A stretch of DNA of 64,000 nucleotides from Tricharina praecox (lineage: Eukaryota). The DNA lies in contig NW_026250403.1 in the NCBI RefSeq assembly GCF_024521635.1, positions 1,984,001 to 2,048,000 on the forward strand, in the 5' to 3' direction. How positions within the stretch are numbered: position 1 is the first letter of the stretch; every line of letters begins with the position of its first letter. Shown here in pieces: positions 1 through 64,000 of the stretch. The notes beneath the pieces were generated by a model. That model ran no database searches and was not told the origin of the DNA. It worked only from the letters and a program-made list of their open reading frames with translations. The position numbers and the translations under genes are program-made.

Positions 1-2151
1 ATGCACTAACCTGTTCCATAGAACCTTTCCGTGAGGCTTCCACCTCCATTCCGTGCTGTTTCCTTGAACTACATACTTTCCAAGTTCTCATGGAAGGCTC
101 AACGCTCAAGCGCTCCAGAGTCCAGGCCCTGTTATTGAAATGCCTACCAATTTTCCGGAATCATGCACTACCAAGGTAGAGACTGTAGAGTAGGACTGAG
201 AGCCCCAGTACTTACTCTACCGGTATCCTGGTGAGAAGTGGAAGTCAGTACGAGTTTCCTTAGTCCCAAGTCCTTAACGATATTAATAAGCTGACACTAT
301 TCCAAATACAAATCCAGAGAAGCAGATCTTCCATCTTCAAAGGGCAAACCCCTGCGGCCGGTTGCTGGCGGACGGTGGCCTGACCTATTATGTATGTATG
401 TTGGGCGAAACTGACCCGGCCCCCATGAAAAGAATTCATCCCATGGTAAAGAGTTTCAAGAAAACGATCTATTGTCTCCCTACGTCACTAATAGTACGCA
501 AGTGCGGCGAAGCAGTCACAGCGGCATTAGTTATGCAGTACTACGGTAGTTAGTACTAGGTACCTATGGTGATTCCCGGAGCGGACGAATATTCCTCCGC
601 TACCAAGCACTTAGGTACTTCAACACACCGAGCCAACTACCTACATTCTGATATGTGCGATAGTGAACTGGTCACCGTCGTGGGGGAAACCGAAAAGCTT
701 CTACATTCGTTCCCATTCCCGTATATAGCGGAACTGGGACGGTGGTCACAGACAGAGATCGATAGTAACCAGTTAATTGGGGATATGTACAGGCAACTCC
801 AAAGAGCTATGAAACAACGAAATACGGTATCTACCAGACACCAGACTACCGTACGAAGACGTCGGACGTCCTTGAGGCTTTAATTGCTGGCAAGGCGGGC
901 GGGGCGATGTATTGTACAATGCATACCCAAACCGCAACCGCGACAGCACTGCACGCCCACGGGATGGTCGTTCGGCGGTTAGCCGCCTAGAATAGGTGAG
1001 TAGATGGCCGCGTGTAACTGCAAGCCGCGTGTACATGACATGCGTGACACTCCAAAGCTCCAAGCCACGCAGTGCGGGGGATTCTTGCTCTCGGTACGCC
1101 TCGGGGGGGGGGGGGGGGGGGGGGTTTACTTTTGGCGTCACTTCAGGAACGGTAGTTTAGACTTTCAAATCCCTAAGATCATGCCAAAGGCAGTCGACCG
1201 CGTCCGGCGAACCTCGAATGATGATGTGACGGCAAACGTGGAAGCTGGAGATGGAGGCGGGGGTCGAGTCCATCTCGGAGCACTACTAATACATATCACG
1301 GGTTCACAAGCATCGAGTTCGTCTCCCCGTCACGGAAAAAACCCCCGCGTGGCCCAGTGGTCTGGTACATGCAATCGGCGAGGGGAGTGGAATGAAACCT
1401 CTCGGTCCAATCCGGGGTAAGAAACCTTTCATTCCGCTCTTGGGGTTTCCAAGCCACCCCACTGGGGGGGTGATGGTTTTTGCGGGAAGTCGAAACCCGG
1501 GGTGCATGGAGTATCACTCGTCGCAAACCCAAAAGCTGCTAATATCACTTTTTCTTTTTCTTTTCCGTTTAATCATCATGTTCGTTACTTCCCAACGTAA
1601 AGCCACAAACCGGAAACCAGCAGCAACGTTCCGGAGATAGATGAGCCGTGTGGTTGTGTAGACGCACTGGTGACTGACGCCTCGCAATCGGGCATACTAT
1701 GCACTGCAACAAATTTATAACCGCCCCGGATATGTAGGAGATAGGTAGTAGAGGCGCCAGCTACCGGAAGGGCTCGTCCCGACGATGGCCCTCTACCGGT
1801 ATCGGTCAGGAATAAAGACCCCCCCTCCCCCACCCCCGCATCACGCTCCTCGCCTGGTTTGTATTTTTGCGTGAGCGGCTTGCTTTTTTTTGGCTCTGCG
1901 ACAGGTAACCATCGACTCCGTTCGGAGTATATATACTACCTAGGTTCCGCCCAGCCCTGCTCACTGGTTCCGCTCATTCAATATCATTCCATCCCAGCCT
2001 ACCACCACTCCTCCTCCTCCGGGGGTAGGCAGAGGCATTCGACTCTCGAACTTGCTGCTTTCCCCTCTATTCCTGTTCTGCGTGTATCATTCCCCTTTAG
2101 TCTGTCATGTCGTAACCAACGAAGACAGGGGAAACCTTCCGGAGTTACATA

Positions 2152-2342
2152 CAGTAGCAAAAAGTAGGGTGCGATTGATACGGGGTGAATACCGCAGCCA
2201 TTTGAGTACCGAAGAATTACCAGGTTTTTAAGTTAGAATACCGAAGAACTATCAGGTTTTTAAGTGAAACCTGGTAGTTCTTCGGTACTCAAATGACTGC
2301 GGTATTCACCCCGTATCAATCGCACCCTACTTTTTGCTACTG
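2152..2342. mobile_element. 191-bp MITE/foldback element, Tc1/mariner-like (TA target, CAGT termini)
   Basis: Ends read TA|CAGTAGCAAAAAGTAGGGTGCGATTGATACGGGGTGAATACCGCAG... and ...CTGCGGTATTCACCCCGTATCAATCGCACCCTACTTTTTGCTACTG|TA. The inverted arms are about 75 bp and near perfect, with TA on both sides and no ORF. The same terminal repeat bounds 35309-36961. Confidence 0.9.
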
Positions 2343-3132
2343 TATGTAGGAGTAGTCTGTAGATACTAGATATGTAGGCAGAACGGGTTCCCGGCGCATG
2401 TAGTCGGAAGTATGTATTAAACACCCACCATCACTCGCTGCCATTGGACCATCGCCTAGTTCTTCGACCACGACGACACAATATGCCTCCATTCTCCGTT
2501 CAACCCCGTCTCCGCACGCCCACGCCAACACGACGAACCGTCCTGTTACCGCAAGCCCCAGGGAAATTAAAAGAGAAAAGACCCGTTCACATTTTATCAC
2601 TCGTTAATTGCGACCCTTCCCAACCTATCCCATCCATTTCATCCCAATCCAATTCCATTTCATCCCATTTAATCCATCCATCCGATTTCATCATCTAGCC
2701 CCCACCCCTACCCTCCCCGCGTCCCCCCGATCTCATCCATTTTTGAACTCCCGTAAGAAAATAAAAGAGCGAATACCTATGAAAAGCCCCCCTTCACTCA
2801 TTGCCTATTGCCTCCGAAAAGAAAACGAAAGAAAGGGAAAAAGGAAAAGGAAAAAGAGAAGAAAGAAAAGGAAAAAAGAAGAAAGGAGCAGGAACAAGAC
2901 AGGAATACGAATAGGAAGAAGAAAAAAAACAGAACACGCTCGCTACAAAAAGATGAAAGATGAATGGACAACGAACAACGAACAAAGGTGTCAAGGAGGT
3001 GTAAGAGAAACAGGAACAGGAACGGGAATGATATGCCCCCCCCTCCTCCCTCGCCCCCTTCCCCCAAACCGAACAAACCCTCTCTCCCACTCCCACACCC
3101 ACTCACCTCCCGATTCCACCAACCTAGCTACA

Positions 3133-6081
3133 CTAAACGCGACTCGCGCCCCTAGAGGTCTTTCCCTTCGCGCAGTCATTACAATACCACTTCGCCTTAC
3201 CCCTAGGGGCCTGAGAGAGGCCGACACAGCTAAGATGGAACCACTCGCGCTCGCACTCGTCGCCATCGCAGGCGACCATCTCTCCGTAGCTGATCTGATT
3301 GCAGTAGCAATACGTTTCCTCGCCCTCCTCCTCGTCGTCGCCCGTCTCCGCCCCCGCCGTTTCCTTCTCTTTCGTTTTCGTTGTGGAGGCGGAGGTGGAG
3401 GTGGCAGCGGTAGAGGCGGTGGTGGAGACGGTGGTGGCGGTGGTGATCCCAAGGCCGATGGGTGTGGAGGCTGCTGCGGCGGCGGCTGCGGCCACCGGCT
3501 TTTGCTGGCTCTTCGCCTTGTGGCTCTTCTTGGCCGGGGCGGGAGTGGAGGCGGCAGCAGCGGCAACAGCGGTGGCGGATGAGTCCGCGCGCTTGCGGTT
3601 GCGGGTGCTGCCGGGAGTGACGGTGGTGGATGCGGCCGTCTTGAGTTCGCCCGAGGAGGCGGCGGGCTTGGACTTGGTGTTGGCCACGGGCTCCTCTTTC
3701 TCCTTCTTTGGTGGGGGAACGATGGGAGAGCCCTTCTTTATTTGTGGCTCCTCGACGGCGGCGGCAATCGCAGGGGAAACAACAGATGTAGGCGTGGCGT
3801 CGGGGGAAAGTATCCGCTGCTTCTTTTTGTGGGAGGGTTTTGTAGGGGGCGGGGGAGGCGGGGGCGGGGGTGGAGGTATGGGATGCGGATGTGCGGTGTG
3901 TTCCTTCTCCAGTTTTGGGGATTCCCGTTCTTTTTCCTTTTCTTTGCTTGCGATGACCTCGAGGTATCGAGGGGCGGGGGGCATCTCCACATCTTCTGGT
4001 TCCGCCGCCACGGGCTTGGGGGTTTCTTTTTTGGCATGGGATTTGCTGGGGGCGATGGGAGTGGTGGAAGGAAGTGCAGGAGTTGAAGTCAGTGCAGCAG
4101 CCGGTATGGGAGGGGCCGGGAAATGGGAAGTGATGTGCAGTGGTGAGGTGATGGTAGCCACCGCTATTGGCTGGATATGGGGATGCGGGATGACAGGCTG
4201 GCCCAGGAGCGGCGAGTTTGTGGCCGAGGCCGTCGGGGTTTGGGCGGTCCTGTCAATCAGATGGTTGCGTTAGCCTGTGTTCGCACAAGGCAAGTGGGGG
4301 CCGGAAAGCAACCGCAATAGCTAAAAACAAAGAGACTAATTCCAGGAACGGGACTCGACGGGCGAAGGGTATGGACCAGAGAGTGACGGACGGTGCAGAC
4401 GGTGCAGATGTGTGTGTAAAACCGCCCATTGTTCTGTCCCCAATGGCTAAGTACCTGAACGAATATCATCTCGCACCCTACCTGTCCACTCCCTCCAATG
4501 AAAAACAAAGCTCAAAGATGAAAAACAATATACTGAGAAAACAAATATTTCGCGGGCAAACGCCATCCTAACCCAACTCCACGCACATAGTACAGTCCCA
4601 AGAAACGCAACCAGAAAAACCATTACCGGGATATCGAGACCGCAGAAACCAAAGACCAGACCAGCCAGCCAGACCAGACTCCTCGAAACGCAAGACAATG
4701 TTGGACGAACTGGAACTTGAAGAAGACACGGATACAGAAGCTGATATGAAAAAAGATGAAGAAGAAAAAAAGAATGAAAGAAGGAAATGACGGATGAATG
4801 TTCGAAAAGAAAAAAGAAAAAGTAAATGCTCATGCCGGCACGCTGACGCCCAATGCTAAGTAAAGTAGGCACGTAATGAAGAAACGAACGTAGAAAAGAA
4901 AAGAAAAGACAACTCTGGACTGGAAGGAAAGAGTACTACCTTCGGGGAGCCCTCTGTGCAACAGTCTTGACCTTCTTCGGCACTGGTGTTCCCGCCCTCG
5001 GACTCGCCGTGCCTTTCGCGTTCGTGGCCTTCTCCTTATCCTCCTTGGTAGCGGCAGCCTTCCTCTTCTTGGTAGCCTGCTGCTGTTGCGCGCCCGCCTG
5101 CTGGTCCGCGATCCGCTTGGTACTACTGAGCGTCTCGTTATCACCAGTTTTCCTAGCCTTCTTCTTCGGTTCGGTGGGCTCGTCCTGGTGTTGATGGTGC
5201 GCGTAATGGTGGTGCGACTTGCCGGCGCGGCCAGGTACAGCTCCACGCACGTGACTCTCACGCTCCATCTGGATCTGGTGGTATCTTTCCTCCTGCTCCC
5301 TCTTCTCCCTCTCCTTCTCCCTGGCGATCTGCGCAGCGGTGCCCCTCTTCATGGGTTCCTTGTAGGCCCAGTGCTCGGGGTTACCCTTGCGGTAGAGCGA
5401 CGGGATCTCCTTCTCGACGTAGGCAAACGCGTGTTCGACACGTCCGAGGTGCTTGTTTAGCGCATCGACGGCAGTGGTGATGACGTGAATCTTCTCGTCC
5501 TGCGTTATCAACAGATCGGCAATCTGCCCCCTAATCTGGTGACACCTCGCCCTCCTAGTCTCCGCGGTCCCCAGAATCGTAGTCCCCGCAGCCGTAGCTG
5601 CCGTCTCCGCGGCTTCCAGCTTCTCCAACTCAGCCAGGAGCGCGACCGACGGGGGATCCGCCGCGAGCCCACCCTGGTCATTATCGCGTCGCTGTCTCAG
5701 CTCATTAAGCTGTTTCAGCGCCTCCATGGCCTCGTCGAACTCGTACGGATCCCCGGGAGTATCGAGCCTCTCCGCGGCGTCGATGAGCAAGCGCAGGTTC
5801 GCCTCGGGCAGACACGCCTTCGCGTCGACCTCGCGCAGCAGCGTGAAGTGCCGGATGATCTCTGACGGTAGCGCGTCGACCGCATCCGTGAACGCCGCGA
5901 GCGCGGGGTAGAAGTTCGCTGGTGGGTGGTGCTGCCCCGAGGATTCGATCCCGTTGATCACCGGCTTCGGCGCGGGCTTACGCGCGGACCGCGCTTGTCG
6001 CAGTGGTTGCCGGCGTGAGATCGAGGGGACTCCAGCGGTAGCTGGCGATGCAGCTGGCTGGGGCGGCGGCTTCGTCGCCAT
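3133..6081 (-). CDS. PHO23: ING-family chromatin protein (N-terminal ING domain + C-terminal PHD finger), Pho23-like; 2 exons (6081-4940, 4249-3133), 752 aa
   Basis: Exon 1 has the ING N-terminal signature DAVDALPSEIIRHFTLLREVDAK and QDEKIHVITTAVDALNKH. Exon 2 ends in an ING-type PHD (ETYCYCNQISYGEMVACDGDECEREWFHLSCVGL...KWYCNDC). Intron 4939-4250 has donor AG|GTAGTA, branch GCTAAC and acceptor GACAG, and joins in frame (AG+G=Arg). Pho23 rather than another ING paralog is an inference. Confidence 0.88.
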
Positions 6082-6937
6082 GTTGCGTGATGTATGGGTG
6101 GGTGGAAGAGGAGGGGAGGGGGAGGAGAGAGGTGTTCTTGACGAGTTCGGCGTTGCGTGAGGGCGGGATCAGAGGGTCATGCCCCTAAAGATTACCGGCT
6201 GTGCGAGGTAGGGTAGAGCAAAAGAGGGATGCTTATAGATGCGTTTTTCGTGAAGGGAGTGATTTCTGTAGACCTAGCTGTGTGGGATGACAATAAAGCA
6301 AATGGTTGTTGACGGACGCGAAAATGAAGGCGCTCAAAGCATGCTGGAAAGTTGGGTTTCGTGATTCTCAGCAGCAGCGTTGGGCCGAAGGTGGCCGCCA
6401 AAACCACGCTAACTTACGATAAGTAAGAGTTTCATAGTCTTGGCGCGAGTGATACGACGAGATTGCACGCAACAATTCTTCACACGTTCCCAAATTGACT
6501 AGTTACAGATACACCACATGGCTACAGCAAGGATCTCATTCGAATGTCCAATCCTGATTATCGGAAAGCAGCATGTATTCCATGTCCGGCGCCCAGTCCA
6601 ATAGCAGCCCGGAAAACTCGAAAGTAACACCTTCTTCCGAGACACACTGGAAAGAAGAAAGTAGAGCGAAACCTGGATCGAACGACGTGAAAACAAGGTG
6701 CGGAAGCAGGGTCCTAATGAATAGATCTCACACGAGCTCCCACAATAGTAATAGCAGCAGAAACAGAAGCCCCCCCTATTAACCGTGATCTCTGACGCAG
6801 ACCACATCCCATCTCAACCAAACAGCCAACCATCGGAAACACCCGAGCGAATCGGCGCATTAAACCGCATATCTAACCTTCCTCCTCCCCCAAATCGATG
6901 TCTTCTTATTCTTGGCATCCTGCTTATTGGGGGGTTC

Positions 6938-9295
6938 CTAATCCACCTTCGCATTCGCAAGAATCCTAATAACCTGTCAGCCCTGGAATAGATAGGAAGA
7001 GAATGTGAAAACTGGCATACCTGGCCGTATTACTGGTAAGGTTGTTTGACAGCCTGATGTTGGTCTGCGAGTACTTCTTGGTGTGCTTCAACTTCTTGCG
7101 AGCAACCATCACCGGAACGGAGCTCTTAGCCACAAGGTAATTGGAGAAACTGCCCAAGAGAACACTTTGATGATGTCAGCACACATTGCAATCACTATCA
7201 CCAGCTCCACGCCGACCGCATCCCTGGAGAAACTCACCCCTTCAGAGCACTTCTGCCTCTCGATCCTAGTATAACCAGGGTTGGCGCAACCAGGTCAATC
7301 TGTGCATTTCATGATTAGTCAAAAGTATGATACCAACCGACTGTGGATAGAAAACTCACGATCTCAGTCAAAAGATGTTTCGGGCTCTTGCAATGAATAA
7401 CCTCGACAACAACCTTCACCTGCAGTCTGGTCTTCCTAAGCAGCTTGGTGACCAATGACGTGATAGCTTCGGCGGCGACGAATCTCTCCCTCTCCGCTTT
7501 TGTCCGCTCCCCGACACCCCCGACGCCCCCGACGCCCGGGTCCTTTAGTGGACTGCTAGTTCCGGGTGAATGGATTTGTCCGACAGGCGGTGTTAAAGTA
7601 CCGACCGCTGCCGCCTGGGCTTGGTTACTAACTTCCAACAGCGCCTCACCGATCGAGCTCTCCGACACTGTCTTGGACCCATCTTCTATGGCATCGTGAT
7701 CCACCGCACATATCGCGAGTAGCGTATCACCATCTCGTAGAACCGTACCGACAGTCCACTCCATAGCATACTGTGCTTCAGAAGAAAGATCTGTAGCAAC
7801 AAGGTACTTTCTGGAGCGTTTCCCTTTCGCAGCGAGCTCCTTCTGGATATCCTCGTAGTCCCCGCGTACTATTGTGCGAACAACCCTGTGCGTTTCGGGC
7901 GACGAGAATAGCGGAGTGAGTGTTGTTTCCATGCGCTGGGCTCGGCGGATGTCAATGTCATCAGCCTCCTGGTCCGAGGACACAGGAGTGCTCGTCTGTG
8001 ACGGTACATCGAAATTAGTGCTGGGGTGCACTCCGGATCGACGTGCGGTGGTAGGAGAACTGGCTCCTGGGTAATTCGAGGGCGTGACTGAGATTTGAGG
8101 AAGAAGGGAACGAACTTGGTATTTCGATGAAACCTTTTTGCCTGCCAAACACATATCATGGTCAGTACGTTTGAAATGCCGGATATGGGGAAGGAGGATC
8201 CGTACGTTCTTCCTCCGCCGCGGCGAGAAGACTGAAAGACTTCTTGCCGGCTGGCGTGCCCTTCTGGGCAGCCTTTTTGCCTTTCTTCTTCTTCTTTCCG
8301 CCACCTGGGTCGACGCCAACATTGCTTTCCCTGTCGGTGCTATTTCCGCGACTGCTAGGTTCCGAAGCCAGTTCGATCAGAGACGGCGCCTTTCGGGCCA
8401 CGCGCTCGCCGGACCTTCCGCGATTCTCCTCATCACTGTATGACCCGCCACTATCCTCTTCTTCCGAAGACTCGTCGTCAGTGGAATCCACGATCGCCCT
8501 CTCATCCGACTCAAGATCCTTCTGTAGCCGCACGCCACCATCCCGAGTTAAGCTCTCCCCGGTTCCGGCCTTTACGACGTCGCCCTGCTTGTCCGTCACC
8601 GGTCTCCTCTCCGGTAGCTTCGCCAGCGCACCTCCGGATTTCGCTAGCGCATCGTCGTTCAATCTCGCGTACGCGGTATCCAGATCAATCACCGTCCCCT
8701 TCTCACTAACAAGGACGTGCGGCTCGTTCGGACGGTTCGGAGACGCGACACGGCCCGTGGAAGAGGCCCCCGGCGAAGCTGCTCGGCCATGATGCGAGAA
8801 CATGGAATTTGCAAGTGGCGATTTCGATCGCCCTGGGAACACCGCATCGAGCATCGAGGGTTGCGACGCGGTCCGTTTTCTGGTTCCGGAGCCACCCACC
8901 GAAGGTGCCATTGAGAAATCATAGGCATCGTTTGGCGTGTGAGCATTCGGTACACTGGATCGTCCCAGTAATCGTGGTGGGCCATTATTATTATTGCTAC
9001 CCGAGCGGGTGCGGTAGAAACCGTTCGATGAACCCCCGAGGTCGACTGGGCTCGAGCGCCCGCTGCTCATGGGCGTACCGCCCCGGTGCTGGAAGTCGGC
9101 GACGGAATCGATCAAGGAGGTTACGGGACGGTGGGGAGAGGTGGTTCGTGCAAGCGATGAGAATCCCATCCGCGGGGAGGATGGAGTGGATTGGACTCCC
9201 GAGTGAGGCGAGTTGCGATTCGTGCGCTGCTGGGGTCGTTCCAAGAGCTTAAGGATCTCGAGGCGCTCCTCCTCTAGAGCTGATTCGAGCGACAT
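6938..9295 (-). CDS. Fungal universal stress protein (Usp-domain) family protein; 5 exons (9295-8206, 8141-7360, 7299-7238, 7164-7021, 6965-6938), 701 aa
   Basis: Starts MSLESALEEERLEILKLLE. Usp motifs are KYLVATDLSSEAQYAMEWTVGTVLRDGDTL and IDLVAPTLVILGSRGRSALKGVLLGSFSNYLVAKSSVPVMVARKKL. Four 55-73-nt introns with branch sites join in frame. Ends ILANAKVD*. Confidence 0.92.
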
Positions 9296-11994
9296 TGCGA
9301 GTGCGAGCGGTCGGGGCAATAGTAGAGGTTTGATTTGCGATGACCGTCAGTTGTGATAGTTTTACTTTTGAAGTGGCCTGAGGGGGTGTTCTTCGAGTCT
9401 TGTGTTCTTCGGAGGGGGTAAAGGGAGCGGTTTAGGTATGGGAAGGGATGTGCGGGGGGTAGGTAGGTGGAGTCTTTTTTTGGTGGGTTGAAGTTGCAAG
9501 GAACTACGAGCTAACTACGTAGTGCTGGTCCATAGAGGGGCAAGAGGCGGTGGAAGAAGAGCGCAAATGGCTTCCCCTGAGGTGTTTGGATCAAGAGGCG
9601 GAAAGAGGAAGAGAAGGATGAGGAAGGGGCGAGAAGGAAGAAGATGGGGAGAGGGGGGGAGGAGGAGGAGACAGAGGAGGAAGAGGCGGAGGCGGAGGAG
9701 GAGGAGAGTGTTTAGAGTGGATATGCAGTTATTCAGCAATAGCAAGTAAAAGCGAGTAAGGATCTGATAGCTGGGAGTTAAGATAAAAGTAGAGTAGAGC
9801 TTAAGGACGGGCTCGTTAAGTCAGGGTAGCCAGCGCGAGAGGGTAGGTTTCGGAGCAGGGAGACCGTGGGGAGCATACAGCCGTGTGCAGTCCGCAGGTC
9901 CATGTACTCTGGATGGGTATGTCGCATGGGGGGAGGCGGGTGTTGGTGATGGAGAGAAGATCCTGGCTCGAACGGCTACCCCATCTAGCATACTTTTGCT
10001 TCGGGCCTGGGGGTGGAGAACCCAAGCAGAAAAAGCAATCCAGGCCTCATGAGCGCCGGGCGTGGGGCGAGGCCTTGAGGGCTTGAGGATTACTCCGAAG
10101 CGGACCAACTACGAGGTATGTACTTCCATACTAGCATCTCCGTGTGCCCGCCGAGACAGCTCCACAGGCGACATCGACATCGATACCGATCATGTTTGTC
10201 TTCGCATTCAATCCAATCCTGCATGAAGATGATGAGTCAGGCCAATTGACTGTCCGACGTGACTTGGCCATGACTCTTTTCTATGCCATCGTCGCACACG
10301 ACGGCCCACAGCCATTTCGACTCCTCCTGGTCCTCTCGCATAGCCAGAGCACCTAGCTCTGTCCGACCAAAGACAGCGACCCGAAAGACCGTTAGATGGG
10401 CCGATTCACCACCGCTAAACACCAACGATGCCACCGGCCATCACCACGTATCTACGCTTCAGGTAAGTAACACGCGTCGCCCTACACTACCATACACTAC
10501 ACACACTACCGGACTCACCCTACACCGCACCCACCGCACGACACTTATGCATCGGCACAGTCGTGTGCTCGGCGGCCCCAGAGATCACGGAACAAGCCAG
10601 CATGGGCCACATGCCTATCTCCGTGCAGGCACGTAGCGAGAAATCGGGAGGGGATTCCTCGCAGCGCTAACAAACACCACTACCCAAGTAGCTACTCTAG
10701 CTACCTCCTCTAGTGAGCGAGCAACATCGGACGACAACGGAAAGGAAAGTGGGATCCCTCTGCGGAGAGGAGCAATCAGAGGCAAACCCGCTCCCGGCTG
10801 AGCAGAAGATGGACGGCCCAGTACTTGGCTACATGTAAGTGCCCACCCGAAAACAAGGCGTGAACACACCCGCCGTTCGCCAGGCCTGCATCAACATAGC
10901 TATGATACCCGAGTACCTCTGTGATCGCGAACGCAGAGCGGACACATCCAACCGACCGGCGAGCGCAGCCATGCCATCGCCGAATCCACTCTCTTGGCTC
11001 TGTCGATAACGCATCTTGGCGACAGACAGACAGTGCACAAACTGGTTGGAGGCCAAGGCAAATCGAGGCTGTGCAGTGCGATTGCTCTGCTCTCCGGCCG
11101 TCCTTGGCCGCCGCCGCCCTCACGAGACTGACGTTCCCCGACTGGAAAAATACTTGTCGCATGACGGGATTCCAAAAGAACCGCTGCCGTTGTCCATCGC
11201 TACCTTGGCCGAGCGGGCATGGCCGTTACATATGGCCGCCCGCGCATTTGATGCGGGAACACCGCACGCTTACCCATACATCCATCTATCCTCCCCTTGC
11301 TGCAGATGTGCGTGGAGTTGCGCACGGCGGCTGGCCTTGGCTAAAGGTAAACTACATGGTAGGTGCTATAGAGTACCGTTTCTATGGGTGTCCAAATGCA
11401 TGGCACGCCACCACCACCTCCTCCACCTACCCCGCTTGTCTTCCGCTCTTCTCTTTCGCATCTGATCTCCTGCCCCCTCCCCATATGAACACCACCCCAC
11501 CACCAGCACTCTCCACCGGCCAACATTCTCCTCCCCCCTCCCCCTCACCCGACACCCTCCCCCAACACCCCTCAACACCGCGTAACCGCGGGAGCGCTTG
11601 GTTAGAGCTGATGCTAGTTAGGGCCCGCTGTATGTACCAAGTTCCAACATCGTATATACTTACACATCGGAAATGCGGGAGTGCAAGCTGGATGTCCTTC
11701 CGACTTCGTATGTGTCCCAGCCCTCGGGACGCCATGCCATGCCCGCCCGTCGGACTTTCGGTCCAATCAGGCGGAATCAAACAGACCACCCGTCGCACCC
11801 GAAGGTTCATCGGGAGCATCCGGAGCTATCAAGTGTGCATACGAATGCCTCAGGAAGGTACTCTACATACTCTACCTACTCTACTCGTACATACTCCATG
11901 TACGAGTATGATGCTCCACTCTAGTACTTAATTCTCTCATCCTTCAAGTACTCTACATGCTCTACAAACTCTCTCTCCGCCTACATAAGTATTT

Positions 11995-12057
11995 TCCTGC
12001 TTGCCTGCTTGCCTGCTTGCCTGCTTGCCTGCTTGCCTGCTTGCCTGCTTGCCTGCC
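11995..12057. repeat. (GCTT/GCCT)n compound microsatellite
   Basis: Read directly: cctgcttgcctgcttgcctgcttgcc... Confidence 0.9.
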
Positions 12058-15057
12058 TACATACTTGCATACATGTGTCTCATACATGTGTCTCATACAT
12101 GATACCGTACATACCGTACATACATCCCCTCTCCAACGGTGCATCTCGGCAGTTATATTACCCTCACACACAGTACTACACAGTAAGAGAGGGGGAAAAA
12201 AGTAAAAAAAAAGACAGCCACGTTTTCGTTTCGTTTCGTTTCTTGTTTGTCGGTAGATGGGATTTGTTTCTGCGGCTGTAGAGTAGAGTATGTAGGGTAG
12301 GGTGTTTCTATGTAGTCGCAAGCGATAGATAGGCGGTCTTCCCATCCTTTCCGCACCCTGATCCGCAGTAATTGTTTTCCTACGAGTCGTGGATCCTAGC
12401 TCTCGGACCGTCTACCTGTGCAATATCGAGATTGTATGCGGGATGGGATGGGGGGATTCCTGGAATCTCGAAGCGATGGATGGATGGCTGGATGGATGGC
12501 TGGATGGATGGATGGATGGGCGGATGGGCGAAATGTTTTTTCTTCATCGGTTGGATTGAACTGGGTGTGTGCACTGTGTGTCGGCTGCATGCGGCCAGGA
12601 TGGATAAGGATCTGCTGCTGCTGACGAAACGTTCTTATCGCAACAGGGAGGAAAACATGGTTGGTAGAGTACATGGTAGGTGAGGCGCTTCGATACCCAG
12701 AGTACCTACCTGGGCAGTGGGCAAGTAAGTACCTGATGCAACCGCGCCGTGCGAAAAGAAACAGCCCGGTGTATCTCAGGTGATTGAATGCTGAGACTTA
12801 CTTGTTCACTCGAATTCCGAATTTTGGACACGGCTGACCGGAAGTTTCCGAGTCGATATGATGTGTGAGAGTGACAGACACGGAATCACGTACCGGTATG
12901 TACCAAGAAGTTGTGGCAGCCTGGCAGGGGACGTTGTTTTGAGCTTGGGGTTCTTTGCGGGACTACTACCTATACATATGCACAGGCGATCACTCACTCA
13001 TTTGTGAGTTCTGACTTCTGACGCCACGCGCTATGTACAGATCATTGATAGGGCCCTATGTAGACTCCCATGTAGTCTGCTTTAACAGTGGTACCTCATG
13101 TATCTCATATGAGGTAAGTACTTACTCATGTAAGAATCAGGTGTTGCATGGGGTGATTGGGGACAATCCTATGTACCTACCCGACTTCCCCGTCTCGTCT
13201 TGTCACTTTCATAAGAGTATAAGCAGATTAAAACGGCCAACTTGCAGGTCAGGTCGGGACTCCACTCGAGTCTCGACGCAACAGCGACTGCTCTAGGTAC
13301 CGCATCTCATAATGGTCCGCGTCCTCGTCCACGTCCACGTTCCTGCCCTGGCTCTCGTCCTGGTATTGGTCCTGGTCCTCGTACTGTGCACTGTATTTTT
13401 GGTACCATCCAATCCTATCGTCCTCATACTCTTCCTCAGATTGCTCAGGGTTGTTGTCACTCATCTCCCCGGAGAAAAGCGCCCCATGAACGACACGTGA
13501 CTATGCCTCGGGGCTATCGGCATCGGCATCCACTCCAGAGCCCAGATCGGTACATCGGTGAGCAAATCCTTCCGCCAAGGCCGGCGGTATAAGCTTGGCG
13601 GCGGCCCCCCTTTGTGGTACCGGGCCATGAGCTCGACGTGCCGATATAGATTCCGAGCGATGCCCGAGGGAGAGGGTGGGGCTGCACGTGACTTTTTGGG
13701 GGTGCCGAGCGGAGGAGACCTTCGGTCGTAGCTTCGGCAGGGCTTCTCGGCGGCCTTCCGACGAGCGTCGCACGCAGCGTTGAGACCGCGCTCCACATCC
13801 ATCGGGCATACCCTTCGGCTGTTACTTAGCATTCCTCGGCGAAGGCGCGCTTGCGCTGTGCGTCGAGATCGGCTTTCGCGGCTGTCGGGGGCTTGAGACT
13901 ATAGTAGCGCGCCAGTTGCGCTTTGGGCTAGCGGACTAAACTGAAGATATCCCTCTCTCTCTGTGCCAGCGGACATTTACCTGGCCCGGCTGCGCAGGCG
14001 CAGGTGCAGACGCTGCAGGATCGTAGATCGTGGACCGTGTGTAGCACGGCGAGAGGTCATGCGGGGCGAGGGAGGCTGAGGGAGGAGTGGGAGAACTTTC
14101 CCGGCCGGCCGTTGTGGTAGACATTTCGGCGTGGTGATGTGGCAGCGTTTCGGGGGCACGCGGCGTTTCGGGGGCTGTCGGCCTGGTCTATCTATTCAGA
14201 CTTGGATTTGGAGTGGGATTGCGGGGATGAATTGCTAGGGTAGTTGCTGTTGTTGATAGCTTGGAAGTCGTCAGAGCAACGGAGTTAAACAGAGCCGCTG
14301 CTCCCGACGATGTAGACTCTAGATTACGTTGAATCACTCCTCAAGGACTGATTCACCTCAACGTCAAGGATCATACGGCAGTTATCTATTCCAAGCGTAT
14401 GTACCACCCAAGATTCACCCACGAGGATTAAGAGAACTTGGCTGCAGATTCAATCACCATCCATGCAAGCTTTAGTAATAAATCTTTAAACCAAGAAAGC
14501 AGGTCATTCTTTAGGATAAACATTTACCCTGACATGATTCAGATTGTTCGTTAAGAGGTCTCGCTGAGGCCTGGTGATGCCTTTGGTGTTTGGTGGGGTG
14601 CTAGTGGATTAGAGTTCCATCCCGAGAATGCCAATCACTGTATATCACTCCGCCTCCGCGGACGAGTGCTCAGTGATGATACGGCAGTCCAAAATTCTTG
14701 GCATGTGCTTGGTGCGGACAATGATGTCATATCCCGATGTGTGATGATGTCGTGTAATAGGAGCTAACCTCAACCCTTCCCTGACTGACAGCTTGCGTGC
14801 CGCGTACTCCAATTGAACCCGCCTTCCACTCAGGCCACGCACAGCGAATGAGCTCATTGCACAACACCGACGACGCCCTGTGGAATTACTCTCCGGCTGG
14901 AATTCTTGAAGGGATCGCGCTCTTCAGATCGAGAAATCCTGTGTAAAGGCCAAGTCATTCAATTGGACACAACAGGAACTGTATATCTACCGTACCTAGT
15001 CGGAACTTGTCTTCCGGCGAAGTCAAGAAACTGTAACCAGACACGACACGGACGAGC

Positions 15058-18000
15058 ATGAGCACGAGCAGCACAGTAACCCACCCCGACAGCAATAGCG
15101 CAACAATGGACGAGAAACGCATCAAAGAATTCACGACTGACGGCGTGAACCCCCGCTACGACGAGACGGGGCTTCAGACCTCCAACAAGCTGCACGAACA
15201 ACCGGCGGACCAACAGCCATCCGGCGACGACCTGAAGCCGCAGACGGATCCCTCGACGGAGAACCACAATCGGCGCGAGGTGACGGATCCGGTTACGCAC
15301 CTCCAAATAGCGATCCACGACGCCACAGATACCGAGCTCGAACGGATTCCGCCGCCGCCCGCGTCGCCGCAGGACCAGCCGGAGGGCACGGCGGAAAGGA
15401 AGGATGACTCGGATCTGAGGCATGATGAGATGAATACGCTTGTTAAGGAGGAGACGAAGGGACGGTGGACGGACTATGCCGAGAGGGAGAGGAGGGGTAG
15501 GCTTCGCGCTGCGTTTATTTCGGGTGGGGCGACGGCGGGGGCTACGGTTGTGGTGTTTATGTGGGCTATGATGATGGCGGGGTCGGAGGGTGTGGGGTTC
15601 CTGTTCCTTGAAATGGTGATTGGGATTGTGGGATGTGCGGTGGTGGGTCTGGGAGCGGGCGCGATGGTCTGGACGTACACTGCGGTTGCAGACGATGACG
15701 GTGACGTCGAGAAAGTGGTGGAGCAGAAGGTGGGAGGGCTATACTCTTTTCGGCGAGACACCCTGGCGTTCTAATCGAGTGATACTCACAGAAACCATTA
15801 CCCACAAGCAAACAGCACAAGCCTCCGGAATCCGCAGCCTGGGTCAACTCTTTGCTATCGTCGTTATGGCCCATCGTCAATCCGGCGCTCTTCAATTCCA
15901 TTGCCGATATGCTCGAAGATGCGATGCAGGCATCACTTCCGAAGCTCGTCAAAGGTGTCCGGGTTGCCGAACTCGGCCAGGGAAACGAGAGCTTGCGCAT
16001 TCTCGGGATCCGATGGCTTGAGACTGGCGACGCTGCCGAGGACAAGCAGGGCATGCCGGGCGAAGAAGGAGATTTCGCCAACTTTGAAATCGCCGTAGCG
16101 TACCGCTCGCGACCACCGGCGCATTCCACGCGAGGCTTGCGCGGCCGCAGTCGCAACGCCCACCTGCTGATCGAATTCTCGGCCATGGGAGGGGTCATGT
16201 TTCCAGTCTGGGTAGAGGTAACAGGAATCCTTGCTACAGCGAGGATGCGTATCCAACTTACCCCGAATCCTCCATTTCTGGGCCTAGCGACACTCACCTT
16301 GCTCGGACAGCCAAAGGTCAACGTTTCATGTGTGCCTATCGCAAAGAACTTTCTGAACATCATGGATGTGCCCGTGCTAAATCGGTTCCTCCAAAGTAGC
16401 ATCGATTCGGCTATCAGCACATATGTGGCACCCCGCAGCTTGACGCTGGATCTCAACTCCCTCCTGACCGGGAAGGAGAAGATGGATACGGAGGCTGTGG
16501 GGGTTATCGTCGTCAGGGTCATCAGAGCAACAGGCTTCAAATATGGCGATGGCGGCAAGAAGTGGCTACCTGGGGCCATGAAAAGAGGTGATCCATATGT
16601 TGCTATTGGCTGGGGCAAGTGGGGAAAGGGGATGTGGAGTACCAGGTAGGCTGACTTTTTTTCTTTTTTCTTTATCTGCTTGATGGTCCGTGAGGAGGGG
16701 AGAGGAAGCAGTTGGAAAAATTCCTCGAAGGTGTCCAACCAAAGGATGCCTTGATAGCCCGAAAGCACTGCCGGTAGATCGTGCCCCGGTCATGAAATGC
16801 CTCAGAACTACCCCGGAGCAGTCGTACCCGCTCACTGAGAGCATCGTACTACGAAGGAGGAGACAGCATCATACGACTATCAGGTTTCTGGCACAGAGCT
16901 GCAATATCCAAGATATCATCCTGGCATGTCGAAGGGCATCGTGTTGGCATCTCATGCCCTGGCACGCGATTGCACCAGCCTAGGAGCCAATGACAGGAGC
17001 TCAAAAATCACTGGTTGGAGCTGACTCTACAGCTCAGCCTGTTAGTCGATCATAGCATCTCCGATTGGGCGTTTGCTCTGGGAGTGTGAAGCTAGATGCT
17101 GCCTGCACCTGCTCGCTCGCTCGTCGTGATCCCAACCTCAGCGGTCAGACACGGCTGAGAGCACCGGAGCATTGATGCCTGCCCCACAGACACTCATCAT
17201 GCGAACATTCCTGGTTGGGGCTTACGACGAGCTCGAGCTCGAACTAGGGGGATGGCAGCAGCAGGAGCTGTTGACGAATCGTCTTTCATTACCCATGCGT
17301 ATAGCTTGAGAGCCTTATGAACATCTTTTACCTAGAAAGGAGGGCTGATTCGAGTGCCAACATAATAGGATCATCGAAAATGAAGGAGAGCCGGTTTGGG
17401 ATGAGACGGACACGATGCTCGTGGGACCGACGGAGGTTGGTGCAGACGAAAACCTGCGGCTGCAGCTGTGGGATTCTGGTGAGTTTGTCGCACACCCCCC
17501 GATTTTTATTTCTTTTGCATCTATTGGGAAGACTGTGACTGGGCACTTCGAGATGCCATCTCGTTGTTGTCGTGTAGAGTACAGCAAAGTGGTCTCAATT
17601 GTCCAAGCACCAATCCTGGCCGTTGTTTTCGAATGATCATCGACATTAGCCAGCGTGGTGGTGCTCATCACCAACCGTTTTCCACAGCTCATCTAATCAA
17701 ACGAGTTGAGCTAATCGATAATTTTTTTTACCAGATCGAACCACAGCGGACGATCTTTTAGGAGTCGTGGAAATCCCACTCAAAGATGTCATGACCCAGG
17801 ACTCCATGAAGAACCGTATTTTAGAACGCGAAGACGACTTTGTTGACTACGAAGGAAAGCCCTGCCCTGGAAAACTGTGGTGGAACGTCGGATACTTCTC
17901 GAAGCCGGACTTTGGCGAGTACCTTGCCCATCGTGAAGGCGTCGATGTTGAGGAGGCAAAGAGACAGATTGAGAAGGAGGCCGAGCGGAAACTCAGGGAA

Positions 18001-19428
18001 GCCGGTGGACTTGACGAAACTGGAGAAACAGCACAGCAAAAGAAGGAAGACTTGAAAGAACAGAGCGATAAGATCATTGCCAACACGCCTCCAAACACCG
18101 ATTACCCTAGCGGAATCCTGTATATCGGGATCCAGCAGATCGTGGGGCTTGAAGTGGAGAGGGTAAGGGATTCGGGTGTCAAAGAGGCAGAGGACGAGGA
18201 GGGCGAAGATCTCCCTAGCGCTTATTGCACAGCTATCATCAATCACGAGAAGGTGTACAAGACGCGGACGAAGCTGAAGGATAACAAGCCTTTCGTATGT
18301 ATTCCGCTTCCCAGCCTCGTTCCAGCGATGAAGGTCTAACACTACCAACAGTTTGATGCCAGTGTAGAGCGCTTCATCCGTGACTTCCGAACAACGACAC
18401 TCATCATTTCGGTTCGAGACCACCGTCCCCATGAAGCCGACCCGCTCTTGGGAGTTGTCGTCCTACCGCTCGATCGCATCTTCGCATCTGGTTCACAGGT
18501 GGTGCAATCCTTCCCGCTCGTCGGGGGTATCGGATACGGCCGAGTTCGTCTCTGTTTAATCTTCCGCAGCGTCTACCTCCGATTACCGCCGCCATTGATG
18601 GGCTGGAGCACGGGCACACTTGAAGTCTCGCCGCACGCCTCCGCCTCCGAAGGACTTCCTCAAGACCTTGCCCAATGCCGCCTCGTCTTCCGCACTCTCT
18701 ACAGCAAACACAAGATGTTCCCAAACTCGGACGCACCCAGGGAGTGGAGCCGGAAGCGCCGCGATCGTTCGCTCCACCTTGCCGTGTGTAAACGTTATGC
18801 CTCTTGTCTCCTCGTCCAGTTCCGAAAGTACTCTCTCGGACCCGACACGACGCCCGCGTTCGCCGTGCTGTGGCTCAAAGACATTGCCGACGACGACGAG
18901 GTCGAGCTCGAGCTGCCGGTGCGAAAGGGCCACCTAAAGCGGGCCGTCAAAAACGCCGACAACGAAGGGGAGCAAGTGGGCGTGTTGAAAGTCCGGGTGA
19001 AGTTCTGGCCCGGCCTCAGCGGGTACCACCAACACATGGCCGCGGCGAACACGAACATGGCGGATGTCATGCAGGTGCTCGAGGCGGCCGAGGACGCCAA
19101 AGCCGTGGAGGGGTACCACTCCGAGACATCGTCCTCGTCGGACTCCTCGGACGACGACGAAGACGCCTACAACGACGCAAAAAGGGACAACGCCGACCAC
19201 GATGACGGAAAACGCGGGCTGACCGATGAACTGAAGGACTATAAATGCAATCGCAAAGACATGCACCGCCGACACCGCGGGCTGATGCAGTTCCGGACGG
19301 CGAGGCAGGTCGCCTGGATGGGACATAAGGTCGAGGAGAAGTCCCATGAGCTCGGCGATAATCTCAAGTCGAGGTTGAAACATCGGGGGAGAGCGGCCGA
19401 CGCCCAAAAAGTCGAGACGGAGGTTTAA
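15058..19428 (+). CDS. mug190: SMP (synaptotagmin-like lipid transfer) + C2 domain membrane protein, Mug190/tricalbin-like; 5 exons (15058-15729, 15792-16645, 17369-17478, 17735-18294, 18352-19428), 1090 aa
   Basis: N-terminal REVTDPVTHL motif and two hydrophobic TM segments. SMP start PESAAWVNSLLSSLWPIVNPALFNSIADMLEDAMQASLPK. C2 motifs GDPYVAIGWGKWGK-MWSTRII...PVWDET...LQLWDSDRTTADDLLG and DLPSAYCTAIINHEKVYKTRTK. C-terminal HRRHRGLMQF. All junctions are in frame; the first donor (GTGGGA) is weak. Confidence 0.88.
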
Positions 19429-22158
19429 CTTGTGTACTCTACTCACAGCTGGGATCGGATCGGAGAATTGGTTTCGATTCGATGTGGGGTTGCTTTGCTT
19501 TTTCTTTCTGTTCTTTGGGCCGGGATTCGAATTTCGCACGCGGTATTTGGGGCGTTTGATATTCTTTATGTAACTGCTTTGCGTCTGTCCGGAATTTACC
19601 TACCTACATACTCTGCACACATACATACAGTCCACAGGCAGAGTACATTTAGGTATCGGTACGGGATACTCTTTCTCATGCCTTAGCCGGATACACCAAT
19701 CCGCCTACCTAAGTACAGTACATCTCAGCATTCTCCACTGGTGTATATGTATCAGTACATCCCGTCTATACATAGTCACATCTGTCAAGGAAATCCCCAT
19801 AGGTAGGTAGGCCGGTATGTACTACTACTTTTGACAGACAGGAAAGTACATACACATACTGCAGCCACATGCGGCCCCACCACCCCCAAGTCCCAACCAT
19901 TCATTCATTCCATCTGCAATGCAATGCGCGAGCGAGGATGATCATCGTCATCGTCATCCTCCGGGCTGGATTGAAATCGAATCAATCGGGGTTAGGCCCC
20001 CTTCACGGAACGCGGTGAGAGAGGGAGGGTCAGGAGAGAATAAGAAGAGGAATGGAGAAGAATTGGGAAGAATAGGGTAAGGGGAAGGGAAGCGGAAGGG
20101 AAGGATGGGGAAGGGCGTGCAAACGGACGTCTGCAGAATGCAGAGTGCAGAGTGGAGTACATACATGTACATACACATAAGTCTGTACATAAGCCTGTAC
20201 ATAAGTGTGTACATTACGCTAGAGGGGGTATATGTGCAATATAGGTAGTCTATGTAAAGATGTAGATGCGGCGCTGGCTAAGGAATCTGCGCATCTTACA
20301 CTTTCACTGGGCATTTTGCACTCGGGATCTCTGAGAGTCACGCCACTCCACGCCACTCCGCGCCACGATGGTCGGTCGGTTTACTGTCCACTGTCTAGCC
20401 CTATCGGTACTTACACACGTGAGGGTTGAGGCTTGAGGGTTGAGGGTTGAGGCTTGGGGCTTGAGCGAGGAATGGGCGCGAGTGTGTGGGGTTGTCTTGT
20501 CTTGTCTTGTCGGGTGTGGCTGTGGCTGCGGGGAGAAAACGTAAGGGTAAGGAGGGCAGGTGCCGGTATGTACCGTAGCGTTGCTTCGGGGATTGAGGCT
20601 TTGAGGCTTGAGGCTTTGTGCTTGTGCATGTGAGTGTGCGTGAGAGTGGGTAATAGTGGGTATAAAAACAAACAAACGTCAAACAGAATTATCCATACAT
20701 AGTACTTACTCCACTTACCTACTCCAGACTCCAGAGTCCAGGTACCTGGTACGATATAGTAGGGATACTGATATAGTACCCAGACTGCAGTATGTACTTG
20801 CCAACCCCACGGTTGAATATCCGAATCCGAACAAACAAACAAACAAACAAACAAAGGAAAGAAGGAAAGATCGGGAATCGGAAGTCGGGAGTGCCCGCGG
20901 AACAAAGGACATCCCCGTCCCATCCCTCCATCTTCCCATCCCATCTCCATCTCCCATCTAGGATATTCGAATTCGAACTAGTGGGTGGTGGATGTAGCCG
21001 TGTAAACAACTGCCCATCACTTATTGCCCCATAGGTACCCATAACCCACTGTCTTGGGTGGTCCGAGGAATTCCAGGGCCCCCACGCACGATACATCCGA
21101 TACATACCATATCGAATATCGATTCCCGAAGGTCAAATCCTAACCACGATCGTAAAATCAATTCTCCATTAGGAAACCGCAAATTTAGATATCATCATCA
21201 CCGTCATCGTCATCCGTCGGAAAGCGAAAAGACAATTGCAAGCGAGCGAACATTATCGTAGCATCGTAGCAGTAGCAGTAGCAGTAGCAGTAGCAGCAGC
21301 ACACTGCAAACCAAAAGTAGCAAGCCTATCCACACATAACCATAACCATACCGTACAAGAGAGAGAAAGAGAGAAAGACGAGAGATTTTCTAGGGCCTTA
21401 TGGTAACGTTGCAACAAGATCAAGACAAGATCAGGACAAAAAGCAGGCAGAAACAAAGATCTGATGGAGAGAGGATTAGAAAATAGCTTTACATACGCAA
21501 AAATGAACAGACGGCCGGAAAGGGCTGCAAACGCGATGCGGAGAAAAAAATAAAATAAAGCACAAGATAAAGCCAAAGAAAAAAAAAGCAAATAATAAAG
21601 TACTGGTAAGAAAGACACTGAAACAAAAAGCAAATAGATTTTTCCCAATAACCAAAAACTGAACTGAACGAACTTGAACCTCCCAAAAACCCTAACTAAA
21701 CTCGATCGAATCCACCGCCCCAATAGTGCACACAACGCAAGGAAATAACAGAAAAGAAAACTAAAATTAACAAGGAAACAACTCCCCAATTTCATACCGA
21801 TGCCGCCATATTTTATAAAGTAGTTGATGCGAGAGATGATGCGAGATGATGCTGATGATGCTGATGATGAGGAAAGAAACGCGCGCCGCCGTCGCCGCCG
21901 ATAGTATTACAAGGTTGCCTGTTCCAAAAGAAAGGAATGAGAGAGAGGGGGAGGGCTCCGCCGGTGGATGTTTTTTTTCTTATTGTCTTCCGTTTGCTGT
22001 TGCTGTCTTCCGTACAGTTCCATTCGTTGGCCGTTCGTTCGTTCGCGATCGTTGCATTGAGTTATTGTTGTCAGTCCTAGGTAGCCGGAAAATGAGTTCC
22101 CCCTCCCCTTGCAGCGCAGACGCCCTGCCTGCCTGCCAGCTGGCAAACTAAGGGCTTT

Positions 22159-23096
22159 TTAGCCCCCGTAGTTGCTGACGAACGATGCTGCACCCCGAGC
22201 TTGCGAACCATGCGCCAACGAATGCGAGTGTGTATGGCGCAGTCCTCCGCCGAGTCCCTGCCCAACAACGGCATCCCCGATCGAGCCGTAGGTGTAGCTA
22301 CCGTTCCCACCGATGCTTCCTACTCCTACTCCTACTCCTACTCCTCCGCCCGCTCTTACAGCTGCTTCCGAGCTGCTTCCAGCAGTAGTCGTGTAGTTGG
22401 AGAACTCGTCGCTGCCGAAATATGGACGGGCGGTCTGCGGGGAAGTCTGCGGGGAAGTTGGGGACTGCTGTTCGCCGTTTGATCGCTTCTCGAAAATGTT
22501 GAGCATCAATTCGGCAGCGTCCTCGTAGGCGTTGTAATGACCATTGTACCAGTATCGTGCTTTTATTACGTGGTATGTACCCACGCGTACCGTGCCTTGC
22601 CAGGCTGTTCTTCCGCCTACATGTACATCATTGCGGTTAGCCAGTTTTCTTCGTGCATGGCATGGATTGTGGTCGCGGCGACGGCGACGGTGGTGGTGGT
22701 GGTTTCGGATTTCTTGCGCAAGGAAAAATGGGGCACGACAACGTCGATAACAACGAAGCAATGCAGGAAGAAGAAAAAATCCGCGGGAGAAAGTGCAAGG
22801 GCGACTATTTTTGTTGAGGGAAAGGGTGGTTAACGTACCACGACGATCAGACATGAGCCCGAAGACTGGCTTCGGGAGGTTTGTGGCCTCGCAGTGGTCT
22901 GCAGAGAAGGAAAAAGAGAAGATTAGCCCCCACTGAGGTTCCGAAGCAGAAGGAGTAGGAAGAAGAGGCAATAATGCTCTAAGTTATGCATACCACTAAG
23001 CTTTTGTTGCCAGCTCTTTTTGTCAACGTTCGGTGTTGGCGAGCTTGGTGCTGTGGAAGGCTTGACCGCTGGGGTTGTGGAAACACTGATAGGCAT
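22159..23096 (-). CDS. Conserved fungal protein with a dsRNA-binding-motif (DRBM)-like domain; 3 exons (23096-22994, 22898-22839, 22616-22159), 206 aa; start uncertain (frame open up to ATG at 24029)
   Basis: The spliced product reads SWQQKLSDHCEATNLPKPVFGLMSDRRGGRTAWQGTVRVG...ARYWYNGHYNAYEDAAE. This matches a conserved ascomycete family (W..L..HC......P.F...SDRRGGRTAW...A.EDAAE) with an alpha-beta-beta-beta-alpha dsRBD-like layout. Donors GTATGC/GTACGT, branches CTAAT/CTAAC and YAG acceptors are canonical. Confidence 0.8.
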
Positions 23097-26000
23097 GACC
23101 GCTGGGACTGTGGAAACAAGGTGGTAGGAGTGAGGGTGGTGATGGTAGTGGTGGTGGTTGTTGTTATTGTTGTCCTGGTGATGGTAATTGATGGAAGGTG
23201 TAGCAGTAGTACCGTAGCCGTGGAAATAGTTTGGCGGAGGAAGTGAAGGCGGTTGAGATATAGCGAGAGGAATGAAATATGAATAAGGATTGAGCTTTAG
23301 TGCTTGCTGCTGATGAAAGACGACTCGGCTGGTGCTGCTCCTTGGGACGAAGGAATGGCTGGGTTGTTGCAGCGGGAGGCCCGGTACAAGTAATAGCGGC
23401 GCAGGAATAGCTTGAGATGATGATGCGGATTGTAGTGCAGTTGTTGTGGCAGCTCGTGGAAGGGAAACGACGGGAACCCATGATCGACGTGGCTTTAAAT
23501 GGCACCCTGGATGAAATTGTAGTAGCGGTAGTGGTTGTGGTAGTGGTTGTGCTGGTGGTGGTTGTGCTGGTGGTGGTGGTGCTGGAAGAAGTGCAAGAGG
23601 AAGTGATGGCCGAGAGTGGCTCCATGTCCCAGGTCCAGCAGGAGCAACGACAACAGAAGCAGTCCCACGCCTTCCCTCGTTTCCATTTGCATTACCATTT
23701 CGTGGCCCACCACGGCCCTTTCGAGCAGTCATGCATCTGCCTTCGCTGCCAGTGTGGTCTCGCGCGACTGCGTATGCGCGATGACTTAGACCGCCGCCGC
23801 TGTGGCAGGACCTGTCTACCACTGCTGCTGCTGCTGCATGGGATTCAGACGGACGCCGCCGCTGTCGATATGGGCCTTCTGACTGTGGTGGCCGTTGTGA
23901 CGGTAGTGATGCTGCCGATACTACTGCGGCTTCTGCTGCTGCTGGAGGGTGATCGTTGAGCTGGCGCGCAGGAGCAGCAGCAGCAGCTATTCCTGCGCCT
24001 GCAGAAGAGTGTTCCACGGAACCTTCCATCGAAAGGGCCGGGGAAAGCTAGCTCGCTCCGCTGCTGCACCGTGCGGTGGGTTCGGGAAAAAGGGAACAAA
24101 GGAACAGCCAGCCAGCCAGCCAGCCCACAAGCCTGCCTCGGGGAGGAGCAACGGATGTACTTGGTTGGCGGGTTCGGAGTGAGATGTGAGTATGTAGCAG
24201 GTCCTTTCAAGATGACTTGGGATGGACGCCGCCGCTCAACAGATCGGTGCGGAGTACGTGTTCGATGCTCCCTGACTGCCTGCCTGGTCCGCGGACGGAC
24301 GAACGAACGGATGGACGAACGAACGAACGGCCGGAACGATACCTAGACAGACACTGTATGCCGAGGGATGGATGGATGCGTGAAGAGATGGGGGTGCGAT
24401 GCGTTCGTCTTGCTGTTGCCTATCTTGGCCCCCTTGCTTGCAAATCGGAGAAAAGAAAGAATTGAAAAAATATTCCTCACCCGGGTAAGAAGTATGTGGT
24501 TCTTTGGCCTCTTCCTGGAAAAGTTCGTACGTACGGATTGCTCAAGATCATGCCTGATAACTGATAGCTCGCCAGCACATATCCGTCGGTTCCATCCAAA
24601 GCTGCCAGAAACTGCTTCTCCCGGATCTCGTGAGGGTAGGAGGTTGAGATGAGCTCGAGGTTGCATTGCTCACCCACCCACCCATCCTCCCGCCGCAGAT
24701 ATATACTTGGTACCGCCTACTTACTTACACCCGCCAAACCCCAGGGTCTCAGCTACCCACTGCCATACGCTTGTTTGCGGCAATAACTACATACACAGCC
24801 ACAGCTCCCCCGGGATTATGGCGTCCTCCTTGGACGTTTATCTTGGGGCTAGGGTTGCACTGGAGGGGGGAGGGGGGGAGAGGGGCTCCAGTGGAGGAGG
24901 GGAGGGTTCGCGGGGCGGGCGTAGGGAGTGGGAACAGGACAGTATTGATCTCTCAGGGCCGCAACTACGGCTAATGGGGAGAGCTATCGGAGGCTGCATC
25001 TCATCGCTTGGCGCATGTGGAAGGCTTTATTGGCTTCGTTTTCTCCTTGTTGTGAGGGCAGGGCCGAACTCGAGTGTCATTGGTTTCTCCAGCTTATTCG
25101 TTGAACCGAGCCGGGCAGTTACGTCTCCAGTCAGTCCAAACGCGTACACCATCACTATAATACTACTCGGCCTATCCCTGAAAAACTGGCCTCCTCCTTT
25201 TTGTGAGATGGAGATGTATGTTGGACTGTTGGGGCTACCTGGGGGCACCTATCTATCTACACTACCGATAGTACCGTGCCTGGGGAGCTGAGGGATGAAT
25301 CACTTGATGTTTGATGTTGCACGTTGTGGCTGGTGTGGCCAGTCCAGTCCGATCATCCGAACCTCTTCATAGGCCCCGAGTCCTTCCCTCCCCCACCCCC
25401 TCGGATCACATCTCTTGGGGCGGCTACATATAAATATAAATTTTAAACCGGCCATCGCTTGATCCTCTTGGATCTACCATCCATATTTCCTGCGGTATGC
25501 TACACACTACTATATTTACCTCGTCAATGGTGCGCGGCAGCGCGGAAAGCATATAGGGAGTACTATAGCTCAGCGGAAGGCTGCCCCCAACTGAACTGAA
25601 CCGACCGAACCAGGCCGCTAACTAACCAACTACATACACTTGAACTTCCCCCAACACCAAAAACGATTGTCGTCCCAACGAGCAAGAGTGAGCGCATCCG
25701 AACGATGGATGGTGTAATGGTGCACCGGACTGGACTCGACTTGGTATCCACCCATCGAGAAGGCCGTCATTATGTACTCGATCTGGGTGACCACACAAGG
25801 GCAACTGCGTTGGTTGGTTGGTTGGTTGGTTGGTTGGTTGCTTGTCATTCGGATCGCCGGACTCAATATTTCATGGGCCGGTGTAGAAACGAGGAGGAGG
25901 ACGAAGAAGAGGACGACGCGAGGGAGCTTTCAGCTGTGGCGAGGCGGCAGGGCCTCATTCCACAGCCGCCCTGCCTGCCTGCCATGAGCTCGCTCTGTAC

Positions 26001-29000
26001 ATGTGATATGTCAATACCCGCCGGCACGGGGGCTCCCGCCGCTTGACATCACCTCACGGGCGGTGTGTACACAAAAGGATGGTAGTATGTATGTAGCCCC
26101 GTGGTGGCTCGTGGAGGAGAGGGGGAGGCTGCGTTCGTCCGTTCGTTTGTTCCTTCGTGCGTGCTGGTGATGATGATAATAATGCTGACGGCCGGTGGTA
26201 TAACTGATATAACTGATATAACGTTACTCAAGATCTGAGGGGCGCCCGCCGCTCACCGCCCGCGGCACGGATTATCAGGGTTCACCGTTCGACGAATGCT
26301 ATGTACTATTTCCACCTGCTCGCCGCCGCAGGCCCGCATCGTCCGAGATTGCCGCTGCTGTCGGATGCTGAGTACTGCGAGCGAGTGTGTGTGTGTGTGG
26401 GCTCCCGCGCTCAGCTAGCCAGTCGGCCAGGGCGAGCAAATCACCGCCGCCGAGTTTGCCCCACAGGCCTACATACCTACATGGCTGGTTTTTAGGCCTG
26501 ATGTCGACCACACACCTCGGATGGACCGCGGGTAGCTGCAGCTTTCGACTACATAGAGTACGATGAGATGGAACACATACACGAACAAGTACGCGGTCAA
26601 CCTTCGATGGATTATTGGTGCCCTACGATTCGGATCTCCCACTCCCCACCCCCGTGATGTGTCTGCCTCATCTCCGGATACCTACCAGCTGCACGTCCGT
26701 TGTAACTACATACTTAGGGGGCCATGATCCGCCCGGCGCCCACAGGTATGTATGTACATATGTAAGTACCTGCAAACGCCAATCATCCTCTCGAGGTAAC
26801 GACATGACATGACATGACATGACTGACGGATGAAGTCACGAAGGAATCAGGGAGGAATAGGCAGGTAAGTAAGTAATTAGCAGATTCGCACATCCGAAGC
26901 AAACCCACCAGCTGATGATCGTGCTCCCTACGAACGTACCTACGTGACGACGCAGGAGCCCGTCGGATGTCGTGGAGTTTCACAAAATCACAGAATCACA
27001 GCTGTCATCGTCAAAACATGTGTTGGGGCGACACGTAACTAACAGAATCAGGCCCCTCCGTCAGAGTAAGCTGTAACGTAATGTAACGAAGTACTTACCT
27101 CATACTCTATTAACAACTCTGGAAGTAGTGTACACTACACGGAAGGTCCAAGAACAGGCGCGCTGTTGGATTTACATACCGGTACGAGCGGACGTCACTA
27201 TTATTCTGTGCGCTTTTTCTCTCTTTCCTCTTTCAGAAGGCAATAGACCACTTGTTCCAGACTACCAGAGTACCTAAATAAGTACCCACGATACATGGTA
27301 ACTAAGAATCTACATAGGGTAGTAACTACCACGGACCCAATGCGCTGATCGTTCTCATGCGGCACGAGATCCCCACAGTATTTATGTATGTACATACCGG
27401 TAAGTATCCAAGTATGTATAAGTACCCGCCACCTACCAGTTATATATCTCTTTCATTTCCAACAGGTTCTTGAGTCCATATAGTTACCCACCGGTACATA
27501 CTCCACCATTGCGAACGGGTCGGGTATGGATTTTGTTGTACCTATTATACCGGTACATATTAGAGTATGTACCATCCGACGAACCCGACAGCACAGAATC
27601 ACTTTTTTTCTTTCGGGAGAGATGGTCACGATCGCGTACCCGACGCAGCGGTTCTGGCGCTGCAGCAGCAGCATCATGTCCGATTCTAATCACTATGAAC
27701 TATAACTAGCCCACCCATGCATCCGGGAACCACACCACAACCACAACATGTTGGGTTGGCTCGAAATAATTTTTTTTGTTGCATGACACGTGGCACATGA
27801 ACAGCAAGACCAAAGCAGGCTGCCAGCGACAGCGAAGCATCGTCGGATGGAGAGAGCGAGAGCGAAGCAACGAAGGAAAGAAAAAGAAAAAATTCCAATC
27901 CGATTCTGCCGTGTGTCGTGTGCCTGACGAAAGGCTGCCGAGTTTCGCACAAAACTGCGTGGGCGCGGCCAATCACTTGTCCGCTTGCTCGTTCCCGTTT
28001 CTGGTTTCTTGCTTTTTGCATGGCCGGCCCTGAGTTTGTAGCACCTTGCAGGCATCATTTCGTTTCGTTCGTTTCGCTGTTGCTGTTGCCCGTCCGCCCG
28101 GGCCGGCCGGGAGTTTTCGTGATTGGCTCATGAGTACATGACAGCGTTCGGCTGATTGAGGAGAGTACAAACAGCCGTCTTAGGAGGTCTGGCTGGCTGC
28201 CGTTAGTTACCAACTTACCAGGCTACTTCCGAGTTGAAGCCCCAAACCAGACTCTGACGAGCTGGAAACACACACACTCAGAGTGCTGTGATTATGGCCA
28301 AAGCGGACTATGTAACCAAAACCTTCACGAGGTATGTAACGCATCGAGTCACTGCCGGTGCTCCAGTACCTGTAACCAGGGGATTGCCGAGTACCTATGA
28401 AACCGTGTGCCTACAACTTATTCCATACGGGAACGGCTTCTTCTTCTGGAGTCCGGGGGAAGGTCTACCGTCTGCGACAGGACGGACCATCGAGATCGTT
28501 CTCGCTGACACCTTGAACACCCTCTCGCGAATCTTGGATGAGCTGTCCCAGTATGTAATCCCGGTGAATGTGTGTCCATGTAGGTACGATACTTGTCTGG
28601 GGCGGGGGACATCACAGCCTGCCTGCCTATGTATGTAGATACATACGTGGGCAAAAGAAACGCGTGTCGGCCCCACAGTCCCCAGTCCCCAGTCCCTGCA
28701 CACAACCATCATTCTCTTCTTTTTTTCTTCTGGTCGCTTCTAGACTCGAATCTCTCTCTTCTCCTGCCATCTTCTGGAAACGGTTTGGCCTAGCCGGTCT
28801 CTGGCTCCGCCCTCCGGAAGAGTGTGTGCATACCCGCATACCTACCTACAGTGACAGCTTTGACGGCCCGAGAGAGAGAGGCGATGATGTGGCAAGCAAT
28901 TGGAAAGCACACGGCACGAAAACAACGTGGTGCTTGTCGGAGTTGCGCATCATTCTCGAGATTCCACTCGCCTCGCCGCAGCCTCAATTGAAGCGTACCT

Positions 29001-29337
29001 ATCCTCGGTGGGCCGGACCGTGTTCAGCTGATTGAGACGATCATCGGACGAAGTTTTTGTTGTCATCGACACGGATATCCAGCAGGCTCGGGCAACATAC
29101 CACCGGATCGAGATGAGGGGAAGTTGGCGGGAATGGACACGTCAATGCGAGCACATGACCTGGTTTGCATGATATGTCACTCGACACTAGCCTCACCGAA
29201 TCGAGCTTGATTCGGATTTGCTGTATGTACTATGATACAAATGTCCCCCATTGCGCGCAAAAACGACGGTATATGCTGCAGCATGTCTTTCCCACAGATG
29301 AAATCTCTATGCACATCGTTATCCGTAATCCAACCAC

Positions 29338-30377
29338 CTATTCTTCGCGGACTCTGTTGCATCCATCAGCTGCTGCTTCACATAACCATCCGTGCAGAGG
29401 GAGGGGTACGAACCGGTACACATATTTCGTAGCACTCGCTTTGCCCTCGCTCAGCAGTTTCATTCCCTTATCGACGCCCTCGAGCCCGCCCTCAATGATG
29501 GTCTGCGGGTGTCCGGAGAACCTTCCATCCGCCATCGCCCTCGCAAAGAACCTAAACATGGCATGTCCAAAATCCATCGCATCCGGCGCCACCGGCATTC
29601 CGGCGGGGCCGGACGTGGCCTTGTGCACTGCCGAAACCATCACAACCTTCATCTCGACATCCTCGGGGAAGTCCGTGTACTCCTTCCCAGGGAGCACGGT
29701 AACGATCGTACATCCCGGCTTCGCGAGCACCTCGCCCAGTGTGGTGTACGACTCGGTCTCCGAGATCGCGTCGATAGCGTGGTAGCACTTCTCGCCGCCG
29801 AGGGCCTCACGCAGCGCAGCGGCCACGTTCCCCTCGCGGTAATCAACGATCTTGTCTGGGCCGAGCGACTTTACGTAGGGGATGCCGCTGCCAGCCACGG
29901 CAATGATCGGGCCGATATTCGCCAGCTTGGCAAGCTTGATAGCGAACGCGCCGACGGCGGTGGAGCCGCCGTAGATGATGAGCGGGATGCGCTTCGTGGC
30001 TGGCTTCCACGGCGTGGGCAGGCCGAGCTCGATGTGCAGCGCGAGCGCGCTCGTCATCGCCGCTAGCGGCACCGTTGCCGCTTCCTCGAAACTCGTCGTC
30101 GACGCGATGTGGAACGTCGTGTGCGCCGGCGCGATCGCGTACTCCGCGTAGCTGCCGTGCGGCTGCATCATCTCGTGGAAGGCCGCGACGCGGTCGCCTT
30201 TCTTGAATCTGGAGGCGGTCAGCCAGAAGAGCGTGGGAGGTGCGGGAGGTGCGGGAGGATAGGCTCACTCGTAGACGTCGGCGCCAACCGCTTCGACGTA
30301 GCCCGCGATGTCGTCGCCTTGGTTCAGTTCTACGCCGTATGCGGGGAGCTGGTCTGTTATTTTCTGGATGGATGCCG

Positions 30378-30410
<33 letters not shown>

Positions 30411-30636
30411 GAGGCGCTCAGGACTCACCTTCCAATCCTTCGGGTTGCTGGCCGTGCACATGACCTTAATCAGGACTTCATCGCGAGCTGGCTGGCTGTG
30501 ACGACGGATCAATCAATCAATCAGCGTCGGTCATCATCATCATCGTGGCTCGGGGGAGGTTTGGATAGACTCACGGAACCGCCACCTCAACAATCTCGGC
30601 ACGAATGGGGTTTCCGCGAACAATTACTTCCTTCAT
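29338..30636 (-). CDS. Medium-chain dehydrogenase/reductase (enoyl-reductase-like, GroES-like + NAD(P)-binding); 5 exons (30636-30575, 30495-30429, 30348 or 30363-30269, 30208-29414, 29353-29338), ~339 aa
   Basis: Motifs EVLIKVMCTASNPKDWK, NQGDDIAGYVEAVG, FKKGDRVAAFHEM, HGSYAEYAIAPAHTTFHI, SFEEAATVPLAAMTSAL, IIYGGSTAVGAFAIKLAK and GKASATKYVYR. Four short introns join in frame. A TATATA lies about 65 bp upstream. Confidence 0.92.
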
Positions 30637-31845
30637 TATGTGATATGGTAGTGGTGTGTATGTATGTGTATAGGGACTTCGATGATCGAGTGAATGTCTA
30701 TATAGGTACCTCGACTCGCGAGCGCGGGAGGCATAGATGCCGGAACACTAATTTTTCAAGCTAACTATGACGTATTTCGGCGATTTCAAAGCAAGTAACA
30801 CATGGATACTTTTTCTCGGAACTCCGGTGACAGGTATGAGGTCGGTTGTAGGTATTCCGGATCAAAGATGGGAGCTGAGCTGACGAGCTGGATTGCGAAA
30901 ATTGTTGTGTATATACGCTGGGACAGTGGGTTTCTCGCGATGTACGACGTGGGAGTCAATGGTTGTAGAAGACATAGCAACAAGTAAATGCGATTGATTA
31001 GTGATCTTGTGCTATTCATTAGTTCTCAAATACCATTCTACTCGTCCTACCAACTCATTCCATGATCTATCAGTGTTATTCTCCTTCACCCACGAAGGAA
31101 GTATGGTATGGATGCACCAACTTGACAACTTCAAGCCCCCCTCCGAGTCGGAGAAATTCCTCATCCGATGATTCGAAATCGGCGGGCAGCGGGCTTGGAT
31201 CTCGGGTCCTGGCCTTTCAGCTTCGCTTCGACCAGTTTCCTCAACGACCTAACCAGATGGAACTCAGCTTCGCGTACCGACTTATCGGTGAGATGAGCAC
31301 ATATGGCCTTTCGGTGTTCCCAGAACGGAACGGATTAATCAGTGTGGCGAACTCCATCTCGCGTTATATAGGGTACATATGCCGTCTTCTCGAGTTTCGA
31401 CCATTGATATGTATAACTAGGATATCTGTAGTAGATACTGTCTGCAGTACAGCAGAAGTGCCTCGGCATCGAATACCCACGCCTCTGCTCTACCAGGTAC
31501 CTACCTGTAGATCATAGAGTAGGTACCTACATGATGCACTGCGCCCCGCACTTGCGGATACATATCCGGATTCCGGATTCCGGAACTTAATTGAGAATTC
31601 GAGGTGGACATCAGTTCTCCCATCCGCGAATCGGAAATTGGGAATTGGAAATCGGAAATCAGATCTTCTTCTAGAGTCGTAAGACAGCTTGGACAGCTTA
31701 GATAGCTTGGACAGCTTGGAAAGGTACTGTGGGTTCGTGCTAACAACCTAAAGGCTAACACATCATTCATGTTATGTTTCTTGCGAAGAGCAACTGTGCC
31801 GGCGACGTGATCGTTCGTGATCCAATTGTACTACCTACCAGGTAG

Positions 31846-31892
31846 AGAGAGAGAGAGAGATCTTCAATTTATTTTGCATGCAGAAAGATGAA
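31846..31892 (-). mobile_element. 47-bp 3'-terminal stub of a non-LTR retrotransposon with 13-bp target-site duplication
   Basis: (GA)n-GATCTTCAATTTATTTTGCATGCAG resembles the type-A LINE tails at 43258 and 43804. It is flanked by the perfect direct repeat ACCTACCAGGTAG at 31833-31845 and 31893-31905. Confidence 0.75.
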
Positions 31893-34800
31893 ACCTACCA
31901 GGTAGGTAGATAGTACATACGCGTCGAGGTTGATGTATCATACCCAATACTTTTCGGTTTGGTCGTGCAGACGTTCGTGAGGTAGAGAAGATCACTGCCC
32001 TATTCTCGGAGCCGCCTTTGAGAAGATATTACCTACACATTTGGTCCGGCGACAAGAGGTTGAACGGCTGGCCGCATCTTATTTTTCCGATATTCATCTC
32101 AACTTTTTCTGCGTGGAGGATATCGCGGCCACACATCACACATCCGGACTGAATAACTACCGACTTCTTCTCCGGACTCGCGGCGGAGAGTTGGAGTGTT
32201 GGTTGGTGTTTTTTTCGTCGACACCGGCCCGAACACATTGATGAGAGGGTGTGTTTTTCCGTCTTGAGGGATAGCCGGATCACGATATTTTGCTCGGGGG
32301 CGATGAAGAGGACGGGAGGGGGTTTTCCACGGGCTTATGCGGGATCCAGGGGGGCACAGGAGGTTTGGTATCACGTTATGTAGAGTACTCTATGTATTTA
32401 TGTACGGGCGGCGAGTTGTCCAATGTTGATTCTTTCTTCACGGAGCGATTGTAGGTAAACCAAGTGCGGTATGAAAGAGAGTGTGCGGTGTTGAGCTTCA
32501 TGCATACCTAGAATAGGTATCGTTACTGGTATTGCTGTACATAACTTAATACATAGAACGGTGTACAATGTGCATACGTCGGGGTCCCTGAAAAGCTGTG
32601 AGCCTGCTGTGTTGGATATTCCGAAGCCTGGCCTGGACGCTTTTGGTCATAGCCCATGAGCCCGGCGAACGGTAGCAATTGGCGAAGAATTTCAAAATCC
32701 GGGAATATAAAGCTGCAGGAGGTCAGTTGCGGAAGAAGCACCAAGTCTTGGGGTGCCAGGGTTTGCAGAACTATCGTTTTGTTCAAGCTTCTCCGCGTTT
32801 TGGCTATTCGCTTCAGCCTTCGGGGACTTGGCACGGAGATTCGAATCCACCGATTGTCCATTGCTCCAATTCACCCGTGGCCGGCTTGGTCAGTGGCGTT
32901 TGAGAATCGGACCTTTCAAGGAGCACCGGACTAGAGACGTGCATCCATTAGTATCACTTTAAAGCCGTGAGAGAGTCAGCGGACCACCTATTGCACCCCG
33001 ATCACTCGCGTCAAGCAAGCCACCAAACGAAGCCAATGCTCATTACATAGTGCGTCGGCTTCGAGTATGTGACACACCCAAAAGCATACAAGAAACACTA
33101 TCCACCTGTAATCTGCTATACACGCTTACCAAGCCGGTTTGGGGATTGGTGGGTTAATTCCGGAGAACGCCACTTTGCTGAAAATCGGAGACTCCGTTAT
33201 ATATTGCAAATGTGGTCCGTGGACGAGCAATACGTATGTAAGTACGGAAACATCGTCGCAGAGAGCCATCCTCGAGTGAGAGAGAGAAGCAAGAGAGAAC
33301 GCCACGACGAAGATCGCAATGATGGCTGCCCTGACGCCGATAGTACCAGTACGTATGATGACTGCCCCTGCCGACGCCGATCATTCCGCTACTAGAGTAG
33401 CTGTGATTTAGCCGAATGCTAACTCGATATCGGAAGCGCTGATAGAGTGTGTTTCGTTTCTATCGCGCGAGTCCCGCCCCGTCCCCCCTGCCAATTGCCT
33501 TCGGCGCCACAAGTCATCTCTATCCTTGAAGAGTGGCAAAGTTAGCGTCTTGGACTGCCCGTGTGGTCTTACCTAGACCGTGATAGATGTTGGAGGGACA
33601 GCCACATGGGAGGATTCTTTTGTTTTTTCAGTTTCTTCAGATTGCGTACGGCATATAGGTATCGAATCTATAGATCACGGCAAATTCATAATCCTATCTG
33701 CAGTGCAGTTCGGATGCATACCAGCTCGATGCAACGATCTGGAGTATTTCTCCGCCACCACTTATGCACACATGGCCAAGATGGCGCCAATGAAAATGCG
33801 AGATCAGGTCATATGGGTTGAGCAGGAACGGCGGCGGGTTTTTTCCCCATCATACGATCGCGAGTGAATCATGGACATTTACTCGCCTATACACATTCGG
33901 TCTAGTGCTAGTTACTCGGATGATGTTCACTCACTAGCAGGATCAAACATCGCACCACACAGCCGATCTCAGAACGTATGGTACACAGCGGGAGGTGCCT
34001 TATGCAGTGGAGGTACTATGCTTTACCTACTCTATCTAAGCTTTAATAAACTCCCATTCCGCATGAGATGCATTCGTACGTACATATCATACTGTGCAGC
34101 TGGCGAAAATGGGTAACTGTGTGTGTTTGATGGTGACAGGAAGACGGCGGGAACCGAAAGCAAACGAAAGCCTTGATCTCGCAGGTCTTCCGTCTTCCGT
34201 TACGACGGTGAAACCTGCGAGAATCGCGGAGATTTCTCCGGAAGTAGAAGGCATTCACCGTGGATGGCTGACACCGACGCTCCGTACTTTGGAGTTCTTC
34301 ACGAACTCCAGGCCATCGTTTCCTGGGATGATGGAAGAACCCGCGCCTCCCACGTGGGAATCCCTCGCCAAGGGCGGTGCTGAGCCAATCAGTGCCGTCC
34401 CATCAGTGCCACGCTTTCGACATGGCCTTAGTCGAAGCCGCTCTTGACAGGGGCGCTGCTTGCCATCGACAATCGAGAGCATCTCGAGCGTCTCCTGCAG
34501 AGATCTTGAATCGCCATCCGTTCCACATGTAACTTTGTAGTCTACTACGTATTTGCAACTACCGCTAGTGTGTAGCTTGGTACTGGCCATAGGGATCCGA
34601 GCGGCGGCGGTGGCGGGCGGTGGCAAGACTTTTCGGCAAAGAAGAATCCACCGAAAATCCACAAGTCGTTACACCACTACCAAGTACTCTGGATACATGC
34701 ATACATAATGGCAGCGCCGAAACGTCTGGCCCCTCCCCCCAAGCAATCGGTGGCTCGGCCGCTTCGCAGCTAATGGAACCGCCAATCGTAAGCAGGCTTG

Positions 34801-35308
34801 GGATAGACTTTCGATGCCGCGTGGAGATCAACAGCTCTCACACGCGGTGTAACACGAATCCAACCTCCGGAGGTTCCACAGCACTATGTAAGCGTTCGCC
34901 TCGAAAGCTCTTCCTTCATCCTGCTTTCATGGTGTGTCGTCGTAGGTACTATGATACCTAGTACTAGTAGTAGCATGGAGGAGCGTAGTGGAGCTATGTG
35001 AGTTACGTACCTACAGAGTACTGGTACATAAGCACTGATGGTCGTGGGCGATACTATTACCATACTCCACGTTTCGATCTCAAAAGCGCTTTGACATCAA
35101 ATAGAGCCCACTTCGGAAAGAGTTCTCCTTCAGGAAAGTCGGCGAACACAGAGTCTTTCACCCCGCTCCGAGTCTAACTGCCGCTGAAAGTCTTGATGCT
35201 CCCTCGAGCATCCGGGGAAAAGGCGTGGCTCTATGCACCAATCAACGCTGCTACTGCTGCTGGGAATCCCTGCATGTCAAATGCAACAAATGGTTGGGGG
35301 TTAAGATA

Positions 35309-36961
35309 CAGTAGCAAAAAGTGGGGTGCGACTCCTTCCGCAGGTCATGAGTAGAACCACCGTATAGGTAGAAACCTGGCAGTTTTCCGAAAATACAGAT
35401 GTATTTTGAAATTTCTTTCTTCCCATAGTCCCACCTCTACGGTATCGAAAATCTTTACGTAGGGTTGTAAAGATATGCATACCAAAAAGTAGGAAGAACC
35501 ACTGCAGTTCTTCCAGACGCAAAATCTTACGTGATGTCGGGAATACCAGAGACATGCCAGAAAACTACCTTGTATGCACAACAACGTAGTGTAGAGAGCA
35601 CCGTTTTCATGTCAACCAAATGGTCCCTGGACTGTAGTAAAACTACAACTACAAGAGATCCACGGAAGAAATGCGTAGAAACCCTCTGGCTTCAAAAAAA
35701 CACGTACTGTGGATAAGACGTGTTGTACGCAAGCAAAAATGTACGACATTCTGGCAGTTTTCAGATATTACTACTACTATCACTACTATTACTACTATTA
35801 CTACTGCTACTACTACTAGTACTGCTACTTTCGATTACTGTAGGCGGCCCGTGCTTCCAATCGAAGCACCTGCCAATTGACCTGGGTAGCGCGCTGGCCT
35901 AGCCGCAGATGGCACACTGTCTTCGCTGCAAATAATCCGCTGGCATTGCTGTTGTGGCTGAGTGATGGAGGAGCTGTTGGGAAGAGAAAGAGCTATCAGT
36001 GAGGGGAAGAGCAGTGATCAGCGAGGGGGGAGGGCTATCAGCGAGAAGGGAGAGTTGAATAAGTTGTCAGCTAGGAGGAGTTGTTAGTGAGGAGGACTTA
36101 CCAGCGAGGAGGAGTTGTCTAAGGGGAAGAATTGATGGAGAAGCTATCAGGAAAGAGGAGTGGTAAGCGAGGAGGACTTGTCAGTGAGGAGGAGTTGCGG
36201 GGGGAGTGGGAGTAGGATTGCGGCGGCAGGAGGAGTTGTGATGATGATGCAAAGAAAAAGAAGAGGGGAGGAGCTGCGGCGGGGGAGCAGATGGGCGAGG
36301 GAGGAGTTGTGATGATGATGAAAAGACGAAGAAGAAGAGTGGGAGCAGATGCGGCGAGGGAGGAGCTGCGATGATGATGCAAAGAAGAAGAAGAGGGGGA
36401 GCAGATGCGGCGAGGAAGGAGCTGTGGCGATGCAAGTCCGTTGTGAAATATCGCATTGTACGGACCCTAAAGTAGAGTGCTGGTAAGCACAGCAGTAAAT
36501 GCGTTATTCTAGGTACCGCATATCTCGAACCCCATGATACTCCAGAAGATCGTATTGTACGGACCCTAAGGGTACTGGTGAGTACCGGCCTCTACAAGCA
36601 CGGCAGTCTTTCAGTAGTGATATTGCAGACAACTGGTGAATATCACGTAGTACCATCGAAGTTAACCCAATAGGCAGTTTTGTTTACTATATGGTTCTAG
36701 AACAATGTAGGTTTTATATTTACGTATTTCACCGCAGATGTACTGCAACACTGAATAACTCTGGTTGTCTGTAGCAGACGTATTGTTTTTTGATACGTGA
36801 TGTGGGAAAGATGGTAGGCCTTTTTTCTATGTGGAAATACGTGCTGTCTGGTTCTTTTTAAAAAGTAAAAATACGGGTTAAGTAAAAACCTGGTAGTTCT
36901 TTGATATTGTGATAACTCTGGTATTTTTCAGGTAGTAATCGCACCCCACTTTTTGCTACTG
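35309..36961. mobile_element. 1.65-kb non-autonomous Tc1/mariner-like DNA transposon, same family as the MITE at 2152
   Basis: TA|CAGTAGCAAAAAGTGGGGTGCGA ... TCGCACCCCACTTTTTGCTACTG|TA is a perfect 23-bp TIR, one mismatch from the MITE TIR. The subterminal motif AAACCTGGTAGTTCTT (~36886) is shared with the MITE. No recognisable transposase ORF. Confidence 0.85.
35965..36430. repeat. Degenerate purine-rich minisatellite inside the TIR element
   Basis: Repeated GAGGAGGAGTTGTCAGC-like units, followed by about 3 copies of a ~70-bp unit GAGGAG(T/C)TG(T/C)GATGATGATG...AAGAAGA. Confidence 0.65.
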
Positions 36962-38853
36962 TAGTTACCGACTTACCGTGAACTGACACCCTCGCGCATC
37001 GGGGAACACGTAAGAAAATACCCCTTGCATATATCTAGTATACCGAGTGACCGGCGTAATTGGTTTGACTTCGACCATTCCGTCTCAAACCTCCCTCCCG
37101 TGTGACGATGTCTTTCCTCTAGGAAAAAGAAACAGAGTACAGTACATACTGGTACAGTAATCACTCCTTCCGAGACTGTCTGAGGCCATAGCGACCAAAG
37201 TGGAAGCGATTGGCAAGGTCCTTTTCGGATCTCGAAAAAAACCCCCCAAAAAATAAGCGGCTCAAGGTTACTAGGTAGATAAGTATTAGCGAGATGGCAG
37301 AATCGTGTCGGCTCAAGGACGGTATCCATCCCGATCGTAGTTCCGAAGCCATCGGGTTTGACCTTTCGGCTTGGAGCACGATCAAGACTCAGGGGCGGCC
37401 GGAGACGAGACGAGGAAAACAGCCCCTAGACGCGACGGGACCTTATTTTTCGGCAGAAAGGAAAAGGCCAGACCCAACTATCGTTATGATTCGAGGTGCG
37501 ACAGCCAAGCATCGGCCTGCAGATAAAACGTCGTCGCGTGACGCGATGGCAGCGGCTCCACTAGGTACATAAACTTACTCTAGCATCATACCTAGTGCGA
37601 CTGGAGATCTGTTTCTCCTGAGGTCGAGTCTCGACGCCTCTCATGTCATCTGTTCTCGGGACGGTGGGCAATGGGCATGTGCATTATTATTATATATGCA
37701 CAAACACATATATATCAGCGTCGCTCACAGTGTGCACTTACTTACCGAATGCACCGAGACCATGCAATTTCCGCGCGACTGCGTATCGAGTATGTTCCTG
37801 TGTCCATCAATTTGCCGCGTTCCCACTCTAGGTACCTACCGGTACTTTACCGGTACATACGTTGTAGGCCTGTTCGTAGCTATGTATGTCGGGCCTTGCG
37901 TGGGTAGCACATGCGAGAGCCGCGGCATCTCTGTATCGACTCTGCATAGATACCCGAAATCGGTACCGGTATGTCTCACAGGTACTAGTACTTCGGGCCA
38001 GTTGGCCCGGGTGACGGAACAATTGAGTCTTGGCGCCCGCACAACGCCCCGGCCCGCTCCCACAGATACTTCCTAACCGATGCGAAGGTAGTTCTCCTCG
38101 CGCCTGCTGCTTCTCAATAGTCGTGACTAATAGTACCTCGCGAGTGGTATGTACTCTCGCGTCGTCTGCTGTTATTTTCGATGGAATATGGTGTTGCTGT
38201 GGCGTGGTGGGCGTCCGAACGCAATGGAGTGGTGACGCGAAGACACGATTCGTTCTGCCGCCCATGATATGGTATTACTAGCAGTACTATTACACTAAAT
38301 ACTCGTCTGCTTTACAGACGCTACTGGTACGGTATCTACATGCCCGTCCGCTTTATATGTAGACGGTACCGACGCGGTACTATACATACGGTACTCGTCT
38401 GCTTTACGCACACGCGCCGATCCATGGTTTTGACGCCATCTCTGAGCAGTCCGCAGATAGAGCGGCCACATCCATGTCCCGAATCACGACGCTTCCAGGG
38501 TTGAAACTTCACACCAAACATCACCAATTACCCGACGGATCAGCCTCCAAGAACCCCTTTTGATCGGCTCCGGCCTTCGCCGGTCACGAAATTCATCAAC
38601 TAGGAAACTGGGTATCGTTTACCGTGAGAGCGAGGGCCTACTCTGCTCTACTAGTGGTAGCAGCAGCATGCTTAGCGTGCCCAGAACGCCAAATTTCTCC
38701 GGCGCAGTGTCGACTCCTCGCCACGATTCCTCAGGACCTCCTGCAGCTGCTATGCTCTTGGGTCCTTAAGAAGCAGATCCCCCCCACCCCCCTTCCCCAC
38801 GAGCTCTGCGAAACCTGGGATCCCGTTCATCGCATGATTCTGGAAGGATAAAA

Positions 38854-40425
38854 ATGACGACACTCTCGACAATAACCGCGTTGGCGACGGCGGCAGCGAC
38901 AGCAACGATATCAACATCTGATGCCGCCAAAAAGGCTGCGTTGGAAGCGGCCCTGGCCGCAGGACACAAGGCTGCGATCGACCTCCGGATCGAAGCCTGG
39001 ATATTGCTCGCTGTGGCGTGGGTCTTCATCATCTTCAGGACCATTGGGCGTTTCATCTCCGTGCCGATATCAAAGTTCGAGATCGACGATTATCTGATGT
39101 TATTTGCGGGAGTGAGTTTTGCGCGCACCCAAAAACACACACAGCTGTTTCACTATCCGATGCTTGTTCTGACAGCAGTATGTTTAGCTTGTATATACGA
39201 CGGAAACAACACAGATCCATTTCATTGCGGGATTGGGCGGATCCAACAACATGCCCCCCGAGATACGAGCCAGCAGGAATCCCGAGCAGATCGCGGACCA
39301 CGTCACTGCTTCGAAGCTGTTCATCTCCGGATGGGTGGAGTACGGTTTAACCGTGTGGTTGATGAAGACCTGTATGTTCCCGCCCGATTCAATCATGCAT
39401 GCCCTTTTCCAATCACTGGAACTGACCGGTGCCTACTTTGTCCCTAGGCATGTGCTTCTTCTTCAAGCGCCTGTTTCAAGGCTTGACGGACGCGCAAAGG
39501 AAAGTCCGCATCGCCCTCTGGATGGTGTGCATCACGTATGTGATCGTTTTCATCACCACCATGTGCGAGTGCGTTCCTTTCCATAAGAACTGGCAGGTCG
39601 TTCCGGATCCAGGGTGTAAGTTGTCCCTCAATATCCCGACCTCTTGAAATGGCCTATCCTTTATTGACTTGAGTCTCTTCCGAAGCGAGTTGTACCCAAG
39701 GACTTGCCAAGCATATCGTCATCTTGATCCTCAACGTTGCGACGGACGTCTACCTCATCAGCATCCCGCTTCCAATCTTCATCCAATCCACCATGCCTTT
39801 CCACAGGAAAGTCATCATCACGCTCCTTTTCGGAGCCGGAATCTTCGTGACGGTCGCCGCCATCCTCAGATCCGCGTTCGTCTTCCAGGATTTGTATTCC
39901 AGCACCCTCATGGCCCAATGGGCAGTCCGAGAGAGTTGCGTTGGCTTCCTCGTCAACAATGCGCCCATGATGATGCCCGTCTTCGTCCAGCTCCGCCGGT
40001 TCTTCTTTGGCGATGCGAAGCCGAGCCCCTTCTCGACGAAGGATGTCATCAACTCGATCTATTCGCGCTCCGGAAACAGCGCTGCGAAGCGCAAGAAGCA
40101 GCAGAAGGACCAGTTCATGTCCACGATCGGCGACGCCGATGAGGAAATCTCGCTCGACGAGAACCCCAAGTCGCGCCACGGTCACCACAAGAGCGAATCC
40201 GCCGAGTCGATAAATCCGGGCATCCGAGTGGATGTGGAGGTTCAGCTGCAATATAACGAGCTCCAAGCCGAGCAAGAGGTCAAGAACAACTCGAAAAAAA
40301 GGAGGGAGATGGAGAGAATGACGAGTGGTCATTTAGCTGGGAAGGACAAGGGAAACTACGTGGCCACCATCGGCGGCCCGCCGAGCCGAGATAATAGATT
40401 CGGGGGGTCACCTTCCGGATCGTGA
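38854..40425 (+). CDS. PTH11-like (fungal rhodopsin-domain) integral membrane protein without CFEM; 4 exons (38854-39111, 39188-39371, 39448-39615, 39686-40425), 449 aa
   Basis: Motifs RIEAWILLAVAWVFIIFRTIGR...DDYLM, VWLMKTCMCFFFKRL, CVPFHKNWQVVPDPGSSC, LNVATDVYLISIPLP, RKVIITLLFGAGIFVTVAAILR and WAVRESCVGFLVNNAP. About 7 hydrophobic segments; junctions in frame. Confidence 0.9.
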
Positions 40426-42018
40426 TTGCTGGGCAGATGATTGTTGTTTAATGTGTTTCGGCTGCGTATTTTGTTCGTTTTTTTGGTTTATCGGTCGCAT
40501 TCCGTTGATACCCGGGGGTTCTTTTAAAGCCATTTCTTTTTCCTGATAGAGGTTTTTCTTTATGGTCCTAATTCTTAGGGCACAGTACGGCTGGGGGGAT
40601 GTGAATATGTGAGCATACCTAGATGAACTATGCATGTAAATAAATGCAATTTTATTGAAGACATCTTTCGTATTACAATAGCTGGTTGAGTAGGCCCACC
40701 GATTATCGACGTCCTAGAAGGTACCGCGCAGGTCGGAGATGTTGGAGAGTCGAGGCAACCGAGGTAGCTTGCTGCTGCCGTTCCATGGCTACTAGCTACG
40801 CGGCTGTGTATTCTCATTCGCGGTTCCGGATCGTATACCAAAGCGACTTACGTGAACTACCTGTTGCTACATGTATGTACCATCGATCATAGCACAGCCT
40901 GTCACTCTGCTTCAATAGCCAGCGGCCTGTGGCTCCGTGCACCATTCAGTGGTAATAGTAATCGTGAAGACGGAATAGAAGGGGTACACGGGTGACGATT
41001 CTTTTTGTTTCTTTTCTTAATTCATGATTTTGCACTCGTCTGTTTTTATATCATGATTCATGACGAGCGGCAACATCCCATCTACTAGCAGTCCCGCTCA
41101 TCCATTTCGTCCAAGCCACTGGTGACATTAGGTCAGCCGAAGCGCCGATGTCCCCACCGAAGTGAATGTGACATAAGTGAGCGGAAAGAAAAGTGGTATG
41201 TACTCGCCTTTTTCCTCATAGTCTTCCACGTCGTTTCTATACTGATCGATATTGGAGAGGGGAATAAATTCCCACCGGGTCAGGTCATGTGCATTTAGAA
41301 TGTCATTAACGGTCTGTGGGAATGAGAGTGTGGTATGGCCCACTATCCGTTTTGTCAAGATTAGACGTCCGGAAGGCTCTAGAAGACTCACGATCCCAAT
41401 GGCTCCACCTAATCACGCGGCGCGGACCGTGCTCGTCTCACAAGCCGAAGGACCTGAGTATCTCCTACGTAAGAGTATTCTGCCTTGGACGAGACGAACG
41501 TGTATATAGAGGGCCTCTCTGGTCCGACGAGAAGTAGAGAATCAACCGAACATTGTGTATCTATCTATCCATCCCTATCTCTATCTTCTATATTCTTGAT
41601 ATGTATGGTATAAGTACGGTCAAAGTTACGTATTTTGACCGTACTGATACGGAAAAAAGCGTATCTCCCCCCCCCCCTCCTTCACTATACAGTAATTAGG
41701 GTCTTAACCCCCCCAAATGTGGACGAGTGATGGAGGAGCTGTCGGCTAAAATCCGGGTCGAGCAAGCGGGCAGGAGAGAGATCACGTGGGGAGGAGAGAG
41801 ACTTATATAGGTTCCGTGGGTTTTCTTCTTCTTTCTTGGTCATCATCTGTCGAATACCTAGACGGTCAACCCCCCCATCCACTCTCTCGTCTGTATGTCC
41901 TCCCCCATCATTCAACCACTCTGGAGCCCGGTACTCAGAACGCGCATCTAACCACCTGGAAGACCTTCGCTTCAGATTCGAGACTCCGCCACTACCAAAC
42001 ACCTCCGACAATAAAACC

Positions 42019-42861
42019 ATGTCGTTCGCCACCACCCCCGCAGCGAAGGACACCAAGTTGCAGATTGCGGGCATCAAGAAGTTCGACGGTAATAACTACG
42101 AGCGGTGGATCTTCGATGTCAAGCTCGTTCTCCAGTACAACATGGCCTGGAACATCACCATCGGCATTGAGACCGAACCCGATGGACGGCCTATTTTACT
42201 ATCGGCGCCTGCCTTTGAGGATGAAAAGACTGCCAACGTCCTATCGAGCACGCCAACGGCGGAATGGCTTTCATGGTTAAACCACAAGGACTTTGAAAAG
42301 TCTACAATCACGATGGCTATGGAGCGCCATTTCTAGATGAAGTTCAAGGCCTACGAAGAGCCGCATGAGCTGTGGGAAACGATCAAGATAGACCAGGCCG
42401 CCAAGATGGGGAACAATGCCTACGAGATTCGTAATGAGCTCAACGAAATACGCCTCTCGGATGTGGGAAGTGTGCGAGTCTACGCACAGCAGATCCAGCA
42501 TGATGTGGGCCGATTCAATCTCCTCGCAAAGGAAGAGAATGAAAATATTTCGAATTAAGAGCACTCATTTTACCTACTACGCGGGATCGATGCGGAGGCT
42601 CCTGATTGAAAACGTACTGTTAAGCAGATCCAGGAGCTGTTTATATTAGAATCTTTGGATAGAAAGCCCAACGAGGTTCTACGCATGTTGCTCGTCCGAG
42701 AGACCGAGGTGCAGAAGAAGCTCCAGATTCCTGCAGGTAAGTCCGTTTACAACAAGGGCAACAAAAGACCGAGGCACGGTCACACCACGTGGAACAATAA
42801 GAAGTGCACATACTGTCATCAGGATGGCCATGACGTGTCTGAGTGCTTCCGTCAGAAGTGA
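42019..42861 (+). pseudogene. Inactivated Ty1/copia-type gag with CCHC zinc knuckle (LTR retrotransposon relic)
   Basis: One frame runs from ATG 42019, with KFDGNNYERWIFDVKLVL, PHELWETIK and CTYCHQDGHDVSEC (CX2CX4HX4C). It is interrupted by TAG 42334, TAA 42556 and TGA 42607, with no frameshift. No pol ORF follows. Confidence 0.78.
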
Positions 42862-43257
42862 GGTCACCCCCCGGGTTACAACCATCAGGCTTGAAACGGA
42901 TGAGATGATCGGATTTGGACGGCTGCTGGCTAAGATAGTGGGGGGATGCTTTCAAGACACGAGGAACCTAAAAATCAAAGACGACTCGTTCACCATAGGT
43001 ATTCTCTTCCCCTTCTCTTCTTCCCTTCCAGCAGTACTAACCCAACCTTCCCATCAGCATACAACCCATATATCTAAGTCACAACTGTCTGCTTTTTCGT
43101 CCTCTTCATAATTGTGCCCTCACTTCAAACTACGAAATTTTGAAGAGATGATCACAAGTTTTCTTGACGCTTCTTTGAGTGCTTTTGCCTTTGTAGTGCC
43201 ATGTGACCGAGTATCCTGTAGCTCCGTTCTCCAGCCGGGACTGATACCTCCAACGAG

Positions 43258-43741
43258 AGAGAGAGAGATAGAGAGAGATCTTCCTGTTTTATTTCGCATG
43301 CAGCCTATCTAGACTATGGCGAACCAACGAACTCCTTTTTCTGCCCGTCTTGGCCAGTCGAGGTGAAAGCCCCGGTACCGGCCAGTCCGATGCGGCGCCC
43401 CACTTCCCCTGCCCATTCGCCTCGGGCCGGCACAAGCAAAAGTAGAAGGCAGGTTGACAGTAAAGACCGGTATGGGCCTATATGCCCGCTCCTCCTGCTA
43501 CCCCCTCGCTTCCCTCCCCGTCTTCCGCCTTTCCGCTCTATGAAGATATCACCGCATATTCTCATCTCCTACTTCCTCGCACCGACCACAGACACAGTAC
43601 CCTGCTGGGCACTCTTGCTCTGCCCCCGATGCGATGCTTGCCTCCTCCTCATCCTCCTCCTCCAGGTCTGGTGGAGCTTTCCTCCCCACATCTGTCGTTC
43701 CTAGAAACTCTAAGATTGCCTCGCTGCACCGCTCATCGGCG
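43258..43741 (-). mobile_element. 5'-truncated LINE (non-LTR retrotransposon) 3' end, tail type A
   Basis: The minus strand encodes ADERCSEAILEFLGTTDVGRK, paralogous to the C-terminus in 43864-44781. A 3' UTR follows, ending TCTAGATAGGCTGCATGCGAAATAAAACAGGAAGATC(TC)n. Confidence 0.8.
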
Positions 43742-43753
43742 ACTTCCAACGAG

Positions 43754-43791
43754 TGCTTTGTTCATTCATTGATTGCATGCGACCTACCTAG
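43754..43791 (-). mobile_element. 38-bp LINE 3' stub, tail type B
   Basis: TTGATTGCATGCGACCTACCTAGA matches the tail of the long fragment (TTGATTGCATGCGACCTATCTAGA, ~43889-43912). Bounded by ACTTCCAACG repeats. Confidence 0.7.
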
Positions 43792-43803
43792 ACTTCCAAC
43801 GGG

Positions 43804-43851
43804 AGAGAGGGAGAGATCTTCCTGTATTATTTCGCATGCAGCCTATCTAAG
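43804..43851 (-). mobile_element. 48-bp LINE 3' stub, tail type A
   Basis: GAGAGATCTTCCTGTATTATTTCGCATGCAGCCTATCTAA is a near copy of the tail at ~43273-43312. Bounded by the 12-bp repeats. Confidence 0.75.
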
Positions 43852-43863
43852 ACTTCTAACGAG

Positions 43864-44781
43864 TTCTTCTTTTTTTTTTGCTCAGTCGTTGATTGCATGC
43901 GACCTATCTAGATCATGGTAATATCATCTACACGTGCACCCCCCTCCCCCCCAGTTTCCACGCCACTGTCCAACCCAGCTTTCGTCAGGCGGCCCGATGG
44001 GGCTTCCCCTACCCTCCGCCCCGGCCGTTCCCAAAGATATGTCTCCGCCGTTCGCACTCGCACACGCGCCCTCGAGTCGTCCGCGCACCCGCACTCATCC
44101 CCGCGCCCTCGAGTCGTCCGCGCACCCGCACTCATCCCCGCGCCCTCGCACTCACTCCCGCGCCCTCGAGTCTTCCCACCTCTACCGCAACTTTCTAGTC
44201 CGCTATTCTGCGTCGCTGAGATCCTCAGCCTCAGCGCCCTCCTCCCCCCCGTCTTCGGCACCCTCCTCCGCCTCCTCGAGTCGCCTCAGCTCCGCTCTCT
44301 CTTCCCGCTCCCTGAGCTTCCACTCGGATGCCTCACTTACTGCATCTTCCTCATCGGCCTCTGGCATTCGTCTGCCCATATCGGTGGTAGAGAGGAACTC
44401 TAGGATGGCCTTGCTGCATCGCTCGTCTGCGAAGAGGTCCCGTATTTTGAAGCGGTCTTTGCCCCTCCTTGTCTGCCTCCGAACTTCTGCCCAGAGTGTC
44501 TTTTGCTGGCTTTTCCATTCAGGGCAGTTTTTGAAGAGGTGCTCCCGAGTCTGTGTCTTGCAGCGGCACTAGCTGCAGCGGGCATCCGGGCGGCTTTTGG
44601 TCCACTGGAGGTACTGGCCGGTGAGGCAGTGTCCTGTCTTGAGTTGGTAGAATCTCGAGGCGAGGCGCTTGGGGGCCGTCTCCGGATTTAGGTCAGGACG
44701 CTGGCCGGATTTCCGACTGTACCGATACTTCTTAGGAGTGATTCGGTTGTCCGCCCATCCTTGGCTTCTCTCCACTTGGCG
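43864..44781 (-). mobile_element. 5'-truncated LINE 3' end (ORF2 C-terminal Cys/His region + 3' UTR), tail type B
   Basis: The minus strand reads KRLASRFYQLKTGHCLTGQYLQWTKSRPDARCS*CRCKTQTREHLFKNCPEWK...RFKIRDLFADERCSKAILEFLSTTDMGRR. This is the zinc-finger-like C-terminus typical of fungal LINE ORF2. The 3' UTR contains a ~38-bp tandem repeat (~44065-44175). Confidence 0.88.
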
Positions 44782-47037
44782 ACTTCCAATGAGTTCTGTC
44801 AGCTCTCCTAAAACGCATAATCTTTCGAGTGAGAGATTATGATAGATCGCGGGGGGAAAAAAGTAATTTCGAGCCTCCCTGATGCCAGCGCGACATCTAT
44901 GCGCATAATGGACGCATTGTGGCAGATCTTCTAGATTTACGGCCGCATAAGAGCATATGCCCGAAGGGAGCGGCACGGTCAACTCCGTGGCTCAGTTGAA
45001 TGAACGAAACGTAAGCCCGTGTCTCGCGAGCGTGTCACCAATGAAGCGAGCGCCTTCCACGTGACCTACGGCAAAAGCACTCATGCTTTAGTTTCTTGGC
45101 GAGAACGCCGACGAAAGCTTTCCTTCGATCCTTCTACCACTCCACTGCTATCGCCGTCGCCGGCATATCCAGAAATTGAAAATGACAGGCTGGCCGATTG
45201 CCGCTCCCAAACCTCAAACTTCGTTGTCACCACTACCTACAGCGGGCAACATGACAGCAGAACAAAATATGATGGCGTGGTGCTGCAAGTACACTACATG
45301 CTTAATGTACTCGTTTCGCATTCAGAGCACCCAAAAAGCAAATGCTTGGAGCTGACGATTCGGCCTTACTGATCCAGCACTCACTTACGACCACCGGATC
45401 TATACTAGTTGGAGAACAGCACATACTGATCCATTTATCGACGGCAAGTAACTAAGCTCCACCCCTAACCTAGACGAATTGCTTGTTTTTCGAGCGAGAA
45501 GCAATGTCCAGACGCATCCATTCGCACGCCGACGGTCCATCTATAATCACTCGTTCCACAGATGTCACGGATAGCTCTGTCGGATTTCACTTGACCAACA
45601 CCAAATCCATTCAACTCCCCTCGTCTCCTATCGTCCAGACCAAAGAGAAAGGCGGCGCTGGAGCCCCCGGTTTTCCATTGGACGCGCGCCGCGATCAGTG
45701 TGTTCAGGATTGCCCGGGACTGTCCAGGAGAGCAACAAGAGAGCAACAAGAGAATGGGATGCCCATCCCCTGCGTTCCAGTTACCCCTCCGAATGCCTAG
45801 TCAGTTGCCCCGTGCGGACATGCTTTTTTTTAAGACCATACTGGGATATCCCTGGTTGCGGTTGATAGCAATATGGGCCCCCCAAGCCTTGGTTAACTTT
45901 CGAGCGGCCCAATGTTTGGCCTCTGTTATGCGCGGGAGACGCCCGGCATCATAATTACCTGCGATCGGGATTGCGCCCTGGGGACGGCACTGCTGCAGGG
46001 CAAGGTTCGATCCCAGCAACCTGGTGCTCGGGGGTCGCTCAACGTCGCCATCTCGTTGGCGAAGGAAAGCGTGTGAGTTGCTCAAGCACCGATGAGGTTT
46101 CTCCGGATCGATACTAGCCATAATCAGAGAGTCAATGCCAGCGCATGCATCGGCGAGATGTAGAGATGTTGGTGGCTGAAGGGTAGCCAACGTCGCGGCG
46201 GGGGTTCCTCTCTCAGCTTGTATCGAGGGTGGGGCCCGACTTTACCGCCGACTCTGGTAAATAAACCGAAGGTGGCTATCGGATATGTGATTCGACTGAG
46301 CGGTCCGTCGGCACGTGCAAAAAATGACAATGTGACTCTGCCCCGCACTCGTCAGACGTCCCATGACAGCTCCGTGGCCGGCGAATCGACAAGCACCCCG
46401 CCGTGCAGGCTGTTGGAACGGTGCTCCAGCCGGCTTCACCGGTGCTGAATAAGAGTTAGATCGAGAGCGACACGGTAGAACGGTGTGGGCTTTCGTGAAA
46501 CATGTGTACACTGTTTTAAGCAGGTCGAGCCAGTCCGGCGCGCATCGACTGCCCGCCGGAGGGAAGACGTCGCTGCATTTCGGTCTGCTGAGGTTAGGCT
46601 CGTTGCATCGAACGGAAACGGAAAATTTTCGGCTGGGAACATGCCTCATATGTACCGTCTTGCTTCCACGCAGCGGATGCATTTGCCGAGGGGGTGTCGA
46701 CGGCGCGGGAGTGGGTATAAAGCACTCACTACCCCCCTGGGGGAGACATTCACCAGTCGCCCCAGTCCACTCGTTCCGATTTCCCCTCACCACACCAGGA
46801 AACGTGACCTAGACACCATGCGGACTGCCGATCTCGGGAAAAGGCTTGGTGCGATTCTGCAGGGGTCTGGTGGAGCGGTCTTTCGGGGGGGAACAGCTTC
46901 GCTCTAAGACATGCAGAGGTATAACATCACACACACGCGCACACGGACGGACGCAGCACAGAAGCTGCCCCTGGCGATAAGCCGGAGACACAGACAGACA
47001 AGACACTACCTGCTACACATACACTGACACACGACAC

Positions 47038-47038
47038 T

Positions 47039-47096
<58 letters not shown>
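47038..47096. repeat. (GCCT)n microsatellite, ~14 units
   Basis: Read directly. Confidence 0.95.
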
Positions 47097-47097
<1 letters not shown>

Positions 47098-50000
47098 GAG
47101 ACGGATCGCTCACTCGCTCGCTGCGCCGCAGCAGCCGCAGCTCAATGGGAGGCTTCCAAGTGGCCGCCTGCCACAGGTACAGCCACAAGGGACAGGAATG
47201 CGTTGTTGGCCTGGCTGTCATATGGCCCCTTGGGCCCTTTCCTGTGGCTATCCGACTCGATTGCGGTTACCCTCCTGCAACCCATGACACGACAGCTCTC
47301 CCGTGGTCGGGTTTGAAATGTCAATGTCTTCGCCGTTGTCTCCCTCGACATCCCTCGAGGCCAGATACATTCCATCTCCGCATCCTCGATGACTACCGAT
47401 GGCCAGTATGCACCCGAATCCTGGAGCCGTGATGAGCATGAGGTGACCGTCCCGAGCCCGAGTTGTTTTACTTACCATGCGAAGCCTATCGCCCGCAGCT
47501 GTCCCATCGCATGCATTGATAGGAGCCAAGCCTTCCCAGCGCCGCTCTCTTATTGGTCGGGGAATACGGCAAGTCATGGTTGCGAGAACGACATCAGAGT
47601 GGATTCGGAAATTGCGAGTGAGTGCTTCTGGGTAGAGTATCAGCATTCACCGTATGTCATTTATCGAGAGATGCAAGGCTGACGGTGAATGACGCAAGAT
47701 CGCAATCAAACGGTGGAGACAGTGCGTTCGGTCGGCCGCCCGCCCACCCCCGATCGAATCTACCACCCCGTCAGCTATCTCGCCTACAGCTGGCCTGCAG
47801 CCTCACGCTTGCTGGTGGAGCTGTTTCCTGGCGTGGATCAAACATATGCGAGAAAGCTTCGACGGATAAAAACAGCGCCGCTAGTCAACATCCGCAACAC
47901 CCAGAATTTCCGATTTCTTCGGGAGCACACGGGACACCAATCACACCTCCTCTTGACGCGTGACGAGTCCAAAAATCGGTGCGAATTCGAGTGGTCGCAC
48001 CTGGGGTTTTTATTCTAAATCGTCGAAACTTTGCAACGGTTCGACGATCTCCATCCCGCACTTGTTTCATGGGTGTTTCGTGCAACTGTGCGCGCCCGGA
48101 ATATTAAGAAATTCCCTCAATTGCATAAACTTGCTTTCGACTGGAGAGCGAGGTTTCGATGTGGACGGAAGCAGGAGCGCGCAACACGAGTTAGCCATGG
48201 GGGCACAGTCTCGTGATGATAGGTGGGCGGGTGGAGTGGAGCTCAACTGCGGGGTCCGACAACCTTCATAGGGCCCACAAGACAAGTAACTCACGCACCA
48301 ACCACGATTATACTTCAGCCAGAGCGAGGGGTGACGGACGATCCGCCGGACGTATTCGCCACTCCAGATTTTGTTCCAGAGCAGCACTTACACGTAGATG
48401 CTCAACCCTGGACGGGATATGGAACAGCGAGACTTGTTTCGCAACATGCAGGTTCTATCCTTCGTGAACTGTCCAAGCATTAAGGGTCCTCACATTCGGA
48501 TCGCGGGAATAGAAGCAATGGCATCGCCTATCACTCTTCACGGTGATCGCCAGGGGTCCTCGGAAATGGCCTCCCGTCTTCCTTTCACGGGTGGAATTCG
48601 GGATACGTATCATCATCTGCGTTCTGGTTGGCCGCTCGAGGGTACGTCGCATTATCAAACCACTTTTCAAGTTCCCAATATCGAACTTACGACTAACCTA
48701 CTACAGCAAGGATTACACTGACTGTCGCTCCCAATCCCCAATCATTGCCATTACACAATGGCTCGACATCTTCGATTGAATCGCAGAGAGAGCGAGAATG
48801 GAATCCCCAAAAATCGACTGGCCCAGTCGATTGAGACGGGGTAACCGGTTGATACAGTCGCATCCCATTCGCCACTGCTGGGATATCCTCTGCGGACTTT
48901 ATCATCGCAACTCTCAATGCAGCCCGGAACCGATTGGGACACATACCGTTGTACTCTCAGGCCCACCTATCGCAGCAAAGCCGAAAAGACGTCGCCACCG
49001 GTTCTGCGAAAGGGTCTTTTAGCGAGGGAAGAACATCTGTCACAGAAACCGCCAGACAGTCTGCCAGCGCAATCACGACTGGACACTCACCGAAGTACTC
49101 CGGATCCGTGTCGGATGGCCCGTCGTCATCAAGTTCTGGATGGACGGGGGGAGGCCGAGACGGACAGGCTACCAGGACTGCGTGATCAATACCCTGCGGT
49201 GCCGTTTGCCACTTGGATTTATATCCAGCTTCGGACGGAATACCACTGGCTCGTAGGACGACATCCATACGTGTCTGGAGAAGGACGGATGGAGCGATCC
49301 AAGCGGCGATCAAGATAGTCGTGGACCAAGGCTCTTCCTCGCAGTGGAGAGATATCGGGGTCGCAACCCATCACCGGTGCGTGAGCATTGTCTACGTGTA
49401 AACCTCAGACGACGGACGGAAATACCGGTAGAAGCCGTGGCAAAGTCTGGGAAGAGGACACGGCGGCGATACTTCAGCTTTTGCGCTTGCAAACCCCATC
49501 TGATCCTGGCATGGTCGTGTCTACATGCATGTACATCCAAATTCTCCAGGTGGCCAAGTAACCGCATGGAAATGGATGGTCGAGATGCTCCGTTATCACC
49601 GTCTGGCTGCCGAACATTCCTAGGGAAGAAAATGGGCCCACAGACGAACAATGCATCAATTGGTGCATAATGAGGTGTACATGCTTTGCGGCTTCAATAC
49701 GACAAAGTTCACCGGGGAGGAGATACGAATATTTGCATATTTTTGGGACACAATGCATTGATGATTCGTGGTGACTCTGAGAAACCGACGACGACGACGA
49801 CAAACCGAACTCTACGGAAGGACAACTGTCGGGACGGGATGTCGGTCGGTTGTGCGCTCGTGCGTCTGGGGGGGTCGAGAACTGGTGAGCTGGACTCCCG
49901 ATGCAGCATCTGGAAGCAGGAATATTATTCCACCGTTTGCTCTGCGGAAATTCGATTTTCTCCGACAGACACACTGGCCTCCGATGTGCATGCTCCTACG

Positions 50001-53000
50001 TTCGGACATCAGATCGCACTCGGATCCATCTGAGACTTTGGGCCTCCGGACGATCCAGTCATAACACGGACGCCGGGCCAGCATTCGCTGCAATGCGGCG
50101 TGCCAATCCCTCCCAAGCCCATCGTTCGACGTCGCAACAACTCGTGCGTGAGACGGTCCGCACACAGAAAGAGTTTAGGAGGTGGCTGTTGTCGAAGAAC
50201 AACTCATCGTTTCCATTTTGAACGGGGCCGAGGAGAGCTACAAACATGGGGTCTGTTACGGATTTTGTTATTCTATGCAGCGCCAGCTATGATGTCCAGG
50301 AGACGAGCGGCTAGCAGGAGCGAACGGACGGGAGACAATCAGAACACGACATTTATCAGCATTTGTGCTGACTTTCTCTGGCGTCTCCTGCACCTGCGAA
50401 CTGCTTGCCAGCTGCACACGCTAAGTCTCGTTCCGATTTTCGATACCTGTGAGCATTTTTTGTGAGCGAGTTGTTCGGAGGGCAAACTTAGCTTGTGCCT
50501 TCCCCGCTTGAACCGCTTGTATCACGGTTGACCTAGTCGCAGCGGGCAGCCAATTGGAAGGGCCGCAGTTTTGCTCGAATAACAGAATGAGGAAGGATAG
50601 CTCGTGACACGGGATCGGACGCGATGCCTAATCCAGCGGACACAGCATAATAATCGTCGATATGGGATATGATGGCGGTTAACGGGGGACAACGGTGAGG
50701 CCGAGAGCGACAAGAAAGAGCGGGCGGGGACTTTTGCAGCTCGCTCAGCCTTGCCGACAAACGCCGCAGTTGTAACTTGCGACTGCGGTGGGTGCGGGTG
50801 AGTAAATGTGGCCGGCCGGCGACGGTTGCCACGGCCAATTCCCGGCCACGAGTACGGCTGCGACGGCCACGGTGCACGCGCAGAACAAAATGCCCCTCCC
50901 CCCCATTTTCGAACCAGAGGGCATACGCCAGTTGAGACCGGTTTAAGGTTCTCACGCACGGTGGTGGTCACTTGAACACACGTTCTCTCTGGCTTCGAGT
51001 GAGGGGGAGTATCACCCAAGATGGATGTTCAGCTCGCGTACGACACTGGTCGAATTGGATTCCGCAGGCCGGAGAGATCGTCATCATACAGCGCCCACGA
51101 TATTAGGTTTATGGGACGTGCGCAAGCTTAAGCGCATGGGTTGCTGGTGCAGCACACATCCATGCCCTTAGAGCTACGACAACATGCAACATCAAGCGCT
51201 GCCATTGGCTTCCTTTTTTAATCGCTATTTTGCTGCGACGGGCAATATTATTATTTTTATTTGCACGAAAATCCCCGCTTTCGAGACTCGCTTCAGCGAA
51301 CCGAATTCGCTGATTATTGCAGTGGCCTCGACGACTCTACGCATGCCCTGAGAACCAATTGGACCAAGCCCCCACAATTGCTAGAATCACAGGTATTCAC
51401 CATCCCCGTCGTATATCCCGCCACCACTCACGCAACGCCGGGTCCCAATCCGCTGCTGAGGATCCACCGCCGTCAATCGCTCAACCGCCCCCCGATTTAT
51501 TAATCGAATCGAGAAAAATAATTTGGGAAAATAGATACAAAAGATAATGGATTTCAATGCTATTCGGCCAGAGTTATGTACGAAATACGGGTATGTCGAC
51601 TGGGATGGCCCGCCCGCCGGAGGCAACGGCAAAGAGCCTCCAAGAGGCTACAGTTACATTGTACTTGCCGAGAGACATCAACGGCAGCTAGGGACAAGTA
51701 GGGAAGTACTGAGTCGAGGAAGTGCCGACTAATTGGCCCTGAAGCACAGACAGAACCGAACCCCCCCTCCACCGCCAGTGCCATCGAAATCGGCATCTCC
51801 CAGAGATCTAGAGTCCATTGGTCTCTACAGGCACACGGAGATATCAATCAGGGCATGCTGGTGGGGAAAGGCAGGAAGATGATGTTTCGATGAGTATTGA
51901 GCTGATCTACTGGCGGAGTACTGACGGTAGAGTATTCCTTACACTGCTGCTGCTCCGATTAATTGCTCTCTACACATCAGCATAGCAGCGACGATCTATC
52001 TATCTGTCTGCTGCGAAGTGCAGAAGATATTACTCTCATCTGGCATCAGCGGCGAGCGAATTGGTGGCGGGAGGCCATTGCTTTGCCTTCTGGCACACCG
52101 TCATTGTTCATTCCCCGGCCACGTCCTAATATCGGTATGTATTTGTCGCAGATGCATCATCATCGTTGTGGTTCTTGGTGTTGAGCAATCGGATTGGGAG
52201 GGGCCGGCGGGGGGGTGGGGGGGGGGGGGGGGGGACTTCTGGTGGGCAGGGTCCCCATACATAGAATCTTCTGTGGTGGCTACACCCAATACACCCAAAC
52301 CACCAGTCTATCGTCGCGGTCGAGGCTGCTGTTAGCCCGTCGGCCATTGCGGGCAACAGCTACGTGGCATGGGGATGGATGGGGAACTGACTGACTGCGA
52401 GTGAGCGGTGTTTTGCAACGGGGAGTTGCGTTCTTTTTTTTTCCTTTCCACTATTGCCTCGACCACTTCCGGGCTCACCGAGTTCGGGGATTCGACGGGG
52501 ACGTCAAGTGGTCACGATGGCGATTTGCCCCACGGACGGCGGCGGCGGATACGGACGAGCACGAGGAATTTTATTGTATTCGCGACAGTGGCGCGCTGGT
52601 CGCAACTGGCGGACGCCGGACGGTTCTGCTGCTGCTGCCCACGAGCTCCCTCGCAGTTTTGGCGGTTAGTTTCAAAAACCCTTCACATGTCACGCCCATG
52701 TCCGTGAGGGGTATACGTCGAGAGTCGAGATGATGGGGGGTGGACATGGGCGATGCAGTCGGCTGCATCGGGGTCTTAATATCATGTTTCCTGCAGATGC
52801 AAACATGGTAGTCATGTATGTGTGAGGATGTGTACATGCCTACCTAACGTATCTACTTTTCCAGCAGGCGGTGATAGGGTGTAGGTGGGTGTCTTGCCTA
52901 CATGTAATGGTGACCCGAGATATGTATTGGAGATCCCTCAGGGAAGCGTGGATATGCGTGGGCTCAACGTCCAAGCGTATAATTATTATTGTTGTGGCTT

Positions 53001-54363
53001 CTCGCGGAGAATCCGGCGGCGGAGGAATAACAAGTACATACAGAGACAGGCGGCGGCGGCCATGGCAATGCCATGAAGTCGAAAAGAAAAGAAAAGAAAA
53101 GAAATAGCATCATGCGGGGCCGGGGCCGGGGAAGGACGAAAAAGGAAAAACGAAAGCCAAAAGGAATTCAAGCTCCAGCTCCTATGTACCTACTCTACGG
53201 TGTGAATGTATGATATGTACTGCCTCCACCGGTACATACAGACTCGGGGCTAGTTCGAATAGCTATCCAGCTCCGAGAACGCTTTGTTTCTTTACCTAAG
53301 GACTCAAGATAGAGCACTCTATCGAGCCTCTTGACCAGTACTTCCCATCCTTATCTCACGCTCCTCACTCTGCGCCATCGCAGATTTTGCGTGTGGCGGG
53401 AGCGGGGATCGACGGCAGACCAGAGAAGAGATTACCGCCAGAAGACGCGCAGCATAGTGGGGCTTGTTACCCGGCCCTTGGCGGAGCGCAGCCCGGCTAG
53501 ACTACCAAAAATAGGCGGCTAACCCCTCCCTCCCTCCACTCCTCCCCTACCTTACTTTGCTCCCCTACCTCAGTCTTTGCCTTCCATCAGATCCAATGCC
53601 AGCGCACCCTGCATGCAGGCCGTTCGTCACTGCATCTCTTCAAGCTGCACATCTCATTCCCTAGTCCCAGTTCCCCGCTTGCCCCCCCCCCCCATCGAAA
53701 GAGAAGAGGAAAAAAATCCCCCCCCCCCCCCGCCCTCTGTTCGAACTGAACCCCACCGCCGCGACGAATCGAAGCAGGCCACGGATTACTACCGGCCAGT
53801 AGTGTCGTTTCGCGGCTCTCATTCGATGACAACGTGTTTTGGCAGGGGCCGACACTGGATGAACGAGGGGTAGAGCGAAGGGAGGGGGGAGGGCTCGAGG
53901 GCTTGAGGGCTTGACGGAGGGAGGGGGAGGGGCAGAGGCACGACACAGCAAACAAATGGTTTGACCGACGCGGGCCTACCGAGCGAGCTAATGGTACTGT
54001 ACCTGCTAGCTATGCCATGTAGTATGAAGTACTTCGCTCACTACATACATACAAGTATGCCTACTACATACGTCTACATACATCATACCTGCCTGTCCTC
54101 TACCGTCTATCTATTGAGCGCCTCTCCGCGTTATGCTGTCCATGGTGGGCAGTTGACGCTCGGTTCACGGATGATGATGATCATGAATCAGCGGAATGGG
54201 AGGTGGTTGACGAGGTGGTTGAGGAGGACAGAGGGCGTCGGTCGTCGGCTACCTACGCGATGAGCGGGACCGATAGGACAATGGACTAGGATCTGTTCCG
54301 ATGGGATGGAATGTTCGTAGCAGGGATTCGGGGTTGGTTGGTTGCTTTTCCAACGCCGTGACG

Positions 54364-54451
54364 CTGGTGGGCTGGTGGGCTGGTGGGCTGGTGGGCTGGC
54401 TGGTGGGCTGGTGGGCTGGCTGGTGGGCTGGTGGGCTGGCTGGTGGGCTGG
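54364..54451. repeat. (GCTGGTGG)n / (GGCT)n compound repeat
   Basis: Read directly: gctggtgggctggtgggctggtggg... Confidence 0.9.
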
Positions 54452-55782
54452 ATTATGTTTCGACGATGGCGGCGGTCCAGCGGGGGGAAGGGGTGGGGTG
54501 AATCGCTGTTGAAGCGCAGAGATGGCAGGCGGACAGCAGGCGCAAAAGTTTGGTCGAAGTCTCCGGTGTTTCTCTCTCCCACAGTACACTGCGGTGATCG
54601 GCCGAGTTGTGGGCGGCGTGCGGGCGGACAAGGTAGCGAGTGATAGTCCGTCCTCGTCCCCGACCGGCGTAGCTGCTGCGTGGTTTTTGTCATTGTCTCT
54701 TTCATGTTTCCCCGTCGACTTTCTGCTTTCTGCTTTCTTTTTTCTTATTTTCGCGGGGCATGCGCAGGATGGACGTCCGGACCGCAGGAGGCGGAGAGAA
54801 CGTGGGGGATAGACGTTCGGAACGAATTGCGTCCTGGCCTTCTTTTTTTTTTGTTGGTCTACCTACCATCGCCGGCAGGATGCTGATAGGCGGTCGTCGC
54901 CATGGTTGATGAGGATGCCGCTTGGTGGGGAATGGGAAGGCCAGGGCAGGAAGCACAACATCCACCAGTCACGCATCTCCGGCACGTTTTTGGCCGGGGG
55001 GGTATAAGTCTTTTTCCTTTCTTTTTACGTGTTGTCTCTCTCTCTCTCTTCCTTTTCGCCTCAACCCTTTTATCCGATTTAATATTCCATTCTTTTTTTC
55101 CATTTCTTTTTTCTTTTGCATTTACGCCATTAACTCAGCGAGTATTCTCCAAAACCGCTTCTTACCCTTTCCCGCTCCTGCTGCAGCTGCTCTACTCTAC
55201 TCCAGGGTAGGGTACATTTGCGTTTTTCGACTGCTGCTGCTCCTTGACTCGCCCGGGCGGGAGGTCACCACGCTCCCCGTATAACGGTCCTAGCCATCCC
55301 CTCCCCCCTCCCACCAATTCCTGCCTGTCCGTGTCTCACCTCCTCGGTTCTCGCATGGGATGGATGGATGCTGGGATGGATGAACTGATGATGCTATGAT
55401 GCCGGACGGAGGAATGAGCTACCTTACCTTACCTTACCTCCCCAGCTATGTGGCTTGCTGCTTGCTTGCTGCTGTGTTTTCAAACTTTCCCACCCGCCAG
55501 CCGCCCTTCCTCTTCTTCTTTGTTGTCGTGGACAAGGCAGGGCCAGGACTCAGGACTCAGGACTCAGGAGGATCATTCCAAAAACAAAAATAAAAAATAA
55601 AAAGGGGATAGTGAGGCCGTTGTCGCTGTCGCTGTCGGCGTCGTTGTCGTTGCAGTGTGGATGTCTTCGTTGTTGTTGATGCTGTTGTTGACAGTTGTTG
55701 CTGTTGTTGTGTGCGCGTTAAGTGATGGATATCACAGGAAACCCTGTCGCCCAGTGCACTCGCTATGGTTGTGCACATCCCG

Positions 55783-55916
55783 GTGATGATGATGATGATG
55801 ATGATGATGCTGCTGATGCTGATGCTGATGCTGCTGCTATTGTTGCTGCTGGTGGTGGTGGTGGTACTGGTGGTGATGGAGGTGGTGGAGGTGGTGGAGG
55901 TGGAGTGTGGTGGTTG

Positions 55917-55949
<33 letters not shown>
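55783..55949. repeat. Compound trinucleotide microsatellite (GAT/GCT/GGT)
   Basis: Read directly. Confidence 0.9.
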
Positions 55950-58483
55950 CGGTGCAAACAAAGCCGCTAACTCCCTAGCCATGTACTTAGCTTACCGAGC
56001 GGCTTCATGAGAGACAAGCCCGCGCGAGAGTAGATGGCCGGGGTGGAGGGTGGAGGAGGGGTTACGTGGTGGTGGCTGCTGCTGCTGCCGTGAATCGGGA
56101 CTTTTTTTTTGTTCCCTCCCCAAGATCTTGAGGACCGACTGACCGACGGAATGCTAGTTAGTACTGTACCGTACGTAGCCCTCGGCGGTCCAAACTGCCT
56201 AGAGCAGAGAAACTAGGGCAAAGACGATGGACGAGTGGTGTTGTGTTCCGGACGTGCCGCCGTGGATTATTCACATTCAACCTCAACCTCCACCTCCAAA
56301 GCAGCAGCTGGTCCCCCTCCTCAGTACTCCTCCTCCTCTTGCCTGCCTGCCTGCCTGCCGATATGTACGACCGATATGTACGAGTGCAGATGCACATTGC
56401 ACATATGCCGGTGTAGGCAGGGTGGAGGTACATACATGCCTCGCCACACTCGAGCGCACATACTGGTTACTACTGCTACTGTTACTATTACTGCTGCTGC
56501 TAGTTACTACTACTATTACGATTACCGCTACTACTGCTACTACTACTCTACATACATGCGACCGTCCTGTCCCACTCGTGCTGCTCAACTTAGTACCCTA
56601 TAGGTAATCCGCAACGCCAGCTGCTGCAGACCAGGAGGGAGGGACATGAGTGAAGCAGCTGCACAGAGAGAGCGAGAGTGAGTGAGGGGTGGAGAGAGTC
56701 GCGCGCTCGCTTGCTGGGCCACAGCTCGACCCCCTCTACTCTAGACCCGCAGCCCCACCGCCGCTCCCCTCGCCCCTCCCCTCCTGTCCGGAGTAGTCCT
56801 CAACGTACGTCCTCGTCCCATCCTCCCCCGCCGCCGCCAGTGGCTCAATGGCAGCAGCAGCAGTAGCAAGTGGCGATATGGTACCGGCAGTCCGAGCGCT
56901 CAGACTGGCGCTGGTATGTACATGGTACATCACTACTTGCAATTGCAGCCTGGCCCGATGGTGGGCCGTCGATAGCGCGCGCGGCGATGGCTGATGGCTG
57001 ATGGAGGGGGCCCGCCGGCCCGTGACGATTGATTGCTTGATCCATTGATTGATCCATTGATTGATTGCGCGCGCGCGGGCGCGTTGGTGGTGTTTGTGAG
57101 CGGCGGAGACGTGTGACTTGCGATGTTGTGAGTGCGTGCGTTGCTTTTCTTGCCGTACTGGCCGTCCTGGCCCGACCGACTGCCTGCCCGCCCGCCAGCC
57201 TATCGGTATTTCTACGGAGTCGTCGAACTAGCTAACTGCCCAGTGCTCATTGTACACGGTACAGACCGTTTAACGATATGTGCTCGACCGCGGCTGGTGA
57301 TTCGAAAAAGTCCGCTCCACGCCCGCAATAATCAGCGGCCACGGCATCCCTCACCACCCCATGGCCCATCGTTGGCCATCTGCCTGCCTACCTGCCTGCC
57401 TACCTACAGACCTACCTCCTACCTGCCTACCTGCCTGGCCAGGGCCCTCCCTGCCTGGCTGGCCTCCTCCTCCTCATCGTCCTCCTCCTCCTCCTGCTCC
57501 CCCCGTCCATCCTCTCCTCTCGCCATCCGTCGTCGTGTGTCTCTCTCTGTTCCCTGCCGATGCTGTCCGTCGCTGCTCTGTTCGGGTCGTGCATACTTGG
57601 GATTCGCACACCCAATACCGGCTGCATCTGGAATTGCTTGCCTCGTCCCCGACTATCCACTCCCTCCTGATCTGATCTCCCCTCCAACAACTGCGTTGCT
57701 CTGCGTTTGCTACCTCCACACCCAGTACTCTATTCTGGTACGGACCACAACTGTCCGCCCTTTCCTCTTCCTGTACATTGCTGCTTTATCTTCCGTATAC
57801 TTCCCTGCCCTCCTCGTCCTCCTGCTCCTCGTCCTCCTGCTCCGCCTGCTTGCTGCTCTCCATCTCGCTCTCCCTCACCACCACCGCCAGCTACTGTTGT
57901 TCTCTAGCCCCACTACTGCTAACTCTCCCACAACCACCACTACCCCCCCTCCCGCATTCCGCTGTGTGATCACTCTCCTCAACCCTTCATCTTCCATCGT
58001 CAAAACCATACACAAACTCGTCCATCTATGCAGCCATCCTTGTCTCGTACATAGCCCTTCGAGCCTGCAGCCACTCCCCCCCTCCCACCCTCCCACCCTC
58101 ATCCACTTCCCACCCTTACATCTTCCGCACTACCCACACCCCCCCCCCCCCCCCCCCCCCCCCAATTACGCCAGACGCACAATCTGCTGCTAGAAAAGGC
58201 AGAACTTGTTTCGTTTGGTCAGTCCAGCTCGGCCTCCCACCCACCCCCAACAAGTAGTTTCTGGCCCGTATCTCCATCTTCGGTCCCCAAAAAACCTCCT
58301 CCCACTTCGGTTGTTTCCGGTAGCCACTTCCAAACACCCTCCCTCCCACCCGCCCGCCCTGCCACCATCGATCTCTTCTAGCTGCTTAGTTATTGTGTCG
58401 TGGCAATAGCGGGGTAGCTGTGCTTCCATCTGATATCTGGTTCATCTGAAGTCTGGATATCTTTCGATATTCGATTACCTACA

Positions 58484-58819
58484 GTAAGTCACACACAATC
58501 AACCCCTCCTTCAACCCCACCACCACCACATCCTCCTCCACCACCACCACCTACACCCTCCTCCACCCGCCTCCTCCGCCTCCCCCACCGCCTGGTAGGT
58601 ATAAGATGCCCTTTGGGCTTGCATCTTTCTGCCTCGACTGCTTTTTATCTTCCTTTCTTCTTCACAACACCCACCCACACCCACACTCAACATCAACATC
58701 ATCAAACAACATCCCAACCACCATCCCAACACCATCCCAACACCATCCCAACACCTTGCTATGTGCCTTTGAGCTTCACGGAAAAGACTAACTCGCTGCC
58801 CTTGCCATCCACACGATAG
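58484..58819 (+). other. Probable 336-nt intron in the 5' UTR of the Dot6-like gene
   Basis: Donor GTAAGT at 58484, branch ACTAAC at ~58787, and acceptor GATAG at 58819, 37 nt before the ATG. The donor choice is inferred. Confidence 0.55.
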
Positions 58820-58856
58820 ACTTCAACTCTCCCTTCAATCCCAGCATCAATCAACA

Positions 58857-60486
58857 ATGGCTTCAGCATCCTTCCCAACTTCGTCTTCGCGCGGTGTTAC
58901 GAGACAGCTCCCTGCTCCCGCTCCGCTCTGCACGACACTACCTCCCATGCCATCGACGGGTCTGTACCAGGCTCGTCAACCATCGTTGTCGAACGAGTCA
59001 TTGTATGCCCACACACAACACTATGCCCCAGACGCCTACTTCACGGCACCACACTCCAACCCTCCCTCGATGCCTTCGTCCACCGCGTCGACTCCCGCCC
59101 CCACATCGGCCCTAGGACGGGCAGATTCGCCCCAGCCTAGACGAAGCACCAGAGCGACCGCTACCAAGAGGGCTTCCATCTCCTCATTGCTTTCTTCGCC
59201 CGACAATTCGTCGGGCGCCGACAGCTCATCAGCGTCGTCGCCGCTGTACAATTGGTCGGGCAGTAGCTCGCCTACTACCGCTGGTACCACACGGAGCAAT
59301 TCCGTGGTTAACACGCCAGTCAGCATTCCTACACCAGCTAGCGCCTGTTTCGGCCCAATCGATTACGATCTGTCTCGAGATATGTACGGCACCCAGGACG
59401 AGGACAACAAGCTGTACACGGTCGGAGCTGTGAGGTCCAAGAAGGGCAGAAAGTTTGTTTTTACCACATCCACATAACATTGAGTCTCCACATGCTGATT
59501 TTTTCCCCCTCGATAAAGCTCTCCTCGTACCGGTCCCAACGTCACGGAAGTCAATCGCGATGAATACGACGTCCTTGGTCGCAAGAAGTCAGTGCCTAGT
59601 TTTTCCAGTTGGCTCACGTGATCTGTACTAACAAATCATCCAGGCCCAAGACCCCACGAACTCCCATGTCATGGGACCCCAATGATGATATCCTCCTGAA
59701 GCAATTAAAGGAAGAGCAGAGGCTCGGATGGAAAGAAATCGCCACACACTGTAAGAACTTTTTTTCTTATTTTTATTTTCGGTGGTGTGAGAATTTGCCC
59801 GGCTAACATGCGTGTGCTCAGTTCGTGGCAGGACTTCCCATGCTTGTCAATTCCGATGGCGTCGCCTTGCATCTGGTCAGTTGAAATACTACCAGGGTCA
59901 CCGCCGCCCTCCGCCAGTCACCACCACTTCCGCTTCTTTCGCCAATGAGATGGCCTCAACCGCCACTGCCGGCACCATTTCATCGAGCCCTAAGATTCTG
60001 ATGAACTCACTTCACGGCACTTCGCCGTCCGCAACCACTCCGCGTGCACTTCATGCGATCCCGCACATGTCCCCGACTACGGAATCTGCACTTCCACCCA
60101 TGCACCACAATCTCTATCAAGTTGTGCAGCCCAACTGGGGGCAGTCTGCCAGTCTCTTCCAACCGACCCCGCTTCCGTCGCCGACTTCGTATGCAGCCCG
60201 CTTCATGATCGAAGACCATCGGGAACCCCACAGCAACTGGTCCGAACAAGAGGATGACCTGTTGCTCAACCGCAAGCTCAGCTTCGATGAGGTCAACGTT
60301 TTGCTCGCCGGCAGAAGCGAGTCCGAGATCTGGAGCAGGATGGTCAAGCTCCGCGAGAACGAGATGACCCACAGGCAGGCCATGATGCCCATGCACTGCA
60401 TGAGTGAGGTCCGCAGAGAAAGCTACGAGGAGAGAATTCCCGGCATTGGAAGCGTAGCCATGAGCTACCACACCGCCTCAAGGTGA
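58857..60486 (+). CDS. DOT6: Myb/SANT-domain transcription factor, Dot6/Tod6-like; 4 exons (58857-59452, 59519-59587, 59644-59750, 59822-60486), 478 aa
   Basis: The spliced Myb repeat SWDPNDDILLKQLKEEQRLGWKEIATHFRGRTSHACQFRWRRLASGQLK closely resembles the yeast Dot6/Tod6 repeat (WDP.DD.LL..LKE....GWK.I..YF..RT..ACQFRWRRL.SG.LK, recalled). A second degenerate repeat reads WSEQEDDLLLNRKLSFDEVNVLLAGRSESEIWSRM. Linkers are Ser/Thr-rich and junctions are in frame. Confidence 0.85.
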
Positions 60487-61603
60487 TGATGATGATGAGG
60501 AGGCATCCAAACGACAGAGCGCCCCTCTCTCTATCTCAGGGTCGGGGCTGAATGTTTTGACTCGATCTTTTTTTTTTTCTTTTTCATATTTCTTCCATCC
60601 TTTTCCATCACCTCACGACATCTCGATTTATTTCTATCCTATCTCCTTATCTTTTTGATGGGTTTTCTTACGGAGCATTTTACTTTGGGTGGCGGGGGGG
60701 TTATTTTTCTTTCTCCGAATTTCTGGAGGAGCTTCCGGATATGGTGTTGCTTGCTTGCTTTGTACTTTTTGGTGTTTTTTTTTTTGTTCCCTGCGCGATG
60801 GCTTTTTCCCTTCTGCGGGTCACACAGTCCTCACGACAGGGCAAGGGGTGTTGTGCACCTCATCGGATCTGATGTTTGGATCCGAGCGTGGACATGCCAT
60901 TTCCGGCACCGATGATATTTCGACTTCTTCTGCTTCTTGTCTATGATTTCTGGGCACGTACCAACGGGTTTTCTCTTTTTTAATGGCTGGGGTCTGGGAC
61001 TTCTTTCACGACTACCAACGACGAAACGACACTATGATGAGGACGGTCAACGACTATCACGATTACGAATTATTAACGACTCTGGGGGAGCTTTTGTTTT
61101 TGCGATTTTTTTTTTGAGCTGGAGTGTGTATATCTCCTTACGGTACTTTGGGTGGTGGAGGGTTGGGGGTTTGGGTATGGGGTGTTTGGGAACCGGCGGT
61201 CAGGCCTGGGGTTTGGGATGGAGTTTTTGCTTTTCGGGGTCTAACTTTCTTACGGGTTTGGGTGGGGGGTCCGGGTGGGGGAGGGGTTTTCATCAAAAGT
61301 TTTGGGTTGGCGAAGGGATTTATACGGGACTGTCTTGGGATAAAGATACAGGTTATAGGGATTATTGGGGGGGGGTATTTGGCAGGCATTTTAGAGAGGA
61401 GGATACGCCGAGTACATCTTGTGGAGGAACTGGGATCTTGGTGTACTCTAGAGAAGGAATCAATGGCTTGAATCGATTGATCTGATTGGGAAAGAATTGG
61501 CGGTGTCCTTCGAGGAGCGTGCTGCAAGTCTTGCCTGTTGCTTGCATACTTCATCTTGCGTTCATCTGTTTGTTCTCCCATCCACCCGTCCAGGTTTTGC
61601 CAT

Positions 61604-61665
61604 GTGGTGGTGGTGGTGGTGGTGGTGGTGGTGGTGGTGGTGGTGGTGGTGGTGGTGGTGGTGGT
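61604..61665. repeat. (GGT)n microsatellite, ~20 units
   Basis: Read directly. Confidence 0.95.
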
Positions 61666-62424
61666 TGTGCTTGCTGCTGCCATGCCATGCCATGGTGCTT
61701 TCGATGTGGGGTTGTCGATCCGTCGGTAAGTTTCCGCTTGGAAGAGACCGTTACGGGGGCGAAACGCATGGAGCGAAGCCTTCCAGAAGCCGCAATCCAT
61801 ACCCTCCACCCGGTGGCCGGGGGGGCACCACCACACCACATTTTCTGTCATTTTGAGGGAGGGGCAAACAGTCGCCATGACCGCAGTCTGCAGCCGCGAC
61901 GGAGGAGTTCACGATCAGCTCTGCTGCAGCGTGGACCGTGGACCATGGCTAGAAGGCCAGCGCACGCACGCGCAGAGCCTGGCTTTTTCTTTTTCTACAT
62001 GATGTATGTATGTAGGAGGCCTGGGGGCATGCATGCGTTTCTACTTGTACTCGTACAACGTCGTCGGTTCCCGTTGCTTTGATGGGCATGGGCATGGAGG
62101 AGTGCGTGGGTTCGTCTCGACTATCGATTGTCGGGATAAGTTGAGGGTGGATGGTGGAGGGTGGAGTGTCAGTGACGTCGGTTCCCGGGGGGGGGGGGGG
62201 GGGGCTCCTTGACGGTGGGCACTGGGATATAGTATGTACTGCGCAGTGCGTCTAGATCTCGACTGTGGATGCCCTTCCCGTGGGGAACTGGCGGGGGTAG
62301 GGCGGTTTGATGGGATGGCCCGTGGATGGGTGGAGTATGGGGGGTGTGCGAGCGGGTAGGGGCGGGGCAGGACAAACGGGCAAGTGGGCGGGGGCGGGGC
62401 GGGGCGGGGCGGGTGGAGGGGGGA

Positions 62425-62530
62425 TGTCAATGGCGGATGTCAATGGCGGGTGTCAATGGCGGGTGTCAATGGCGGGTGTCAATGGCGGGTGTCAATGGCG
62501 GGTGTCAATGGCGGGTGTCAATGGCGGGTG
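62425..62530. repeat. 13-bp minisatellite TGTCAATGGCGGG, ~8 copies
   Basis: Read directly; units are nearly identical. Confidence 0.95.
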
Positions 62531-63482
62531 GCCACTTGCGGCTAATAACTACTTCAGTCGACCCGCCCTTTGTGTGCGGGACTCCGGGAAGCGGGAGGCG
62601 ACTACCTACGTCCTACTTTAGGTATCTACGCGGGTGTCGGCAGCGGTCAGCGGTCAGCTGTCACAGGTGGGAGGAATCTAGGTCTTTTGTGGCTTTGAAG
62701 TTTGTAGTATGTTTGTGGTACATAGGAGGTAGAAGTATGTAGAGTATGGTAGCTTGAGGGTAGTGTAGGTGTGTGGGTGTGGAATGTTTTCCCGTGAACA
62801 AGCAAGCAAGCAACGGCGGTGTACTGTACTCTGAAGTCAGTTCAAGCTACTGCGGCTCATCGAACCGCGCGCACGGCTTCAAAGAGCAGGGCTATAACTA
62901 GAGTACTGCACAGCTTTCGCTGGCGGCCCTGTAGGGCTCCATGGTACGCTTGTTGTCCACGCCTGCCAGCTCCCGCTCCTTAACTAACGGATTACGCAAC
63001 CGAGTGATATTTGTGGATCTGAGGAAAAAGTGTCGCGTGTCCGCCCAGAACTCGATAATGATCGGATAAATGTGGGGAGCGTGGTATGGAAATAGAGTAC
63101 GCCGATGGTTCCTGTCCTTCATATTAGATCAAGCAGAGCTAGATGTCAATAAAACATTCGTTTCGCTGTAGACCCTTAAGTATAGATACTGTTGGTTAAC
63201 CGTTGATGTCATCAACTTGGCTTGCAGGGATGTCGAGGTGAGACAGCTGTAAGGGTGCACACTGCACCGAAGCCCAACCTCCACCCCCCACAGCCCTGAG
63301 CTCCATATTGCCCCGACGAACGCCATCCAACAGGGCGTCACCACGAAACAGCTACCTTCACGACTCGTTATCTACACCCCACCACCGTGCGGCAGAGCGG
63401 TTCTCCGTTCCGTTCGAAGACGGCCTCGACGACGACGACGAAGTGGCCGTGTCCTGCCGTCCCCGGGAGCTCGATCAAAAGG

Positions 63483-64000
63483 ATGACTCCATCCACCATC
63501 CACCTTCTGACAGCATCGCTGCTGCTGCTGCTGCAACCTCTCGCCGACTCATGCGGTGTATTGTATTGTCCCCACCCTGGGGCTCCCTCGATAAGCATTA
63601 CTAACATCGGAGCCTCACCTTTAGGGTCCACAACCAAATCGTGCACCGATCGGGGCACATATTCGCGCTGCCGAACTCGCTGCCGCAATTCCACGCGCCG
63701 CAGAAAGTATTTTCGCCGCTCGTCACCGCGGCCGCGAATGCGGCGTCGGTGCAGGCCGGCGCGTTCTTCCCCGACTGGGGGTACCAGTGTTTGCAGACCG
63801 ACGAGCTCGCGGAGGCCGCGCACTGGCCGCCGTTCCTGATCGCCGCGGTTGAACATATCACGTCGAAATACGGGTTTCTCAACGGTACGGAGGCGGGAGG
63901 TACCGGAAGAACGCGCTCGCGGTCGGAGGATGAACAGAAGCATCTTGAGAGCTTGGTCGCGTTCGTGTTCGCCGTGGCGTCGCACCAGACCGCCGATGCG
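63483..64000 (+). CDS. GPLD1: GPI-specific phospholipase D homolog (secreted, Zn-dependent phospholipase-type N-terminal domain), 5' part only; exons 63483-63562 and 63625->64000
   Basis: Signal peptide MTPSTIHLLTASLLLLLQPLADS, then CGVLVHNQIVHR across intron 63563-63624 (branch CTAAC). Further motifs are QAGAFFPDWGYQC, AEAAHWPPFL and LVAFVFAVASHQTADA. The gene runs off the window end and is not in the ORF track in this frame. Confidence 0.85.

Follow-up and report, generated by a model that had tools for sequence, protein, structure and literature searches.

The layout described here, in which successive retroelement inserts share copies of one target-site duplication (TSD), is already known from Alu and snoRNA triplications, R1 arrays and jockey dimers. 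Target site triplication of Alu was reportedly described by Lee et al. in 2015. In the available text of Weber 2006 (PMC1687206), an L1-mobilised snoRNA retroposon and a SINE follow one another and a single 13-16 bp TSD is present three times; two options are named without a choice between them, namely that machinery remaining at the site takes up a second RNA or that independent hits fall on a marked site. Drosophila non-LTR tandem dimers (jockey) have been attributed to double insertion and explained by insertion-site preference, on the grounds, in the portion of the paper available, that a randomly inserting family would almost never occur in tandem (McGurk and Barbash 2018, PMC5932611). 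Insertions built from more than one RNA are documented in the accessible text for the Magnaporthe MGL LINE, as MINE and tripartite chimeras (Gogvadze et al. 2007, PMC2104539), and for human L1, as two-RNA insertions (PMC11702581). How LINEs join and seal their second end is unsettled, and papers on shared-TSD tandems either invoke target preference or leave the timing open.

The window analysed here is a 64,000-nucleotide stretch of the Tricharina praecox genome (NCBI RefSeq assembly GCF_024521635.1, contig NW_026250403.1, positions 1,984,001 to 2,048,000 of the forward strand). At 43246..44793 it holds four LINE ends from two families, A and B, all 5′-truncated and interleaved with five copies of one 12-bp motif (Table 1). 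All the inserts read tail-first on the plus strand. An earlier note on this DNA had given the motif positions and letters, the insert sizes, the common minus strand and the alternation of two tail types, all of which were confirmed, as was the different TSD of the solo stub listed last in the table.

Table 1. Features of the array and of one solo copy for comparison (positions in the window, strand of the element; X1 and X3 contigs are public).
Feature	Position	Strand	Description
TSD copy 1	43246..43257		Adjoins original left flank (single-copy); would mark where the first primer strand ended
Insert 1, family A LINE 3′ end, 484 bp	43258..43741	-	(GA)n tail, 3′ UTR, last ORF2 codons
TSD copy 2	43742..43753		Identical to majority sequence; spanned by X1 contig, 0 differences
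Insert 2, family B stub, 38 bp	43754..43791	-	GA microhomology at truncation
TSD copy 3	43792..43803		Motif match; contig-bridged
Insert 3, family A stub, 48 bp	43804..43851	-	3-4 nt microhomology at truncation
TSD copy 4	43852..43863		Match to copy 5 reaches 17 bp, including 4 nt of right flank
Insert 4, family B LINE 3′ end, 918 bp	43864..44781	-	T-rich tail, 3′ UTR, decayed ORF2 C-terminus with C-x2-C-x7-H-x4-C
TSD copy 5	44782..44793		Adjoins original right flank; spanned by X3 contig, 0 differences
Solo family A stub (31846-31892)	31833..31905	-	Own 13-bp TSD at 31833-31845 and 31893-31905, unlike the array motif

At one mismatch or fewer, the motif has exactly five matches in the window, against a mean of 0.21 in 100 shuffles, none of which reached five. 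The exact motif is absent from 274 of 283 fetched loci, and the remaining nine overlap the array site itself; the motif is thus not part of the elements' own termini, a possibility that the earlier note had raised against its own reading, but the TSD of a single-copy site, belonging to neither element. Both flanks of the array are single-copy and the motif is, among the fetched loci, confined to the array site, so that there is no fixed multicopy target of the R1 type. The base before the motif is T at copy 1 and G at copies 2-5, and TTCT is common to copy 4 and the right flank, from which it follows that the duplicated stretch measures 12-17 bp and varies by cycle. The five copies each differ, with four changes in 60 nt in total and no derived change in common. 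A TSD copy is present at every inner junction; that is, no direct RNA-RNA fusion occurs there. Around the array lie ordinary fungal genes together with a decayed gag.

The A and B tails are confirmed as those of dispersed families, with 248 genome matches to the A pattern at one mismatch or fewer (control 1) and 74 exact matches to the B pattern (control 0); other copies of both are flanked by TSDs of their own. The two families, which we take to be fungal Tad1-type LINEs, are about 62% identical to one another. Their closest full-length relative, P0002, has 59% identity to family B and carries an APE endonuclease (PF14529, PF03372), reverse transcriptase (RT), RNase H and a C-terminal cysteine motif. 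Insert 1 matches P0002 residues 1225-1247 (tblastn), and insert 4 has 61% identity to residues 1118-1262. One B copy (L002) bears RNase_H (E 1.6e-14), the C-x2-C-x7-H-x4-C motif is present in these elements, and the RT part was matched at L212. The order of RT, then RNase H and the C-terminal cysteine motif, is that of an APE-type (Tad1-like) LINE, as are the simple-repeat 3′ tail, 5′ truncation and TSD of about 10-20 bp. The likeness to the Tad1 type lies in the domains of the relative P0002, in simple-repeat tails and in TSD length; the difference is that the A and B copies found in this assembly are neither full-length nor endonuclease-bearing. No full-length copy occurs among 36 scored places (140 RT matches were left aside), and the endonuclease domain had no match in this genome, whose longest scored A/B copies are 5′-truncated. 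The folded A and B RNA ends have no hairpin in common. Among solo inserts, which were picked by pattern, 22 of 65 are 70 bp or shorter, so stubs of 38 and 48 bp are of ordinary size for A and B.

A search of A and B loci elsewhere in the genome for other multi-tail stacks with a common TSD, as the earlier note had proposed, yielded ten further sites with two inserts between three copies of the site's own TSD, the array with its four inserts being the longest example. Stacks made up 8 of 91 resolved sites in a first set; in a replicate set, fetched once a 5-10% prediction had been noted, they were 3 of 25. Leaving out the array site, the rate is 10 of 114 resolved sites (8.8%, 95% interval 4.3-15.5%), and since sites with two tails are more readily picked, it is too high by up to a factor of two. 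These figures derive from TSD rows that, before curation, covered only 138 of 269 scored tails, and 19 of 111 rows were removed by hand (self-matches, simple or tandem repeats, weak 9-mers and second rows of one stack). The idea that the array is special or new in kind is accordingly not supported, given both this recurrence and the appearance in print of the layout and of the second-RNA proposal (PMC1687206).

All 11 stacks are head-to-tail and have 11 different TSDs, and at least six of them (the array site, L094, L116, L153, L260 and L264) mix families or subfamilies. The earlier view that the motif of the array is a regenerated TSD, and that the inserts derive from two LINE families and each from an RNA template of its own, is supported. 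In the 600 nt beyond the TSD pair, a further tail was present at only three loci among 82 solo sites, and none of these tails abuts the pair, so the stacks do not lie in broad hot regions. At L110 and at the inner L045 junction a second RNA end is joined without a TSD copy, which indicates that LINE enzymes here switch RNA within one event. A 45-nt linker at L045 matched itself only. In four of the 11 stacks a later TSD copy takes in 2-4 nt more of the right flank, and in one it is shorter; in five of 11 it has the base found to the left of copy 2 and not that of copy 1, while five stacks show no such carry-over and L264 leans the opposite way. Short inserts account for 10 of 18 in stacks versus 22 of 65 in solos (p = 0.11, not significant).

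Other candidates were rejected: at L006 and L020 the extra match was not tied to a tail, L123 has its target inside a tandem repeat, L144 is a unit duplication that includes flank, and L042, L003, L012, L127, L134, L139, L261 and L270 have adjacent tails with no common TSD seen. Searches with limited two-tail patterns, which are no census, returned the array site only for gaps of 30-60 nt and nothing for 60-90 nt, the latter pattern fitting A-A pairs only.

Across 83 sites (among them L056, a stack first counted as a solo), TSDs are 9-19 bp long with a mode of 14. The target logo, which spans 30 nt and would miss a preference at 60-90 nt or a structural target, stays at or below 0.18 bits with two exceptions, the A tail-microhomology base (0.52) and one position in 28 B sites (0.35). 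With a different TSD in each stack and no consensus over 83 sites, sequence preference cannot explain re-use, which bears out the earlier remark that strict specificity fails as an explanation. A tRNA gene was found at none of nine stack or chimera loci and at two of 51 solo loci, and Rfam gave no matches in the window and eight loci. Under the assumptions of the calculation, priming would fall by chance no further than 4 nt from an existing nick with a probability of 7e-5 to 2e-3, and chance re-hits should be expected at 0.2% or rarer.

Our preferred reading, to which we assign a probability of roughly 0.6, is that target-primed reverse transcription was repeated, within one integration episode, at a single break that was still open, with a new RNA in each cycle, and that the array is what this left behind. 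A LINE endonuclease would nick the target without need of a particular sequence, and the reverse transcriptase would copy the 3′ end of a first RNA, fall off early and join the opposite target end. Copying of the 12-17 nt stagger would then restore a free 3′ end at the original nick or a few bases beyond it; were the nick still unsealed, this end could prime on a further LINE RNA, whether of the first family or of a sister one, and another cycle would begin. Each cycle would thereby add one truncated insert and one TSD copy in constant orientation, every newer piece coming to lie 5′ of the older one in the sense of the element. A second cycle would take place at about 1/11 to 1/20 sites and four cycles at the array site, leaving inert debris as the end product. 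Template jumping and non-templated addition have been demonstrated in vitro for L1 ORF2p, according to the available text (PMC10830420). The earlier note had offered both repeated hits on one site and prime/abort cycles; of the two, the cycles fit better. Temporal coupling of the cycles is inferred, as are the sequence in which the pieces arrived and the enzyme responsible for the copying.

In favour of a single episode are the equal ages of inserts 1 and 4 (private differences in 13 of 482 and 24 of 907 columns) and of the inserts within L045 (4.1% and 4.7%), although this is a weak test, since all solo copies fall within 0-6.5% divergence and equal ages are also likely with independent insertion during one burst. 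A restart rate of 4-10% over about 500 sites predicts 0.03-0.5 stacks with four inserts, which makes one such stack plausible. The shifting TSD edges and the base carry-over mean that the next cycle met a target already changed by cycle 1, and they fit renewed cutting of a completed insertion no less well than one-episode cycling. No empty or partial allele was seen in the contigs searched: a left-to-right flank joint was not among the joints listed from the contigs of four runs, and metagenome contigs searched with a 21-nt flank yielded a single match, due to chance.

The main rival, which we consider unlikely, is that the TSD of a finished insertion is favoured by later elements through a non-sequence mark such as DNA shape, chromatin or a tethering protein. 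Re-insertion of this kind has been invoked for R1 arrays and jockey dimers as well as for triplications of Alu or snoRNA, and the geometry and polarity of the stacks match R1 tandems (PMC2718515) and jockey dimers (PMC5932611) as far as the available texts describe them. The variable TSD edges, and the first-junction base in later copies of five of 11 stacks, look as if the site had been cut afresh, and copy 1 is the odd one within the motif in L056 and L264. However, there is no target consensus, the flanks are single-copy and no tRNA link or Rfam match was seen in the loci searched; a regional mark should yield near-misses and opposite orientations, yet none abuts a TSD, and the TSD copies of the array have no derived changes in common.

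It is quite improbable that an A-B unit was duplicated, or exchanged unequally between TSDs, before deletions trimmed two inserts, an origin that the earlier note had itself named. The A-B-A-B alternation would suit it, as would A tails that differ at just one of 36 nt, the 2-4 nt of microhomology with the TSD at the ends of both stubs, the resemblance of L144 in this genome to a unit duplication with flank, and the bivalve TSD-(SINE-TSD)n arrays, whose near-identical units are ascribed to unequal exchange in the text available (PMC11481361). Nevertheless, the B tails differ at four of 32 nt, with 47 of 87 other B tails nearer to the stub than its array partner, and the closeness of the A tails is matched by many unrelated copies (18 of 122 are nearer to insert 1 and 26 equally near). 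The 918-bp insert has a variant found in other B copies, both deletions would need to stop precisely on a TSD edge, and stubs of such size are common among solos. Nor can duplication produce the B/A and A1/A2 dimers of L094, L116, L153 and L264.

A CRISPR array consists of one conserved repeat of about 23-47 nt and spacers of near-constant length. Here the repeat is 12 bp, the inserts are 38-918 bp, Rfam gives no match, and acquisition and effector genes are not adjacent, as judged from 21 window ORFs (of 134 listed) in which a Pfam scan found no cas-like domain. We regard it as highly improbable that the array is a functional CRISPR-like record of retroelement RNAs feeding host silencing. Layout alone (repeat-insert-repeat, polarised, with inserts from mobile RNA) speaks for this, whereas the repeat differs per stack, inserts range from 33 to 918 bp, the array repeats have decayed like neutral DNA and hundreds of solo copies already provide the same sequence; the recording function that had been suggested is without support, and the array gives no evidence of a new immune system. 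Weakest of all, with a likelihood close to nil, is an assembly artefact: no listed contig spans the full 1.55 kb and the best-matching run may be the source sample, but public contigs bridge four of the five TSD copies with 0 differences (X1 covering 43683-43930, with copies 2-4 and both stubs, and X3 covering 44695-44845, with copy 5), the L076 stack junction is also found in X1, and the five copies each differ, unlike the product of collapsed or repeated assembly.

With no consensus target and yet about 5-9% of resolved sites re-used to the nucleotide, the explanation by preference is removed in this genome. If the cycles are coupled, as in the repeated priming that we prefer, the nick would persist after first-strand joining for long enough to prime again, breaks or enzymes would be common to sister LINE families, and event counts based on tails would be slightly too high. 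The wider proposition is that fungal LINEs here routinely run several cycles at one unsealed nick (about once per 11-20 events), loading sister-family RNAs in trans and duplicating the target each time. It would give a polarised array without target preference, mechanically like spacer acquisition, make each stack a snapshot of the LINE RNAs together in one nucleus, and settle for one system whether target-site triplications come about in a single episode; we advance it tentatively, at slightly less than even odds. The stacks also show one route by which tandem repeats can be seeded.

Set beside known systems, three things are new: the LINE is fungal and lacks a target preference, families are mixed, and the cycles number four. 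In the literature searched, which was mostly open-access and limited to main texts, no fungal case of shared-TSD stacks was found, and an earlier report of such rates is possible. As in target site triplication, the same TSD lies around and between all inserts, and the templates are separate, with differing families or truncations and differing B tails; L1, however, has a reusable TT/AAAA preference and the fungal LINEs here show none, the RNAs copied are LINE 3′ ends, the share of resolved sites affected is about 5-9% and one site has five TSD copies. Jockey dimers are likewise tail-to-internal tandems with distinct 5′ truncations and a TSD retained at the junction, in the text available (PMC5932611), but tandems here are common and family-mixed, with no detectable preference. 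R1 in 28S rDNA has a 14-bp TSD between copies, places the newer copy 5′ of the older and may combine two lineages in one array; it is strictly site-specific on a multicopy target, according to the available text (Stage and Eickbush 2009, PMC2718515), whereas the target here is single-copy and different at each stack. MINE and two-RNA L1 insertions resemble the stacks in that a LINE reverse transcriptase joins several RNAs in one event, the RNAs being fused directly inside one TSD pair in the texts available (PMC2104539, PMC11702581). L110 and the inner L045 junction alone resemble that fusion type, whereas the array has a TSD copy between its RNAs.

The earlier account of five copies of a 12-bp motif enclosing four LINE ends agreed in every position and letter when the sequence was checked directly, and no further match to the motif with ≤1 mismatch occurs in the window (shuffle mean 0.21). 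The window, G000:C1:1984001-2048000, belongs to a 38.4-Mb assembly of 104 contigs, in which the left and right flanks of the array are each single-copy. Two genes in the neighbourhood, one with a fungal rhodopsin domain and one resembling Mug190, identify the host as a fungus; the remaining genes recognised in the window are likewise of ordinary fungal kinds. The earlier note had allowed that the motif might belong to element termini; the exact motif is present in only 9 of 283 fetched loci, all nine overlapping the array site, so the motif is target DNA outside the elements. Contigs from two public sequencing runs (X1 and X3) cover parts of the array with 0 differences, none of the contigs listed from the public runs crosses all of it, and the best of these runs is possibly the source sample itself.

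Features in the window and at other loci
Feature	Sequence	Position	Strand	Remarks
Array	window	43246-44793	minus	five TSD copies, four inserts (484, 38, 48, 918 bp)
X1 contig	window	43683-43930		TSD copies 2-4 and both stubs
X3 contig	window	44695-44845		TSD copy 5
3′ UTR motif	window	43296-43311, 43895-43912		near-identical in families A and B
37-bp tandem expansion	window	44044-44176		3′ UTR of insert 4; stretch variable in other B copies
Decayed gag remnant	window	42000-42900	+	stops; C-x2-C-x4-H-x4-C zinc knuckle; just left of array
Fungal rhodopsin domain gene	window	39673-40422
ING/PHD gene	window	3136-6168
Usp gene	window	7318-8376
Mug190 C2 gene	window	18340-19425
Zinc-binding dehydrogenase gene	window	29341-30264
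L110, second LINE tail	G000:C21:362483-366483	1170-1310	+	joined via 12-nt linker, not TSD
L045, second LINE tail		1430-1480	minus	joined via 45-nt linker, not TSD
L144, three A stubs	G000:C29:132237-136237	1090-1400	minus	unit duplication including flank and (GTGA)n repeat

Both tails belong to dispersed families (A, 248 genome matches with one mismatch allowed; B, 74 exact matches), presumably Tad1-like, whose coding parts are about 62% identical. Longer B copies encode RNase H (E 1.6e-14) and a C-x2-C-x7-H-x4-C motif, and the nearest full-length relative (P0002, 59% identical) has APE endonuclease, RT and RNase H domains. Our search of this assembly found no endonuclease domain, and all of the 36 top-scoring places are truncated, so the two families appear to be either extinct in this genome or missing from its assembly. 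The 3′ UTR motif that they share despite being only about 62% identical elsewhere is a candidate for a recognition signal used by both; folding single sequences gave no hairpin common to the A and B RNA ends. Truncation lengths of solo A copies cluster near 50–67 and 130–155 bp at many loci, which suggests that the RT stalls at preferred points of the 3′ UTR. The neighbouring gag remnant, which we take to be Copia-like, has no Pfam match. Elsewhere the assembly holds 140 RT matches, many in intact frames of 1273–1442 aa and many at contig ends and in clusters (C10, C28, C39, C61), apparently a young LTR-retrotransposon family, unlike the all-truncated LINEs.

A first set of 192 loci gave 212 tails (124 A, 88 B), with a TSD at the element end in 111 of 206 scored tails against 6 for a shifted control. 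Nineteen rows (self-matches, simple or tandem repeats, weak 9-mers and second rows of one stack) were removed by hand, leaving 92 rows, or 91 sites: 82 solo, eight shared-TSD stacks (the array site, L037, L045, L056, L076, L094, L116 and L153) and L110, with two stubs within one TSD pair. Once a stack rate of 5–10% had been predicted, a replicate set of 63 further loci and one window stretch was fetched (40 of 88 planned extra places), yielding 63 new tails, 27 TSD rows (control 0), 25 sites and three stacks (L256, L260 and L264, of which L260 was recognised visually from a 9-nt match). Excluding the array site, the stack rate is 10/114, or 8.8% (4.3–15.5%), or 10/115 counting L110; because the chance of picking a two-tail site was up to double, the true rate is perhaps 5–9% of resolved sites. 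The 45-nt linker at L045 has no second match anywhere in the genome. At L042 and L044 (G000:C8) two A stubs have similar right flanks; the sites may be paralogous, or the stub may lie in a small repeat. At L042 a B stub also abuts the A stub from the left, the two having no TSD in common.

TSDs are 9–19 bp long (mode 14). Across 83 reconstructed targets the base counts show no preference at any position other than the one adjoining the (GA)n tail, which is a microhomology effect, and one position among the 28 B sites. No two of the 11 stacks share a TSD, all are head-to-tail, and neither a tRNA gene nor an Rfam family lies near any of the eight stacks of the first set. Assuming 600–2000 earlier insertions and 10–100% of the genome accessible, the computed probability of a new event priming ≤4 nt from an old nick is 7e-5 to 2e-3, and just three of the 82 solo sites have a second tail within 600 nt, none abutting a TSD. 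What is reused is therefore the exact break, not a sequence or a region.

In target-primed reverse transcription (TPRT), cDNA synthesis on the 3′ end of the RNA starts from a nick; the cDNA is then joined to the opposite end of the target, and a copy of the stagger becomes the TSD. Template jumping and non-templated addition are demonstrated for L1 ORF2p (PMC10830420). The array's + strand is the first cDNA strand. Copying of the stagger would leave a 3′ end again where the target was first nicked and, if left unsealed, this end could prime on a second RNA. Under such re-priming the inserts should share one orientation, TSD copies should outnumber inserts by one, the templates should come from the same period and may be mixed, and larger stacks should be progressively rarer; the observations fit each of these expectations. 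Private changes amount to 2.7% in insert 1 and 2.6% in insert 4, the five TSD copies depart from their majority sequence at 1, 0, 1, 1 and 1 positions with no change common to two copies, families or subfamilies are mixed in at least 6 of 11 stacks, and 0.03–0.5 four-insert sites are expected for 500 sites. Because the stacks work like double insertion into a regenerated target yet lack its target preference, coupled re-priming at one break is the best reading of the array, at a probability of roughly 60%. The likeness to CRISPR is, as noted earlier, one of layout only.

Equal insert ages prove little, since solo copies span only 0–6.5%. The five TSD copies of the array also show more divergence (4/60) than solo TSD pairs (31/1161 positions), although the solo set favours good matches. 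TSD edges shift between cycles: at the array site, L037, L076 and L260 (4 of 11 stacks) later copies extend 2–4 nt deeper into the right flank, and at L094 the later copy stops short. In five stacks (array site, L037, L045, L056, L094) the later TSD copy shares the base left of copy 2, not copy 1; this carry-over is absent in five others and L264 leans the opposite way. Single cases are weak because solo junctions often carry non-templated bases (24 of 60 resolved, with 22 more lacking resolution). The edge pattern supports a left-to-right order of cycles and says that cycle 1 had already changed the target before a later one. Either a short-lived intermediate or a finished insertion, later reused, could leave such a target; the shifted edges and the carry-over base fit the finished insertion at least as well, and no partial allele with fewer inserts was found in public contigs. 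Duplication of an A-B pair followed by deletion, also raised earlier, is disfavoured, for although the two array A tails differ by only 1/36 nt, the B tails differ at 4/32, and 47 of 87 other B tails resemble the stub more closely than its partner does. The L144 tandem looks like the product of a different route from that of the stacks.

Target site triplication was reportedly found genome-wide for Alu by Lee et al. in 2015. Weber (2006; PMC1687206) uses the term and proposes that the L1 machinery could remain in place and take on a second RNA, leaving the timing open. Multi-RNA chimeras within one TSD pair are described for Magnaporthe MGL (PMC2104539) and human L1 (PMC11702581). Bivalves have TSD-(SINE-TSD)n arrays (PMC11481361). 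PMC3956500 bears on none of these points specifically, and among the papers listed in the literature searches there was no fungal shared-TSD stack. R1 arrays (PMC2718515) and jockey dimers (PMC5932611) have the same geometry as our stacks and are explained there by target preference; according to the jockey paper, tandems would almost never be expected of a randomly inserting family. The array is real, and is a variant of this already known double-insertion layout, which the stacks resemble in action but not in target preference.
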